Positions 1-64,000 of a stretch of DNA of 64,000 bases are shown here, piece after piece. The notes under the pieces are model-generated. The model was not told the origin of the DNA. It worked only from the letters and a program-made list of their open reading frames with translations, and did no database searches. Origin of the DNA: a virus. The translations under genes were made by a program, and so were the position numbers. The stretch is from IMG/VR virus record IMGVR_UViG_3300021197_001433, positions 5,384 through 69,383 of that record. One strand, 5' to 3'. Position 1 is the stretch's first letter, and every line of letters begins with the position of its first letter.

Positions 1-53
1 TAATGGTATAGCACATATACGCAGAGTATATAATAACTTGGAGAAACTTAGAA

Positions 54-695
54 ATGTATAAACGTATTCTTGCAATTGGTGCGCATCCAGATGATGTTGA
101 ATTAGGATGTGCTGGCACATTGTTAAAGTTTCGGGCACTGGGTGCTGATGTAGACATTGTAGTTGCTCGTGATGACAATGCGCCTCGTCCAAGTGTGCGC
201 AGAGACAGAGCACAAATGCAAAGAGAGTATCAAGACAGTGAACGTGTATTAGGCATTCCATTTAATATTATGACTAATCCAGTTGACGCCACAGGCAGAC
301 CAAGACTGGAATGGAATAGTGCAAGTGTTACTGAAATGGATGCAGTAGTAAATGCAAAAGACTATGATTTAATTATTACACATAGTAAAGGTGACCATCA
401 CAACGATCATCAAAGTACTTTTAATATTGTTAACAGTAGCCTGCGCAGATACCGAGGAGAATTTTGGTGCATGGAAGGTGGACCTTATAGTAATAAAAAT
501 AAAACATTTACTCCAAATATATTTGTTGACATTTCGGACTTGATTGATCAGAAGTTAGATAGTATAATGTGTTATACAAGTTATTTTGATGAAACATTAT
601 TGCATAATATTCGAGGTCTTGCAGCATATCGCGGACAAATGCTGGGTGTACAATACGCAGAAGCATTTGATTTACAGTACAGGAATATACGATGA
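54..695 (+). CDS. PIG-L/LmbE family N-acetylhexosamine deacetylase
   Basis: AIGAHPDDVELG metal motif, HSKGDHHNDH second motif and C-terminal YAEAF, all typical of the PIG-L family. Confidence 0.9.
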   Translation: MYKRILAIGAHPDDVELGCAGTLLKFRALGADVDIVVARDDNAPRPSVRRDRAQMQREYQDSERVLGIPFNIMTNPVDATGRPRLEWNSASVTEMDAVVNAKDYDLIITHSKGDHHNDHQSTFNIVNSSLRRYRGEFWCMEGGPYSNKNKTFTPNIFVDISDLIDQKLDSIMCYTSYFDETLLHNIRGLAAYRGQMLGVQYAEAFDLQYRNIR

Positions 696-1675
696 AAAGA
701 ATACTTATACTAGGTGGTCATGGATTTATTGGCAGTCATACTGCTAACTTATTAAAAGCACAGGGACATACAATAGGTGTAGTGGATTGTTATCACAAAT
801 ACTATACTTTTCCAAAAGATGAATATGATTGTGTACTAGAACAACGGCAGACTCATTGCGGTGCAGATCAAGTATTCCCAGGACAAATTGAGGATCCTGT
901 GTTTATGGAAAACACATTTAAACAGTTTAAACCCAACATTGTTATTCATGTTGCTACATATCCAAATGCTTACATGGTTAAGCGTAACGTGATTGATGCA
1001 ACAGGTAATATGATAACTGCTACTGCAGTAACACTGGATCTGTGTGTAGAACACAATGTGGAACGTATTGTGTTTGCTAGTAGTAGTATGGTATATGGTG
1101 ACTTTACTAGTGATGCGCCTGTTGAAACAGCAAGAACAGATCCTCTTACACTGTATGGTAGTTACAAACTACAGGGCGAAAAAATGTGTCAGATTTGGCA
1201 ACGTGAAAAAGGATTAGAATATACTATCCTACGCCCTAGTGCCTTGTACGGAACAAGAGATATGATAGTGCGTGTAATTAGTAAACTAGCAGAAGCAGCA
1301 CTTACCACTGGAGAACTGCGTGTACAAGGTCCTGATAATAAATTGGACTTTAGTTGGGTGGAAGATGTTGCTAGTGCTTTTGCTACAGCCGCTACACACA
1401 AAAATTGTGCTAATGAAATTTTTAATTGCACTAGGGGCAAAGGTCGCACTATTATGGAAGCCGCTGAAATGGTACAAGCACGTTTAGGCGGAAGTATTAC
1501 TACACTACCGCATGATGATTTCTACCCTAATAGGGATACACTTACTAGCAACAAACTAAAAAATTGCACAGATTGGAATCCTCGCATGGATATTGAAAGA
1601 GGTATTCCGCAGTATTTAGATTGGTTATTGGAACAACCCTACACAAAGAAACTACCACGTTATGAAAGCATTTAA
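692..1675 (+). CDS. NAD-dependent nucleotide-sugar epimerase/dehydratase (extended SDR)
   Basis: GGHGFIG Rossmann motif, ASSSMVYG, catalytic YGSYK; ATGA overlap with the upstream gene. Confidence 0.92.
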   Translation: MKRILILGGHGFIGSHTANLLKAQGHTIGVVDCYHKYYTFPKDEYDCVLEQRQTHCGADQVFPGQIEDPVFMENTFKQFKPNIVIHVATYPNAYMVKRNVIDATGNMITATAVTLDLCVEHNVERIVFASSSMVYGDFTSDAPVETARTDPLTLYGSYKLQGEKMCQIWQREKGLEYTILRPSALYGTRDMIVRVISKLAEAALTTGELRVQGPDNKLDFSWVEDVASAFATAATHKNCANEIFNCTRGKGRTIMEAAEMVQARLGGSITTLPHDDFYPNRDTLTSNKLKNCTDWNPRMDIERGIPQYLDWLLEQPYTKKLPRYESI

Positions 1676-2681
1676 TTTAGATAGACACTGGAACGAAGTA
1701 TGTGGCAAGGTATCACGTCTTGCTAATAAACAAATGTGTAAAGGTGTATTTCAACGTGGCGAACTAACACTGGAACTTGAACAGCGCATCTGTAAATTAA
1801 CAGATCGCAATTTCTGTGCAACCTATGGCAGTGGCACTGCAGCATTAACACAGGGTTTACGGAATCTTAATTTACCCAGGGGTTCAGAAGTTCTAGTACC
1901 TGCATACACATGGATTAGCAGTGTAAGTGCAATTAGTCTTGCAGGACTTAAACCTGTATTTTGTGATGTAGATGCTTTTTATCACATTGATTTGACAAAA
2001 GCGGCAAGTAAAATTACAAGTAATACTAGAGTTTTACTGTACGTTACACTACTTGGAAACCCTAGTGTAAGTAATGTAGGGGCATGGTGTACTAGAAATG
2101 GCTTGCTACTGGTTGAGGATGCTGCACAAAGTTTTGGTGCTAGGCTTAGTGATGCAGTTTTTAGTATGCTAAGTTTTAGTCCAACAAAACCCTGCACTAG
2201 TTTTGGTAGTGGTGGTGCAATAGTAACAAATGATGCTGAAGTTGCAGAACTAGCAACACTGGGTAGATTGCATGGCAAGCGCGTCAACAGTGATGTAACA
2301 AATACACTTGGTATCAACAGTGTGATGAGTACACATGAAGTTGCAAGTGTGCTAGTAAACTTGGATTACATGGACACACATCAACAGAGGCGCAAAGATA
2401 TTGCAAGCCAGTATTACAAAGAACTTACTGGTGTTGTAGAGTTTGCTAGATACAGAGAGTCTAGTACATATAGCAAGTACGTTATTAGACACGCAAACAG
2501 AGATAATATGCCTGGTACTCTGCATTATCCTGTACTGCCTCCAACCGAAAAACCTTATCAGCAAACAGTTCCAAAAATGGCTGCACAATTACAGAGTACA
2601 AGTATTACACTTCCTAACTGTGCATATATGACAGATCAAGAAGTTGAATCAGTTATAAAGGCTGTCAAATCGGCTGCGTAG
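1662..2681 (+). CDS. DegT/DnrJ/EryC1/StrS family PLP-dependent sugar aminotransferase
   Basis: SGTAAL, VPAYTW, PVFCDV, EDAAQSFG, and SFSPTK carrying the PLP lysine. Confidence 0.9.
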   Translation: MKAFNLDRHWNEVCGKVSRLANKQMCKGVFQRGELTLELEQRICKLTDRNFCATYGSGTAALTQGLRNLNLPRGSEVLVPAYTWISSVSAISLAGLKPVFCDVDAFYHIDLTKAASKITSNTRVLLYVTLLGNPSVSNVGAWCTRNGLLLVEDAAQSFGARLSDAVFSMLSFSPTKPCTSFGSGGAIVTNDAEVAELATLGRLHGKRVNSDVTNTLGINSVMSTHEVASVLVNLDYMDTHQQRRKDIASQYYKELTGVVEFARYRESSTYSKYVIRHANRDNMPGTLHYPVLPPTEKPYQQTVPKMAAQLQSTSITLPNCAYMTDQEVESVIKAVKSAA

Positions 2682-3875
2682 CCACTGCCAATCATTTATT
2701 TGTTTGAGATCTTCTCCAGTTTTAGCAAACTCCGCTCCATCATTTGCTCCTCGTAGCACCCATTCACTATGGTCTCCGTGTGCATGTGTACACCACACTT
2801 CTAGTCTATGCCGTGTTTCAATGTCCACTTGTCCTGGTATACAACGACTTTGTAGTTTAGTACATTCACGAAATGCTGTGCGCCATGCACGATATGGATC
2901 CTCTGCAAAATGTGCAAATGCACTAAGTTCTGGGACAACTTGTATTGGAAAACTTGTAGTAAAGTCTACACCAAAATCATCTACTTCAGTGTTTAATAGT
3001 AAATCACAGTTATATAATATCACTCCCATTGTTCCATATTCTAGATCATTGCTCATGTTGCGAGCATTAAAAATGTAATGACTGGGTGTGCGCAATCTAT
3101 CAGGTAAAAAATCAAATCCGAAGTCTGGATTAATTTGTGTTTTTGCAAATACTGCAAAGTAATGATCTGTGTCACTTATCTCAGCCGCACGGCGTAGTGC
3201 ATTAAGTTGTCCTTCAACTCCGTGTAATCTCTTTGCCTGCGGATAGGATTTTTTTAGTATATCGTAGTTTAAATCGGCGTTTTTTTCGTCATAGGAAATG
3301 AACACTACATCTTGTGTCTTTTCATCTACTTTATAGTCAGTATGACGCAATATGTATGGGTAGTCATAGTACTGTGTCCGAAAATGCTGTTTACAGTCAC
3401 GTGGCACTAGTAGTACGCTACCGTTTGTGCCAAAGGCGTGTAGATTGCGTTTTTCCCATAAATTAGGTTGAAAATCAAATCGTGCATCACTGTAGTATAC
3501 CCAGTCATACATGTTGCCCAGTGTTGGTCTAGGCACACCATCGCTATGCCAGTTGATATGCTCGTACCAACCGAGAACCTTAAGGTCACCTGCTTGACGC
3601 TTAAAAGCGTCTACAGGTACTAAAAAAGTATCACCAAACTGTTGATCACCACTTGCCCAGCAGTGTATTTGTGTTGCTTCCCAGGGTACAGGTTGCCATG
3701 TAAAATCAAAGTCTGTGTAGTCACATAGATCACTTACAACCCATACATATTCTGTGGTTGCACGTTCTACTATGCGTTTGATAGTGGCTAGATGTGTATT
3801 GTTATAGCGTGTGTATTTTGTGTGTGCAGGCAGTTGTGCTGTACCGCCCATTTGCATGCAGTATATGTCAAACAT
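2649..3875 (-). CDS. Two-domain phage glycosyltransferase-like protein
   Basis: C-terminal half (DVVFISYDE...RLHGVEG...AWRTAFREC) resembles 16286..17200 (GT-A-like). ATG at 3875 overlaps the upstream stop; the ORF track starts at TTG 3890. Confidence 0.55.
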   Translation of the reverse strand: MFDIYCMQMGGTAQLPAHTKYTRYNNTHLATIKRIVERATTEYVWVVSDLCDYTDFDFTWQPVPWEATQIHCWASGDQQFGDTFLVPVDAFKRQAGDLKVLGWYEHINWHSDGVPRPTLGNMYDWVYYSDARFDFQPNLWEKRNLHAFGTNGSVLLVPRDCKQHFRTQYYDYPYILRHTDYKVDEKTQDVVFISYDEKNADLNYDILKKSYPQAKRLHGVEGQLNALRRAAEISDTDHYFAVFAKTQINPDFGFDFLPDRLRTPSHYIFNARNMSNDLEYGTMGVILYNCDLLLNTEVDDFGVDFTTSFPIQVVPELSAFAHFAEDPYRAWRTAFRECTKLQSRCIPGQVDIETRHRLEVWCTHAHGDHSEWVLRGANDGAEFAKTGEDLKQINDWQWLRSRFDSLYN

Positions 3876-4170
3876 CCCAGCCCAACGCAAACTTGGTTTC
3901 TTCAGGAATCATATCAGGACCAAAAGGAGGATCCCATACTAATTCACGTTCCACTTTATTAACACCTTCAACAGCCATTACTGCATCATAGATGTCCTGA
4001 CAAATCTGATCTGCAAAAGGACACATCATACTTGTAAGCGTATGCTTTACAATTACACTTTCTTCTGCAACATCCAAGTGGTATATTAACCCAAGATCAT
4101 ATACATTAATGCTAATCTCAGGATCATGCACTGTGCGCAATGCTGCAATTACAAGTTCTTCACTTACCAT
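3868..4170 (-). CDS. DUF59/MIP18 (SufT/PaaD-like) Fe-S cluster assembly protein
   Basis: ALRTVHDPEISINVYDLGLIY, TLTSMMCP and VWDPP are DUF59 hallmarks. Confidence 0.9.
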   Translation of the reverse strand: MVSEELVIAALRTVHDPEISINVYDLGLIYHLDVAEESVIVKHTLTSMMCPFADQICQDIYDAVMAVEGVNKVERELVWDPPFGPDMIPEETKFALGWDV

Positions 4171-4676
4171 ATAGGACTTGGTTCCTCTGTTATTCTATAA
4201 CTCTGATATATGCTCATGCGCCTTTTTGTAACAGGCGAGCGCATGCCATGTTCATGTTGCGTGGGGTTAAACATCAAGTACCCACCATTTTTAATGTAAG
4301 GAACACTGCGCCACATGCCATCTATGTAACAGTGGGTACCCATACTTTCGTCACCTTTGCAAAGATATATCTGTACATTAGCACTTAGATTAGGACTTAA
4401 ATCTTTGTGTACTTCATTAATATAACCTTCATAATCATACCATAACTGTGTTGCATTAGCAAAACACGGTGTAGCAAAATATTCTTGTATCTTTTTTTCT
4501 ATTTCAGGTAAGTGCAGTCCTTTTTTATAGTGTCCTTCGTCTCTGTTTAGTGCCCCTTGTCCCAAGCGTTGCCAGCAGTCTCGCTGTTTGAAATACTTGC
4601 GTAGTTTCTTTATTGTTGCTTTATCAAATGCATCTTCGATACGATAAAAGTCATCATGCAATTTCACTAACTGCAT
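4164..4676 (-). CDS. 2OG-Fe(II) oxygenase-like protein
   Basis: HKD (HxD), later QIYL, HEHG and RRMS fit the double-stranded beta-helix facial triad plus the 2OG-binding RxS. Confidence 0.65.
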   Translation of the reverse strand: MQLVKLHDDFYRIEDAFDKATIKKLRKYFKQRDCWQRLGQGALNRDEGHYKKGLHLPEIEKKIQEYFATPCFANATQLWYDYEGYINEVHKDLSPNLSANVQIYLCKGDESMGTHCYIDGMWRSVPYIKNGGYLMFNPTQHEHGMRSPVTKRRMSIYQSYRITEEPSPIW

Positions 4677-6154
4677 ACTGTTACTCCATAACGTTCTTCA
4701 AATCTATCTGCATCACTGCGATTGTTTACCATTGGTTCGCCTTTGATATTTAAACTTGTGTTTAATAGCAGTGGACAACCTGTCAAAAAATACCACTTTT
4801 CAAGCAGCGCACGAACACCTGGATGATCGTTTTTGCCCACAGTTTGTACTCTAGCAGTTTCATCTTTATGCACAATAGCAGGATATAGTTCTGGGTTCTT
4901 TAAATAGTACACACCCTGCATATATGGATTTGTATCTCCGTGCATGTTAAAAACATCTTCAGCATGTTCTTCTAATACCATTGGTGCAAACGGACGGAAC
5001 TTTTGTCTACGCTTTATTTCATTTACACGATCTTTAATATCCTCACCGCGTGGATCAGCAAGCAAACTTCTAGTGCCCAATGCTCTTGGTCCAAACTCTG
5101 CACGACCAGTAGCAACACCTACAATTTTATCAGTCATTAATTTTCCAATAACTGCATCAACAGGATACTCGCCTCCCATGTCATGTCCTAGATAAGGACC
5201 TTCCCACTGTAACCGTTTTCCATACATCAGTGCTGCAGCACCCAAACTACTACCGCAGTCACCTGGGTTAGGCATAATCCACAATTTGCGACAGTATCCA
5301 CTAAGCATGCTATTTGCTACGCAGTTTAGAGCAACACCGCCCATGAACACTACATTGTCTCGTCTCGTACAATGCTTTTGAAATATACCGCGCAGTAATT
5401 GCTCTAGAACTCGTTGCGCGCCAGCAGCAATATCATACTCCGTTAATCCTGTGCCTGCGAAATGATCCTCATCAATACCTGTGTGTAAGTTGTCTACAAA
5501 CTGTACTAGATCCTCGTCTTTAACAAGTTTTAGATTTTCTTGGTATGCATCCAAATAACTTTTGCCATATGCTGCCATGCCCATTAAAATGTATTCATCT
5601 TCCATGGGCTTTAATCCAACATACTTTGTTACTGCACTGTAGTAAAGTCCAATACTGTGAGGATACTGCTGGCTCCAGATCTTTTTATATCGTGCAATGC
5701 CTTTGCCCAATATTTGTGGTTCATACCAAGCATCCCAAACACTGATTGTATCCCATTCACCAATAGCATCCACTACTATAACTTTTGCACTGTCAAAAGG
5801 ACTGGTTTGAAATCCTGCTGCAGCGTGACACTTATGATGACCATAACTTTGGACAGGTGCCCACATACGATGTTTGCGTAATATATTTTTTGGTGTTGTG
5901 CTAAAGTCCAGTGCTTTACGCCATTCGCCACTGTATAACTGTCGTGTGCGCTTTGACCAGTGATTCTCGTACCATGCTATGTGATTGGGCTCGCCATAAC
6001 TGCATGCATCTTCAATCAGTGCATCATTTAAGTTAGCATCATTCTTTATGCCGCTATAACGCTCTGCATGTCCAGCAAAAAGGATATCACCTCGTTTATT
6101 AATTAGTGTTGCGCCAGCATCGTGGAAGCCTGCACTAAGTCCTAGAATTGTCAT
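4667..6154 (-). CDS. O-carbamoyltransferase (NodU/CmcH/TobZ family)
   Basis: FHDAG, HHKCHAA, VDAIGE, GGVALNC, EFGPRALG.RS, RPFAP, LLNTSLN..GEP. Confidence 0.95.
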   Translation of the reverse strand: MTILGLSAGFHDAGATLINKRGDILFAGHAERYSGIKNDANLNDALIEDACSYGEPNHIAWYENHWSKRTRQLYSGEWRKALDFSTTPKNILRKHRMWAPVQSYGHHKCHAAAGFQTSPFDSAKVIVVDAIGEWDTISVWDAWYEPQILGKGIARYKKIWSQQYPHSIGLYYSAVTKYVGLKPMEDEYILMGMAAYGKSYLDAYQENLKLVKDEDLVQFVDNLHTGIDEDHFAGTGLTEYDIAAGAQRVLEQLLRGIFQKHCTRRDNVVFMGGVALNCVANSMLSGYCRKLWIMPNPGDCGSSLGAAALMYGKRLQWEGPYLGHDMGGEYPVDAVIGKLMTDKIVGVATGRAEFGPRALGTRSLLADPRGEDIKDRVNEIKRRQKFRPFAPMVLEEHAEDVFNMHGDTNPYMQGVYYLKNPELYPAIVHKDETARVQTVGKNDHPGVRALLEKWYFLTGCPLLLNTSLNIKGEPMVNNRSDADRFEERYGVTVCS

Positions 6155-6302
6155 CGTTTAATACCCATGTCTTGCTACAATAATAACATACTGCAACTGG
6201 TCTGTCTAGTGTTATTTTTATAGTAAACAGTGGATGAGATTTATCTGGACAACTTAGTGTGCAGGGTTCATCAACTGTAAATGTTTCTTTACTTTTCAAC
6301 AA
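6135..6302 (-). CDS. Small zinc-finger protein (zf-CHCC-like)
   Basis: C-x4-HP ... CYYC pattern. Start uncertain: TTG at 6302/6299 is likely; the ORF track extends to 6365, inside the upstream gene. Confidence 0.6.
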   Translation of the reverse strand: MLKSKETFTVDEPCTLSCPDKSHPLFTIKITLDRPVAVCYYCSKTWVLNDDNSRT

Positions 6303-7014
6303 ATGCTTTCTCTTGTACAAAATTTCCTGCACTGCGCTTACTGCCTTCAGTAAATCCTGTGTCAATGAACAAATTTTTCATGTCTGTATTAAAATCCATG
6401 CTGCCACATATCATAACTTTATCGCTGTCAGGTCTAATAAATTTCCAATATTCATCATTTGCAATATGTTCTTGTATGCGACCACCAAGCACACCCTGCG
6501 CAGGTGTCTCCTGAGTTACAGTTGGATAGTAATTATGAATGCTATCACTGAGCATCTCTTGTAAAAAATCATGGTAAGCAAGTAGTTCATCATTTGTTCT
6601 TACTGACCATGCTAGGTTTATTGTAGTAAAATTATTGTAGGTATCTGGATCTCTAAGTATACTAACAAATGGAGCAATGCCAGTACCAGTAGCAAATAAC
6701 CATAAATTGCCACCTAGTTCAATGTTTGCCATTGTAAGTGTGCCGCTGGTTCTTTCTTTTACTTCAAGTTTATCTCCAACATCTACATGTTGTAATTTAC
6801 TTGTTAGTGGACCGTCAGGTACTTTAATGCTGTAAAACTCAAGGTAGTCATCACCAGGGCCTGAGGTGAAACTATATGCCCTGGTAATGTTAGTTTCAGG
6901 TAAGCCAATCATTGTAAACTCACCTGCTGTAAATCTGAAACTACGAGGACGCTCTGTCCTCATACGAAACAGTGCGTCTGTATAGTGTTCTACTTCTGTA
7001 ATTGATAGTATCAT
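6289..7014 (-). CDS. fpr: Ferredoxin/flavodoxin-NADP(+) reductase
   Basis: FTAGEFTMIGL, RAYS, GPLTSKL, ATGTGIAPF, MICGS and the C-terminal EKAFVEK typical of bacterial Fpr. Confidence 0.92.
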   Translation of the reverse strand: MILSITEVEHYTDALFRMRTERPRSFRFTAGEFTMIGLPETNITRAYSFTSGPGDDYLEFYSIKVPDGPLTSKLQHVDVGDKLEVKERTSGTLTMANIELGGNLWLFATGTGIAPFVSILRDPDTYNNFTTINLAWSVRTNDELLAYHDFLQEMLSDSIHNYYPTVTQETPAQGVLGGRIQEHIANDEYWKFIRPDSDKVMICGSMDFNTDMKNLFIDTGFTEGSKRSAGNFVQEKAFVEK

Positions 7015-7106
7015 TTGTAAATAAATGGATCGCGCTTGCGCAGTTCTTTTAAACGTTTTCTATAACGTATTTCCATTTTAATTTTAGCAATTAATTTTTT
7101 AATCAA
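7011..7106 (-). CDS. Small basic 31-aa protein MIKKLIAKIKMEIRYRKRLKELRKRDPFIYK (not in ORF track)
   Basis: TTG start at 7106 overlaps the upstream stop; TGA at 7011-7013 overlaps the fpr ATG (ATGA coupling); it fills the gap exactly. Confidence 0.7.
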   Translation of the reverse strand: MIKKLIAKIKMEIRYRKRLKELRKRDPFIYK

Positions 7107-7473
7107 GTTCACCGTCTAGCCTCATTTCTTCTCTTATTTTTGTACCACTCACCTCATGTATTTTAGCACCTAAATCATGTTGTGTCAATGTGTAACCCAC
7201 ACCTCTTCCATAACTAATGTCTACGATATTTGGTACACGCATTATAATATAGTTTTCTGTATATGCATGACCTGCTGCCTCTAGTGAATCTCTAATGTTA
7301 TGCCATACTTGTTCGTAATCAAATGGATTATCTTCCCAGCCCTCTACATCACGCACCTGTATTACAACTTGTCCAGTTTCCTCTAGTGCCTGCTCAAATA
7401 GTGCAGTGTGTCCACTGTGCCAGGGTTGCCAGCGTCCCAATAATTGCACTGTGGGCTTTTTCCAATCAAACAT
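7099..7473 (-). CDS. Small HxGH nucleotidyltransferase (cytidylyltransferase-like)
   Basis: GRWQPWHSGH and C-terminal VSGTKIRE motifs. Confidence 0.8.
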   Translation of the reverse strand: MFDWKKPTVQLLGRWQPWHSGHTALFEQALEETGQVVIQVRDVEGWEDNPFDYEQVWHNIRDSLEAAGHAYTENYIIMRVPNIVDISYGRGVGYTLTQHDLGAKIHEVSGTKIREEMRLDGELD

Positions 7474-7916
7474 TATAATCTCTCCGTTGGTTTTCCTTGC
7501 TGAGCAAGCATGTAATTATTTACGACTTTTGTAAGTTCTGCATGTGTATCCTTAAACCAAGATGCTACATGATAGTTACAGTGTTGTACTGGTTCAAACA
7601 CAGCATTAGTATCTTCGTATCGACCTTCAGTAATAGTATCCATCCATACTGTGTAGTCTGCTGCAAACGCTGCGCGGGCTGCACTAGTAGGACAAACAAA
7701 GTCTGCTACTGCAATACGTCCTGCCAGTACTACACCATCTGCTAGATGTCTCATGCGCTGTGCTTGCCTCATGCGACCCTCGAGTGTAAAGTCCCAGTCA
7801 TCATACATTGTTCTTATTTTATCTGCGTTAAGCCATACACCGTTAATTAATTCACAAAACGGTTCTGCTAGTGTGCTTTTTCCACTACCAGGCAATCCGC
7901 ATATTAATATTTTCAT
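7473..7916 (-). CDS. Adenylyl-sulfate (APS) kinase-like P-loop kinase
   Basis: GLPGSGKST Walker A, LNADKIR, DFTLEGR, ADFVCP; short and divergent CysC-like. Confidence 0.75.
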   Translation of the reverse strand: MKILICGLPGSGKSTLAEPFCELINGVWLNADKIRTMYDDWDFTLEGRMRQAQRMRHLADGVVLAGRIAVADFVCPTSAARAAFAADYTVWMDTITEGRYEDTNAVFEPVQHCNYHVASWFKDTHAELTKVVNNYMLAQQGKPTERL

Positions 7917-8998
7917 CTAAGATTCTCGAGTTGTAGTTGTTCATGATCTGCACTACTCCAATGATAGTCATATGTAGCACTACTAGATCCACATTCTATT
8001 TTATAGATATCTAAATAATCGCCCATCTGTTTCCAGATGTCCTGGGCATCTGTTGTCCCAAAACTATTTAGCAGGTCAACTGAACCCAATTTTAAATATC
8101 CTAGACTAAGTTGCGGGTTATATGGATTAAAACCATTTTCTGTTAACCAACTACTGAATCCTTGAATCTCATCTCTATGCCAGGGTGCGTTTTCAAATGT
8201 AACATCATTGCCCCATTCAACGTCAAACTCACCGCTGTAGTATTTTAAATGTGTTATGGCTTCACAAACTGCGTCAGTAAGCACTGGAGCATGTTCGTCT
8301 CTGTACACCTCCATAAGTGTTTTGCCTATCTGACACCAGTGCATGTACACCCCACCCAGTTCTCTGTTGTAACCGTTTTCTAAAAACCCAATGCGATGCT
8401 CATCATCTAATAGATGGCGCGGTGTCCTAGTAAATTGTGTAATTTGACTAGGGCGTGTCCAGTATGGATTCTGCACAACTTTACGCTGGCTCATGCACAG
8501 ACTTTCTATTTCGTGACACAACAAATTAAGTTGTCTAATAGCATAGCGTATTTCCGCTGAGCAGTTTACTGTGTACTTGCTTGGATTTTCTACTGTGCCT
8601 TCCAGTACTTCAAAATGATTGTGTAGTATATTCATTACATCATGTTTAAGTACGAGACCTTTATTAACGGGATCGTCATCCATTCTGCCAATGGGATACT
8701 CTGGACCAAAACGTACTACATCAGGCGCAAACCATTCTTCAATATAATAATCCAATTCGCTTTGATTAATTGTAAAAATATGTCTGTTTAATTCCTTGCA
8801 CAGGTATTGTAAATCTCTTTGTGTATGTGGAAAACCATGGAAGCAATAATTCTTTTCAAGGTGCAAACTTTTTTGCAGCACATCCTGCTCCAGTGCCACT
8901 ATCCAGTCCTGTGCCATTTTATTATCACAGGGTACAATGTTGTAATCAATTGTTTCCTGTGTTTTGTAATTGCGTAAAACTATTTTAACAGATTTCAT
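7913..8998 (-). CDS. Hypothetical protein (361 aa)
   Basis: Long ORF coupled to neighbours; no motif recognised. Confidence 0.6.
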   Translation of the reverse strand: MKSVKIVLRNYKTQETIDYNIVPCDNKMAQDWIVALEQDVLQKSLHLEKNYCFHGFPHTQRDLQYLCKELNRHIFTINQSELDYYIEEWFAPDVVRFGPEYPIGRMDDDPVNKGLVLKHDVMNILHNHFEVLEGTVENPSKYTVNCSAEIRYAIRQLNLLCHEIESLCMSQRKVVQNPYWTRPSQITQFTRTPRHLLDDEHRIGFLENGYNRELGGVYMHWCQIGKTLMEVYRDEHAPVLTDAVCEAITHLKYYSGEFDVEWGNDVTFENAPWHRDEIQGFSSWLTENGFNPYNPQLSLGYLKLGSVDLLNSFGTTDAQDIWKQMGDYLDIYKIECGSSSATYDYHWSSADHEQLQLENLR

Positions 8999-10265
8999 CC
9001 CAAAACTCTCTTGCTTGTATGGTCTTTAGTGTGTCTCTAAACTGCATACCACCGCGCAGATTATCCAACGCTTGCATACGCCACTTGCCTTTTATTCTTG
9101 CTTTTGCATATTCATCCGGAAACTGTTCTTCAAATGTAGGACGAGTAAGTAGATCTTTTAGCATTTGTCTTATTGTAGGATTATCTATGTAACTAGTTAG
9201 TAACAACTCATTTACATAATCATGAAGTATTTTTTTAGGAAGAAACAGCGGGCTCATTGCAATATCAGGCGTAAATGCAAATACTACTTTAGCAAGTATA
9301 TCCACTTTGTAATGATTTGCAAGACGACATATGCCTACTAAATCAAACAAACCTGGTAATGTAAGTGTAAAGTCAATACGCATTTTGCGTCTATCACCTG
9401 CTGCGTGGTGTACCCCACTAGCAAAATTATCTAGCCATTTTCTATAATCTAATCCTGTGCGTATATATTCTCCAACTTCCGTTGTGCCATCTAGGCTTGC
9501 ACATATTTGCCAATCGCGAATGTTGCGTAGTATATCTGTGTACAAATTTTGACCTTTATAGTCTACACGACTTAGGTTTGTATTATAACGTGCATACAAG
9601 CCAGGGCCATCTCCTAGTTCAATGATACGTTGCATGTACTGCCAATGCTGTTCATACATAAGTGGCTCTCCGCCTACCCAGTATACTTCTTCGATACGAT
9701 GTTCTTCAACTGCTTGTGCAAACTCTGCTTCTACAGTATCTTTTTGGAAAGTTTCAATAGCCTTTTTCACAGGCTTTTCCATCCAGGGTTCTATTCTATT
9801 TTGTTTACGGGCTTCTGTCTCCCAAGCACTACTAAGCATTGGTCCACACATACGACATTTATAGTTACACAAGTTGCTAAAACGATAATCCCAACTAACA
9901 GGTTTCATAGTTGTATAACCATCCCAGTCTGTGTTTACTACAACATCCTCCCATTTGTGTGCGAACAACTGATTAAAATAATCCCTATAAACATCATGGT
10001 TAAGTAGCCGTTTATCACATACTTCACATTCAGGCGGTACTTCATTGTTTAACATCTGCATACGGATACGGCGTATATTTTCTCCGTTCCAATATTCATC
10101 AAGTGTGCTTGGTTTGTATTCTCCCGTGCCTTCTGCTGTATCAATGTACTGTTTAAAGTTTTGTGCAGGCTCACGACTAGCACAGCACAAGCGTCTCTCA
10201 GTTTGTGGACTAAGATATGTGTGTGTCCAGGGTGCCATACATAAATTATCTGGCTTAGAGTTCAT
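8985..10265 (-). CDS. Radical SAM protein with N-terminal twitch/SPASM-like Cys domain
   Basis: CNYKCRMC, GGEP; N-terminal CMAPW..CC..CEVC. Confidence 0.9.
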   Translation of the reverse strand: MNSKPDNLCMAPWTHTYLSPQTERRLCCASREPAQNFKQYIDTAEGTGEYKPSTLDEYWNGENIRRIRMQMLNNEVPPECEVCDKRLLNHDVYRDYFNQLFAHKWEDVVVNTDWDGYTTMKPVSWDYRFSNLCNYKCRMCGPMLSSAWETEARKQNRIEPWMEKPVKKAIETFQKDTVEAEFAQAVEEHRIEEVYWVGGEPLMYEQHWQYMQRIIELGDGPGLYARYNTNLSRVDYKGQNLYTDILRNIRDWQICASLDGTTEVGEYIRTGLDYRKWLDNFASGVHHAAGDRRKMRIDFTLTLPGLFDLVGICRLANHYKVDILAKVVFAFTPDIAMSPLFLPKKILHDYVNELLLTSYIDNPTIRQMLKDLLTRPTFEEQFPDEYAKARIKGKWRMQALDNLRGGMQFRDTLKTIQAREFWDEIC

Positions 10266-11424
10266 ATTGTATTGCTCGTGCTATTTTACTATGGCTTACA
10301 GCAAAGTTTTGATTACGGTATAGATCTGTTTGCCGTAGTTTATTTGCTAGATCAGTATTATCCATTTGTCTACTGTTTACAATAATATTTTTTAAACTTA
10401 GTATATCTGTTTTATATTTTGCATGTTTGATCTGTTGCTTTTGCAAATACAGCATCACTTGACCAACTGCCATGCGCGGCATACGACTTAGACTAAACTC
10501 CCAGGGGTCGTGCATAAGGTTAAAATGTATGCTATCAAAGTTCATTGTGTCTGCCCAGGTTAATACATCATCCAAATAGTAGATGTTTTGTACATTCCAA
10601 GTACAACATAACTGTGTAGTAATAGGATATCCCTTGTCTCTGAGTGCATGCACCTTGCTTATATTTGTATTTGCAGTATGCCACTTAGCGCCATAGCGTT
10701 CATATTCAAAACGTTCTTCGGTGTTGTCTACGCTAAATGCAATCTGCACATGTTTGAAATGCTGCCATATAGTTGGATCTTTTGGAAACTGTGTAGTGTT
10801 AGTATTATAATGTATGTCAATATCCTGTGCAAGTCCTCGATCAACTGCACGTTGTAATAGGTCAAAATGCTCCTTGATCATCCATGGTTCACCGCCTGTA
10901 AATTCAAAATACTTTACTTGCGGTAGCATCCTGTCTAACTGCGTCCAAAAATGTTCACTTTCTCTGGGCCATTGTCCTGCTTTTAACCAAGTTCGTGCTA
11001 TATGATTATCAGGATCATTACTATAATCCAGTTCTTCTTTTGCCCATTTACTGCTACTCCAAGACCCACATATTCTACATTTCAAATTACAAATATTACC
11101 AAGTTTTAAATCTAAAAATACAAGTTCTTTGCCACTAGTATCCGTGTAATCAACATCAATGTGTTTAAACTTTTCTAACATGTATTGGCGTTTTGATTTT
11201 TTACCAGCATCTTCTTCGCGCCAACAGTTGCGACATCCATCAGGCTTTTCATCATTGCTAAATTGTGTGCGCAGTTCCTGCATTGTTTTACTTGCAAACG
11301 CATCCTCTAGTGTATGTGTTTTAAGATCAACATTGGGTATTTCATCTGTGTACAAGCAACAAGGACGAGTTGTTCCCATTGGCGTTGTTTCTACACTTAT
11401 CCACGGAAGTATACATTTAGGCAT
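10255..11424 (-). CDS. Radical SAM protein with N-terminal twitch/SPASM-like Cys domain
   Basis: CNLKCRIC, GGEP; N-terminal CILPW..PCC..CRNC. Confidence 0.9.
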   Translation of the reverse strand: MPKCILPWISVETTPMGTTRPCCLYTDEIPNVDLKTHTLEDAFASKTMQELRTQFSNDEKPDGCRNCWREEDAGKKSKRQYMLEKFKHIDVDYTDTSGKELVFLDLKLGNICNLKCRICGSWSSSKWAKEELDYSNDPDNHIARTWLKAGQWPRESEHFWTQLDRMLPQVKYFEFTGGEPWMIKEHFDLLQRAVDRGLAQDIDIHYNTNTTQFPKDPTIWQHFKHVQIAFSVDNTEERFEYERYGAKWHTANTNISKVHALRDKGYPITTQLCCTWNVQNIYYLDDVLTWADTMNFDSIHFNLMHDPWEFSLSRMPRMAVGQVMLYLQKQQIKHAKYKTDILSLKNIIVNSRQMDNTDLANKLRQTDLYRNQNFAVSHSKIARAIQYEL

Positions 11425-12721
11425 AGACTTGCAAACCCGCTAGTTCTGGAAATACTTCATAAAAGTTTTCTGTTCTTACTGCATCTAATTGTGCTGTTAC
11501 TTGATTAAACTTTTTAAGGTGCTGTGTGTTGGTTTGACTGTTCATAAAACTAATTGTACTACGGAACCCATTTGTTGCACGTTGCAAATGATCCTGAGGT
11601 TGTAACCAAGCAATGTGTTCCTCAAGTTTTTCTGTTGCTTGTGCTTTTAGTTCCTGGGGTAAACAATCTGCACGATACCAATCCGGGGATTGCAGTATGT
11701 TTACGTTTAAGTCCTGTGCGTTTAGTAATCCACTTTCTACCCACGCTCTATGAAAATCAGGCACATGTAGTACGTTCATTAAACTTACAGTGGGACTAAT
11801 ATAAAAGTCCACGTCAGGACACACTTCTAGCATGCGTTGTCTGTTGTGTACAATTTTATTCCAGTCACATCCACTGCGCATTAGTTCTGCACGATCTCCA
11901 CTGGCATCCAAACTTGCACCTATGCTTACACTTTCAAACATACTCCAATAGTCAAGTACATCCAAGTCCTTGTACAGCGTTTCATTAAAGTTTGTATTGT
12001 AAATTAATTTAACATCAAAACGTTCTCGTTTAACTAATTCTTTGAGTATGTTATAGTGTTCCTGCATAATAAGAGGTTCGCCGCCGGCAAAATATATTTG
12101 CTCAATGTGATCAATATGCGGAATCATCTGTTCCCATATATCATTCTTATTACGTCCTGCCCATTCAATACGCTTATGATTAGGTGCCTGTCCATGCATT
12201 TTTACATGATCGTCATACCACAAACTGCTAAACATAGGACCGCAACTGCGACACTTTAGGTTGCACTGATTACTAAAACGTATATCCCAGTATACTAATT
12301 CAAAGTCTGGATTAACACCCTGATCTACTTTGTCAATGTGATGACCAAAATGTTTGTTGTGGCTGTTTCGCATACTAAAGAAGCCCTGCGCTTCCTGTTC
12401 GTAGCAGCGTGTACATTCCTTGCAAGGTTTATCAGCAAGCATGCTCTCACGCATTTGGCAATACTTTGACCCGTTCCAAATTTCCTCTAATGAGTTATCG
12501 CGCATGTTGCCGATAGGGTGTTCCATTTCAGCCAAGCAACAAGGGTATGCTTCGCCTGTTGGAAATCCGTGTATATGTGTCCAGGGTATCATACAAAAGT
12601 TCTTGCTTTCCATCAAACGATATTGTTGATCTTTGCGTAAACTTTCTAATTCCACAAACACTGGACGTCTACTATTGTAGTCATATGTTTCGTAATACTT
12701 TTTTGTTTCAGAGGCTTTCAT
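11417..12721 (-). CDS. Radical SAM protein with N-terminal twitch/SPASM-like Cys domain
   Basis: CNLKCRSC, GGEP; CMIPW..PCC..GNMRDNSLEEIWN..CTRC; ATG at 12721 preferred over TTG at 12733. Confidence 0.92.
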   Translation of the reverse strand: MKASETKKYYETYDYNSRRPVFVELESLRKDQQYRLMESKNFCMIPWTHIHGFPTGEAYPCCLAEMEHPIGNMRDNSLEEIWNGSKYCQMRESMLADKPCKECTRCYEQEAQGFFSMRNSHNKHFGHHIDKVDQGVNPDFELVYWDIRFSNQCNLKCRSCGPMFSSLWYDDHVKMHGQAPNHKRIEWAGRNKNDIWEQMIPHIDHIEQIYFAGGEPLIMQEHYNILKELVKRERFDVKLIYNTNFNETLYKDLDVLDYWSMFESVSIGASLDASGDRAELMRSGCDWNKIVHNRQRMLEVCPDVDFYISPTVSLMNVLHVPDFHRAWVESGLLNAQDLNVNILQSPDWYRADCLPQELKAQATEKLEEHIAWLQPQDHLQRATNGFRSTISFMNSQTNTQHLKKFNQVTAQLDAVRTENFYEVFPELAGLQVYA

Positions 12722-14027
12722 ACCAATCCTCAAGTTCTGGAAACGCTAGTGCAAATGTTTTGTTACGACGTATGTCATACTGTGTGTAAAACTTCTTAAA
12801 GTCATTGTGCAGTTTAGGCATTTCAAATGCTTCACTGTGCGGAGTTTCCACAACTTGCAAATATTCAATAAGCCTAGTCATGTGTCCTCGTTCCCAATCA
12901 TGCATCTCGCTTTGATCTATTGCTTGTAATCTATCAACACAGGTCTTGCGAATTTCGTAGGGCAATACCAAAGGAGATTGAAAACTAGGAAAGCGTAGTA
13001 TATTGTAACTCATAAATGCAAAGTCCTTACCAAAAACAGTTCTAGCATTAAGTATTTTTTCAATTAGATCTGGCAGTGTTGGCAAACACAGTGCATTAAT
13101 AGTAAACATGCAGTGCGTGTGTACATCATTTAGAGTAAGTTTTGCCATGTTTTTCCACCATTGCTCAAACTCTAGTCCGTCTCGGATGTACTCTGCACTT
13201 AGTCCAGTTGCTTCACAACTACTGTAAATATCCAAACGCGGCAAATGTGTTTTTGCCTCTATAAGTCTGTCAACAAACTCCTGCTTGCCGCCTAGGTTAC
13301 TGTTAACTGCAATGCCAGTTTGACTTTTATCTGCATTTAGTTTAAACCAATCAAACAGTCTCCACAGTTCCGCAGTCATTGTTGGTTCACCACCTGTAAT
13401 GCGTAGTTCTCGCAGTGTGCGATGTAAGTCAGTATCCCACCATTTAAAGAACGCTTCTACATATGGATTAGTTTCGCCATACTTAAACTTTTGGCTGTGA
13501 TCATGTGCATGGATAAAGTGTCCTCTACCGTCACTTTGTAGATCAGTGTAACTACCTTTTTGTTTTATATCTTTTACCCATGTTGTGCTAAATGCGGGAT
13601 TGCAATAACTGCAAGCAAAGTTACATGTTCTATCAAAGGCAATCTCAAGGGTAATAAGATCAACGTCATCAGCGCAGGGTGTATTAAAAGCATTTTTTAG
13701 TTCCTCACTAGTATATATCTTGGATTTGTAAACACGATCACTAATAAAACCTTTACCCATGTCCTCAAGTTTCCAACAGTATTCACAACCCTTGGGACGT
13801 ACACCATCCTGCATTTGTTTACGTTGGAATTTTTTCTCAGGTGTATTGTGTAGTAGTTTTGGATTTTTCAAAACTTCCTCAGGATCAACTAGGTGCGCAG
13901 GCGGATGATGACAACTAGTAGTCATACCGCTGCCAAGCCAAATAGTAGCGTTGTACCACTTGGCTGCGCAGAAACTTGCGCTCTTAGTGTCTAAATGATT
14001 TGCTTTAAATATTAGATCTGTTTGCAT
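12708..14027 (-). CDS. Radical SAM protein (CxAKW/SCxHPP N-terminal subtype)
   Basis: CNFACSYC, GGEP; N-terminal CAAKW..SCHHPP..CEYCW; start ATG 14027 or GTG 14036. Confidence 0.9.
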   Translation of the reverse strand: MQTDLIFKANHLDTKSASFCAAKWYNATIWLGSGMTTSCHHPPAHLVDPEEVLKNPKLLHNTPEKKFQRKQMQDGVRPKGCEYCWKLEDMGKGFISDRVYKSKIYTSEELKNAFNTPCADDVDLITLEIAFDRTCNFACSYCNPAFSTTWVKDIKQKGSYTDLQSDGRGHFIHAHDHSQKFKYGETNPYVEAFFKWWDTDLHRTLRELRITGGEPTMTAELWRLFDWFKLNADKSQTGIAVNSNLGGKQEFVDRLIEAKTHLPRLDIYSSCEATGLSAEYIRDGLEFEQWWKNMAKLTLNDVHTHCMFTINALCLPTLPDLIEKILNARTVFGKDFAFMSYNILRFPSFQSPLVLPYEIRKTCVDRLQAIDQSEMHDWERGHMTRLIEYLQVVETPHSEAFEMPKLHNDFKKFYTQYDIRRNKTFALAFPELEDWYESL

Positions 14028-15372
14028 AATACTCACACTGTTGCCAGAAAGTTGTCATCTCTGGAAATGTTTCTAAAAAATTTGTTCCTCTGCGACGGTC
14101 ATGTTCACTAAAGAACTTGTAAAAGTCTGCACGTTTGCGTTCTACATCAGTTGTGCCTTGTAACATCCAATCCAAGTCACGCTTCATCTTTAGTACTTCG
14201 TAGTCCTTAAAGCCATGCATTTCGTGCATGTTTTCTTCCATGTAGCGTATACATTCCTGCATTACTATTTGATATTCCATAGGCAGTATTTGCATACTTT
14301 GCCATTCTGGTGTGTACAATAGTGGAGTATCAAACCATATACGCTGATAAGTGTTTGTATATGTTTTACGCAAGTATACTATGTATTCTAACAGTTTTTT
14401 AAGGGAAAGTATACTTAAATTATTCATTGTAATAATGAATGTTAGACTGCTACGATATGGAACATCGCGCACAAATTCTTCACATCTATTTATTGCTAGA
14501 TCAAAGTCTAGTCCGTGACGTATGTATTCTGCCTGTTTACCCCAGGTATCCAAACTTACAAACTGCATAAAGTGTTCTATCTGTTCGCCTTCACATAGTC
14601 TCTGTACATAGCCTTTGTACTTGTCCCACACCTTAGTGTCAACACTAAAGTTGCTGGTTGTGTTTAAATGCAAATCAGGTTTGGGATTATCTAGTACATA
14701 GTCAAACACCCTATAGGTGTTAGGATCCATAGTAGGCTCACCGCCTGTCATTCTGAAGTGTTTAAGATCCTTGTATAGCGTGGGCCACCATCTCCAGAAG
14801 GCTTCTCTGTAGGGATTGTCCTCCCTAAGGGGGATGGCCCTACGTGAACCCACAAAGTGTGCAGGGTCATTGTGCGGTACAGTGGTGGGCCATGCGCCGT
14901 ATTGTTTTGACTCTGCTGTCCAGGTGCTACTAAACTGAGGGCTGCAATAACTGCAACTAAGATTACAAACATTATTAAAATTTACCTCCACATAACTTGG
15001 GTTAACATCCGCACTGGGATTATTCACTATTTTATTAAAACTCGCCATTGCCCAGGGCTCGCCACTGCGATAGTGACGATCACTCATATTGCCCTGTGCT
15101 TCTATATTCCAGCAATAGTTACAATCACTACACTTTGTACCTGCCATCATTTCTAATCTGCTTTGTTTTTTGTGTGCAGTGTTGTGTAACGCACTTGGAT
15201 TATCTCTAAGTGGAGCGATATCTATTTTATGCAATGGCGGATGATAGCAACTATTTGTATGTCCCGTAGTAAGGTGCAGACTTACTTGTTGCCACTTTGC
15301 TAAACAAAAACTATCACTTACTGTTGCTAGTTTAGTCTTTGCAGTTAGTGCATCATTATAATAATCACTCAT
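14005..15372 (-). CDS. Radical SAM protein (CxAKW/SCxHPP N-terminal subtype)
   Basis: CNLSCSYC, GGEP; N-terminal CLAKW..SCYHPP..CNYCW. Confidence 0.9.
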   Translation of the reverse strand: MSDYYNDALTAKTKLATVSDSFCLAKWQQVSLHLTTGHTNSCYHPPLHKIDIAPLRDNPSALHNTAHKKQSRLEMMAGTKCSDCNYCWNIEAQGNMSDRHYRSGEPWAMASFNKIVNNPSADVNPSYVEVNFNNVCNLSCSYCSPQFSSTWTAESKQYGAWPTTVPHNDPAHFVGSRRAIPLREDNPYREAFWRWWPTLYKDLKHFRMTGGEPTMDPNTYRVFDYVLDNPKPDLHLNTTSNFSVDTKVWDKYKGYVQRLCEGEQIEHFMQFVSLDTWGKQAEYIRHGLDFDLAINRCEEFVRDVPYRSSLTFIITMNNLSILSLKKLLEYIVYLRKTYTNTYQRIWFDTPLLYTPEWQSMQILPMEYQIVMQECIRYMEENMHEMHGFKDYEVLKMKRDLDWMLQGTTDVERKRADFYKFFSEHDRRRGTNFLETFPEMTTFWQQCEYYANRSNI

Positions 15373-16292
15373 AGATTTTCTAATACTCTTTTATTTGTTA
15401 GTAACCGCGGAAGCAATGCTTGCATGTCTACTGGATTGCGTAATAACTCGCCTAAACTTTTAAACACTGCATCAATTCGTATGTAACTGCTTTCCGTGTC
15501 ATAACTTTTATCAATGATGTCATCAAATATATCGAATCCCATGCGTTTTAAATTCTGTTCAAACTCTGGGCTTCCAATTACCATAAACAATCTACCATAT
15601 GCAATTGGTCGAAATGTTTTTTCGGTAACGAAAAAAGTATCTGCTGTTGTATTTGTTTCACACACTATTTCAATTGATACATCTTTGTAAATAGAATTCC
15701 AAATGTCTGGCACAACGCATATTTCATGTTCCATGGTTGCAGGATTTATTGCATTGCCTGTGTCACTATAAGGCAACATAGGAATTAGACTTTGCCATCG
15801 TTCATTATGCTCGCAAATAAAACCTGTAAAATCGCTTTCCCATTCTGTTACTGTATCAACATCTAAATGCATACTTGCTTTGCCACGATCGCTATACTGC
15901 CAGTTTTTGTGTTTCCAAAAACCATAAAGTCTTTCGTTGGTTGCTCTAGCACAAAACATCCCATAGTTAAACTTGGTAGATGGTATAATTTCTGTTTCTT
16001 TAAATTCCTCAGAAAAATATGGCATATATTCTGGATTTGTTGTGTGTTTAAATGTTTCGCTTTTGTGTAGTCTATCGCTGCTAGTAAACTCAATTTGTGT
16101 ATAAGGAATATCTAATTCATCACAGATATTTTTTACTTTTTGTTCTATACCATTTTCAACAATATCCCAACCTTCATGCATCAGATCTAATACAATTTCT
16201 TCATCTTTATGCTGTGCAATTTTACAAGCAAGTAATTCTACATCACGACTGTGTGCTGCCCCACAATAATTTGTAAGGTCAATTGTTACCAT
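15369..16292 (-). CDS. Putative glycosyltransferase-like protein (TEKT motif)
   Basis: C-terminal EIVCET..FVTEKTFRPI..GFDIF..SYD is reminiscent of the GT10 fucosyltransferase-like VTEK motif. Confidence 0.5.
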   Translation of the reverse strand: MVTIDLTNYCGAAHSRDVELLACKIAQHKDEEIVLDLMHEGWDIVENGIEQKVKNICDELDIPYTQIEFTSSDRLHKSETFKHTTNPEYMPYFSEEFKETEIIPSTKFNYGMFCARATNERLYGFWKHKNWQYSDRGKASMHLDVDTVTEWESDFTGFICEHNERWQSLIPMLPYSDTGNAINPATMEHEICVVPDIWNSIYKDVSIEIVCETNTTADTFFVTEKTFRPIAYGRLFMVIGSPEFEQNLKRMGFDIFDDIIDKSYDTESSYIRIDAVFKSLGELLRNPVDMQALLPRLLTNKRVLENL

Positions 16293-17200
16293 CCTTCGTG
16301 CTTTCTTATTGCATCTATCTCCAGTGACATAGGATCTCCTGGACAGTAGGTTTGTGCATAATACTTCTTAAAAAAAGCACTTTCTTTAATGCCTATATCT
16401 AACATAGGCAATCCAAGTCTAGTCATTAGTGCGCCGTTAATTTCAGGCATATTCATAATATCATATTCAGCATATATACGATTTAAGTTTTCAAACCACT
16501 GCACTTCTGTATAATCCCAGTCAGTAAGCATGGTCATGTATGTGCCCATTCGTGCGCCATTGATAGCGTGTGTGCCGTGTTCAACATCTCTGCCTACGTT
16601 ATGCCACATGCTAAGTCTATCAAAGTTTGACTTGTGTACCATATCTTCAAACTCAGTTAGTGTGGGCTTTGTGCCATTGCGCAAACACATTTTTACACCT
16701 TCACGGAATCCTGCACGCCAAGCATGTAGTTCACTTCCGTTGGGATATGTTGTACTATATACGTTATTCATTGCTAGATACTTGGGATCGTAACAAAACT
16801 CTACATCATTTTCATCCGTACCATCGCTTGCTTCATGTGTACGCATTTTGTTTACGAATGTGCGTGTCCAGCAACTCATGCCACCATTGCCATACATTAG
16901 TCCATTTACAGCATTAATTGCTTTCCAACGAAATACACAGTCTGCGTAATTGTCCTCTATGTCCAGTGTAAGATCAAAAAATTCACTGAAAGGCATATTG
17001 TCGCCATCAATAAGAATAAAACGTTCAGTGTCACTTGCCGCCGCCGCCGCTTTGTGTGCAGCATCACTGCCTTGTACACCGTCTACACGCTTTGCCCAGG
17101 GCACCATGTTTTGTATTTTAACCCAGAATTCTTCTTTGTTGGGTTCATCATAACTTAGATATATACAATCTAAATCGGCTACATCAAGTTTCTGTGCCAT
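16286..17200 (-). CDS. Phage glycosyltransferase-like protein (GT-A-like)
   Basis: IYLSYDEP, RVDGVQGSDAAH, DxD motif IDGD, AWRAGFREGVK; paralogous to the C-terminal half of 2649..3875. Confidence 0.6.
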   Translation of the reverse strand: MAQKLDVADLDCIYLSYDEPNKEEFWVKIQNMVPWAKRVDGVQGSDAAHKAAAAASDTERFILIDGDNMPFSEFFDLTLDIEDNYADCVFRWKAINAVNGLMYGNGGMSCWTRTFVNKMRTHEASDGTDENDVEFCYDPKYLAMNNVYSTTYPNGSELHAWRAGFREGVKMCLRNGTKPTLTEFEDMVHKSNFDRLSMWHNVGRDVEHGTHAINGARMGTYMTMLTDWDYTEVQWFENLNRIYAEYDIMNMPEINGALMTRLGLPMLDIGIKESAFFKKYYAQTYCPGDPMSLEIDAIRKHEGW

Positions 17201-17924
17201 ATTTTCTTTCTTTTTCTTTTTGCATTACAACCTTGTCCTGATCACTAAGTTCTAAACAAGGATTTTTATTGTCAAGCGTAATGTTAAAACTAAAACTCCA
17301 ACGCTCGCCTTTACTACGAAAAGGATTAACCATATGCATTAACCATGCAGGAAAGAAATAAATGTCTCCAACTTTAGGTTTAAAACGACAAGTATTTGCA
17401 CCATAACTTTGAGCTCTGCCATCTACAAAAGTAATCATACCAGCACTTGGATCATGATCTTCCATGGCCCATTCACGTTCTATATCGTCTGGCAAGCGCA
17501 CATATCCAACGCCAGTAATTGCACCAGTGTGCTTGTGGATAGGGTTCCAGTCACCTGCTACACTGATGTTTCCCCAAGCATCATGTAATGTACAATTTAG
17601 ATCCATCATTTCTAACTGTGGTTCAACTAACTGTTTATGTTCTTCAGTTATATAATCCATCAAATGCCACTGTCTTTGCATAACTTCCTTGTACAAATCT
17701 GCACTGCCAGTTGCAAGCATGTTAACAAATTCATCCTGACCAGATCCTAGTCCTCCTGCAGATAGTGCAAACTCTCTTGTGTTATTGCCAGCAAGTTGAC
17801 TACTGCGATCTTCAGCATTCTTATGATTTTCAAATGCATAATTTAGTGATTCCAATACACTCTCAGGTATTTGCGTTCTTAGAATAGGGGGACTAAAGGG
17901 CCAAAAAACTTCTACATTAGTCAT
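17184..17924 (-). CDS. Putative 2OG-Fe(II) oxygenase (HxH type, TIGR02466-like)
   Basis: WNPIHKH, GVGY, FFPAWLMHMV, RWSFSFN. Confidence 0.8.
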   Translation of the reverse strand: MTNVEVFWPFSPPILRTQIPESVLESLNYAFENHKNAEDRSSQLAGNNTREFALSAGGLGSGQDEFVNMLATGSADLYKEVMQRQWHLMDYITEEHKQLVEPQLEMMDLNCTLHDAWGNISVAGDWNPIHKHTGAITGVGYVRLPDDIEREWAMEDHDPSAGMITFVDGRAQSYGANTCRFKPKVGDIYFFPAWLMHMVNPFRSKGERWSFSFNITLDNKNPCLELSDQDKVVMQKEKERKYGTET

Positions 17925-18831
17925 TTTTTTTATCCTTTATAAACTTATTTCTGCTTTCTATATATTCATTAAAAGGAAGGTCTGTGACATTCTGAGGTTG
18001 TTCCTGGTACAATCCATCTACATCAACCTCGTCTTTCATCCAGTCTTTAATAGGGATAGGATTACGAATTGCTTCTTGTCTTGCCTCTTCCATTTGGGCT
18101 TTATCTTCATCAGTAAGTTCTAAATCACCTGTTAAGTTTGTAACAGTAGTATTGAAACTAAAACTCCAGCGTTCTCCTGCGCTTCTAAATGGGTAAACTT
18201 GATGCTGTAACCATGCAGGAAAGAAATAAATTTTTCCTACTTCTGGTTTTAATCGTAATACAGTTGGACCTAGACCATTGTTACGTTCACCATAACTAAA
18301 ATGTATACATCCTGCACTGGGATCGTGATCTTCTGTTGCCCATTCTTGTTCCATTGCTGGTGGCAAATTCAAGTATCCAACACCGCTGATTTGACCTGTA
18401 TGCGTGTGTGCGGGATTAAAATCGCCCGCTACACTAATGTTACCCCAGGCTTGATGAATTGTGCAACTTAAATTCATATTTGGCAAACGATTTTCTACAA
18501 TTTCAATGTGCTTTGCAGTAGCATTACGTCTAGTGTTTTCCCACTGTACACGTTTACTTAAACTGTACAACTCACCACTGCCATCAGCCAGCATTTTTAC
18601 AAAAGCATTTGCATCCTCTTCATTGAGTACCTTATCATTAATTTGAAATTCACGTTTCATATTGCCTGCCAGATTGTGGCTATGATCGTCTGCTTTAGCA
18701 TTATTTTCAAATAATTCTATCAAACTATATCCAACATGCTCTGGAATAACAGTCTTTATAATATTAGGCCCAAAAGCTCTAATTAATTCCACTTCCTGAT
18801 CAGGATATCCTGTATCTTCAACTCGTTGCAT
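17917..18831 (-). CDS. Putative 2OG-Fe(II) oxygenase (HxH type), paralogue of 17184..17924
   Basis: FNPAHTH, FFPAWLQHQV, RWSFSFN; shares WGNISVAGD and EDHDPSAG with its neighbour. Confidence 0.8.
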   Translation of the reverse strand: MQRVEDTGYPDQEVELIRAFGPNIIKTVIPEHVGYSLIELFENNAKADDHSHNLAGNMKREFQINDKVLNEEDANAFVKMLADGSGELYSLSKRVQWENTRRNATAKHIEIVENRLPNMNLSCTIHQAWGNISVAGDFNPAHTHTGQISGVGYLNLPPAMEQEWATEDHDPSAGCIHFSYGERNNGLGPTVLRLKPEVGKIYFFPAWLQHQVYPFRSAGERWSFSFNTTVTNLTGDLELTDEDKAQMEEARQEAIRNPIPIKDWMKDEVDVDGLYQEQPQNVTDLPFNEYIESRNKFIKDKKND

Positions 18832-18842
18832 ATTTTACTCCT

Positions 18843-19133
18843 TTATGGCATATACGGATTTCGCGGAAGATCTTGTTGATCAAGACTCCATGTACGCCTT
18901 GGGCGATCGCCTATATACTCTAGTTTTTCATCTACTACTTCGTAATCTTGTGTCATTGAAAAACACTTGTCATATTCTTCCTGTGTAATTTCAATATATT
19001 TTACACCTTCTTTAAGGTCATAACTTATATCAATTATAGCACCTTTATCATTATAATACAACTTATGAATTGGCTTCGCTGGCACATCCCAGTTGTGATC
19101 CCTGCATGCTTGAAAAAAATTACTGTAATCCAT
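18843..19133 (-). CDS. Hypothetical protein (96 aa)
   Basis: ORF coupled within the operon; no motif recognised. Confidence 0.6.
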   Translation of the reverse strand: MDYSNFFQACRDHNWDVPAKPIHKLYYNDKGAIIDISYDLKEGVKYIEITQEEYDKCFSMTQDYEVVDEKLEYIGDRPRRTWSLDQQDLPRNPYMP

Positions 19134-19932
19134 ATCTTTTTATTAACTCCTGTGTACAAAAATTTTTGTTATAGTAATGAAATGGCACTGTTTGAGCGTA
19201 ACCATTAACGCAAAATGTCATATCATCTGTTAGTGTCCAATGGCAACTGTCCTGCCAATCATCCGTATTAAATTTGTTGATATGTTTTTTCATATGTGTG
19301 AAGGTTGGATAATTTAATGTTGGAACATAGAATTGTTCGCTGCCTAGTTCAGTTGCAGCAATACTCATAAACACATCTGTATCTGCAGTGTTATGTCTAC
19401 AGTTACTTAGCACTGTGTTCTTGTACACATTAAAATTATCAAACACTTGTTGACATTTATCAAAAAACTGTTTTGTTTCAGTACAATGTCTGAAATACAT
19501 AAAGCCATTGTAAGCATTGCATAGATTGTTCTCATGCCACATACGCCTGTGGTGCTGATCTTCTACTACTTCGCCTCTGTAGTTCTGTACTTGTGTAGTA
19601 AAACAGACATTGCGCAGTCTACATCCTGCCCACCAGTGATCAATATTGCTGGTTATAAGCATGTCACTTTCTACTTTGAATGTTTCTTTAAAAGGAGTAA
19701 GTTCCCATGCCAGACATTCGCTGGCAAATGGCGCCATTGTAGGTATAGTAATTACTTTGTCAAACACATCTAACATATATTCTGGCACAGGCGTTGCTGT
19801 ATCTACTACCACTGCAAAGTCATTTATCTTACAATAAGTTTTTACGCTAAGAGCAAGCAGGTATGCACACTGTAGATATTGTTCGCCCTGTGCAAACGTT
19901 AGATAGCCTTGATCGCGTGTTTTTGCTCTCAT
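19120..19932 (-). CDS. Putative glycosyltransferase-like protein (GT8-like fold)
   Basis: YLQCAYLLALSVK, TPFKETFKVESD, YNGFMYF, FTHMK, PFHY. Confidence 0.5.
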   Translation of the reverse strand: MRAKTRDQGYLTFAQGEQYLQCAYLLALSVKTYCKINDFAVVVDTATPVPEYMLDVFDKVITIPTMAPFASECLAWELTPFKETFKVESDMLITSNIDHWWAGCRLRNVCFTTQVQNYRGEVVEDQHHRRMWHENNLCNAYNGFMYFRHCTETKQFFDKCQQVFDNFNVYKNTVLSNCRHNTADTDVFMSIAATELGSEQFYVPTLNYPTFTHMKKHINKFNTDDWQDSCHWTLTDDMTFCVNGYAQTVPFHYYNKNFCTQELIKRYGLQ

Positions 19933-20687
19933 AGTTTATCGCCTATTTCTAAAAGACTGCGCTTGTTCATTACATGTAAATCACCAGTGTAGCGTACAAC
20001 GTTATGTGATTTTTTGTATTCATACTTTATTAACCATCGACCATTGCGGTAATCCAGCACACTATCACTACTACTAAGTGCAGGCAGTGCATAGTCAAAT
20101 GTGTCCATGTTCGCATACCCATTGCATATTTGATGCGCAATACTTAGTGCAAAGTCATTACGAAAAGGTGTTTTACTGTATCCAAAAAGTTTAGCAAAGT
20201 AATCATAGTTTTTGTATACCATGTGCCAGGTATCAAATATACGCTGTGCATGTTCTGATTTACGAAAATACACCACTGTTGCCCAGCGCATTTCAAATCC
20301 ATTTTCTGTCATAAACTGATCATGTCTAAACTGATCATTGCCTGTTATATCCCAACTGCTATTATGACATATAAAATCTTTATCACACCCAAAATAGTTT
20401 GCTAGTGTATCACACTGCACAATGTAATCACTGTCTAATAATATAGTTTCATCATAAGGACTTAGTTCATATGCACTGTATCTTCCTATATTATTCCATT
20501 CAGTGCCCTCAAGTTCACCATTTGGATAACGAAAAGTACGGAAGTTGCGTTGCGCCGGATCTAATTTAATTATTGTACAAGGTACGTTTAAGTGTTTGGT
20601 TGCAAGTCGTGCGCACATTTCACTTAGACTTTTGTAGTCTAACTGAGCACTTTCACTATATAATATAACAACGCCTTTAGACTTCAA
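19929..20687 (-). CDS. Putative glycosyltransferase-like protein (GT8-like fold)
   Basis: SPYDETILLDSD (DxD), WATVVYF, RNDFA; distant paralogue of 19120..19932. Confidence 0.55.
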   Translation of the reverse strand: MKSKGVVILYSESAQLDYKSLSEMCARLATKHLNVPCTIIKLDPAQRNFRTFRYPNGELEGTEWNNIGRYSAYELSPYDETILLDSDYIVQCDTLANYFGCDKDFICHNSSWDITGNDQFRHDQFMTENGFEMRWATVVYFRKSEHAQRIFDTWHMVYKNYDYFAKLFGYSKTPFRNDFALSIAHQICNGYANMDTFDYALPALSSSDSVLDYRNGRWLIKYEYKKSHNVVRYTGDLHVMNKRSLLEIGDKL

Positions 20688-21021
20688 CTTGCCCTGCTTT
20701 GCGCTTGTCCTTTAGCAGTTGATATTCATTGTGCCAATCATTGTGTACTTCATTCCAGCGTTCGTCACACAATTCTAATAGTTCTTGTACATTAACCTCA
20801 ATAGGAGTATCGTAACTATCTGGAATAATAGTCTCTACGGACTTGTTAAACAAACCTACATTCACGTTTTTCATGTACAAGTAACTTAGCAGTGTCATAT
20901 CAACACGAAACAATCCACCATTGTATGTTACACTAAGGCGTTGCTGTTGTTGTTCTTTAAGTGTTTGTTTTTGCCTATTAAGCGCAAAACGCTCATTAGC
21001 ATATGATTCTAGATTTTCCAT
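20677..21021 (-). CDS. Hypothetical protein, first gene of the modification operon
   Basis: ATG at 21021 lies 7 nt after a consensus -10 box. The ORF-track start at 21057 is the TTG of the -35 box. Confidence 0.65.
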   Translation of the reverse strand: MENLESYANERFALNRQKQTLKEQQQQRLSVTYNGGLFRVDMTLLSYLYMKNVNVGLFNKSVETIIPDSYDTPIEVNVQELLELCDERWNEVHNDWHNEYQLLKDKRKAGQVEV

Positions 21022-21028
21022 AGTAGAT

Positions 21029-21057
21029 ATTATAACAGGCGCCGTAGCGCCTGTCAA
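21029..21057 (-). promoter_or_regulatory. Perfect sigma70-type promoter TTGACA-17-TATAAT driving the modification operon
   Basis: Minus strand: TTGACA (21057-21052), ggcgctacggcgcctgt, TATAAT (21034-21029). Confidence 0.85.
21035..21054 (-). terminator. GC-rich hairpin ACAGGCGC-TACG-GCGCCTGT, possible terminator of the structural operon
   Basis: Perfect 8-bp stem with a C(UACG)G tetraloop ~25 nt after the stop of 21079..21984; weak U tract. Confidence 0.55.
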
Positions 21058-21078
21058 TAGTAAAAATGTTAATTTATA

Positions 21079-21984
21079 TTAAGAGTGACCTGCAGTACCA
21101 GATACTGTGATTGTGCCACCAGCATCAGTAACATGAGTAGTATCGTGTTTTTCACTAGTAAATGACATACGCTTTGTGCCATCCACTTGGTCTTGTACGT
21201 TATAAATTGACTTGTTGAAACTTGTATTATCTGCTGCACTATCAACCCATGTGCAACTTACTTCTACACTTGCAGCACTGTCTTGTGTTCTAGCCTGCCA
21301 CTGCACAAAGTTTGCTGTGTATGGACTTGTACCTTCTGCTTGTTTAAACACTGTAGCATAAGTTGCTGTAAGATCATAATAACCTTTGTCAGTGTCGTTA
21401 GTAGTTGGTGATCCTGAACCACCGCTTTTACCTGATGTTTGTCCATTGATAAAGTATGTACCTGCTGCAGTTAACAGTGCAGCCCAGGCATTTGCTTTGG
21501 CATCTGATGTATGCCCAGTAAGTGTACCTGACATACCTAAACGCCCACCTGCGTTAAAAAAGTAACGTGCTTGGTTTGTACTAGCCCATGCCCACTTGTG
21601 TGTAAATGTCATAGTGCCTGTAAATGTCGCTGTGCTATCTCTGTTTGTTGTTGTAGCCGATTGCCTAGTAGCAACGTTTAATCTATTTGTTGTTACTGTT
21701 GCAATATTTGTTGAAATTGCTGCAATTGCTCCAATGACATCACCAGCACTTGGGTTAGTAATTGAAGTAATAGTGCTGCCTTGATGTGATGCACTACTTG
21801 TTACTCGTGCTAACAATGTTACCCATTGTGAAGCCGCCACTGCGCTACCAGCCGTAACAGCACTTACTGTTGTGCCTTGTCCATATCCAGCATCACCTGT
21901 TCCAGTGCCCCATATTGCGTTTACACTAGTTGCAAATCCATTATAGTGATCATCTAGAATTGAATCGCCTGTTTGATATGCCAT
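21079..21984 (-). CDS. Virion structural protein (tail/baseplate-associated)
   Basis: Thr/Ala/Gly/Ser-rich, GYGQ and ARYFFNAGG motifs, last gene of the tail module. Confidence 0.6.
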   Translation of the reverse strand: MAYQTGDSILDDHYNGFATSVNAIWGTGTGDAGYGQGTTVSAVTAGSAVAASQWVTLLARVTSSASHQGSTITSITNPSAGDVIGAIAAISTNIATVTTNRLNVATRQSATTTNRDSTATFTGTMTFTHKWAWASTNQARYFFNAGGRLGMSGTLTGHTSDAKANAWAALLTAAGTYFINGQTSGKSGGSGSPTTNDTDKGYYDLTATYATVFKQAEGTSPYTANFVQWQARTQDSAASVEVSCTWVDSAADNTSFNKSIYNVQDQVDGTKRMSFTSEKHDTTHVTDAGGTITVSGTAGHS

Positions 21985-21999
21985 TTACTCTTTCTCCGA

Positions 22000-23454
22000 T
22001 TAGTTAATTGTAACAAAGGCTTCTACAGTGCCTTCTTCCATTGTTGTTTTGGAATTGATAGCCCTGCCGATAACATTAAATGCTGTAATTGATTCGTCGC
22101 TGTTAACGGCTCTTGCTAGTCCATTGCCTGCGCTTACTAGTCTATCACCTTTATTTACCATTCCAATTACACGCACAGGAACTCTTCCTGCAACCGCTAC
22201 TGGTGATCCACCTTTTTGCGCACTATTCATTAGGTACGCTGGTTTACTACTAACAACTCCAAATACATTATTTGAAAGTTCATCATTTACTGCAGTAATT
22301 TCTTCTGCGCCTCCCAGTGCTACAATAGTACCAGGTGCATATGCTGAGTCTGCTCTAAAGTTTTCAGCCAAGTCAGCATACTGTGCCGCAGTGGATGTTC
22401 CGTTAAATGTTGTTGCAAACACTGTATTCACTCTGTTACCGCTTGTACCAATGTTTACTGTGCCACTAATTAGGATGTTACCTGTCATTGTGCCACCAGT
22501 TGTTGGAAGTGCGCCACTGCCTGACACTTGACTGTCAACATACGCTTTAGTTGCAACACCTAGGTTATCACTAGGAGCACCTGCTACAAGAACACGGTTT
22601 GTTGCGCCATCAACTGTCATTGCTGTGCTAACAACACCACCATCGTTAACTTTGATTAGGATATCACCATCGCTAGTTGCGTTACTTAGGCTTACGTCAC
22701 TGCCACTAACACCAACTGTAAAGTCACTGTCAACACCAACAACCATGCCAGTGTCGTTAAGAATACTTAACACACCACTTGTACTATCACTTGCGTTACT
22801 GCGGAGATAGTTAGCGGCTGCTTGTCCACCTAGGGCATCAGAATCTGTTGATGTACCTTGGAACTTAATATCTGAAATTGCTGTACTTAATTGTACACCT
22901 GGCTTAATAGTTGCAAAACCTGAAAGCGCACTCTGCGGAGTAAATGCTGCATCCTTGGATACTGTGCCAACTACTGTGTTGTTTGTGTAAAGTTTAATAA
23001 CAACATGATCTGTTGCACCATTGTCTGTAACAGTTTCAACAATAGCACCTGATGTTCCTGTGCCACTAGTAAATGATGGACCAATTGTTGTAAAACTAGA
23101 TCCATTATATACTTTCAACTGTCCGTTTGTGGTATCCCACCAAAGGTCACCAGTAACATTTGTACTTGGCTGACTGCTACTTGCAGTACTACTACTAACA
23201 GTTTTAAATGCACTGCCTGTGTAAACTTTAAGTAGGTTGTTTGTTTTATCCCACCACATTTGACCTGCTACTGGACTGCTTGGTGCGCTAGTATTACTAA
23301 AATTTTCTAATAGTTTTACTAGGTTCTCATTAAAGAACTCCCCATAGCCAGCGTAGTTCTTACCTATAAGTGTAAGATCAGTGGTTGTATCAATAGTTCC
23401 ATCTGCTACTGTTGCAAGAATAGTACCATCTGTTTTGTTAACTGTATAAGCCAT
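22000..23454 (-). CDS. Tail fibre/baseplate protein with C-terminal ADLAE (peptidase G2/intramolecular chaperone-like) domain
   Basis: N-terminal LIGKNYAGYGE..NENLVKLLENF, GQMWWD repeats, ATKAYVD, YADLAE...GRVPVRV. Confidence 0.75.
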   Translation of the reverse strand: MAYTVNKTDGTILATVADGTIDTTTDLTLIGKNYAGYGEFFNENLVKLLENFSNTSAPSSPVAGQMWWDKTNNLLKVYTGSAFKTVSSSTASSSQPSTNVTGDLWWDTTNGQLKVYNGSSFTTIGPSFTSGTGTSGAIVETVTDNGATDHVVIKLYTNNTVVGTVSKDAAFTPQSALSGFATIKPGVQLSTAISDIKFQGTSTDSDALGGQAAANYLRSNASDSTSGVLSILNDTGMVVGVDSDFTVGVSGSDVSLSNATSDGDILIKVNDGGVVSTAMTVDGATNRVLVAGAPSDNLGVATKAYVDSQVSGSGALPTTGGTMTGNILISGTVNIGTSGNRVNTVFATTFNGTSTAAQYADLAENFRADSAYAPGTIVALGGAEEITAVNDELSNNVFGVVSSKPAYLMNSAQKGGSPVAVAGRVPVRVIGMVNKGDRLVSAGNGLARAVNSDESITAFNVIGRAINSKTTMEEGTVEAFVTIN

Positions 23455-23513
23455 CTTTATTTGCTCCGCATGTATTCGTTACTGTTATTTATCAACTGCA
23501 TTAACTGGGTATA

Positions 23514-24182
23514 TTATATACTACTCAGGTTAGTCAGTGTTTGTATTCTAACTGTGTAATCAATTTGTATTAGTCTGTTTAAACTTTTTTGTACCGGATG
23601 AAATACAACATGTGTCAGTAGTTTACCCGTATTAACTGTGCCTGTCCAACTGCGCAAGCCTAATTCATCAAATGTGTAAGTGTCATTAAAATTACTAGTG
23701 TTATCAAATGCTGCTTGATCATTTGGTTCACCATAATCTAGTAAACAACTTACAATAATATCTGTATAAATTTGTCCAGCAGTGTGACTGGTTGCAAGTT
23801 TATTTCTTGCAGTATCAGTGTTTAAACTACTGTTATCATCCACAACTTTATAGTAAGTTTGATTGTAAAGATTAGCATTACTACCGCTACTATTAGCAGG
23901 CAAGTATGTAATTACACCTGTTGGATCAACACTAGTGCCACCATTACCAAAAGCCATTTCATGTATAAAGCCTGTGGTTTTATTTGATAAACTTAGTGCA
24001 AGTGCTTCACTCATATTCTCATAGTGAATAGCATTACGCTTGTTAACATAATCTTCGCCTGTATCTGGATCAAAGATTCGAATATGCCCTTCCATCATCA
24101 CGCCACTAGTGTCTTTCAGCGCACTTTCTGGTTGTTGTGGTTGTTCGATGTTATCGTTCATTTCTTGTTCCTGACCGTCCAT
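23514..24182 (-). CDS. Baseplate/tail structural protein
   Basis: NAIHYENMS, MAFGNGG, FDELGL, THVVFHPVQKSLNR; located between fibre genes. Confidence 0.6.
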   Translation of the reverse strand: MDGQEQEMNDNIEQPQQPESALKDTSGVMMEGHIRIFDPDTGEDYVNKRNAIHYENMSEALALSLSNKTTGFIHEMAFGNGGTSVDPTGVITYLPANSSGSNANLYNQTYYKVVDDNSSLNTDTARNKLATSHTAGQIYTDIIVSCLLDYGEPNDQAAFDNTSNFNDTYTFDELGLRSWTGTVNTGKLLTHVVFHPVQKSLNRLIQIDYTVRIQTLTNLSSI

Positions 24183-27058
24183 TATACTTTAAGCATACAT
24201 TCTACAAGACTTTCGCCTAAATCGCTATTTGTTTCTAATGCAATTCCAACAATTTTTCCTTGTCCGTTTGCACTTGCACAACCGTTGTTTGCTACAAATA
24301 CAGGCTGTCCTTTGCTAACAGTTCCTACAACACGGACTGGCACACGACCAACTAGTGCAATATCCTGTCCGTCTATAGCATTGTTCATTAGGAAAGCAGG
24401 CTGTGTAGATATAACACCTGCAATGTAGTCATCTTCGCTAGTTGCCCGTGTCATTTCTGCATCACCGCCTACACTTACTACAGTACCTGGCGAATATTCT
24501 GCATCTGTTGTATATTTCTCAGCCAAGTCAGCATATAGTGCAGACGATGCTTGACCAGTAATTGCCTGGCTAAATGTAACAACACCGTTTGAAGCAATTG
24601 ATATTGCATCTAAGTCACTGGCACTTCCAATAAGTCCACCATCTGCAATTACTAAATCACCTGCTACAGTAAAGTCTCCAATACTACTCAAACTTGCTGT
24701 TTCTGCGGCTGTTGCACTGGCTGCTGTTCTAAACGACAACTTGGTTGCGTTGTTATCCGCAGCAAAGTCGCCTTCTGATACCGCAGCAATACCTGCTGCT
24801 ACTAATATAGCATCAGTTCCAGTGCCTTCTGCGGGTGCCTGAAAGTCAATCTGTCCTAAAACATCGTTAGCAGCAATATCGTTATCACCAGCACTGAAAT
24901 TTAGGATTGGGAAACTGTTATCCGCTGTCGCAGGGACACTCAGTGTTAATCCTGCATCTGCTACATGTGTAAGCACAACATCATTATCTGCTCCAAAACT
25001 AATTGTAGCACCATCATGTTGTAGTTCTAGATCCTGTGTTAGAGTAACATCACCATCTGCTCCAATAGCAATGGCATCTGGGTCTGAAGCACTACCAATA
25101 GTTCCAGCATCTTTAATTATGAAGTCATCTGAAATTGTCAATAGACCAGCACTGCTTAATGACATCTTAGATGATGCTGCTTCACTTGCGCCAGTGTGGA
25201 ATTCTAATTTTGTTGCATTATTATCTGCAGCAAAGTCGCCTTCTGATACTGCTTGGATAGCGGCGGCTACTAGTATAGCATCTGTGCCTGTTCCTTCATC
25301 TGGCGCTTGAAACTCGATCTTACCTATGACATCACTAGCAGCGATATCTGTTTCACCAGTTTGTAATGTCAACGTAATTGGTTTATCATCACCAGTGGCA
25401 GTGTGTTTTAGTATTAATCCAGTATCGTGATTGTGAATGAATTTAATTTCATTGTTAGCACCAAATGTTAATTCTGCACCGTCATGTTGTAATTCTAAAT
25501 CCTGTGTAAGTGTAATATCACCATCTGCGCCAATAGAAAGTGCATCTGTATCACTTGCACTACCAATGTTAGCACCGTCAGGCACTACAATATTAGTACC
25601 AAATGTTGCTGTTGCACTTACAAGTGTAAGTTCTGCAACGTTGTCAACTTTCATAACAATGCTGCCCGTGCCACTATCAATTGTTTCTACACTAGTGTCA
25701 CCTTCAATAATTTTATCTGCATTGAGACTACTAATACTTGAATCAACATATGCTTTTGTTGCTGCTTCTTGGGCGTTAGTTGGATCAGTAACGTTAACAA
25801 TTTTGTTACTGTTCATATCCATGTTACTGTCAAGTTCTACTACACCAGTGCCGCTTGCTAGTAGGACTAGGTTAGCGTTTGTAGAGTTTGTAGTAATATT
25901 GTTTCCAGATATTGTTACTTCATCCATGATTGCAGCATCAACATAAAGATTCTTAAATCTTACAGTATCAGTTCCAATGTCAAGATCACTGTCAGTCTCT
26001 GGTGATAGTGAACCAGTCAGCAGTGTCATTTTATCTGCACCATTAACTCTCATTACTATTTTGTTATCTGTGCCAAATTTGATCTGATTGTCTGCATCGC
26101 GACCAATAACCATACTAGCATTCAACAAACTTGTAATACCAGTTTGTGCACCTGTTATAGAACCATTAAGCGTATCTGCATACACATTTGTCCATCTTAC
26201 ACTGTTTGTGCCTAAATCAAATGTACTGTCTGCACTTGGTACAATACTACCAACTGTTTGGACTACGCCTGTGCCGTTTGGCTTGAGAATAATATTTGCG
26301 TTTGTACTAATATTTTCAATAGTGTTTGCTGCACTATTCAACTTTAAGTTACCGAACTCTGGTGCCGTTGATGATGCAATACTAATACCATTTGTACTTT
26401 GCGTTAGTACAATGTTATCGCCCTGTGTTAATTGTCTAAAGTTAAATGTAACACCTGACTTGCCAGCAAATACGTCTTTACCATTTGATACTTGTAGGCT
26501 TGCTGCTTGGTTGGCTTCACCGCCTGCTGCGCCTGGAAGTTCAGCAAGTTCAATCTTGCCACTAGTGGCATTATAAACAAGTCCATGACCATTGGTTGGG
26601 CTATTCAACGTTGTGGTCAAAACATCCTGTAGTTGCGTAATACTAATATTATTAATTCTTGCTTGTACTTCAGCAAGACTTGGTCCAGTGTATGTAATAG
26701 CACCTGAGGTTGCGTTGTATGATAAACTTCCATCTCCGCCTGCATCTGTAACACTAATTGCATCTCGTATTTCTGCATCAGTAAGTTGGATAACACCTGT
26801 TGAAGCATCATAAGAGAGGTTGTCACCTGAAACACTAATTGCTCCTCTTGCTCTAGCAGTAGTGTGGTATTGGTTAGTGCCCTCTGCAATGTTAGTAGTT
26901 GTTAAAGTAATTGCGTTAGCGGTTGCGCTGACGCTGTTAACAGTTTTTACATAGGCACCCTCAATTGTAGTGGTACGCCCATCCAAATCACTGAAGTTAC
27001 CGTCCAGTTCGTTAAACGTAAGAGCGGTGCTCTTCGTATTTCTTAGTACTATAGCCAT
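24182..27058 (-). CDS. Long tail fibre protein with internal repeats and C-terminal ADLAE domain
   Basis: LTFNELDGNF N-terminus, ATKAYVD, 156-aa repeats, YADLAEKY...GRVPVRV. Confidence 0.8.
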   Translation of the reverse strand: MAIVLRNTKSTALTFNELDGNFSDLDGRTTTIEGAYVKTVNSVSATANAITLTTTNIAEGTNQYHTTARARGAISVSGDNLSYDASTGVIQLTDAEIRDAISVTDAGGDGSLSYNATSGAITYTGPSLAEVQARINNISITQLQDVLTTTLNSPTNGHGLVYNATSGKIELAELPGAAGGEANQAASLQVSNGKDVFAGKSGVTFNFRQLTQGDNIVLTQSTNGISIASSTAPEFGNLKLNSAANTIENISTNANIILKPNGTGVVQTVGSIVPSADSTFDLGTNSVRWTNVYADTLNGSITGAQTGITSLLNASMVIGRDADNQIKFGTDNKIVMRVNGADKMTLLTGSLSPETDSDLDIGTDTVRFKNLYVDAAIMDEVTISGNNITTNSTNANLVLLASGTGVVELDSNMDMNSNKIVNVTDPTNAQEAATKAYVDSSISSLNADKIIEGDTSVETIDSGTGSIVMKVDNVAELTLVSATATFGTNIVVPDGANIGSASDTDALSIGADGDITLTQDLELQHDGAELTFGANNEIKFIHNHDTGLILKHTATGDDKPITLTLQTGETDIAASDVIGKIEFQAPDEGTGTDAILVAAAIQAVSEGDFAADNNATKLEFHTGASEAASSKMSLSSAGLLTISDDFIIKDAGTIGSASDPDAIAIGADGDVTLTQDLELQHDGATISFGADNDVVLTHVADAGLTLSVPATADNSFPILNFSAGDNDIAANDVLGQIDFQAPAEGTGTDAILVAAGIAAVSEGDFAADNNATKLSFRTAASATAAETASLSSIGDFTVAGDLVIADGGLIGSASDLDAISIASNGVVTFSQAITGQASSALYADLAEKYTTDAEYSPGTVVSVGGDAEMTRATSEDDYIAGVISTQPAFLMNNAIDGQDIALVGRVPVRVVGTVSKGQPVFVANNGCASANGQGKIVGIALETNSDLGESLVECMLKV
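24585..25580 (-). repeat. Tandem 468-nt (156-aa) repeat inside the tail fibre, about 2.1 copies
   Basis: IGSASD.DA..I motif recurs at exactly 468-nt spacing (anchors 25521, 25053, 24585); TLTQDLELQHDGA and GTGTDAILVAA.I.AVSEGDFAADNNATKL are duplicated. Confidence 0.85.
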
Positions 27059-27116
27059 TTTTTATATTCTCCGCATATGCTTGTCATATCATTATTTATC
27101 GCTTGTAAAACTTGTA

Positions 27117-30100
27117 TCATATTAGATCCTCTGCATAACCTGTAACTACATAGTCTTTTGCAAAATAATTCTTTTCATTTAGTTCAAGTCTATAATTAGG
27201 CACCTGTGCTTGCTTTTCCCTAAGGAAGTTAGCATTTGTTGTTGTTGCTTGCTGTATACCTAATCCATTTGCTGGTGTATTGTGTATTCCTGCATCATAC
27301 CATACTTTAGTATGTGTAGTGCTATCTGGCAACTCTTGATCTTTACTACCATCTACTACAATAAATCCTGGGGTAATACGCTGCAACATGCCTGTACCTG
27401 AAGTACCTCTTCGCAAGTTGGTAATGTAATTGTCCTCTAGACTTACCTCCCAGTAAGTAATTCTCTCTCCGCCTATAAACACAACGCCAGGATTACTGGC
27501 ATTAACATTTGCAAATGGCAGTACACTTGCATCCTCAACATAGATTTTTGTATCTGTAATCTCAACTGTTTCTGTAACAAAGGTCTGATTATCTTTTGCT
27601 AGTCTCAAATACTCAACATTACCATTCATATCCTGGAATATTCTAAATCCAACTGGATACTGTATTATATTTTCTGTAAAGTGTGTAATAATAACCACTG
27701 AGCTACCGCCAATAGTATCCTGTACTGCCTCACTCATAATCACATTTTTACCACTTACAGTAAATTCACCTGGATGTAATCTTTTACCATCAACTGTAAT
27801 CCAGAAGTGGTTAACATTAGTTGCTGTTCTATCTATTGCATAAGTTCCTACTGTACCACTAGTAACCTGTCTATCAAATCCTGCTGTATCAAAATTTACT
27901 TCATCAAATGCATCTTCAATGGTTGTACTACCGGTACCCTGTCCAACATATACTTTTGTCTGTATACGCAATGGATCATGATTACTAAATGCCTGTAACT
28001 TAATATCACTACTTGCTGTTTGAGGCACATCTGCTGACATAAGCATACTTTCACCATCTAAACTTATAGTAAAGTCTGCTGAAGTATTATCAGTAACAAT
28101 AACTATGTCGCCTTCGTTTGGTGCTGTGGTCATTGTAACAAACTGTGTACCTGTTGAAATAGTATAATCTATATCTCGCACCGCACTAAGAGCTGGTGTA
28201 CCATCTTTGCGCAAAATTGCTACGCTAATTGCACCTACAAAAACAATATTACCTTCGCCACATGTTTGCGGGGTTGCAAACTGTAAACTACTTCCATCTG
28301 CAGTATGATATACACTGTTTACAGGACGTATTCTCTTATTGTCAACTTCTAGAACACTATTAGCACTGCCAGGAGGAGCATAAAATGCTTTTGCGCCACC
28401 AAAAAGATAGCCGTCCTCAACATAACCCTCAACCATATATGATAACCCAAACAGGGTAGTAGTACCGTCTGTTTCCAATGTCTGTGTAGCAAATTTAGTA
28501 GCAGCCTTTCTATCTTCTGCTTGATTAAACACAAAAACATGAATGTGTGCGCCATTATTAGGCACACTACTAAGTGTCATTAATGATCTATTGTCCTGAG
28601 TAGTGAACGTTGCGCCAACTTCTTGTCCATCAACATAAATTAGAGTTTGCTGAGTTCTTTCAGGAACGTTAGGCAATACAAAACCTATTGTGCTACCATC
28701 ACCAACATAGGTGTAGTTGCCTATCATATTTTCGCCAGTTTGACTGAAAGCATAAATGTGCAGTATATCTGTTGGTCCCAGAGGATTAGGCAATCTTATA
28801 TTATTATTCCTAAACCCATCATTTGTAAAGTCAAACTGTCTAGTTTCGTTTATATACACAATCAAGTATACAAAATCATCTTCACTTTTATTTGGATCGC
28901 CATAACTAAATGTTTGCAGTGTTCCTGTAGGATCTGTATAACTTGTGTACTGTATCTCTGCACCGTTGCCGTCACCTTCATAGTCGTTACTACTATGGGT
29001 ATATACTTCCATGTCCAGTGTATCAAATATACGACCTGGTATTAGTTCTTCTGGTGCATGACTGTTGTATGTATCAACAAATCCTGCGCCATCAACTATA
29101 ATACTTTCAGGTGCAACACCAAGTGATAGTTCTACTAAGTATCCAGGCGGTAAGTAACCAGGCTCTACAAATACATCTCCTATAATGCCTGCTTGATCAA
29201 AATCTGTGCCGCGGAAGACAGTGTCTATTGAACTTATTACAGCAATACCATCATCGTCAATCTGAATATCATCAAATCCAATTACATCAAAATTAGCACT
29301 GTCAAATCCAGGGTTTTGATCAAAGCCAGGCCCAGTTATTTTTGTGCCACCATAGCCAATACCATTTTGTAGTAACTCAATATCGTCCCCTATCATACCT
29401 GATGTAGGGTAATAGTAAGCACTAATTCTATCAGCAGCATTAGTAAAATCATTATCTGCTTTAACTTCAAGCACTGTAACACCAGTGGTGTTTTCTATAC
29501 TAAACGTTGAGCCACTAGTAAAATCAACAATACATGTATAAACTTCCTGTGTTTTTGTTACAGTATCTTGATATGCAATAATATCATCTACTACATAGGC
29601 TGTGTTCTTAGTCCAATCTTTGATTGCACTACTGTATGTGATACGATCAAATTTAATTGTAGTATCGAAACTTCTTATTGTAGTATTGACAAGCCGTGGA
29701 CTTAGCAGTAGTCCTGAACCCGCGCTGCCATCAACAGTAATAGTAGGTTCACTAGTATAACCACTGCCCTTGTTTGTCATATTGACATTAACAATTTCCA
29801 CACCGTTTGTAATAGCAACTGCAGTTGCTTGTACCCCATCTGCTAGATCAGGCGCACTAATTGTAATAGTTGGATCAGTAACATATCCTGAACCCGCGTT
29901 AACAATTTCTATACTATCTAAACTATATCCATAATTTTCACTCCAGGGCTTGTTAAGTCCCTGTGTTTGTAATATTTCATCACCTGCAAAATCGCCACTT
30001 GGCTTGCGGAAATATAAATTATTTTCATCATAAAATGAGTGTATATCAAAGTCAGTTGTATCACTTCCATAGGTATCTACTTTATCATATTTGCTGACAT

Positions 30101-33100
30101 ACTCACGAATTTTAGTTTTGTAAGGCTTAACCTCATTGATAAAATCTTCAATGAAGTTTGTATTATCAAATTTAAAAGTATTGTACTGATCTAAACTACG
30201 AATCTTATGTGCAACAGTAATGAAACTTGACTTAAACAACCAATCCTGACTAAAGTTATTTTCGTTGATAGCATATTCCATTAAGCGGAAGAACAATTCA
30301 TTCATGTTAATTTCATAGTCACCTATGAACAAATCATTCTTAAGTGCATCAACTATCTGGCGAATTTCATCTGCAGGCACTTTATCAAATGCGCCGAAAT
30401 CAAATGCATCATTATCAAATCCAGTTGCTTGGAAGTTACTGTTAGCAGTGTTAAAACTATACAAACTATCATTAAACTGTAGGGTACCGCGTTCAATAAC
30501 AACTTCGTCCCAGCCTGTGTCTGTCTTAACAAACATGCTAAAGTTGCCTTCATCATTGCTAGTAACTTTTGCAATATCGCCTGTGACTGCATCAGTAAGT
30601 GTAAGCAAGTCTGCTTCAAGTGTTACTTGATATTTTGGAACAGTTGTTCCGTCATACCCTGTAGCATAATAAGTTGCATAATCCCAGTAGTCTGCTGTAT
30701 TGTAGCCCTGAATATTAGTTAACTGGTAACTCTTATCCTCTTGTAGTGTGTAAATTGCCCAGTAGTTGCTTTGGGTCTCATCTTCAAGAACAAGCACTTT
30801 ATAACCAGTTGTAAGAATTGCAGTGTTTAAATAGTCTCTTTCAGCAATGGAATCTACACTAATGTTATATTCACCACTGTTTACAGTAGGAATATTCTCG
30901 CTGCTTAACAATCTGCTTACACTACTAAGTCTAGCAAAAGGTGCTTTCACTAGTATACTATTACAATACTGTGTTAGTACTTTAAGTGCCGCAGCACGGT
31001 TAACAAACATACCCTGTCGAGGCTGTGTAAGTACACCGTACTTTTCAACTTCACTTAGGAATGGATCTGGAACCAAGTTACCAACACTGTCACTGCCTGC
31101 TAGACTGTCAACAAGTTTAGTATACATTCTTGCTGGGATATCTTGGTCAACATTGCCTCTGCCAAACAGTTCATATTCACTGTGAAGCACGCCTTCGTTT
31201 TTAACTACATCATAGTTTACACTTAACACTACATCACTATCTGCAAAATATTGTTTACAGTTGTATAGTGCTATTGCATTCTTGTCAACAATTGCAATAT
31301 ATGGAACGCCCTGTGCTTTTGGATCTTCAATTAACTTTGTTACACTATCTGCACTTATTGTTCTAAATTCTGCCTCTACTGGAATATCAGTTCTACCTGA
31401 AACCCAGAAATAGTAGTATGTCTGTGTGCTATTTGAACTGTTATTGTAAATTACACTAGTTGAAAACTTGTTTACATCTTTGACTGTACCTTCGCCTGTG
31501 TATTGCTCAGGCGGTACAGGACTTTCTATCCATTCGTAAACATCAATACTACTGCCAGGAAAAGCAACATTCCAATAGTTTGTCCTGAAATCCAACTCAC
31601 CTTGTTCTGATAATAGATAATGCACAGTGCTAGTATCCCACCACAGTGTATTATTTTGTTTGTAGTTCCATTTAGCATACAGTGCAGGATCATTATGACT
31701 TACAAATGATAGTTCACTTTGTGCAACTCCAGGTATCTTTCCCTTTGTTGAATCCAAATAATCCAGGAATACCTTTATTTGCCCATCTTTTTTGTTGTAA
31801 AGTGCTACACGATTTATCTGCGTTACATCTACGCGATCACCTTGACTGCGCAAAGTTGCCCAACTGCTTGCTCTTGTATTGTTATTAAATTCATATACAC
31901 TACCACTGTTGTTATATGTTCCTGAATCCTGTGGAGCACCGATGAATATTCTGTTATCACTAAACGCTGCACTTGCACCAAACTGATCCAGTGCTGCTAC
32001 GTTTGTACTCTTGAGTGCTTGTCCAAACACCATTTGACTTGGGTTCGCTAGTGTTGGAACATTGCTATCCAGCAATTCGTACAAGTATCCAGCGCCACTC
32101 TGAGTGCGTCTGTCTGTAAATGTAGTACCATTACTATCATATGTTGTGGTTGCTTCAAGATAGTCTTCACTGTTGCTATCTTGTTCAACATCAAATCCAA
32201 CGGCAAGCATTGTACTTGCTTTGTCACTTGCAATTACAAGGTTGCGTGTTCCTGGATTACTTCCAATCCCTACCTCAACATTTTTATCAAATGCTACAGT
32301 ACGTCCAAAGTTTTCATTTTCAAATGCTTGTGGATGACTAATTTTTTGTGTAAACTTATAAATTTCAAAAACATCATCTCTGGTGAACATTTGCCCACTG
32401 CCAGGATTGATAGTAAGTTTATTATTAGTCTCAGTGCTAGTTGAAGTAATAACAACTTGTCCTAAACTGTTTACACTGCTAGTGACTCCGGGCAAACTAG
32501 CACCTAGTATATCGCCACTTAGGTTTGCTGGATTGTCACTACTACTAGACACTGTGATCAATTTATTATTCAAGTAGAATGTATCGCCTGCAGTTTGTGC
32601 ATGTGGGACATTGGTTGTTACTGTGCCATAATTTTTTCCTGTGTCCTGGAATATAAACACACTGCCCGTGTTTGGATTGGTCTCATCCTCACCCGGACTT
32701 CCAATAGCAACCATGGTAGCGTCGCTATCAACAGCAACGCTGTATCCAAACTGCTCACCTTCTGTAACAGTTTGTCCTGTAATATTCTGATCTATTTTTT
32801 GTTTTTCAATAAATGTACCAGTGTAAACAACAATTCTTGCACCACTTGCTGGTGTGTATTTGAATGTAATTGTTTTCGCTGAACGTGTATAAAATCCTTC
32901 GCTGGATCCATCATTATCAACTGGAACATCAGGATTGTTTGTCTCAGTTTGTAGTATACCATCTACCTCAACAAAAATCTGTGTTTGTAAATCTTCAGTT
33001 GTAGTAAAGCCTTTTGTTATACCATCTCCTGCAAATTGCTGCACAACCTGACTTTGTATACTGACTTCACCAGCATCGCCGAACACTGTACTATCCGTAC

Positions 33101-36100
33101 CTGCAACAGCGGCGTTAGGTGCACCTATAACTACTGTGCGACCTTGATAATCACAATCTATAGCAAAACCATAGTTGTCACCAGTACTGGCATCAAACGG
33201 TACAAGCATATCGCTTAGTGCATAGTAATCTTCTTGTCTAATAACAACATCTAATCCGTTTGCAGGAGCAGCAACAAAAGTTATATCACTTCCGCTTATT
33301 GTAAAATCTTTAGTAGGCAAGTATACGTTGCCATTTTCGTCTGTAATATTAAGTGCAAGAATGTTAATTGGTGTAAAGCCTAGTGCAAAAACTTTAGTTG
33401 CACTAGCATCACCTGTAACAGTTTTTACTTCCTGACTGGATACAGGTATAGTTACCTGTGTATAACAATATATGTCATTGCTACCTGGAGCACCAACAAA
33501 CAAATATCTACCATTGCCGCTCATTACAACACTGGTTCCAAATTTATCACTAGCACCTAATCCTGCAGGACGTATTGCAGGACGTCTGTTAAATTGACCA
33601 CTACTATCAACATAGTAAATGAATACTGCACCTCTACCGCTTTGTGTTTCTGGTGCACCTACTGCAACATAGTCAACGCCTGCTGCAACGCTGTGTCCAA
33701 AACTATCAACTGAGTTACCAATTGTTGCAACTGCAAATGAGTTACCCTCTACTAGAACTCCGCCTTCACTGCGAACATATGGAGTAACCAGTCCATAACC
33801 ATTGTCTGGAGCGCCAACAATTGCAACAGTCGCACTTCTGTTTAGTGCTACACTTGTACCATATTTGTCGTCTGCATTAATACTAGCAGCAGTTTTTACA
33901 CCTGTTGTTGTCCAAGGTCTTGTATTTTGCAATACTTGCCATTTGCCGTTATTGTCCTTATCAACCCAAACAAGTTCTTTGTTATTCCAACCACTAACTG
34001 GAGTATATGTGCTTAAACTACTTGGTTGAGCAAAACGTACATTACTAAGTTTGTACATAGGAATGTTAATGTCAGTTATTTCTGCTTCTGTTTCAGCATC
34101 TACTATTGTAAACTTATTGGGTGCTGATACTTCAAAAATCTTTGCTACCTTACCAATTGGTTGTGCAGCGCGAATAATAACATAATCATCTTCAACAAGT
34201 CCATGATTTACATCTGTAGTGTAAATTAAATATCCATTGCCAGTACTTTCAACACTTGTAACTGTACTAAGTGTTTCATCAATTCTACGGATACTCCAGG
34301 TATTGGAATCATCAGTAGCAATCCAAATTTTCTTACCTTTGCCTAGTTCTTCAATTCTGTCGCTAAGTCCGAGTAGTTCACTGGTATTGAACACTGTAAA
34401 ATCTACATCATCTAAACGTGCATAACCTGCACTGTCTAAATCTTTGAGCGTATTTGTATTTGAATCTCGTACGGAGAAAACATCGCCCGTGTAGTTGTTG
34501 GGTTTTTTGTAAAGGTCTTTTTCTTGAACATGATAATGCCCAAGTTCAGTAGTGCTTGGCAAGTCACCAGCAGCATGATAATGCAATACAAAAGGATTAT
34601 TAGTTGCTTCTTGTTCTGGAATAATTGTTTCGATAATTTGGTTACTATCTATACTTCCATATTCACCAACACGGAATGCCCACTCTTCAAAATAATCAAT
34701 AGTTTGATCAAGGTTAGTAAGTTTGGCATCAATCAGTTTGTTAATTGCTGCACCTGTGCCTTTTTGTTTCAGCATACCCTGGTAGAACTTTACCTGACTA
34801 ACATCATCCAGTCCTAATCCTGCGAGATAATCTTTCTCGTTGAATCCAATTATACCTTTGCCTAGTTTGTCTACACCATCTTCTAAATTAAGATTATCAG
34901 TTTCAAAAAAGTCTTTAAACTGAGTTGCTTTGTTTGCAAGGTTTTTAACAAGCCCTGTCTTAATATTGTCTGCAACTGTCCAGTCATTATAATCAAATAC
35001 AGTGCTACCATCTACTGCATATTTTGCTACATAAGTAGTTCCTTGGAAACTAACAATATCGCCTTTCTTATAATCAGTATAGGTTGCCCAAACGTTAATT
35101 TTATCTTCGTTAATAAAGAAGCCAGGAGCATGCAGTGTGCCGTTCCAGTCGCCACTGCGAGCACCTATAAGTTTTAACCTGCTATGTCTATTACCCAATT
35201 CTGGCTGGTAGATAATATCATTAAAGATTGTTGTATTATTAAACACTAGTACATGTTCATGTTGGATAGGATCCAGTTGCACACTGTATAACTGTGTATT
35301 CTCTGCATCTACTTTAATTTCAATTACGTTATCTATTCTGCTTACATCATAGAACTTTGGATTAATAATACTTCCATTTGCATCTTTTATTTCACCATTG
35401 GTTCTAATGTCATCAATAGTAGCATATGCACGATTTAATGTAAGCGTATCACTATAAGGACTAATAACAATAACACTACCCAAGGGCCACTTTTGGTCTG
35501 TCCAAAAAGCAAATTCTTTGCCTGCACTGATAAAGTCGTTCTTTTCACCAACGCCTGTTGTGCCATCAAATACGAATCCACGACTTAGTAAGTACCTTTG
35601 ATAACTTACGAGGAAATCAAATACTTGTTGTCGATTTGTAATTATTGTGCCATAGGGTATATTTACAATACGATTTTCAAAGTCTTTATACTCGAGGTAT
35701 ACTGTTTCGCCAACGCTAACACGAGCAGGATCTGTGCCTTCACTACTAGGGATAATTTTAAAGAAAGGATTCTTAATATCATACCCTTGTATTTCATAGC
35801 CATCTGCTCGTTGAATAATCTGTACGCCACTGTATACAACACGCTCCAGAGGTAGACTCTTTTTAGTATAAATGTTAAGATCTTCGTCTGGTATAAAAAT
35901 GTTTTCACTTTGGCTGCTAGGTGTTACACTTTCAGCAACAACCTTAAGGTATTGCTTATCTGTAAAACCTGCCATACCATAGCAAAGGTTAAGTTCAAGA
36001 TTGTTAATTCTATTAATTGCATCATCTACGCTGAAGCCATTGTATCTTAAATATTCACTTATAAATTGATTGTAACCTTCTACTTCTTTGTGACTATGTG

Positions 36101-39100
36101 TATCATTATCTTCCTCAGCGCCGGTGGCTTGTCCATGTAGTTCGAAATCTACAATGCCAGGTCTGTAGCTCTTGAACTTTTGTAGTATTTGGTCATACTG
36201 TGCATTTTTTTCAAACAAGTTAGTATCAAACATAAGTGTGCCGTACTTTGCTGCTTTAATTGTTGCAGCAAGTATTTGCACTACATATGGATATTCACTA
36301 CTGCGCCTCCATGCAGTTTCACCAGGCGATCCATCACTAAATGCCCAATCGTCGCTGACATTTGTACTAAACGCATCTTGTACTAGGAATTCAGCAGGGC
36401 TACGAAGTTGTCCTTGTTCGTCAACAGGTATTATACTCATTAAATCTGGACGCTGTCGTCTTGTATCAATAGTAAATGTTGTGCCAGTTGCATCAGTGTA
36501 AACTTTTCCATCACGCAAATCTTCCCAGAGCACTGTGTTGCCACTTGTATAAGGAGCAACACCATAGCGTTGATCCCACCACAGTGGCTTTTCTTTAACG
36601 CCCAGCATTTGCCATGGCTTAGTGTGAGGGGTGTCTGTATCGAAGAACCAATTGTAAATTGCACGCCAATGACCTGGGATTCTGCTTCCATCTATTTTAT
36701 AAACACTGTTTCTATAGTTCCAAGTAAATGGATTGCCTGCTTCAACTGTATCATTTTTCTGCATTCTTACTTTGTTACGCAGAGCCCATTCACCAAAGTA
36801 ACTACGGATAATATTATTTGCTTCAGCAAAATCAGTAAGAGTGCTACGGAAATACCCAGGAACTACTTCTGTAATATCAAATAAGTCCTTGTTATACTGT
36901 GTCTTAATATTATTGAATATACGTTTTTCAAGTTCTAGTACAACGTTGTCTCTGATGTCGTCCCAGCCTATCCATACGCTGCCATCATGTCCTTGGATAA
37001 CAGTTTTTTCTACAGTATATGTATTATCAGCATACTTGTTTGGTATAAACTTTGGATACAATCCCATTGCACTAGGAGTTGGTGGAATAAAACTACCATG
37101 TGTATTTGTATATTCTACAATAGTAATTTTGTCATCTACACTTAAACCAATTAATGCAACATCTAAATTTGTTGTAGTAAGTACTACCTTTGCTTCTGTA
37201 GTATCAAATGTATAATCCTGTCCTTCAACAAGAAGGTTAGGAACGCCAGTGCTAATTGGTGTATGATATACTAGTACACCACGGCTGCCTATACTTGTAA
37301 GATCAAATTGGGTTGTAAATTCAAATTCAGTTTCTGCGGCATCATCAATAGTATACACTAGTTGTGATTTTTGATTTCCCCAGGGTACCATGTCGCTGAA
37401 GTAAAATGGGAAAGTACTAGTTTTTGTACCTGCCATAAACAACAGAATATCATCAACACACTTTGCAGGATCTGTCAAATCAAGGTCAAGTTTATTAATG
37501 TTATCAATAAATCTATTTTTAAATTTAGTATACTCATTCTTAACGAAGTTTATACTATCAATAGTGTTTGCTTCTGTATTGCTTAGTAGGTGCATTGGCA
37601 ATATCATGCCAGCACTGTGTTGTAATATATTACCGGGATATGCACGGAAGTTTGTATCACGTAGGTTACTTTTGCCAGGAGCAACACCAAGTAGAGTTTT
37701 AATTTGTCTACTAAGTTGTACAGCATGGTTACGCATTTGTCCCAGTGTTAGTGTGTCAAATGTTGCGTTGCCTGCATTGTTTTGTAGATTATCTGGTACC
37801 TCGTAAAAACTATTTGGTGATTTGTTTGCACTAATAAACTTGATAACAACCACATCATTTTCATTCAGCGCAGTTGTAAACACAACATATTCTCTATCCT
37901 GTTGTATTAAATGAGTGTAATCAGTTTTATATATAAACTGTCCATTTACACTTACCTGCAGCGGCTCTCTAATTCTACTAGTATCAACACTTGCACCTAT
38001 TTCAAAACTGTTTAGTTCATTTGCACTAACTTCATATGTAACAATCTGATACTGTGTACTATTTTCAATAGTTTTTGTCCAGCCATTGTATAGCACTCTA
38101 TTTCCGTCAATATCAAACTGATGTGCGTGTCCACTGCGTACAATTACATTTGTGTTACCTGTGCTTTTTGTATATTGGAATATATCACTATCAAAATTGT
38201 TTTCAAATACAATGTCACCAATTGTACTAAAGTTTTGATAACTTAATCCAAAGTTTAGAATTGCATCTGGACTATTGTTATTGTTACGCTTATAACTAAA
38301 CAGTTTGTTTCCAGTAAAGTTACTACTTGGATATTTTGTTGTGTCACTAAAACTAGTATGATCTGGATCAAATATATCAAACAATGGATCCTGATTTAGT
38401 GTTGTTTTTTGTTGTGCTTCAGTCCAAACAGTGTCATCTAAATAAAATTGTTTGCCCTGATTAGTTGCACCAAGTGTACTAAGCACACAGTTAGTGTCTA
38501 CAACTGTGCCTATATCAACAAGATTAATAATTTCAACTTTACCTGAGGTATTTCCTCCATCTGCACCAACAGTTGTACTATCTGCAAAAATTGATAGTGA
38601 ATCAGTGGTTGCTGCACTTTGATCTGCACTAATTATATCCACACGATAAATTTTTGTTCTAACATCAGTGTCTGTGTCTGCACTGAAGATCACTGTGCTA
38701 TCTTGCTGCAAATCAATACCATCAGCAAAATAACCTGGTGTGCCATTTACATTACTAAGTGCATCTGTTTGTGTTGTGTCTACTACAGTAACAGGAGCAA
38801 CACTAGTTGTTCCCATGTTGAATAATTCTAGTCCACTGTAAAATTCAATAATTGGACGTTTTGCTCTTGCAGTGTCATCTAAATCTGCAGTATAGTTGTT
38901 ATAAGTTGCTGTTGCTTCAATAACTTCTCTGTGGAACCAGCGATTGCCACGACTCCAAGCATTACGATCTGGACTTGCACGATTAATAGTAATGTAATCC
39001 TGATCTTTAGGAGCATTTAGTGTTCCGTCCCAGCCACCAGCATCATATGCTACTGAATCAAATCCATCACTGGTACTGTTAGTGTATTTTTCAGGTGTAA

Positions 39101-40559
39101 TCATTTCGTCAACTGCAACCAGTTGTATACCGCCTGGTTGTCCTACACCTTCAACATAGTATTCTCTGTCGCCATATAGTGCAGGCGTAACATTGCTGTT
39201 AAATTCTACTTTAAGTCCATTTGTAAATTTTACACTGTTTGCACTTGTAAATGATTGTTTATTGAGTATATCTTCTGTAACATTAATAGCGGCTGTAACA
39301 TCCTCATCTACAATTTGGATTTTACCAAACTGCAGTTCATTTGTTGCATCCTGATAATACAGTGTATTCAATCCTGCTGTATAGGGCTCTATTAGTTCTG
39401 GAACTCCACTGGCATTTTTATAGAATTCTCTATTACCATATAAGTTACCCTGTTTAATTTTAACTTTTTCTGCAACGGGCCAATCAGTGCTACGAGTAAG
39501 TTGAACTGTATCAACGCCACCAACTTTGTTTACTGCAATACTATATACATCATAGCGAACATCCACAGGCAGTGTAGTTGTTTCGTCCCAAGGATGATCG
39601 TCATCATCATATCCGTATGCGTCAAATGGTGCGCCCTGTTCCCAGTCACTTGCTACTGTACTAGGACTTACAAATACTAGTGTCTTTCCATCAATTTCTG
39701 TTTGTACATCAATGCCGCCATGTGTGTCAATCAGTGTTTGATAAGGTACATTGTGAATATCTTTGTATGCAAGATCAGTAGCAAAGTCAGGATTTGCAGC
39801 CTGTGTTGCGTTTATCATAATATTTTGTGCGTTAGTAGCAGGAACATTAAAGGTAATCGTTCCATTATCTTCGCCATTGTTAGTAAGTCCAAGTATTTTT
39901 CTTGTGCTTACATTACTTCCATAGTTACTAATGCCAGACAAGCCTGGTTCAGTTTGGATCCAAAATGGATGACCTGATTGTTGTACACTAAATGTGTAAC
40001 TACCGCCACGGGCAATTGTAATAGTTGGATTTTCGTTATCACTATTATCAATGCTGTATTCATCAACACCAGCAACTGTGCGTCGTGTAATAGCAAAATC
40101 TTTTTCCATATCGACGACACTGTTAAAAACTTGCACACTGTCAGGGCCTGCTGGCAACCAAAAGTATTCGCCATAGTTTACAAGTTTGTCTAAATCATTA
40201 AAACCACTGTAGTTGTAATATTCTTGGTCGTTAAGATCAGCATGTGTGTCAACATTTACATTATTGTATCTCAGTTGATTAATAAAGTCAATGTAACCAG
40301 TCAAACTTTCAATGCTTTTATTAGCACTGCGATAAACAACCGCAGGCTCAAGTTGATAATTTTGTCTATCTTTGTCTATCTCTTGGACATAACTATCTCC
40401 TACTTGAAAACTTGCTGCTTGCTGCCGACCAATATAACTGTTAATTCTTGTTAAATTAGGTTCACTGATTAACTGGTCAACAGTAGCGTTAAGAAACTTG
40501 TTGTTTTTATTAGTTTGAAATACGTCTGGTAATAAGACTTGACTTTTACGAAGTGCCAT
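27117..40559 (-). CDS. Giant (4480 aa) baseplate/structural protein with FG-GAP-like propeller repeats
   Basis: Uninterrupted 13.4 kb ORF directly after the gp6-like gene; repeated FG.SVA..VGAP motifs; G.GY..P.I domains. Confidence 0.8.
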   Translation of the reverse strand: MALRKSQVLLPDVFQTNKNNKFLNATVDQLISEPNLTRINSYIGRQQAASFQVGDSYVQEIDKDRQNYQLEPAVVYRSANKSIESLTGYIDFINQLRYNNVNVDTHADLNDQEYYNYSGFNDLDKLVNYGEYFWLPAGPDSVQVFNSVVDMEKDFAITRRTVAGVDEYSIDNSDNENPTITIARGGSYTFSVQQSGHPFWIQTEPGLSGISNYGSNVSTRKILGLTNNGEDNGTITFNVPATNAQNIMINATQAANPDFATDLAYKDIHNVPYQTLIDTHGGIDVQTEIDGKTLVFVSPSTVASDWEQGAPFDAYGYDDDDHPWDETTTLPVDVRYDVYSIAVNKVGGVDTVQLTRSTDWPVAEKVKIKQGNLYGNREFYKNASGVPELIEPYTAGLNTLYYQDATNELQFGKIQIVDEDVTAAINVTEDILNKQSFTSANSVKFTNGLKVEFNSNVTPALYGDREYYVEGVGQPGGIQLVAVDEMITPEKYTNSTSDGFDSVAYDAGGWDGTLNAPKDQDYITINRASPDRNAWSRGNRWFHREVIEATATYNNYTADLDDTARAKRPIIEFYSGLELFNMGTTSVAPVTVVDTTQTDALSNVNGTPGYFADGIDLQQDSTVIFSADTDTDVRTKIYRVDIISADQSAATTDSLSIFADSTTVGADGGNTSGKVEIINLVDIGTVVDTNCVLSTLGATNQGKQFYLDDTVWTEAQQKTTLNQDPLFDIFDPDHTSFSDTTKYPSSNFTGNKLFSYKRNNNNSPDAILNFGLSYQNFSTIGDIVFENNFDSDIFQYTKSTGNTNVIVRSGHAHQFDIDGNRVLYNGWTKTIENSTQYQIVTYEVSANELNSFEIGASVDTSRIREPLQVSVNGQFIYKTDYTHLIQQDREYVVFTTALNENDVVVIKFISANKSPNSFYEVPDNLQNNAGNATFDTLTLGQMRNHAVQLSRQIKTLLGVAPGKSNLRDTNFRAYPGNILQHSAGMILPMHLLSNTEANTIDSINFVKNEYTKFKNRFIDNINKLDLDLTDPAKCVDDILLFMAGTKTSTFPFYFSDMVPWGNQKSQLVYTIDDAAETEFEFTTQFDLTSIGSRGVLVYHTPISTGVPNLLVEGQDYTFDTTEAKVVLTTTNLDVALIGLSVDDKITIVEYTNTHGSFIPPTPSAMGLYPKFIPNKYADNTYTVEKTVIQGHDGSVWIGWDDIRDNVVLELEKRIFNNIKTQYNKDLFDITEVVPGYFRSTLTDFAEANNIIRSYFGEWALRNKVRMQKNDTVEAGNPFTWNYRNSVYKIDGSRIPGHWRAIYNWFFDTDTPHTKPWQMLGVKEKPLWWDQRYGVAPYTSGNTVLWEDLRDGKVYTDATGTTFTIDTRRQRPDLMSIIPVDEQGQLRSPAEFLVQDAFSTNVSDDWAFSDGSPGETAWRRSSEYPYVVQILAATIKAAKYGTLMFDTNLFEKNAQYDQILQKFKSYRPGIVDFELHGQATGAEEDNDTHSHKEVEGYNQFISEYLRYNGFSVDDAINRINNLELNLCYGMAGFTDKQYLKVVAESVTPSSQSENIFIPDEDLNIYTKKSLPLERVVYSGVQIIQRADGYEIQGYDIKNPFFKIIPSSEGTDPARVSVGETVYLEYKDFENRIVNIPYGTIITNRQQVFDFLVSYQRYLLSRGFVFDGTTGVGEKNDFISAGKEFAFWTDQKWPLGSVIVISPYSDTLTLNRAYATIDDIRTNGEIKDANGSIINPKFYDVSRIDNVIEIKVDAENTQLYSVQLDPIQHEHVLVFNNTTIFNDIIYQPELGNRHSRLKLIGARSGDWNGTLHAPGFFINEDKINVWATYTDYKKGDIVSFQGTTYVAKYAVDGSTVFDYNDWTVADNIKTGLVKNLANKATQFKDFFETDNLNLEDGVDKLGKGIIGFNEKDYLAGLGLDDVSQVKFYQGMLKQKGTGAAINKLIDAKLTNLDQTIDYFEEWAFRVGEYGSIDSNQIIETIIPEQEATNNPFVLHYHAAGDLPSTTELGHYHVQEKDLYKKPNNYTGDVFSVRDSNTNTLKDLDSAGYARLDDVDFTVFNTSELLGLSDRIEELGKGKKIWIATDDSNTWSIRRIDETLSTVTSVESTGNGYLIYTTDVNHGLVEDDYVIIRAAQPIGKVAKIFEVSAPNKFTIVDAETEAEITDINIPMYKLSNVRFAQPSSLSTYTPVSGWNNKELVWVDKDNNGKWQVLQNTRPWTTTGVKTAASINADDKYGTSVALNRSATVAIVGAPDNGYGLVTPYVRSEGGVLVEGNSFAVATIGNSVDSFGHSVAAGVDYVAVGAPETQSGRGAVFIYYVDSSGQFNRRPAIRPAGLGASDKFGTSVVMSGNGRYLFVGAPGSNDIYCYTQVTIPVSSQEVKTVTGDASATKVFALGFTPINILALNITDENGNVYLPTKDFTISGSDITFVAAPANGLDVVIRQEDYYALSDMLVPFDASTGDNYGFAIDCDYQGRTVVIGAPNAAVAGTDSTVFGDAGEVSIQSQVVQQFAGDGITKGFTTTEDLQTQIFVEVDGILQTETNNPDVPVDNDGSSEGFYTRSAKTITFKYTPASGARIVVYTGTFIEKQKIDQNITGQTVTEGEQFGYSVAVDSDATMVAIGSPGEDETNPNTGSVFIFQDTGKNYGTVTTNVPHAQTAGDTFYLNNKLITVSSSSDNPANLSGDILGASLPGVTSSVNSLGQVVITSTSTETNNKLTINPGSGQMFTRDDVFEIYKFTQKISHPQAFENENFGRTVAFDKNVEVGIGSNPGTRNLVIASDKASTMLAVGFDVEQDSNSEDYLEATTTYDSNGTTFTDRRTQSGAGYLYELLDSNVPTLANPSQMVFGQALKSTNVAALDQFGASAAFSDNRIFIGAPQDSGTYNNSGSVYEFNNNTRASSWATLRSQGDRVDVTQINRVALYNKKDGQIKVFLDYLDSTKGKIPGVAQSELSFVSHNDPALYAKWNYKQNNTLWWDTSTVHYLLSEQGELDFRTNYWNVAFPGSSIDVYEWIESPVPPEQYTGEGTVKDVNKFSTSVIYNNSSNSTQTYYYFWVSGRTDIPVEAEFRTISADSVTKLIEDPKAQGVPYIAIVDKNAIALYNCKQYFADSDVVLSVNYDVVKNEGVLHSEYELFGRGNVDQDIPARMYTKLVDSLAGSDSVGNLVPDPFLSEVEKYGVLTQPRQGMFVNRAAALKVLTQYCNSILVKAPFARLSSVSRLLSSENIPTVNSGEYNISVDSIAERDYLNTAILTTGYKVLVLEDETQSNYWAIYTLQEDKSYQLTNIQGYNTADYWDYATYYATGYDGTTVPKYQVTLEADLLTLTDAVTGDIAKVTSNDEGNFSMFVKTDTGWDEVVIERGTLQFNDSLYSFNTANSNFQATGFDNDAFDFGAFDKVPADEIRQIVDALKNDLFIGDYEINMNELFFRLMEYAINENNFSQDWLFKSSFITVAHKIRSLDQYNTFKFDNTNFIEDFINEVKPYKTKIREYVSKYDKVDTYGSDTTDFDIHSFYDENNLYFRKPSGDFAGDEILQTQGLNKPWSENYGYSLDSIEIVNAGSGYVTDPTITISAPDLADGVQATAVAITNGVEIVNVNMTNKGSGYTSEPTITVDGSAGSGLLLSPRLVNTTIRSFDTTIKFDRITYSSAIKDWTKNTAYVVDDIIAYQDTVTKTQEVYTCIVDFTSGSTFSIENTTGVTVLEVKADNDFTNAADRISAYYYPTSGMIGDDIELLQNGIGYGGTKITGPGFDQNPGFDSANFDVIGFDDIQIDDDGIAVISSIDTVFRGTDFDQAGIIGDVFVEPGYLPPGYLVELSLGVAPESIIVDGAGFVDTYNSHAPEELIPGRIFDTLDMEVYTHSSNDYEGDGNGAEIQYTSYTDPTGTLQTFSYGDPNKSEDDFVYLIVYINETRQFDFTNDGFRNNNIRLPNPLGPTDILHIYAFSQTGENMIGNYTYVGDGSTIGFVLPNVPERTQQTLIYVDGQEVGATFTTQDNRSLMTLSSVPNNGAHIHVFVFNQAEDRKAATKFATQTLETDGTTTLFGLSYMVEGYVEDGYLFGGAKAFYAPPGSANSVLEVDNKRIRPVNSVYHTADGSSLQFATPQTCGEGNIVFVGAISVAILRKDGTPALSAVRDIDYTISTGTQFVTMTTAPNEGDIVIVTDNTSADFTISLDGESMLMSADVPQTASSDIKLQAFSNHDPLRIQTKVYVGQGTGSTTIEDAFDEVNFDTAGFDRQVTSGTVGTYAIDRTATNVNHFWITVDGKRLHPGEFTVSGKNVIMSEAVQDTIGGSSVVIITHFTENIIQYPVGFRIFQDMNGNVEYLRLAKDNQTFVTETVEITDTKIYVEDASVLPFANVNASNPGVVFIGGERITYWEVSLEDNYITNLRRGTSGTGMLQRITPGFIVVDGSKDQELPDSTTHTKVWYDAGIHNTPANGLGIQQATTTNANFLREKQAQVPNYRLELNEKNYFAKDYVVTGYAEDLI

Positions 40560-43500
40560 TAGTAACCATATCCTCCACCGCCGCTGGAACCGCCGCTTGA
40601 TCCACTGCTACTTGAACTACTACTTGAACTGCTACTACTTGAACTACTTCCACCGCTACTGTAAGTGGTTGTGGAACTAGATGATACATTTGTAGATGTT
40701 GCTACTGCGGTGCTTGTACTGCCTGCACTTGCGCTTTCGCTTGCTAGACTAGTTGTGGTTGTGTTAACAACACTACCGTTTGCTTGCAGACTGTTTGCAG
40801 TGATAACATCAATAACTTCAATGTCATTTACTGTTGCTGCACTTATTAATATTTCATCACGCTGACTTTGAATCTGGAACAAACTACCAAAATTACTTGT
40901 TGCTAGTTTTGGAACAATTACTACACTTAGAACATCAGGTGATAATGAGTTGTAAAGATATGCTGCTAGTTCGCTGAAAAAGAAACTATCTCCAAAGTCC
41001 CAGTTGTTAACACTAAAGTAATTGTTAATTGCTGCAACTACACGTTCTTTGACTTCACTGTCACTAATAAGAGTGCTTGTATTTTTAACTACCTTAAATG
41101 TTGCTTGCAATTCTTCATCTGCCTTATTGCCAAATAGTGGTCTGTAACTAACACTGTTAAAGATAATAGTATCGCTTACACTCTTGTATTGTTCAAGTGA
41201 TCCAAATTGATCACGCAACTCGTTTGTTGTAGGCTTAACAGGTTTGCTAACAGTACCAGTGATGTCTGTGACATAGTTTCTATAATCTGTATCATACTGT
41301 CTTGTAAGCAAGAACAAATCAATAATGTTACTAGGACTAGGGTCAATACGTCTGTTATTAGGCGAGTTGTGAGTGTACTGAAATAGTAGATCACTGCGTC
41401 CTGTACGCTTTACATAATCTGTAGTCTCTGCTATACTTTTTACATTGCTACCACTGATGCTTAGTATATAAAACTTATTATCTGTGCTTGCATAAAATAC
41501 TTGTCCACTGCTAAACTGTGCAATTACTTCGTTAATTGCTGCTTGTGTAACATAACGCTGTTCAATGTCTGTTATTGTAACTGGAGTGTAGGTTAAATAG
41601 CCGCCTGTGCTTGTGCTAGTCTGATAAAACACTACTTTGGTTGTTGAGTTTGTGTCTGGAGCAACAATTATATCAAATACCTCAGGATTATCAACGACGC
41701 CATCGCTGTCAATGTCTGGGAATGTAACCTTAATTCTGTTTGTAAGTGTAAAACCGTCTGTCTCTGTAATAACATCATCAATTTGCATTGCATAATCAAC
41801 AGCAAGACTGTTTACGCTGTCTGGCAAACTATTAACTTTTAGAATATTAATTTTATCTCTGATTGTTTTGCCTGTGCGTGGATCAAATATCTTTAGGTTA
41901 TTATCAAAGTAAAAACGTGTTTCAAGTTTACTTTCAAATATATAACTGGTATCTCTAAAGTTTACTGTGTATGTACTGCCATCATTTGTAAACTTGAAAA
42001 ACCAACTGTTGTCCAAGTTTGTGTTTGTAGTATTGCCTGCATATGCTAAACTAAATGTAGTTGATTGATCTAGATCAAGTGCATTAATAATAGTCCATGC
42101 TTGTGTGTCTCTGTCATAGCGCAATCCAAAAGTTTTAAAGTCACCTATATAGTTGATTACATTATTTCTAACTTCAGCAGTAAGCGCAGTATTCCATGGA
42201 GCAATGACCTGATTAACAATTGCATTCTGAGGAATAATCTCACTGAGTGTAACAGGCCCTATGCCTGTATCTAAATTGCCCACACCCTGGTTAGTGCCGT
42301 CAGTTTCAATTGCACTTATACTTGCCCAAATGTAATCTCTGGTATTAATTGTGCCACTGGTGCCATCAATTAGATTGTTATTAATATCAAAAACTTTACC
42401 ACTTGGTGCAGTAAATTTTAGCAGTGCGCCAACTTTGGCATACTTTAAGTTACTTGTTGCAAACTCTCCTATTTTTAGTGGGCTATCAACATCATTTTTA
42501 AAGTAACCTGTACAGGTTCCGCTGCTACTTGTAGTTAGATTCCAAGTTGCATTAAGACTTGTAGTATCAATACCACCATAGTTTTTCAAGTAGAAATGCA
42601 GACTATCATTATCAATAATGTTTTTTTCTACTTGCTGTGCCACAATATTACTAATATCACTATCGGTTACGAAAGTAAACTGGAACTGTTGTAGATCTTC
42701 TGTGCGATAAATTATTCCATCTTCTGCTACAATATTTGTACTACTGTATTTGCCTGTTGTATCACGCACATCCAAGTAACGACTAATACCACTGGCAGTA
42801 CGGTTAATTGCTTTGCTCTTAAGAATGTTACTAAACTTTGTATAGGGAAGAACTTGATAGTCTTCACCAGTAATCATACGATCCTGTGTGTAGTACTGTT
42901 GCTGTGCTTTTAGTTTAATATCCCGCAGATTTTCTCTGCCGCTTGCATTTGCAACTGTGCTTTGTAAACTTAGGTTGACTGTTAAGTTTTCAATTTGGTT
43001 ACTGTGACTAATGTAAGGAATAACAATTTGCAGATTTTGCATATCATTAGGACTAATCTTATATGTTGTGCCTGCACCTGTGCGGAAATAAACACGGAAA
43101 TTACCTGTTGGGATATTACTGAAAACATCATCACCAAATACTAGACTAATTTGATCGTCTGCACGGCTGCGTACTGTAAACAAGTTTTTGTTGTTTACAC
43201 TTAAACTATTATAGATTACGTTATTGCCGCTGATAGCAGGTACTTTGTCCCAGCGTGTGGTTTCTCTGCCAGCGTCATCAAGTTGGTAAAGCCAAACATC
43301 GTTGTTGTCAATATTGTTGATGTCCAGTTCAACTGTGCGATTAGGTAGTTTCTCAGCAATGCTAAAGTCTGCACTCTGTAAGTTACCCTGTTTAAAGTAA
43401 AAGAAGAATCCGTTGTTTGCACTGTTAAAGCCTCTGTTATCATTGCGATAAAGAATGTTTGTTGTACTACCAGGTTGAGGTGCTACTTCATATAGGAAAT

Positions 43501-44167
43501 CTGTGCCACTGTATGTGCCTTTGACGATTTCAAATTCTAAATTTTGAGAGCCAACATCACTGCTAAAATCATAGATAGGCACAGTACCTGCATTTAATCT
43601 AATTTGATATTCCTCAATAGCAATTCCACCAACTGTGGTTCTAAGTGCAGGATTTCCATACTGTTGTGTGCTGACCATTGCTGCATTAAGGATAGTAGTA
43701 AACTGTTCTAAAAAGTCACTGTTACTTGGATCGCCCCAACTAATTTCAGTGTCTCTTAGGCTGTTTCCGTTGCTGTCTGTAATTGCTTCTGTTGTTTCAA
43801 CACTGTCTACTTTAAGTAAACCTCGAGCAATTTGTTGACGCTTTGGATAATAGTTTAGCATGCGAGCCAGGCGTAGTATGCTGTCTCTGCGTTCTGCTGT
43901 TTCTAAGAAATTTTCACGGGCGTTTAAATCTGCGCGGAAACTAAGGCTTTGCCCAAGAAACGCAATCATGTCGATTAGTGCAATATATTCACTGCTTTCA
44001 ATAAAATCGTTAAAATCTTCTGGGTAATAGTTACGCAAATAGTCAACCATACTTTTGCGTATGGTCTCATAATCGTAACTTTGAAAATCTGCTTCCCGGA
44101 AGGTCTCGTAAACTTTCTTCCAGTCTTCCGCAGCAAATAAGTTTGATTGTCTTGTACTAGCAGCCAT
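40559..44167 (-). CDS. gp6: Baseplate wedge subunit, gp6-like, with a Ser/Gly-rich tail
   Basis: DFNDFIESSE..IDMIAF..ENFLETAERRDSILRLARMLNY.PK; QDRMITGEDY. Confidence 0.85.
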   Translation of the reverse strand: MAASTRQSNLFAAEDWKKVYETFREADFQSYDYETIRKSMVDYLRNYYPEDFNDFIESSEYIALIDMIAFLGQSLSFRADLNARENFLETAERRDSILRLARMLNYYPKRQQIARGLLKVDSVETTEAITDSNGNSLRDTEISWGDPSNSDFLEQFTTILNAAMVSTQQYGNPALRTTVGGIAIEEYQIRLNAGTVPIYDFSSDVGSQNLEFEIVKGTYSGTDFLYEVAPQPGSTTNILYRNDNRGFNSANNGFFFYFKQGNLQSADFSIAEKLPNRTVELDINNIDNNDVWLYQLDDAGRETTRWDKVPAISGNNVIYNSLSVNNKNLFTVRSRADDQISLVFGDDVFSNIPTGNFRVYFRTGAGTTYKISPNDMQNLQIVIPYISHSNQIENLTVNLSLQSTVANASGRENLRDIKLKAQQQYYTQDRMITGEDYQVLPYTKFSNILKSKAINRTASGISRYLDVRDTTGKYSSTNIVAEDGIIYRTEDLQQFQFTFVTDSDISNIVAQQVEKNIIDNDSLHFYLKNYGGIDTTSLNATWNLTTSSSGTCTGYFKNDVDSPLKIGEFATSNLKYAKVGALLKFTAPSGKVFDINNNLIDGTSGTINTRDYIWASISAIETDGTNQGVGNLDTGIGPVTLSEIIPQNAIVNQVIAPWNTALTAEVRNNVINYIGDFKTFGLRYDRDTQAWTIINALDLDQSTTFSLAYAGNTTNTNLDNSWFFKFTNDGSTYTVNFRDTSYIFESKLETRFYFDNNLKIFDPRTGKTIRDKINILKVNSLPDSVNSLAVDYAMQIDDVITETDGFTLTNRIKVTFPDIDSDGVVDNPEVFDIIVAPDTNSTTKVVFYQTSTSTGGYLTYTPVTITDIEQRYVTQAAINEVIAQFSSGQVFYASTDNKFYILSISGSNVKSIAETTDYVKRTGRSDLLFQYTHNSPNNRRIDPSPSNIIDLFLLTRQYDTDYRNYVTDITGTVSKPVKPTTNELRDQFGSLEQYKSVSDTIIFNSVSYRPLFGNKADEELQATFKVVKNTSTLISDSEVKERVVAAINNYFSVNNWDFGDSFFFSELAAYLYNSLSPDVLSVVIVPKLATSNFGSLFQIQSQRDEILISAATVNDIEVIDVITANSLQANGSVVNTTTTSLASESASAGSTSTAVATSTNVSSSSTTTYSSGGSSSSSSSSSSSSSSSGSSGGSSGGGGYGY

Positions 44168-44221
44168 GTTTTAACATTCCTATTCTATTGCAGTATTTAT
44201 TTGCAGAATAAAGTATGTATA

Positions 44222-44599
44222 TTATTGTGTGCTTGTATCTGGTCTATCAAACTTTACCATTAGATTTTCTACTTCATTACTGACAACATATCGTAAACTC
44301 ATTTCAATTTGTAGTCCGTTTTCGTATTCATCTAATGTAATGCCTTCGCTGCGTACTCTAGGATCATTTTCAATCACTGCATTTACTTCTTGAATTACAA
44401 TTGCTTTGGTTTGTTCTGTTAGAGGATCCATAATTAAATCACGCAAACTAGTACCAAAGTTTCCGTTCATTAATTTTTCACCTTTGCGTATTGCAAAGTG
44501 GTTCAGTAAGTCTCGCTTAATGAGATCAGTGTCAGTTATCTTTGAACCACCAAAGTTGTTGTTAATAGTACTGAATCCTTTGTATACTGCTATAGCCAT
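44222..44599 (-). CDS. gp25: Baseplate wedge subunit gp25-like
   Basis: DLIKRDLLNHFAIRKGEKLMNGNFG..DPRV; ATG at 44599 downstream of a TAAATA box. Confidence 0.85.
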   Translation of the reverse strand: MAIAVYKGFSTINNNFGGSKITDTDLIKRDLLNHFAIRKGEKLMNGNFGTSLRDLIMDPLTEQTKAIVIQEVNAVIENDPRVRSEGITLDEYENGLQIEMSLRYVVSNEVENLMVKFDRPDTSTQ

Positions 44600-44606
44600 A
44601 ATGTAT

Positions 44607-47189
44607 TTACTTTCCTTGGTTATCAGCACCAGCATAGATTGCTAGTATCTGTTGTTCCAACTGCTTTTGTGCTTCAGGATTATCGAACATCTGTGCATGT
44701 AATGCAGCAATATTTGCATCAGATCCAGTTGATGCACGACTTTGAGGTTCACTTTTAAGTGGAACTTGTGAGGATCTTGATCCTGCAGCCCGCTTTGCTG
44801 CGGCAGCACCAGTTAGCATATTATTTTTTACACTGCTAAAAATGTCAGCACCTCCTGGTATGTTTGTTGTATTTTGTAGTACACCTTCGATCTCAGTAAA
44901 TCCTTCGCGAACTTTGGCGACAATCTCTGGACTTGCATTATTACTTGCTGTAAGTTGTGCTAGTATTTGTTCTTTACCATCTGTAAGTTTGATACCACCA
45001 TTGTTTACTAGTGTTTGATAGTCCTCTGCTACAATTGCTTGTTGCACACTTTCCTGTAATCCTGCATTGCCCAAGAACTTGTTTAAACTGTTTGCGCCGC
45101 CTTTGCCTGTCCAAACGTTGGTATCTGTTAATTGGTCATTAAACACTGCTTCTGGACGCACAAAACCTTGTTTTTGTAGTTGTCCCACGTTTACGCCAAA
45201 CTTTCCAACGCTTTTCGTTACACTGTCAACAAATGCTGGATTGTTTAAACTTCCTGCTTGTTTTACCACTGCAGCGTTAAGTGCTTGTGTATCAAAACTG
45301 TCCAATGCGCCAATACTAAACCCAGTATTAGTCTGTTGTACTATATCTGTAATTGGAAACTTGGATAATTGTGGACTGCTAAGTATAGACCCAAGTTGAT
45401 CCTGTGCCTGCGGAAGTACTTTATTAAACTCCGCAACTGCTCCTGGCAGTTTGTTTTGAAACTCTGCTACTGCTCCCGGAAGTTGTGCTTGCATTTCGCT
45501 TGCCATGCCTGTAATCTTACCATTAATGTCTTTGGTAAAAGAATTCAAATCAGGACTTACACCACCAAATGCACTTGGATCAACTGGCAAATCACTTACT
45601 ATACTACCAATATTGCTTGGAATTAACGATCCGCCTGTGCCACCAAATGCTAATTCATCTGGCAACCCTACATCTCCTACTCCAACTGATTTAATTATGT
45701 CTGGACTTATTGCACTAGTAAGTGCTGGACTAACAATACCATATCCACCTGCAGGCCCACCGCTTGCTCCTGCTAGTCCACCACTAAAAGGTGTACTAGT
45801 ATTTGTTGTTCCATGCCCTATAAATGGCTCGTGCATTGTAAGTCTATCAACACTGGTACTAAGCATTTGTTCTTCATCTAGTATAAACTGATTCTGTGCT
45901 TCATCATAGGTTGTATCTTCTTTTTGTCCAGCACTAATTTTTTTTGCTTGTTTTGCTTTTGTCTTTGGACCTTGTAGCAATACTAGACTACCTGCAACAC
46001 TAATGTTGCCACCTGCGTTGTAGTAACTTGCACCTCCGCTTGACGCAAATAGTTCACTGTCTGTGTGCAAGTGTAAATTCTTTTTGCCGTTAATACCTAG
46101 TTCACCATCACTTTGAACAGTAAGTTCTTTTTTGCCTTCCAGTGCAAGTTGTTGTTCACTTACTATTTGTGTGTAGCCTTTGCTGTGAAACTTTATGTTT
46201 TCATCAGCATGAAAGTTAATATTTTTGCTGCGGAAATTTATACTATCCTGTGCATACACATCCATAGTACCTGTATTGCTTAGTTCTATCCAGGTACTGC
46301 CTATACTATTGCCAATATAGATAACACCCTCAGTGTCGTTAAGCAGAATTTGATGACCAGTACTTGTGCGAAAACGTATTTGATTACTGTTGCCATCAAT
46401 ATCGCCATCGTCCAGCGTAATGCTGTGTCCTTTACGTCTAGCATAGGGTGCTAGTAATCCCTCAACAATATCTTTACTTGCTGTGTCCGGATTTTTTACT
46501 GCTGCAGCATTTGCTGTGAGAAAATCCTGTCCATTGCCATCTATTCTACGTCCTTTACTGCTAATACCTATAAGTTCACTAGGTGATTCGCGCATGTATC
46601 CACTGTTGTTAATACCACGCACAGTATCACCAAGCAGTCCTTGTTGACGCAGATAATTCTGTGTAAAGAAATCCACTGGTCTTGGTTGTTTTTTAAAGTT
46701 TGTTACTTTTTTACTGCTTTTGTCTCCTTTGGGATTATCATTAAACTCTCCACCAGGATCGCCGTCCACTGTTAATGTTGCTTCAGGAACAGTTTGTAAC
46801 ATAAATGTGTCAGGTACACATGCAAAATAAAACCCTTCAGCGTTGCGACCTTCTGGAAAGAAACACAGTACTTTTGTACCTAGATCAGGCGGTGGTGTTA
46901 CAAATCCACTGCTAACTTTAGTGCTATAATAACTATCTTGAGGACCTTGATTATCTACTCTACTGTAAAAAGGCGTGCAATATCGCACAGTACGCCACTG
47001 TGACTTAGTAGCAGGATTTGTGCTAAAAGTAGGTATGAACACTTGGATAACACCCATGTGTGCTCCATGTACGTTTGCTTTAACAATGCCTGTAACAATA
47101 CCACGTTCTTCTCGAACACCAGTTACGTTTGCAGTATTGTATTGAGGATCACCGCCTCGTTTTCCTGTTCTTGTAATATCTGTAGCCAT
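44607..47189 (-). CDS. Baseplate hub/spike protein, gp5/VgrG-like
   Basis: OB-fold-like PPPDLGTKVLCFF, then GHSITLDD..RTSTGHQILLND beta-helix repeats; long C-terminal extension. Confidence 0.7.
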   Translation of the reverse strand: MATDITRTGKRGGDPQYNTANVTGVREERGIVTGIVKANVHGAHMGVIQVFIPTFSTNPATKSQWRTVRYCTPFYSRVDNQGPQDSYYSTKVSSGFVTPPPDLGTKVLCFFPEGRNAEGFYFACVPDTFMLQTVPEATLTVDGDPGGEFNDNPKGDKSSKKVTNFKKQPRPVDFFTQNYLRQQGLLGDTVRGINNSGYMRESPSELIGISSKGRRIDGNGQDFLTANAAAVKNPDTASKDIVEGLLAPYARRKGHSITLDDGDIDGNSNQIRFRTSTGHQILLNDTEGVIYIGNSIGSTWIELSNTGTMDVYAQDSINFRSKNINFHADENIKFHSKGYTQIVSEQQLALEGKKELTVQSDGELGINGKKNLHLHTDSELFASSGGASYYNAGGNISVAGSLVLLQGPKTKAKQAKKISAGQKEDTTYDEAQNQFILDEEQMLSTSVDRLTMHEPFIGHGTTNTSTPFSGGLAGASGGPAGGYGIVSPALTSAISPDIIKSVGVGDVGLPDELAFGGTGGSLIPSNIGSIVSDLPVDPSAFGGVSPDLNSFTKDINGKITGMASEMQAQLPGAVAEFQNKLPGAVAEFNKVLPQAQDQLGSILSSPQLSKFPITDIVQQTNTGFSIGALDSFDTQALNAAVVKQAGSLNNPAFVDSVTKSVGKFGVNVGQLQKQGFVRPEAVFNDQLTDTNVWTGKGGANSLNKFLGNAGLQESVQQAIVAEDYQTLVNNGGIKLTDGKEQILAQLTASNNASPEIVAKVREGFTEIEGVLQNTTNIPGGADIFSSVKNNMLTGAAAAKRAAGSRSSQVPLKSEPQSRASTGSDANIAALHAQMFDNPEAQKQLEQQILAIYAGADNQGK

Positions 47190-47192
47190 TGA

Positions 47193-49922
47193 TTATACTG
47201 TCCCAATATATCTGGTTGCCCATGCTTCACTTTGGCTTGCTGGGTTATCTTGAATTGTTTCTATACTTTGATCTTCGCCTCTAGCGATTTCTGCTGTTCT
47301 TTCATTGTTTACACTAGGACTTGTATAAGGTGTATCCTCATAGTCAAAAAAGTCTAAACTGCTTGTATCCACTAGCGGATTTACTACTGTTGCGCCACCT
47401 GCATCAGTGCTAGGTTTGTTGCCACTGCGTCTAACACGGTTATTAATCTCAAAGTCACCATCTTCTACTTCATCACTAGCACGGACGGTGGATGTTTGAA
47501 CTCCTGTTTTTGTTAAACCACCTTTACTAGGTTGCAATTTAGCTCTGAATCCTTCAAGTCTTTGTTGGAATACACCGCCACTGAAAGTGCTGTCAACACT
47601 TGTAACTTGATATACTCCACTAAAACTACTGTTACCATATCTACTAGGATTTGCAAGTCCACTTGTTTCATCATAGTCCACTGGTGTTCTAAGATTAACT
47701 TGAATATAGGGAGGTGTCAAGTTATAATTTATAGTTCCGTCAGGCATAAATGGTTCTGTATATTGTTCTCCTTGACGAACTCTATCTTGCCAGTATGCAT
47801 CGCTAGTGGGAATAAAGGCAGGATCACCAACAATTTGCAATCCAAGATCAATCATATCAACACCATCACTCATAACACTACTAAACAAGTCCTTTGATCT
47901 TGCACGTTTAACATTATCCTGGCTGTTTATTGTATTGCCCTCTATACTCTGTGGAAGTTCTTTTACCATAGTACCTCCCAGTGTTTCATCTGCAGTGTTA
48001 ATACCAAAAGGTTTTCCTGTGCCTGCAGTCATTACTTGAATGAACGCAGTTCTAAACTTCATATCAAAATCCAATACTTCTGTGTTTGCACCGCTAAAAA
48101 TGTAATCATATTCTTTGTGTACACCTATACCTGTAGGTTTACTTTTTTTAGCCCAGGGAAAATCTTCATAATAAATTTTATTTGGTTCCACAGCAAAATT
48201 CACAAGATACTTGTATCTCCCATCTTTATTATCCATGCCGCCGCCAGGACTATCTGCACTTTCAATAATAGGTCTTACTTTAAACCAGTCAATTCCACTA
48301 CTGTCATTTACATCAGGACTTGGATTATCTACAATATTTTTATCCATATAGTCACTGTGTAGTATTACAAGATTAAGCAGTTTTGTAATATCTGTACCTG
48401 CGTTTATTTTAAATGTTTGTGTTTCTTTATCAAGCGTAATGCCCTGTGCAATACCTCTTACATACGCATCAAACTGTTTTTTATCGCCCTTGCTTTTTTC
48501 TTTTTCTTTGCCTTCTTCTGTGGGTGCAGGAGTATTAAGTGCATCATATAGATCAGTTAAATTAAGTTTGGCATTTGCTATATTCGCTGCAATAGTAAAC
48601 TTGTAAGTATCATGTTTTTCTGCTGCTGGTGGAATCTCTTTTTCAGTGACTTCATTATTTTTTTCTACTAGTGCTTTGGATGGTTTTGTACGTTTACGTT
48701 GATGGTTAGTAAGCACTTCACCTAGGTTTGCTGATTTTGTTTTTTGTGTAGTTTTTACAACCCTTTCTCGGGTAGTAGTCTCTTGAGCTCTTATTCTCTC
48801 TGTAACAGTGGACTTTACTGTCTCTTCAACCATAACACCAGCACTAAAAATGTCTCCAACTGTTGTTGCTTTAAGTTCTACGTTAAAGGGTATAATACTC
48901 TGTATACTACCCATTGTATGATTAGCAAATGGGATTGCCTGACATTTGTATTGAGTGCCGCTGCTAGTGACATCAAAACTCATATCAGTCAATCTAATAG
49001 GAATATACTTTGGTGTGCTAGGTGCCCCCATGGGTTGCCCATTTTCATCATACCCTTTAAATTTTATTTCCAATAGATAAGGAGCATGTATATACTTTTC
49101 CCTAGTGCTTGCTAGTACACCACCGGCTGCACGTTGTAGTCTTTCCAATAGCGTAACACCACGTGGTTCTGTAATAGTAAAACGTATATCAGTTGCGTTT
49201 GTATTGGACTTAAACCTACTTGGACCAACAGCAACATTAGAGATTTCTAAATCATCAATAAAGAAATCATTACTAAAGTCTGTACCGCCTCCCTCTGTGC
49301 CAACTCCGCCACTACGCATAAGCAAATAACTAGCAGGTGGTCTAAGTGCATCCTGTGGAGTTCTAGGTTGACTAAGAAGGTTTACATAACTTTTACTATT
49401 CATCAAATAAAGTGCAATATTGTATGTGTAACTTGTAAATTTATTAAGTTCATTTGTTATAGGATTAATTTGTATCTTACTTAAATCCTGCGTAAACGGG
49501 CCATTGTTTAGTGCCTTGACGCTGCTACTTTGACCAATTTTTGTTCGTATCCTTGCACTTTCATTTAGACCAATTGGAGGACCTGTGTCACTGCCGTCTG
49601 TGGTAGCAAGGAAATTGGTATATTTTCCATCATCATACTCATCATCCATGCCATAGACTTCTTCGGGTGCTATTGCATTAGTAATACTGCCGAATCCTGC
49701 CTCAGCACGATCTGAAGTCCGGGGGGTTCTGCCTGGGGAAACTTGTATTCTTACTAAATTTCCAGCAGCGTCTTGTATAACGTCAACATCTCCCGGTGCC
49801 ACTGCAGGCACAGTAAGTGGTTCTTCTACTGAGATCGTAGGATTCTGTTGAGGAGGCTCATAAAGTGAAAAGTCCTCTGGTGCTGGATTGTTTAACTTGT
49901 TTTTATAGTGCGGACTAGGCAT
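47193..49922 (-). CDS. Baseplate hub/tail protein (gp27-like position)
   Basis: SYTYNIAL, FTITEPRG, IVGDP, FSGVYQVTSVDSTFSGGVFQQ; lies between the gp53-like and gp5-like genes. Confidence 0.6.
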   Translation of the reverse strand: MPSPHYKNKLNNPAPEDFSLYEPPQQNPTISVEEPLTVPAVAPGDVDVIQDAAGNLVRIQVSPGRTPRTSDRAEAGFGSITNAIAPEEVYGMDDEYDDGKYTNFLATTDGSDTGPPIGLNESARIRTKIGQSSSVKALNNGPFTQDLSKIQINPITNELNKFTSYTYNIALYLMNSKSYVNLLSQPRTPQDALRPPASYLLMRSGGVGTEGGGTDFSNDFFIDDLEISNVAVGPSRFKSNTNATDIRFTITEPRGVTLLERLQRAAGGVLASTREKYIHAPYLLEIKFKGYDENGQPMGAPSTPKYIPIRLTDMSFDVTSSGTQYKCQAIPFANHTMGSIQSIIPFNVELKATTVGDIFSAGVMVEETVKSTVTERIRAQETTTRERVVKTTQKTKSANLGEVLTNHQRKRTKPSKALVEKNNEVTEKEIPPAAEKHDTYKFTIAANIANAKLNLTDLYDALNTPAPTEEGKEKEKSKGDKKQFDAYVRGIAQGITLDKETQTFKINAGTDITKLLNLVILHSDYMDKNIVDNPSPDVNDSSGIDWFKVRPIIESADSPGGGMDNKDGRYKYLVNFAVEPNKIYYEDFPWAKKSKPTGIGVHKEYDYIFSGANTEVLDFDMKFRTAFIQVMTAGTGKPFGINTADETLGGTMVKELPQSIEGNTINSQDNVKRARSKDLFSSVMSDGVDMIDLGLQIVGDPAFIPTSDAYWQDRVRQGEQYTEPFMPDGTINYNLTPPYIQVNLRTPVDYDETSGLANPSRYGNSSFSGVYQVTSVDSTFSGGVFQQRLEGFRAKLQPSKGGLTKTGVQTSTVRASDEVEDGDFEINNRVRRSGNKPSTDAGGATVVNPLVDTSSLDFFDYEDTPYTSPSVNNERTAEIARGEDQSIETIQDNPASQSEAWATRYIGTV

Positions 49923-49923
49923 A

Positions 49924-50223
49924 TTAGATTCCTAATGCTGTTTCGACTGTATCCTTTTTGGGAATGTAAAACTTCTTTCCTGCACGAAAATCCCAGACAG
50001 GATCTTCAAATGCATTTGGATTACGAGCCATAAACACCCACCATAGATTACTATTGCCATACAAGTCAAAAGCAAGTAGGTCAGGTCTGTTTTGATGCAC
50101 TAGTGTAAGTGTATGTAGTACATCGTCTCTGAAAGGAGGAATACGTCGTGGACTAAGCACATCCAAGTAGTAACTGTATTGATTGGTATTAGCATAGGGA
50201 CTATCACTATTGTATTCAGCCAT
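49924..50223 (-). CDS. gp53: Baseplate wedge protein gp53-like (LysM-like)
   Basis: RPDLLAFDLYGNSNLWWVF..N motif. Confidence 0.8.
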   Translation of the reverse strand: MAEYNSDSPYANTNQYSYYLDVLSPRRIPPFRDDVLHTLTLVHQNRPDLLAFDLYGNSNLWWVFMARNPNAFEDPVWDFRAGKKFYIPKKDTVETALGI

Positions 50224-51065
50224 TAAATAAATCCTCCACCTTTGCCTGGATTACCAATTAGTCCGCCTTTGCTAAACTTATCCAAACTAAAGTTTCCAAT
50301 TTGATTTTTACTGTAGATAGGCAATAGACTAATTGTCATATTCATATAACTTGGTATCATAGTTTTAGTTGCAGTATCAGGACTGCTTGCAAGAGGAACT
50401 TCAATATAGTCTCTGTCTGCTGGCATAATTTCTGTAAAGTTTGTAATTACAACAGGTATACTGTTGTAGTTAAACGGACCATATCCACTTAGTCTTAGAA
50501 CTGGTGGCGGTGTGCCTCGTAACTGATCTGCTCCGTAGAACATTTTATAGGCACTGCGGAAAAAATGTAGTACAGCGAAAACATAACGTGCTTCATCTGC
50601 GTTAGTTGCTGTAAAATATCCATCAATATTAATTGTATCCACGCTACTAGCATTGTAACTGTGTTGAATATAGTTACTGTGTGTTGGATGCGCTCCTGCG
50701 TATTGCGCACTGTGACTAACACTTACTGTGGGTGTATAGGGAAAAAGCACGCCATCTGTGTCAAGCAGTGGCTCCAGCAATTTATTTTTTGCGTCTTTAT
50801 ACAAGTAATTTCCACTACTAGGACTCATACTAAGTCTAACACGGATATCACCGTCTCTGAACACAGTAGCAGCAACATCACTAAATCCAGGAATGTTCTC
50901 ACCTGCAAAATTTAATCCTGCTTGGATAAGTCTATTACCACTGCTATCTAGTAGATTGCGACCAATTTTACTAAGTGGATCATTACCTGGAAGAGCCCTT
51001 CCACTAGCATCACTTACAAATTGCTGTGCTTTTCGCTTAAAGATACTACCTAAATTAAACGCCAT
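50223..51065 (-). CDS. Baseplate/tail-tube initiator protein (gp48/gp54-like)
   Basis: FPYTP, HSNY, GTPPPVLRLSGYG..PVVITNF; first gene of the baseplate operon. Confidence 0.6.
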   Translation of the reverse strand: MAFNLGSIFKRKAQQFVSDASGRALPGNDPLSKIGRNLLDSSGNRLIQAGLNFAGENIPGFSDVAATVFRDGDIRVRLSMSPSSGNYLYKDAKNKLLEPLLDTDGVLFPYTPTVSVSHSAQYAGAHPTHSNYIQHSYNASSVDTINIDGYFTATNADEARYVFAVLHFFRSAYKMFYGADQLRGTPPPVLRLSGYGPFNYNSIPVVITNFTEIMPADRDYIEVPLASSPDTATKTMIPSYMNMTISLLPIYSKNQIGNFSLDKFSKGGLIGNPGKGGGFI

Positions 51066-51088
51066 TTATCAAATCCTTGTTTTTTTAC

Positions 51089-51117
51089 TTGATAAGTATA
51101 TTTATAGGCTGTATAAT
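51089..51117 (+). promoter_or_regulatory. Sigma70-type promoter for the late sigma gene
   Basis: TTGATA (51089-51094), 17 nt, TATAAT (51112-51117). Confidence 0.7.
51099..51106 (-). promoter_or_regulatory. T4-type late promoter TATAAATA for the baseplate operon
   Basis: Exact TATAAATA on the minus strand, ~34 nt upstream of the ATG at 51065. Confidence 0.7.
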
Positions 51118-51144
51118 ATACGCATATAAAAGGAATCACATTAA

Positions 51145-51957
51145 ATGATCAAAAGGAAAAAATATCTCAACAACCGAGATTTGTTGAAAGAAATCCACCT
51201 AAGTAAAAATACATATAGTAGTTTTGTTAATGAAAATGATGATGTTTATGACATTATCTTACCCAACGTAGAAAAAATTAACATTCGCACTATTGCACAA
51301 GCAAAACGTAATCAAGCAGATAGATTACAAAAGAAAGCATATGAAGCAGCTCGTGCAGAAGGACAAAAAGTAAAGCAAGCAGACTTTGCTGTTGATTGGA
51401 AAAAAATTGACAAGAAGGATGTTGTTTTTCGCATTATGACGCATGACCATATTCCACTGCATCCAGGTCGCAAAAAGTCACCAAAGACTGTGGCAGACCA
51501 TCATGTACAGTGTAACTTCCCTCCTTTTCAACACTTTAGACTGGACGACAGTGATGTTGCAGTTTGTGTTGGTAAAAGTCACTGGGACGGCGGACTAGAA
51601 AACGGAAACTTCAGTAAAACACATGGCAAGACTACTAACAAACTTGCCCGTATGTATATGAAATTATGCGAACGTTATGGCACTAGAAGTAACTGGCGTG
51701 GATACACATACAATGATGAGATGCGTAGTCAAGCATTGTTGCAACTTGCACAGATTGGCTTACAGTTTGATGAAAGCAAAAGTGAGAATCCATTTGCATA
51801 CTACACTGCAGCAATTACAAACAGTTTTACAAGAGTGCTAAACTTGGAAAAGAAAAATCAGAGCATCCGTGATGATATTCTCGAAAGTGCTGGACTAAAT
51901 CCTAGTTACACAAGACAAACTGAAAACGAACTAGCAAAGAGTTCTGATCCTATCTAA
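51145..51957 (+). CDS. gp55: Late transcription sigma factor gp55-like
   Basis: YLNNRDLL, NWRGYTYNDEM, FDESKSENPFAYYT; upstream of gp47/gp46 as in T4. Confidence 0.85.
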   Translation: MIKRKKYLNNRDLLKEIHLSKNTYSSFVNENDDVYDIILPNVEKINIRTIAQAKRNQADRLQKKAYEAARAEGQKVKQADFAVDWKKIDKKDVVFRIMTHDHIPLHPGRKKSPKTVADHHVQCNFPPFQHFRLDDSDVAVCVGKSHWDGGLENGNFSKTHGKTTNKLARMYMKLCERYGTRSNWRGYTYNDEMRSQALLQLAQIGLQFDESKSENPFAYYTAAITNSFTRVLNLEKKNQSIRDDILESAGLNPSYTRQTENELAKSSDPI

Positions 51958-52760
51958 TGAAAAATAAAAAACTGTTATCAATTGGTTGTAGTTTTACAGC
52001 ACACAGTGGATTCGATCAGAACATACACAAGCATTGGTTGTCACAATTTTCCAAAAATAACAATTTTGAAACGACAAACCTAGGACTACCAGGTTGCTCA
52101 AATGCTGAAATTTTTTTCCGCACAGTAGAAGCGATTTCTAAATGTGCAGATTATGATTTTGTCACAGTACAATGGACAAGTTTACATCGCTTGTGGGTAT
52201 ACCATAACGATAAAAACATTGATGACTATACAATGGTTAACGGAACAGGTATAGGAGGTCTACATAGTGATAGTGATCATGTAAAAACGTATCAAAAAAT
52301 ACACCATGGTTATTTTGGCAACCAGTATGTAGCACTAAAGCAATGGCTTCTATACACCATTGCACTTGAAGTTTTTTTAAGATCTCGAGGCTTAAAGTTT
52401 GTTTTTATTCTTGGTGCTCAAAACTATCTTGATACTATACCAAAAATATCCTATAATAAAGACACTGGCTTTGAAAACACTGTTCTTAAAATAGTTGATG
52501 ACATCGCAACATATTTTGATGATATGTTTGATACAAAAAATAACGCTGATGACTTGATAATAGAAAAACTGTCAGATATACAAAATCTAATAAAACAAAG
52601 TCAGTGTCTTACATGGCTAAATTTTGACTCAAAACCATTTACTAAATTAGGACCAGATGACGATCGTGCAGATGACAACTCACATCCAGGACCTATAGCA
52701 AATAAAAACTTGTGCAAACAACTTACAGATTACTATGCAAAACTTGACAACAATAGTTAA
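51957..52760 (+). CDS. SGNH/GDSL-hydrolase-like hypothetical protein
   Basis: IGCSFT, NLGLPGCSN, VQWT..R and C-terminal DNSHP; AT-rich. Confidence 0.55.
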   Translation: MKNKKLLSIGCSFTAHSGFDQNIHKHWLSQFSKNNNFETTNLGLPGCSNAEIFFRTVEAISKCADYDFVTVQWTSLHRLWVYHNDKNIDDYTMVNGTGIGGLHSDSDHVKTYQKIHHGYFGNQYVALKQWLLYTIALEVFLRSRGLKFVFILGAQNYLDTIPKISYNKDTGFENTVLKIVDDIATYFDDMFDTKNNADDLIIEKLSDIQNLIKQSQCLTWLNFDSKPFTKLGPDDDRADDNSHPGPIANKNLCKQLTDYYAKLDNNS

Positions 52761-52772
52761 AGGCACTATACT
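52744..52772 (+). promoter_or_regulatory. Sigma70-type promoter, probably leaderless, for gp47
   Basis: TTGACA (52744-52749), 17 nt, TATACT (52767-52772); ATG at 52779. Confidence 0.75.
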
Positions 52773-52778
52773 TAACAC

Positions 52779-53789
52779 ATGAGTTTGTTCAAACGGGCCG
52801 CCGTATTCACGGATATTCACTTTGGCAACAAGAGCAATAGCCAAACGTTTAACCGCGACTGTCTCGATTTTGTAACTTGGTTTTGTAAAGAAGCCAAGTC
52901 ACAGGGTGCAGACACTTGTATCTTTATGGGAGACTGGCATCATCAACGTGCGAGTATCAACGTTGCTACACTGAACTACAGTATAGAAGCACTGGAGTTA
53001 TTAAACACAACATTTGATACTATACATTTTATACCAGGCAACCATGATGAATACTACAGAGACAAACGTGACTATAACAGCATCGCGTTTATTAAGAAAT
53101 TTGAGAACATACAATTTTACAATGATATTACCACAGTTGATGGTGTAGCATTTATACCCTGGCTAGTTGGTGATGAACACAAGCAGATGCAGAAAATAAC
53201 TGCTGACTATGTAATTGGTCACTTTGAACTGCCTCATTTTTATATGAACGCTATGGTACAGATGCCCGATCACGGTGAACTAAGTGCAAATGACTTTGGT
53301 CGTTGCGGTACTGTGTTTACAGGACATTTTCATAAAAGGCAAGAACGTGAGAATGTTGTGTACACAGGCAACGCATTTCCTCACAACTACAGCGACGCTG
53401 GTGATGATGATCGCGGTCTAATGATACTGGACTGGGATGGAACAAGACAGTTTATTGCCTGGCCCGATCAACCCAAGTATCGTGTACTAAAAATTAGTGA
53501 TCTACTGGAAGGCCCAGAAAAGTATTTGAGTCCCAAGACTTATGCTCGTGTACACTTGGATGTGGACATCAGTTATGAAGAAGCAAACTTTATTAAAGAA
53601 ACCTTTATGCAAGAATATGGATTGCGTGAAATGAGTTTGATCCCTCTTAAAGTTGAGGACATGGACATGCAAATCTCAGGTGAGATTAACTTTGAAAGCG
53701 TGGACACTATTGTTACTAGTCAATTGCAACAGATTGATAGCGAACAATATGATACTAATCTAATGTTAGACATTTATAGGAACTTGTAG
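52779..53789 (+). CDS. gp47: Recombination nuclease gp47 (Mre11/SbcD-like)
   Basis: DIHFG, GDWHH, GNHD, GHFE and GHFH metallophosphoesterase motifs. Confidence 0.92.
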   Translation: MSLFKRAAVFTDIHFGNKSNSQTFNRDCLDFVTWFCKEAKSQGADTCIFMGDWHHQRASINVATLNYSIEALELLNTTFDTIHFIPGNHDEYYRDKRDYNSIAFIKKFENIQFYNDITTVDGVAFIPWLVGDEHKQMQKITADYVIGHFELPHFYMNAMVQMPDHGELSANDFGRCGTVFTGHFHKRQERENVVYTGNAFPHNYSDAGDDDRGLMILDWDGTRQFIAWPDQPKYRVLKISDLLEGPEKYLSPKTYARVHLDVDISYEEANFIKETFMQEYGLREMSLIPLKVEDMDMQISGEINFESVDTIVTSQLQQIDSEQYDTNLMLDIYRNL

Positions 53790-53795
53790 TATAAT
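53767..53795 (+). promoter_or_regulatory. Sigma70-type promoter, probably leaderless, for gp46
   Basis: TAGACA (53767-53772), 17 nt, TATAAT (53790-53795); ATG at 53802. Confidence 0.65.
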
Positions 53796-53801
53796 AAACA
53801 C

Positions 53802-55565
53802 ATGTTTAAAATTGATACACTTACAGTAAAAAACTTTATGAGTGTGGGTAACACCACACAAGCAATTGACTTCAACCGCAATGACCTTACACTTGTGCTG
53901 GGTGAAAACTTGGACACAGGCGGCGGTGATGCTGGCAGTAGAAATGGTACTGGCAAGACCACTATCATCAATGCGCTAAGTTATGCACTATATGGCAATG
54001 CACTTACAAACATTCGCAAGGACAACTTGATCAACAAGACCAATGGCAAGAACATGCTGGTCACTGTGGAGTTTGAAAAAGATGGACTAAATTATCGTAT
54101 TGAACGTGGACGTAAGCCTAATGTGCTAAAGTTCTACATTAACAACAACGAACAAGAAACAGAGGATAACGCACAGGGCGATAGCAGAGAAACACAAAAG
54201 GCTATTGAAGAACTGTTGGGTATGAGTCACGACATGTTTAAACATGTGCTTGCACTAAACACATACAGTGAACCATTCTTAAGCATGAGACAAAACGATC
54301 AACGTGCTATTATTGAACAGTTGTTGGGTATTACTATTCTCAGTGAAAAAGCAGAGAAACTAAAAGAGATAGTGCGTGTAACTAAGAACAAGATTCAAGA
54401 AGAAGAATACCGTATCAAAGCAGTTGAAGATGCTAACGGCAAGATTGTAGAACAAGTTGATGCGCTAAAGCGCAGGCAGCGTATGTGGCAAGACAAAAAA
54501 GATCAGGACATTGCAAACTTTAAAACAGCAATCAATGATCTTAGTCATGTTGATATTGATGCTGAACTTAGAGCGCACACTGAACTTGCAGACTGGAACA
54601 CACTAAACAATGCACAGGTTCAACTACAAAAAGACATTGCTGCACTGCAGGCACAGGAAGGCAGAGCAGAGCGCGATGTTAAAAAAGCAAACAAGGCTCT
54701 AGTAGGTTGGCAAGACGGAGTGTGTCATAGTTGCAATCAAAGCATTACACACCTGGATAGTCATAAACAAGAGATTGAAAAAGCGGAGAAGGAACATGAC
54801 GAAGCAAATAATTTCCTTACAGAACTACAAACAGCAATTACAGATCTCAAAACTCAGCAAGAAACAGTCCCAAGCAAACCACGAACTTTCTATGATAGCG
54901 CCACTGATGCACACAACCATCGTTCAAGCCTATCCACACTGGAATCACAACTACAAAGTAAGCAAGATGAAAGTGACCCTTACACCGATCAGATAGCAGA
55001 AATGGAAACTACTGCAGTACAAGATATTACCTGGGATGCGATTAATGAACTTACTAGAGTACAAAATCATCAGGAGTTTTTATTAAAACTACTAACTAAT
55101 AAAGATAGTTTTATAAGAAAGCGTATTGTAGATCAAAATCTCGCTTACTTAAATACAAGATTAGAAGGATACTTGGGTGCAATTGGATTGCCACACAGTG
55201 TGGTGTTCCAAAATGATCTAAGTGTAGAAATACAAGAATTAGGACGAGATTTAGACTTTGATAATCTAAGCAGAGGCGAACGTAACAGACTTATACTCTC
55301 ACTAAGTTGGGCGTTCCGTGATGTTTGGGAAAGTTTATATCAACCTATAAACCTGTTGTTTATCGACGAACTAGTAGATAGCGGTATGGATTCAGCAGGT
55401 GTAGAAAATGCCATGGGCGTACTCAAGCGCATGAGCAGGGAAAGAAACAAGAGTGTTTGGTTGGTAAGCCACAAAGATGAACTAGTAGGTCGTGTAAACA
55501 ACGTACTCAAAGTTGTCAAAGAAAATGGGTTTACTAGTTATGACACTGATATTGAAATAGTATAG
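53802..55565 (+). CDS. gp46: Recombination ATPase gp46 (Rad50/SbcC-like)
   Basis: KNFMSVGN, NGTGKTT Walker A, coiled coil with CHSC hook, LSRGE signature, LLFIDE Walker B. Confidence 0.93.
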   Translation: MFKIDTLTVKNFMSVGNTTQAIDFNRNDLTLVLGENLDTGGGDAGSRNGTGKTTIINALSYALYGNALTNIRKDNLINKTNGKNMLVTVEFEKDGLNYRIERGRKPNVLKFYINNNEQETEDNAQGDSRETQKAIEELLGMSHDMFKHVLALNTYSEPFLSMRQNDQRAIIEQLLGITILSEKAEKLKEIVRVTKNKIQEEEYRIKAVEDANGKIVEQVDALKRRQRMWQDKKDQDIANFKTAINDLSHVDIDAELRAHTELADWNTLNNAQVQLQKDIAALQAQEGRAERDVKKANKALVGWQDGVCHSCNQSITHLDSHKQEIEKAEKEHDEANNFLTELQTAITDLKTQQETVPSKPRTFYDSATDAHNHRSSLSTLESQLQSKQDESDPYTDQIAEMETTAVQDITWDAINELTRVQNHQEFLLKLLTNKDSFIRKRIVDQNLAYLNTRLEGYLGAIGLPHSVVFQNDLSVEIQELGRDLDFDNLSRGERNRLILSLSWAFRDVWESLYQPINLLFIDELVDSGMDSAGVENAMGVLKRMSRERNKSVWLVSHKDELVGRVNNVLKVVKENGFTSYDTDIEIV

Positions 55566-55575
55566 GAGACATAGA

Positions 55576-55749
55576 ATGTCACACGAACAAATTGTAGAAG
55601 CATACGAAGCATATTTAAAAGAGAGCGAAGCATTTGAAACCAAAGGTGTAAAAGCCGCTGCTACTCGCGCCCGCAAGGCATTGGGCGATCTAGGTAAACT
55701 TAGCAAGTCACGACGCGCTGAGATTCAGGAAAAGAAGAACAATATGTAA
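55576..55749 (+). CDS. Histone H1-like (Hc1 family) small basic protein, 57 aa (not in ORF track)
   Basis: MSHEQIVEAYEAYLKESEAFETKGVKAAATRARKALGDLGKLSKSRRAEIQEKKNNM; KG.KAA.TRARKA motif; AGGAG RBS at 55564-55568. Confidence 0.8.
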   Translation: MSHEQIVEAYEAYLKESEAFETKGVKAAATRARKALGDLGKLSKSRRAEIQEKKNNM

Positions 55750-55770
55750 TTGTGCATATATACAGAGCAC

Positions 55771-56193
55771 ATGGAACCTTGGACTTATAATAATAAAATT
55801 GTAGAAGAACTACCCCAAGGTGCCGTGGGCTTTGTATATTTGATTACAAATACAACTAACAATAGAAAATACATTGGCAAAAAACTGGCACAATTTAAAA
55901 AAACTAAACCTCCCCTTAAAGGCAGAAAAAACAAAAGGCGCACTACTGTAGAATCAGACTGGCGCGATTATTATGGCTCATCAGACGAACTAACAGCAGA
56001 CATAGAACTTATAGGCAAAGAAAATTTTAAACGAGAAATTCTTTACTACTGTGAAAACAAATCACAACTAAGTTACATTGAAGCAAGAGAACAGTTCAAC
56101 CACAAAGTATTAGAATCAGACGAATATTACAACGGGCACATTAGAGTAAGAGTACACGGTAAAGGTATTCTCAATCGACAATTAAATGGCTAA
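55771..56193 (+). CDS. GIY-YIG endonuclease (Seg/EndoII-like, single domain)
   Basis: GFVYLITN..RKYIGKK, YYGSS, FKREIL, E..EQ, YYN; ATG at 55771. Confidence 0.85.
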   Translation: MEPWTYNNKIVEELPQGAVGFVYLITNTTNNRKYIGKKLAQFKKTKPPLKGRKNKRRTTVESDWRDYYGSSDELTADIELIGKENFKREILYYCENKSQLSYIEAREQFNHKVLESDEYYNGHIRVRVHGKGILNRQLNG

Positions 56194-56219
56194 CATAGTG
56201 TCATTATCAAATTAATTTA

Positions 56220-56571
56220 GCGTTTACGGTCTGCGCACTAAACCGTCATTGACACAAGTAAAACCAACTTTAGGCACAAAAGATAGCGGCTCTGAGAAAA
56301 AGCAACCGCAACTGGAAGCATATTGCTGTTATGATATGTGAAAGGTTCCGAGACTATTCAGTGAAGGCTGGAGTAGGGGGTTAGCGGGTTTCCGCCTCCG
56401 TACAGAAATGTAATCTTCTTATAACAGTGAGTGATGGACTAGTTAGATATTCATTCAATACTTCATCCGGAGACGGGTGAAGTATGAGCTCCGGTTCTGT
56501 TAGATAATCGCTACTTCGTAGTAAGAAAATAGTTCGAGCGTTAGCGAGAACTAGATGAACGTAGTTCATCT
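56220..56571 (+). ncRNA. Candidate large structured non-coding RNA or element downstream of the GIY-YIG gene
   Basis: At least 7 hairpins, two closed by GNRA loops (GAAA 56405-56408, GAGA 56470-56473); G-U pairs favour the + strand; possible pseudoknot; no credible ORF. Confidence 0.5.
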
Positions 56572-56802
56572 TTATAAGATGATTTGATTAGCCTCTTTGC
56601 TAAGTTTCATGTTATCTTCAATCACTTCGTTGAAGTATTTGTATTCGCTCAGAGGAAGTTCTAGAAGTTCCGCATAGGAAACACCACCGCGCATGTACCA
56701 ACATAATTGTGCTATAGTTTTTCTGATACGATTTACTTCTGTATCAAATCCTTCTAGTAGCCCCTCAATCTCAGGATTAGATAATGCTAAGAGGCGAATA
56801 CG
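56572..56802 (-). CDS. -1 frame extension (76 aa, gp51-like) of the gp26-like chaperone
   Basis: Open frame RIRLLALSNPEIEG...LCWYMRGGVSYAELL...IEDNMKLSKE begins at the slippery TTTTTTC (56808-56802); no start codon for its first 36 codons. Confidence 0.65.
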   Translation of the reverse strand, partial: RIRLLALSNPEIEGLLEGFDTEVNRIRKTIAQLCWYMRGGVSYAELLELPLSEYKYFNEVIEDNMKLSKEANQIIL

Positions 56803-57686
56803 AAAAAATTTGATTGGTCAAATGTAAATGGTGCAGTGTAACTGTGTCCACATTCATCGCAGGTATGATTTACATCTTTGCTAGGAATAGCCTTGTTAAT
56901 ATCATCTATCTTTGCTTTAATAACCTCAAACAACTGGCGTTCACTGTTTGTAACAAACTCCTGGATAAAATCTGTATCTATTACTGTATCACCTTCGGGT
57001 GTTACTATCCTTAGTATAGTACCACTTACGTTCCTTACAGTATAATTTGTCATAGTCTGAAATATTTTGTAGAATCTTTGCTGCTTATCTTCTTCGCTAA
57101 GTTCTGTATCATTTATCATAGTCACCATGCGTTGTTGTTCAAACTGTTCCAAATTTTGTGTGTTTACACTTTCATAATCGTTTGGTTTAAGAAAAATTTG
57201 CATGCCCTTGTATTCAAGTGGCTCCTGATATGCACTTAAATTTACAGGAAGGTCTAGGAAGTTTCGTAAATCCAGTTCATATTCATCCTGATTACTGCAT
57301 TGTGGACATGTACTAGTGTACTCCATCTTCTCACCATAACTTGCAATTCTGATAGCAATTAATATTGTATCTAAATCACATACTGGAATACACCAAGCGT
57401 TCTTAATGTTTGGCATACAACTGTGAATCATATCCACTACTGCTTGCCCATTCATAAGTGCATCCGGTGTGTTAATAGCAATTTCATCCTTGGTACTCAT
57501 AGGATATACGGGCAATTCGTTGTTTACAGTCATTTCTAGACTGTTCATAGCCCAATATTCGCCATTGCTGGGTAATTTAATATAGATTGCAGGTTGCCGC
57601 ATGTATTTTTGTAGCGGATTTGTGCGGTTTTGCATCTGTGCAAGTTGCTCAGGGTTCATCGAAAAGTTCTCAGGTACATCGACCAT
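56787..57686 (-). CDS. Baseplate hub assembly chaperone, gp26-like
   Basis: NPLQKYMRQP.IYIKLPS.G, PMSTKDE, DLDTILIAIRIASYGE, CPQC and CDEC; ATG at 57686 with GGAG RBS. Confidence 0.75.
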   Translation of the reverse strand: MVDVPENFSMNPEQLAQMQNRTNPLQKYMRQPAIYIKLPSNGEYWAMNSLEMTVNNELPVYPMSTKDEIAINTPDALMNGQAVVDMIHSCMPNIKNAWCIPVCDLDTILIAIRIASYGEKMEYTSTCPQCSNQDEYELDLRNFLDLPVNLSAYQEPLEYKGMQIFLKPNDYESVNTQNLEQFEQQRMVTMINDTELSEEDKQQRFYKIFQTMTNYTVRNVSGTILRIVTPEGDTVIDTDFIQEFVTNSERQLFEVIKAKIDDINKAIPSKDVNHTCDECGHSYTAPFTFDQSNFFVFAS

Positions 57687-57697
57687 GTTTTTCTCCA

Positions 57698-57735
57698 GGT
57701 AAATACTTAATAAATAGTATGCAAGTATATTTATA
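57698..57735. promoter_or_regulatory. Divergent late-promoter cluster
   Basis: GGTAAATA (57698) and AATAAATA (57709) on +, TATAAATA (57735-57728) on -, between divergent structural genes. Confidence 0.55.
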
Positions 57736-57746
57736 TACGCATATAA

Positions 57747-59642
57747 TTGGAGTTTAAAACTTTGCCAACAATTGATGTACCGGGCATCGGAGCCGTACAA
57801 GCAGACAATTTTGCTAGTGAACAAACACTGAATCGTCTTATTGATGCTGTAAACAATCAAACTACAGGTGCGGGAGGTATACAGAGTATCTTTGCAACTG
57901 TTGCAGGTGATAGTCGCAGAGCTGCAGCAGACCTAAAACGTTTAAGTAGTTCAACTACAACACAGAGTAAAGTAACAGATGAGACAAGTTCCAGTGTTCA
58001 GAACCTAGGACGTAGCAGTGCTGGTGTTAGTGCAGCATTTAGCAGTGTTGCAAATAGTTTAAACAATGTGAATATAGAAGCACCTGCTAGTTCACTTGGT
58101 CAAATGTTTGATAAAGCGGCTGGATTAGTAAAGGATGGTGGCGTAGCCTTAGGACTAGCAGTAACCGCTGGTGCTGGACCAGTTGCAGGAGCACTGACTG
58201 TAGCGGCTACTCAAATAGGCGGGGTGTTAGTATCAGCCCTTGGTGTTGCACTAGGTGATATTGATAAGATGGGTACTGAATACCGAAAAGCAGCGAACAA
58301 TGGTGCGCTGTTTGGACAAAGCATGCTTAACTTTAGAAACTTTGCACAAACTAGTGGACTTACTATGCAACAGTTTGGCAATGTGCTTGAAAAAAACAGA
58401 GAACAGGTTAGCGTGTTTGGTATGGCAACTACAGAAGGTGCAGCACAGTTCTCAAATGCAAATGCAAGAGTAATTAGAGACTATGGTGATGCTTTTCAAC
58501 GCATGGGTTTTACATTTGAAGAAATAGGCAGCAACACAGCAGAATACCTAGCAGCAATTGCAGAAGGTACACCGGGTGTATACAATAATGCAGTTACTTT
58601 AGATGAGGCTACCAAAGGTGCATTTGATCTTGCTGTGCAGCAAAAAGCACTAGCAGCAATAAACGGAACAACTATAGAACAAGAAAAAGAAAAAATGCGC
58701 ATGCAACGCAAGGATGCGCAAATGAACGCTGTGCTTTTAGGTATGAGCCAAAAAGAACGTGAAGCAGTACAAGCACTAAGCGCACAGTTTCCACAGGCAA
58801 CACAGTTTATTAAAGAGTTTGTTGCATTTGGTGGCCCAGTCACAAAAGCAGGTAACATGCAAGCAGCAATGTTACCAACACTCACAGGTGCAATTAGTGA
58901 TACTATAACTACAATACAAGGTGGTGGCGATGTTAAGCCTAGTCTAGAAGCACTGCAACAGATTGCTAAAAGCAGTGGTGCAATAATTTCTGAGACAGAG
59001 GGTCTGGCTGATTTGGTAAAACTACAAATTGCTGGCAGTACAAACTCTATTGTGCTAATGGCAGCAGATAACTTTCAAGCCCAGTTTGAATTAATGAATA
59101 AAGTTAATAGCGGTGTTGTTGATAATACACTAGCAGAACTGAAAACTAGAGCCGATGGATCAATTGGCGATTTTGTAAACGCAATAGATCCTGCAGCAGA
59201 AGCAGCAAACCAATTGACAAAAGCATTTCAGGAAGGCTTTGTTAGTCTTAGTGGTCTACTTGAAGCATTTTATAGAACTGAAACTGGTAGAAATGTATTA
59301 AACACTGTAGCAAATACTGTAACTGTGCCAGCACAGGCTGCACAAGCAGCGGCAGTAGACATGGCACCAAGCACTGCAGCAACAGGATCTATGGCTCCAC
59401 CGGTCGATGCTGCTAGTCGCGGAAGACTTGAACAAACTGATCAAGGACTATTAAGTGGCACAATTGAGAGAATTACTGGCGATAACACAGTATCCAATGC
59501 ACTTTCTGATATGTTAGCAAAACTAACAGGGATGGAAGAAGTGGCAAAGAGGCAACTAGTAGTTCAAGAGGATCTAGTTAAGAAAGCAGAAGATCAAGTG
59601 CGCATCAACAACCAAATGGTAGCGGCACTGAATAACAATTAA
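57747..59642 (+). CDS. Tape-measure-like / baseplate hub protein
   Basis: Ala/Gly/Gln-rich helical composition, ASEQTL N-terminal motif, adjacent to the chaperone gene. Confidence 0.6.
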   Translation: MEFKTLPTIDVPGIGAVQADNFASEQTLNRLIDAVNNQTTGAGGIQSIFATVAGDSRRAAADLKRLSSSTTTQSKVTDETSSSVQNLGRSSAGVSAAFSSVANSLNNVNIEAPASSLGQMFDKAAGLVKDGGVALGLAVTAGAGPVAGALTVAATQIGGVLVSALGVALGDIDKMGTEYRKAANNGALFGQSMLNFRNFAQTSGLTMQQFGNVLEKNREQVSVFGMATTEGAAQFSNANARVIRDYGDAFQRMGFTFEEIGSNTAEYLAAIAEGTPGVYNNAVTLDEATKGAFDLAVQQKALAAINGTTIEQEKEKMRMQRKDAQMNAVLLGMSQKEREAVQALSAQFPQATQFIKEFVAFGGPVTKAGNMQAAMLPTLTGAISDTITTIQGGGDVKPSLEALQQIAKSSGAIISETEGLADLVKLQIAGSTNSIVLMAADNFQAQFELMNKVNSGVVDNTLAELKTRADGSIGDFVNAIDPAAEAANQLTKAFQEGFVSLSGLLEAFYRTETGRNVLNTVANTVTVPAQAAQAAAVDMAPSTAATGSMAPPVDAASRGRLEQTDQGLLSGTIERITGDNTVSNALSDMLAKLTGMEEVAKRQLVVQEDLVKKAEDQVRINNQMVAALNNN

Positions 59643-59680
59643 AAATTAGGTAAATACGCAATAAGGTAGTATAATAAGAC

Positions 59681-61414
59681 ATGAGTTGGAAAAAACATTT
59701 CACTGTTGTAAAAGACGCAAGTCCACTTACAAACACACAGGGCGGATCTGACGGTACAAAGTACAGTCACTATAGTAGCCACTTGCCTGAGGTATATTCA
59801 GGACATCCAAATCGTACAGAACGCTATGGTCAGTACGAAACCATGGATATTGACAGTGAGATTAATGCTGCACTGGATATTCTTGCGGAGTTTTGTACAC
59901 AAACAAACACTGAGAATGGCACAGGATTTGATATTCACTTCTATGACACTCCTACTGAGAGTGAAGTTGAAATTATCAAACAGCAACTTATTAACTGGAA
60001 CAACCTTAACGACTTTGACAAAAGATTGTTTAAAATTTTCCGTAACACACTAAAGTACGGAGATCAAGTATTCATCAGAGATCCAGAAACCTTTGAATGG
60101 TACTGGGTAGAAATGAACAAAGTAACAAAGATTATTGTTAATGAAAGCGAAGGCAAAAAGCCTGAGCAGTATGTAATCAAAGACATTAATCCAAACTTTG
60201 AAAATTTGACAGCAACAGCCAATACATACAGTGATCACGGCAATCAGGGTGACCTTTACAAGAACAGAGGCTACATTCAGCCTAGTAACTTGTATGATGG
60301 CAGTGGCGGCACAAGTGCGCAAGGACGTTTTGATCGTGCGCTAAACGAAAAAGCCATAGAAGCAGAACATATTGTACACAACAGTCTCACAGAAGGACTG
60401 GATCCTAACTGGCCCTTTGGTAATAGCATACTAGAACAAGTGTTTAAAGTATACAAGCAAAAAGAACTGCTTGAAGATGCAATTATCATTTACCGTATTC
60501 AACGTGCGCCAGAGCGCAGAGTATTCTATATTGATGTAGGCAACATGCCTAGTCATATGGCTATGAGCTTTGTTGAGCGTGTTAAAAACGAAATACACCA
60601 AAGACGTATACCTAGTAAAACAGGTGGCGGTGTTAACATCATGGATACAACATACAATCCACTTAGTACAAACGAAGATTACTTCTTTCCACAAACAGCA
60701 GAAGGCAGAGGCAGTAAAGTTGATACACTGCCAGGCGGTACTAATCTAGGTGAGATTGATGATCTAAAATTCTTTACTAACAAACTATTCCGTGGCTTGC
60801 GTATTCCTAGTAGTTACTTGCCAACTGGATTTGAAGACAGCCCAAGTTCATACAATGACGGTCGTGTTGGTACAGCGATGATACAAGAGAAACGCTTTAA
60901 TGAATATTGTATGAGACTACAAAGACTAGTAGCAGCAACATTTGATAGAGAGTTTAAAATGTTCCTCAAGTGGCGTGGTGTCGAAATTGACAACAGTACA
61001 TTTGATTTGCGTTTTAATGAGCCACAAAACTTTAGTAGTTACCGTGAAACTGAAATGGATCAGGCACGGATCAACACGTTCCAAGCACTGGAAGGTTATC
61101 CTTATATGAGCAAACGTTTTCTTATGGGACGTTACTTGGGTATGACTGAGGAAGAGATGCTTGAGAATAGTAAACTATGGCGTGAAGAGAATCAGGACAT
61201 AAGCGTAGAAAGTGAACTGCCTAGTATGCGCAGTGTTGGTGTAACCAGTGGTGGTATACAAGCAGACATAGATGCATTTGAGCCACAAGCAGAGCCAGCA
61301 GCCGACGCAGATCCAGCCGCAGGTGGCGGTGAAGAAGGCGGTGCAGGTGAAGCAGGCGCAACTGGTGATGCAAGCCCAGTCGGAAGTACAACACCAGCAG
61401 ATACTGACACATAA
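59681..61414 (+). CDS. gp20: Portal vertex protein gp20
   Basis: YETMDIDSEINAALD, LLEDAIIIYRIQRAPERRVFYIDVGNMP, EDYFFP..GRGSKVDTLPGG. Confidence 0.95.
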   Translation: MSWKKHFTVVKDASPLTNTQGGSDGTKYSHYSSHLPEVYSGHPNRTERYGQYETMDIDSEINAALDILAEFCTQTNTENGTGFDIHFYDTPTESEVEIIKQQLINWNNLNDFDKRLFKIFRNTLKYGDQVFIRDPETFEWYWVEMNKVTKIIVNESEGKKPEQYVIKDINPNFENLTATANTYSDHGNQGDLYKNRGYIQPSNLYDGSGGTSAQGRFDRALNEKAIEAEHIVHNSLTEGLDPNWPFGNSILEQVFKVYKQKELLEDAIIIYRIQRAPERRVFYIDVGNMPSHMAMSFVERVKNEIHQRRIPSKTGGGVNIMDTTYNPLSTNEDYFFPQTAEGRGSKVDTLPGGTNLGEIDDLKFFTNKLFRGLRIPSSYLPTGFEDSPSSYNDGRVGTAMIQEKRFNEYCMRLQRLVAATFDREFKMFLKWRGVEIDNSTFDLRFNEPQNFSSYRETEMDQARINTFQALEGYPYMSKRFLMGRYLGMTEEEMLENSKLWREENQDISVESELPSMRSVGVTSGGIQADIDAFEPQAEPAADADPAAGGGEEGGAGEAGATGDASPVGSTTPADTDT

Positions 61415-61421
61415 GTAAAAT

Positions 61422-62402
61422 ATGACAGTAAAATTCGAGAATATCCTAGCGGCAGCAAACCGCATACATCCTTACATATTCAAAACACCACTGCTAGAAT
61501 CTCCTAGTTTAAATAATAAACTTGGGAAGCGATTGCTAGTCAAGGCTGAATGTTTGCAATACACTGGATCTTTTAAGATGCGTGGTGCAGCAAATGCAGT
61601 CTATAGTTTAGATGATAGCGTAAAACATATTGTTGCTTTCAGTAGTGGCAGTCATGCACTTGGCAGTGCTAGAGCCGCTGCACTAAGAGGGCTTCGTGCT
61701 ACAATTGTTATGCCCAAGGATGCACCTCCCAATAAAATGGAAATTGCCAAAAGTTTAGGTGCAGAGATAGTAACATACACACGCTTCGAGGAATCGCGTG
61801 AACAAATAGGTGCTGAACTAGCAGAAAAATATAACGCAGAACTTATACCCAGTTTTGATGATCCAAGAATAATTGCTGGACAAGGCACTGTTGGATTAGA
61901 AATAGCACAGCAAGCAATGGAAAAAGGTGTTAAGCCTGACGCAGTTATAGCCTGTGTTGGCGGAGGCGGTCTTTGTAGTGGACTAGGCATAGCAGTGCAT
62001 GCAATGATGCCCGATGTAAAAATTTGGTGTGCAGAACCTGAATTTTATGATGATACTAAACGTAGTATTGAATCAGGTAAAATTGAAACTGTGGCAGATA
62101 CTAGCGTACATACAATTTGTGATGCTGTTGTTAATCGTCAACCTGGCAATCTTACTTTTCCTATTATGAAACAACATTTGTCAGGCGGTGCAGTAATTAG
62201 TGAACAAGACACACTTAGAACTATAAAAACACTGTTTGAATATTTTAAAATTGTTGTAGAGCCTGGTGGCGCAATAGCAGTAGCAGCCGCATTAACAGGA
62301 CAGCATCCTAGTAATGCTGAAACTATAGTTGCAGTGGCAACTGGAGGCAATATCGAACCTGCTATCTTTTCACAAGCACTAAATGTAGATCCATATTTCT
62401 AG
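61422..62402 (+). CDS. PLP-dependent threonine/serine dehydratase (serine racemase-like)
   Basis: KAECLQYTGSFKMRG (PLP Lys), GQGTVGLE, VGGGGL, VVEPGGA, TGGN; no ACT domain. Confidence 0.9.
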   Translation: MTVKFENILAAANRIHPYIFKTPLLESPSLNNKLGKRLLVKAECLQYTGSFKMRGAANAVYSLDDSVKHIVAFSSGSHALGSARAAALRGLRATIVMPKDAPPNKMEIAKSLGAEIVTYTRFEESREQIGAELAEKYNAELIPSFDDPRIIAGQGTVGLEIAQQAMEKGVKPDAVIACVGGGGLCSGLGIAVHAMMPDVKIWCAEPEFYDDTKRSIESGKIETVADTSVHTICDAVVNRQPGNLTFPIMKQHLSGGAVISEQDTLRTIKTLFEYFKIVVEPGGAIAVAAALTGQHPSNAETIVAVATGGNIEPAIFSQALNVDPYF

Positions 62403-62415
62403 GATAAATACTTTT

Positions 62416-62625
62416 ATGTTATTATTTGAATTAGATAATCCACAGGCAAAAGAAGAAAAGCAGTATCAGGATAGCACAGCGGCTATGAAAACTGATACTC
62501 GTAAGACACGTCTTACCCTAGAGCAATTAAGCAAATTGCGCAAACTTAGCGATCTTAAATCAGTCGAATATCAAGAGTCTGTAAAAGAAATTAGACGCCA
62601 GTTTGCACCTGCGCCAGCAGCATAA
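62416..62625 (+). CDS. Small head-module protein (69 aa)
   Basis: DTRKTRLTLEQLSKLRK; preceded by GATAAATA at 62403-62410. Confidence 0.65.
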   Translation: MLLFELDNPQAKEEKQYQDSTAAMKTDTRKTRLTLEQLSKLRKLSDLKSVEYQESVKEIRRQFAPAPAA

Positions 62626-62670
62626 ACCCTTAGTATATTTTTGAGTCCAAAAAGTACGCATTTTACCCTA

Positions 62671-62678
62671 TATAAATA
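62671..62678 (+). promoter_or_regulatory. T4-type late promoter TATAAATA
   Basis: Exact consensus upstream of the scaffold/protease genes. Confidence 0.75.
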
Positions 62679-62729
62679 GTTATTACTAAATAAAACTACA
62701 AATGCCTTATGAATATAGGAGTTATACAA

Positions 62730-63449
62730 ATGACAAGCAAGTATGAGCAATTGATTGAACTGTTTATCGCAGAAGATGAGCAGGGCGCAAAAGATTTGTT
62801 CCATGAGATCGTGGTTGAGAAGTCACGTGACATCTATGAGGGTCTCACAGATGAGGATCAAGTTGAAGAAACTGCAGAAGTAGACGAAGATACAGTCGAA
62901 GAAGATGAAGCAGTAGAAGAATCAGATTTTGACGAAGCAGAACTAGGTGGCGATGCTGCCGATGATATGATTGACGACATCGAAGCCGATGAAGAAGGTC
63001 TATCAATGGAAGATGAGCATGAAGGCGATGACGACATGGAAGACCGTGTTGTTGATCTAGAAGATGCATTAGACGAATTGAAAGCAGAGTTTGAAGCACT
63101 TATGGGTGCAGACGATGCTGACGACGGCGACGCAATGGACATGGAGCCAGAAATGGATATGGACATGGACATGGGCGACGAAGAAGGTGAAGAAGAAGAT
63201 GAAATGGAAGCAGTTGAATCTGAAGAAGTAGAGGAAACTGAAGAAATGGTCCGTGAATATACGGAAAAGGCTCCTGCACCTGTAACTAGCGAGCAAGGTG
63301 ATGGATCATCAGGTCCAGTGGCTGGCAAAAACGACATGGGCGGCAAAGCAGTCGATCCAACAGGCGAAGAGTCAGGCGGAGCAACACCTAAATCAACAGT
63401 ACAAACTGATGCGGCAGACACACGTGGCGCAACAATGAGTAAAGCATAA
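62730..63449 (+). CDS. Highly acidic prohead core/scaffold-like protein
   Basis: Very Asp/Glu-rich; AGGAG RBS before ATG 62730; lies between portal and protease. Confidence 0.65.
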   Translation: MTSKYEQLIELFIAEDEQGAKDLFHEIVVEKSRDIYEGLTDEDQVEETAEVDEDTVEEDEAVEESDFDEAELGGDAADDMIDDIEADEEGLSMEDEHEGDDDMEDRVVDLEDALDELKAEFEALMGADDADDGDAMDMEPEMDMDMDMGDEEGEEEDEMEAVESEEVEETEEMVREYTEKAPAPVTSEQGDGSSGPVAGKNDMGGKAVDPTGEESGGATPKSTVQTDAADTRGATMSKA

Positions 63450-63454
63450 TTTCT

Positions 63455-64000
63455 ATGTTGTACTTGAGAGAAAACCTAACGTTTAAGGATGCAAATGTTG
63501 TTTATGAAGCAACGGAAAATTCTAACGGCGGCAAGGATCTCTACATGAAAGGCATTTGTATCCAGGGCGGGGTAGAAAACGCAAACAAGCGTGTTTACCC
63601 TGTCTCTGAGATTACCAATGCTGTAACTACCATCAACGAGCAAATTAAAGAAGGCAACAGCGTTCTTGGCGAAGTTGACCATCCAGATGATCTCAAAATT
63701 AACCTTGATCGAGTATCGCATATGATTGAAAGTATGTGGATGGATGGACCTAACGGATATGGTAAATTAAAGATTCTTGAAACACCAATGGGTCAACTTG
63801 TGAAAACAATGATCAACGGTGGAGTAAAATTAGGAGTTAGTAGCCGAGGCAGTGGAAACGTAAATGAATCCAGTGGTCAAGTTGCTGATTTTGAAATTGT
63901 CACAGTTGACGTTGTGGCACAACCCAGTGCACCAAATGCATATCCAGTAGCGATTTACGAAGGACTACTTAATATGCGTGGGGGGCATAAAGTGCTTGAC
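63455..64000 (+). CDS. gp21: Prohead protease gp21 (truncated by window end; not in ORF track)
   Basis: MLYLRENL..GICIQ..NANKRVYP..LGEVDHP..VSH..GVSSRGSG..DVVAQPSAPNA. Confidence 0.92.
   Translation, partial: MLYLRENLTFKDANVVYEATENSNGGKDLYMKGICIQGGVENANKRVYPVSEITNAVTTINEQIKEGNSVLGEVDHPDDLKINLDRVSHMIESMWMDGPNGYGKLKILETPMGQLVKTMINGGVKLGVSSRGSGNVNESSGQVADFEIVTVDVVAQPSAPNAYPVAIYEGLLNMRGGHKVLD

What the first reader, a model, noticed from the sequence alone, without database searches (positions are those of the whole stretch)
55771..56571. Stand-alone GIY-YIG nuclease followed by a ~350-nt densely structured non-coding element: candidate nuclease-RNA system
Seen: the only long intergenic gap in this gene-dense window is filled with stems. 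They are ACGGT/ACCGT (56226-56246), GCGG..CCGC around CTCTGAGAAAAAGCAA (56286-56309), CATATTG/TGATATG (56319-56338), GCGG-GTTT-CCGC (56384-56395), TACA-GAAA-TGTA (56401-56412) and the 12-bp ATACTTCATCCG-GAGA-CGGGTGAAGTAT (56458-56485). The loop CTGTTA (56326-56331) is complementary to TAACAG (56422-56427), giving a possible pseudoknot. A second CTGTTA (56497-56502) offers an alternative pairing. GNRA loops and G-U pairs indicate a + strand RNA, co-oriented with the nuclease. The nuclease (140 aa) has a basic insert but no evident separate DNA-recognition domain. Established: HEARO/OMEGA RNAs partner compact nucleases. Inference: this is an unrecognised ncRNA class, possibly a guide/scaffold for the GIY-YIG protein, or a ribozyme or replication/packaging RNA.
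Basis: partly seen in the sequence, partly recalled or inferred. Interest (0 to 1): 0.85.

Follow-up and report, generated by a model that had tools for sequence, protein, structure and literature searches.

The report
Large knotted phage RNA behind nuclease gene
The gene-free stretch behind a small nuclease gene of this uncultured marine T4-like phage encodes a real, folded, knotted RNA of about 380 bases that belongs to a widespread but only partly catalogued phage RNA family whose job is still unknown.

Summary
Window 56194-56571 (+) is a structured non-coding RNA. All six stems and the loop pseudoknot are at the stated coordinates. Relatives show compensatory changes: 19 of 53 pairs, 88% of cells paired against 39-47% in slid controls. 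The pseudoknot exists in four covarying versions.

It is not a wholly unknown class. A model of its core finds homologues behind the same GIY-YIG gene in 44 of 80 related IMG/VR loci. In 19 of 20 distant ones, Rfam Polynucleobacter-1 (RF01718) sits directly 5' of that core. The window's RNA is a variant without the catalogued domain, so Rfam finds nothing in it.

The 3' half shows one 8-letter word twice (GUUAGAUA, 56442 and 56499) around a GNRA hairpin. Two more conserved hairpins follow.

Linkage to the nuclease is strong: 92 of 100 loci found by an RNA-only motif. It is not obligatory. Three loci have the RNA without the nuclease, one of them with a PD-(D/E)XK nuclease instead. Four are inverted. 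Melnitz has the nuclease alone. A guide or scaffold role is untested.

This scan has met the same family before on other DNA. Function remains unknown.

The parts
55576..55749 (+). 57-aa basic protein, Hc1 (histone H1-like) family, upstream neighbour
   Evidence: Pfam PF07432, E 1.5e-11. A homologue lies just upstream of the GIY-YIG gene in only 18 of 78 related loci, so it is not a constant partner.
55745..55854 (+). long hairpin that buries the GIY-YIG start codon (AUG 55771-73)
   Evidence: MFE -39.8 kcal/mol, z -6.54, 0 of 200 shuffles as good. The same hairpin appears in close relatives L002 and L008 but not in 7 more distant loci; L012 folds significantly but into a different structure.
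55771..56193 (+). GIY-YIG nuclease, catalytic domain only (140 aa), with a basic beta-hairpin insert
   Evidence: Pfam SegE_GIY-YIG, E 4.2e-37. 40 invariant columns in 28 homologues. AF2 pLDDT 86.9. Best PDB fold is the I-TevI catalytic domain, prob 0.96 but E only 0.13.
56194..56571 (+). the structured non-coding RNA as a whole; it starts at the base after the nuclease stop codon
56198..56255 (+). 5' element: outer stem GUGUC/GACAC (56198-202/56251-55) enclosing ACGGU/ACCGU (56226-30/56242-46)
   Evidence: 4 of 5 outer pairs show changes on both sides in 10 relatives. By eye it resembles the last multi-stem of RF01718; this was not tested statistically.
56267..56374 (+). long-range stem 56267-75 with 56366-74, closing the core
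   Evidence: RNAalifold. 81% of cells paired and 3 of 8 pairs changed on both sides. This is the weakest helix.
56286..56309 (+). hairpin H1, GCGG/CCGC with a 16-nt conserved loop
   Evidence: 3 of 4 pairs changed on both sides, 98% paired.
56310..56347 (+). hairpin H2: lower stem 56310-13/56344-47, upper stem 56319-25/56332-38, loop CUGUUA 56326-31
   Evidence: In the upper stem 5 of 7 pairs changed on both sides.
56376..56399 (+). hairpin H3: GGGGG/CCUCC with inner CGG/CCG; holds the family-wide ...CCGCC... motif
   Evidence: Nearly invariant. The homologous GGUACCGGAYRACCGCC was used as the RNA-only probe.
56401..56412 (+). hairpin H4, UACA-GAAA-UGUA, variable in length
   Evidence: Covaries. 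L002 carries a 39-nt insertion at this point.
56421..56427 (+). 3' strand of the pseudoknot; pairs with the H2 loop 56326-32
   Evidence: Four covarying versions: CUGUUAU/AUAACAG (window), AUAGUUA/UAACUAU (L012), CUUGAAC/GUUCAAG (L065, L072), CUAGCAU/AUGCUAG (L169). Read.
56442..56449 (+). twin word, copy 1 (GUUAGAUA)
   Evidence: L005, 91% identical over the first 336 nt of the gap (the twin words lie just inside that stretch), has GUAAGAUA in both copies.
56458..56485 (+). hairpin H5, 12 bp with a GAGA loop, between the twin words
   Evidence: The loop is GNRA in 11 of the 14 aligned relatives.
56499..56506 (+). twin word, copy 2 (GUUAGAUA)
56511..56521 (+). small hairpin H6, CUAC-UUC-GUAG
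   Evidence: Read from the sequence. Relatives have a GCUUCGC-type hairpin at this place.
56531..56552 (+). hairpin H7, AGUUC/GAACU around the invariant loop GAGCG-UUA-GCGA
   Evidence: In 64 distinct tails the stem is 5/5 paired in 51 and 4/5 in 12, with 25 distinct 5' strands. Mean is 4.78 pairs against 2.54 with shuffled partners.
56553..56571 (+). terminal hairpin H8, AGAUGAAC-GUA-GUUCAUCU, followed by UUUAU; probable 3' end
   Evidence: 34 distinct 5' strands among the 64 tails, which were selected for a perfect hairpin here. It was not called a terminator by the consensus scan, because the U-tract is too short.
56572..56811 (-). -1 frame extension of the gp26-like baseplate hub gene (slippery A_AAU_UUU at 56811-56805); sets the right border of the RNA

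Best explanation
Window 56194-56571 (+) encodes a structured non-coding RNA of about 380 nt. It belongs to a large RNA family of uncultured aquatic T4-like phages. The 5' third of that family is catalogued as Rfam Polynucleobacter-1 (RF01718); the rest is uncatalogued. The window's copy is a short-5' variant that lacks the catalogued domain.

Shown:
- The fold: a core closed by a long-range stem, with hairpins H1-H4 and a loop pseudoknot.
- A 3' module: word, GNRA hairpin H5, the same word again, H6, H7 with the invariant GAGCG-NNA-GCGA loop, and H8.
- Homology to the RF01718-bearing RNAs.
- The position directly after the stop codon of a GIY-YIG gene.

Inferred:
- In this phage the RNA is made by read-through of the gp47-gp46-Hc1-GIY-YIG operon. 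No + strand promoter-like site lies in 55400-56900.
- It ends at H8.
- It acts as a free, stable RNA. The knotted core serves as a scaffold, and the two identical single-stranded words are the specificity element, read by base pairing or by a protein that binds twice. This is why both copies change together.
- The nuclease is a conserved operon neighbour rather than an obligatory partner.

I put the identity at about 0.9. I put the 'free RNA that displays twin words' mechanism at about 0.35.
For: Structure:
- strand-specific folding.
- 19 of 77 alifold pairs are compensatory.
- 88% of cells paired against 39-47% slid; 0 of 500 shuffles reach the score.
- the pseudoknot occurs in four covarying versions.
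- H7 and H8.

Family:
- Model R1, built from the window's clade, hits 40 loci on the + strand just behind the GIY-YIG gene and 4 on the - strand, of 80 IMG/VR loci.
- RF01718 passes its gathering score in 19 of 20 of the distant loci and ends where R1 begins.
- L169 has both RF01718 and a window-like core at 108 bits.

Twin words:
- Window 56442 and 56499.
- 52 of 52 parsed family members have identical 7-mers. A further 50 of the 102 sequences were not parsed by my strict pattern.
- A looser pattern that requires identity finds such a pair in 93 loci, with 8 different words.
- L005 differs from the window by the same single letter in both copies.

Independence from the nuclease:
- RNA without GIY-YIG in L112, L138 and L169.
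- inverted orientation in L020, L022, L027 and L033. L022 has TTGACA-17-TATATA upstream of the RNA.
- Melnitz, S-ShM2 and phiM12 have the nuclease but no R1 hit.

RNA-library contigs cover 56119-56480 and bridge the gene/RNA junction. This is weak evidence, because DNA carry-over is not excluded and the flanking genes are covered too.
Against: - No function is shown, and no reader of the twin words was found.
- The complement of the word is absent from the RNA and its flanks at any consistent position. The only small peak (18 + 3 of 93, G-U pairs allowed) lies in a conserved stem and does not covary.
- The word does not match the first hairpin loop of the 5' domain.
- The word is not enriched in the window: 5 matches against 2.85 expected.
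- GIY-YIG-RNA adjacency is conserved (92 of 100) while both outer flanks vary. This is more than mere neighbourhood would predict.
- In L138 another nuclease family fills the same slot. Both points fit a functional tie.
- Transcript ends are not known: the laid runs are contigs, not reads.
- R1 does not detect a third group of GIY-YIG-linked RNAs (L034, L043, L047 and others). I tie these to the family only by the shared 3' tail and by eye.
Confidence: 0.6

Rival explanations
1. Nuclease-RNA particle. The RNA binds the GIY-YIG protein, which has no DNA-binding domain. It scaffolds the protein or aims it, with the twin words acting as short guides for two nuclease monomers.
For: - GIY-YIG lies on the same strand, ending no more than 340 nt before the RNA-only motif, in 87 of 100 loci, and 5 more have one inserted gene between.
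- The flanks outside the pair vary.
- The nuclease has only a catalytic domain plus a conserved basic hairpin.
- In L138 a PD-(D/E)XK nuclease (PF24608, E 5.6e-30) takes the GIY-YIG slot.
- The twin words are the only fast-changing single-stranded part.
Against: - The RNA occurs without any recognisable nuclease upstream in L112 and L169.
- The RNA is inverted, with its own promoter, in L022.
- The nuclease occurs without the RNA in Melnitz, cyanophages and rhizobiophages.
- A word of 7-9 nt is very short for a guide.
- There are no mobile-element ends.
- The word is not depleted in the phage's own DNA.
Confidence: 0.12
2. Cis-acting 3' untranslated region. The fold only protects the operon mRNA from 3' exonucleases, terminates transcription between convergent operons, or tunes nuclease expression.
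For: - The RNA starts at the stop codon and no + strand promoter-like site lies in 55400-56900.
- It sits at the 3' end of the operon even when a gene is inserted after the nuclease.
- It ends in a stable hairpin, H8.
- In the window it faces a convergent gene.
Against: - 380-500 nt with a covarying pseudoknot, invariant loops and twin words is far more than a stabiliser or terminator needs.
- In L022 it is a separate unit with its own promoter.
- H8 lacks a proper U-tract.
- In most relatives the downstream gene is co-directional, not convergent.
Confidence: 0.12
3. DNA-level element. The conserved stretch is the homing target or landing pad of free-standing endonuclease genes, or an origin or recombination site with the twin words as iteron-like repeats. 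The RNA fold would then be secondary.
For: - Two unrelated small nuclease families occupy the same slot next to it.
- The nuclease lies on either side of it.
- The start-codon-burying hairpin resembles, from my recall of T4 biology, the translational control of T4 homing endonuclease genes.
- L073 looks like a deletion between the twin words.
Against: - G-U pairs and strand-specific folding point to RNA, not duplex DNA.
- The covariation preserves pairing, not sequence.
- The GIY-YIG gene is near-universal and well conserved (72% mean column identity), unlike a sporadic selfish gene.
- There are only two repeats.
Confidence: 0.08
4. A ribozyme: group I-like, or a new self-cleaving or processing RNA.
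For: Size, a pseudoknot, GNRA loops and invariant loops fit. One stretch (GUUCCGAGACUA, 56345-56) resembles, from my recall, the group I 'R' element.
Against: - No Rfam ribozyme or intron match even at E up to 10.
- There are no exons: the upstream gene ends in a stop codon and the downstream gene is convergent.
- The GUUCCG stretch is not conserved at that place in the wider family.
- RNA-library contigs run through without joints in the RNA (table 5).
Confidence: 0.05

Closest known systems
Polynucleobacter-1 RNA motif (Rfam RF01718; Weinberg et al. 2010, Genome Biol 11:R31, PMC2864571; I saw only the table row in the main text)
   Same: Relatives of the window's RNA carry RF01718 as their 5' domain, directly after the GIY-YIG stop codon. 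The window's core is homologous to what follows RF01718. The motif comes from aquatic DNA, and its function is unknown.
   Different: The window's RNA does not match RF01718 at all. It keeps at most the last multi-stem. The published motif is 141 nt and is listed as a likely cis-regulator. Here it is the first third of a 400-500-nt RNA at the 3' end of an operon. A full-text search for the motif name found only the 2010 paper.
HEARO / OMEGA RNAs of IscB and TnpB
   Same: Both are a large structured RNA next to a compact nuclease gene.
   Different: There is no Rfam HEARO match. The nuclease is GIY-YIG, not RuvC/HNH. There are no transposon ends. There is no long variable guide, only twin 7-9-mers. 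The RNA also occurs without the nuclease.
Phage T4 stable RNAs C and D with the GIY-YIG gene segB in the tRNA cluster (recalled, not tested)
   Same: Both are T4-type phage small stable RNAs of unknown role, encoded beside a free-standing GIY-YIG gene. In cyanophage S-ShM2 a tRNA follows the homologous GIY-YIG gene.
   Different: No tRNA gene lies in the window or in 60 related loci. The size and fold are unrelated as far as I can tell. T4 itself was not examined.
I-TevI / Seg family GIY-YIG homing endonucleases (for the protein)
   Same: Pfam SegE_GIY-YIG. The best solved fold is the I-TevI catalytic domain. A hairpin buries the start codon in the window's clade.
   Different: The protein is only 140 aa with no linker or DNA-binding domain. 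It has an extra basic beta-hairpin. It is nearly universal in this phage group rather than sporadic.

Membership tests
Polynucleobacter-1 RNA (RF01718) | Match to the Rfam covariance model at or above 37 bits | tested here: not met
   There are 0 hits in the whole window at gathering, and no RF01718 hit at E up to 10 in 55500-57000.
Polynucleobacter-1 RNA (RF01718) | Terminal multi-stem of the motif (an outer stem enclosing small hairpins) | tested here: inconclusive
   The window has GUGUC/GACAC enclosing ACGGU/ACCGU. This looks like the last element of the consensus. The judgement is by eye only.
Extended Polynucleobacter-1 / twin-word phage RNA (uncatalogued; name borrowed from earlier notes of this scan) | Core homologous to the sequence that follows RF01718 | tested here: met
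   R1, built from the window's clade, hits RF01718-bearing loci exactly where RF01718 ends.
Extended Polynucleobacter-1 / twin-word phage RNA | Pseudoknot between the H2 loop and a downstream single strand | tested here: met
   56326-32 pairs with 56421-27, in four covarying versions. Earlier notes speak of two knots; I verified only this one.
Extended Polynucleobacter-1 / twin-word phage RNA | The same 7-9-nt word on both sides of hairpin H5 | tested here: met
   GUUAGAUA at 56442-49 and 56499-506. In the family, 52 of 52 parsed members have identical words, with 50 of the 102 sequences unparsed.
Extended Polynucleobacter-1 / twin-word phage RNA | 3' tail: hairpin with the loop GAGCG-NNA-GCGA, then a terminal hairpin | tested here: met
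   56531-52 and 56553-71.
Group I intron | Match to the Rfam intron model, and flanking exons of an interrupted gene | tested here: not met
   No hit at E up to 10. The upstream ORF ends in TAA and the downstream gene is convergent.
OMEGA/HEARO guide RNA | HEARO model match, IscB/TnpB partner, long variable guide at a transposon end | tested here: not met
   No Rfam match. The partner is GIY-YIG. Only twin short words vary.
tmRNA (one- or two-piece) | tRNA-like domain and tag reading frame | tested here: not met
   ARAGORN finds none in the window and Rfam finds none. The tmRNA of the related phage Melnitz is gene 86, elsewhere in that genome, while its GIY-YIG homologue is locus tag _43.
GIY-YIG nuclease, SegE type (the protein) | Pfam domain match and conserved catalytic-core residues | tested here: met
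   PF19835 at 127.5 bits against a cut-off of 25. Y23, Y34, G36, R88, E104 and N121 are invariant in 28 homologues. Their catalytic roles are recalled from the family literature, not tested.

The most novel reading that the evidence does not exclude
The twin words are short guides. The knotted RNA holds two copies of the GIY-YIG catalytic domain, which has no DNA-binding domain of its own, and aims them by base pairing at a nucleic-acid target. This would be an RNA-programmed GIY-YIG nuclease of phages, with the nuclease slot exchangeable, as the PD-(D/E)XK replacement in L138 suggests.
Probability: 0.05. Interest if true: 0.95.

Novelty: new variant of a known kind. Interest (0 to 1): 0.55.

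Why it matters
An orphan Rfam motif from 2010, listed as a probable cis-regulator, turns out to be one optional domain of a much larger RNA. That RNA is multiply structured and conserved across many uncultured marine and freshwater T4-like phages. The window shows that the catalogued domain is dispensable. The part shared across all the groups I compared is the 3' module with the twin words. Large conserved RNAs of unknown function are rare. This one is tied to a phage DNA-metabolism operon and to a minimal nuclease. Finding what reads the twin words would reveal either a new kind of phage riboregulator or a new RNA-protein machine. No cultured phage record carries it by blastn, so the function has to be approached with synthetic constructs.

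Tried and rejected
**Known RNA families.** I ran Rfam on the whole window and, permissively, on 55500-57000. Nothing relevant came up. The weak MIR4208 row is only the start-codon hairpin.

**tRNA or tmRNA.** None in the window, in Melnitz locus L082 or in 60 related loci. The Melnitz two-piece tmRNA is elsewhere in that genome.

**Coding potential.** The 62-aa - strand ORF 56381-56569 has no Pfam or PHROG match and is not kept in relatives. I rejected it.

**Group I, RNase P, tmRNA, T-box, CsrA-sponge, C/D-box and nut-site resemblances.** I considered these from memory. Each failed on Rfam or on non-conserved motifs. They are not claimed.

**Search for a cis partner of the twin words.**
- There is no exact complement at a consistent place. 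The G-U-tolerant peak at -110 lies in a conserved stem without covariation.
- There is no relation to the first hairpin loop of the 5' domain.
- The word is not enriched or depleted in the window.
- Many words contain UAA, UGA or UAG in one register, but the window's first copy, L012, L022 and L030 do not. I dropped the idea.

**Hc1-like protein as a constant partner.** It is present in only 18 of 78 loci. Rejected.

**Bacterial genomes.** The 17-mer scan returned 120 rows from unrelated, mostly high-G+C genomes. I did not follow them, and they say nothing about Polynucleobacter.

**Cultured phages.** blastn found no homologue of the window gap or of two other RNA types. This covers that collection at that sensitivity only.

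**RNA-library contigs.** Parts without cover, and depth, tell nothing. No start or end could be read.

**PDB.** The sequence search for the nuclease gave no hit. Foldseek gave only weak E-values.

**Other limits.**
- One search had a coordinate bug and too narrow a pattern. I discarded its counts.
- The MAFFT alignment of 107 wide-family sequences was too poor for RNAalifold. I used it only for the consensus sequence.
- Supplements of the 2010 Rfam paper, which may describe the gene context of Polynucleobacter-1, were closed.
Full report
**Context.** The window is part of a 69-kb IMG/VR virus record of a T4-like myovirus. On the + strand lie gp47 (52779-53789) and gp46 (53802-55565), the SbcCD-like recombination nuclease. 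They are followed by a 57-aa Hc1-like basic protein (55576-55749) and a 140-aa SegE-type GIY-YIG protein (55771-56193). On the - strand a gp26-like baseplate hub gene runs towards them. The closest cultured relative of the nuclease is in the OM43 phage Melnitz (64% identity).

**The observation.**
- The + strand of 56194-56571 folds better than all 100 shuffles (z -2.67).
- The - strand does not (z -0.63).
- The gap is conserved at 69-91% identity in nine related contigs found through the nuclease.
- An alignment of ten copies gives an RNAalifold consensus of 77 pairs, 19 with compensatory changes.
- I wrote a structure from the window's stems plus the pseudoknot and counted it on a structure-independent MAFFT alignment of 14 copies:
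  - 88.0% of cells pair, against 39-47% with partners slid.
  - 19 of 53 pairs change on both sides, against 8-13 slid.
  - 55 cells change on both sides, against 12-21 slid.
  - No shuffle of 500 reaches the score.
- The structure came from these sequences, so this control is generous. The many double changes in H1, H2 and H4 are nonetheless plain.
- The pseudoknot between the H2 loop and 56421-27 exists in four mutually compensating versions (read).
- G-U pairs and GNRA loops fit only the + strand.

**What it belongs to.**
- Rfam finds nothing in the window.
- A covariance model of the window's core (R1) finds homologues in 44 of 80 nuclease-seeded loci. Forty are on the + strand just behind the nuclease and 4 on the - strand just in front of it.
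- In the distant ones Rfam reports Polynucleobacter-1 (RF01718) at 62-100 bits in 19 of 20 loci. It starts right after the nuclease stop codon and ends where R1 begins.
- The orphan 141-nt motif of Weinberg et al. 2010 (PMC2864571; table row seen) is therefore the 5' domain of a 400-500-nt RNA.
- The window's clade lacks that domain, as do L013, L065, L072, L038, L049, L029 and the inverted loci (0 of 10).
- L169 bridges the two: it has RF01718 plus a window-like core at 108 bits.
- A third group (L034, L043, L047, L060 and others) has a different 5' part and core that R1 does not detect. It shares the 3' tail by blastn and by eye. I count it as probable kin only.

**The 3' module.**
- After the pseudoknot the RNA shows the word GUUAGAUA twice, at 56442-49 and 56499-506, on either side of the 12-bp GNRA hairpin H5.
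- Relatives have other words, always the same in both copies. Examples are AGAUGAU, UGCGAAUAG, AGAUAAU, GGAUGAA, ACAUGAA, GCAUAAAG and ACCACAGAG.
- In 52 of 52 family members parsed by a strict pattern the 7-mers are identical. My pattern did not parse 50 of the 102 sequences.
- L005 is 91% identical to the window over the first 336 nt of the gap. It has GUAAGAUA in both copies, so one change was made twice.
- Behind the second word come a small hairpin (H6), an A-rich stretch, and then H7. The H7 loop GAGCG-NNA-GCGA is invariant, while its stem takes 25 different sequences in 64 distinct tails. The stem is 5/5 paired in 51 of them, with a mean of 4.78 pairs against 2.54 with shuffled partners.
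- A terminal hairpin, H8, has 34 different stems.
- I noticed the paired words before consulting earlier notes. The label 'twin' is borrowed from those notes.

**Relation to the nuclease.**
- An RNA-only 17-mer from H3 retrieved 118 viral loci.
- Of the 100 with at least 719 nt upstream, 87 have the GIY-YIG gene on the same strand ending no more than 340 nt before the motif. Five have it about 1.05-1.1 kb upstream, with one extra gene between in the two I looked at. Eight have none.
- Of those eight, five are not the RNA at all (no R1 hit).
- The other three are real RNAs without the GIY-YIG gene:
  - L138 keeps the window's gp46-Hc1 context but has a PD-(D/E)XK endonuclease (PF24608, E 5.6e-30) in the slot.
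  - L112 has an unknown 175-aa protein upstream.
  - L169 has a winged-helix protein and an opposite-strand ORF upstream.
- In L022 the RNA is inverted and preceded by TTGACA-17 nt-TATATA. There it is its own transcription unit.
- Conversely, Melnitz, cyanophage S-ShM2 and rhizobiophage phiM12 have the nuclease but no R1 hit.
- The pair is thus a very stable module whose outer flanks vary, but neither member strictly needs the other.
- The nuclease keeps all its conserved core residues. It models with pLDDT 86.9 as an I-TevI-like catalytic domain (prob 0.96, E 0.13) with a basic beta-hairpin insert and nothing else.

**Expression.**
- No + strand promoter-like site lies in 55400-56900, and H8 is not a consensus terminator.
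- Contigs of four RNA libraries from three studies cover parts of 56119-56510. Two of them bridge the nuclease/RNA junction.
- The neighbouring genes are covered as well, and DNA carry-over cannot be excluded. This is only compatible with transcription.

**How it most likely works.**
- Shown: the fold, the family, the position and the concerted twin words.
- Inferred: read-through transcription and an end at H8. The result would be a stable RNA whose core is a scaffold and whose two identical single-stranded words are read by a partner that needs both.
- I could not find that partner.
- Rivals are the RNP with the nuclease, a purely cis-acting 3' UTR, a DNA-level homing or origin element, and a ribozyme. 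They are weighed in their own sections.

**Novelty.**
- The family is partly known (RF01718). Its full extent, its link to the GIY-YIG gene and its twin words are, as far as my searches show, not in print. One search finds only the 2010 paper, and one search finds nothing relevant among 6 papers, judged from the listing only.
- This scan has already reported the same family on other DNA.
- This window adds three points. The catalogued domain is dispensable. The 3' module is the part shared across the groups compared. The nuclease slot can be filled by another nuclease family.

Noticed in passing
window 56572-57689 (- strand); slippery site 56805-56811: The gp26-like baseplate hub gene carries a conserved -1 frameshift signal, A_AAU_UUU. 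The zero frame stops 7 codons later, and the -1 frame stays open for 79 codons, to 56572. The same layout occurs in 35 related loci: the heptamer plus the next two bases (UU) is invariant, the zero frame stops after 4-9 codons, the -1 frame is open for 78-80 codons, and the peptide KFFRIRLL... is conserved. The arrangement resembles the tail-chaperone frameshifts of other phages (recalled). A paper search found nothing on it for T4-type gp26; I read the listing and passages of one paper.
   Followed up: partly
window 55745-55854 (+): A strong hairpin (-39.8 kcal/mol, z -6.54) buries the start codon of the GIY-YIG gene. It is shared by close relatives L002 and L008 but is absent from 7 more distant loci; L012 folds significantly but differently. 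From recall, it resembles the translational control of T4 homing endonuclease genes.
   Followed up: partly
L138 8819-9385: In an otherwise syntenic locus (gp46, Hc1-like gene, X, RNA) the GIY-YIG gene is replaced by a phage PD-(D/E)XK endonuclease (PF24608).
   Followed up: partly
L022 2380-3010 (- strand): The RNA is inverted relative to the nuclease gene and preceded by TTGACA-17 nt-TATATA. Its twin word is ACCACAGAG.
   Followed up: partly
L073, about 3700-3760: This copy of the RNA has one word only and lacks H5, the second word and H6, as if the DNA between the twin words had been deleted.
   Followed up: no
L034, L043, L047, L055, L060, L071 and others, the 500-700 nt after the GIY-YIG gene: A third RNA type sits behind the same nuclease. 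It has a different 5' part and core (for example ...GGGAAAGGUCAGAGCCC...) but the same twin-word and tail module. Neither R1 nor Rfam detects it.
   Followed up: partly
window 27117-40559 (- strand): A single open reading frame of 4480 aa lies in the structural region of the phage.
   Followed up: no
window 55576-55749: A phage-encoded Hc1 (chlamydial histone H1-like) protein of 57 aa lies between gp46 and the nuclease.
   Followed up: partly
L201 (S-ShM2) 2476-2927: In this cultured cyanophage the homologous GIY-YIG gene is followed by a tRNA-Arg. The tRNA overlaps two annotated hypothetical CDS, which may therefore be spurious.
   Followed up: no
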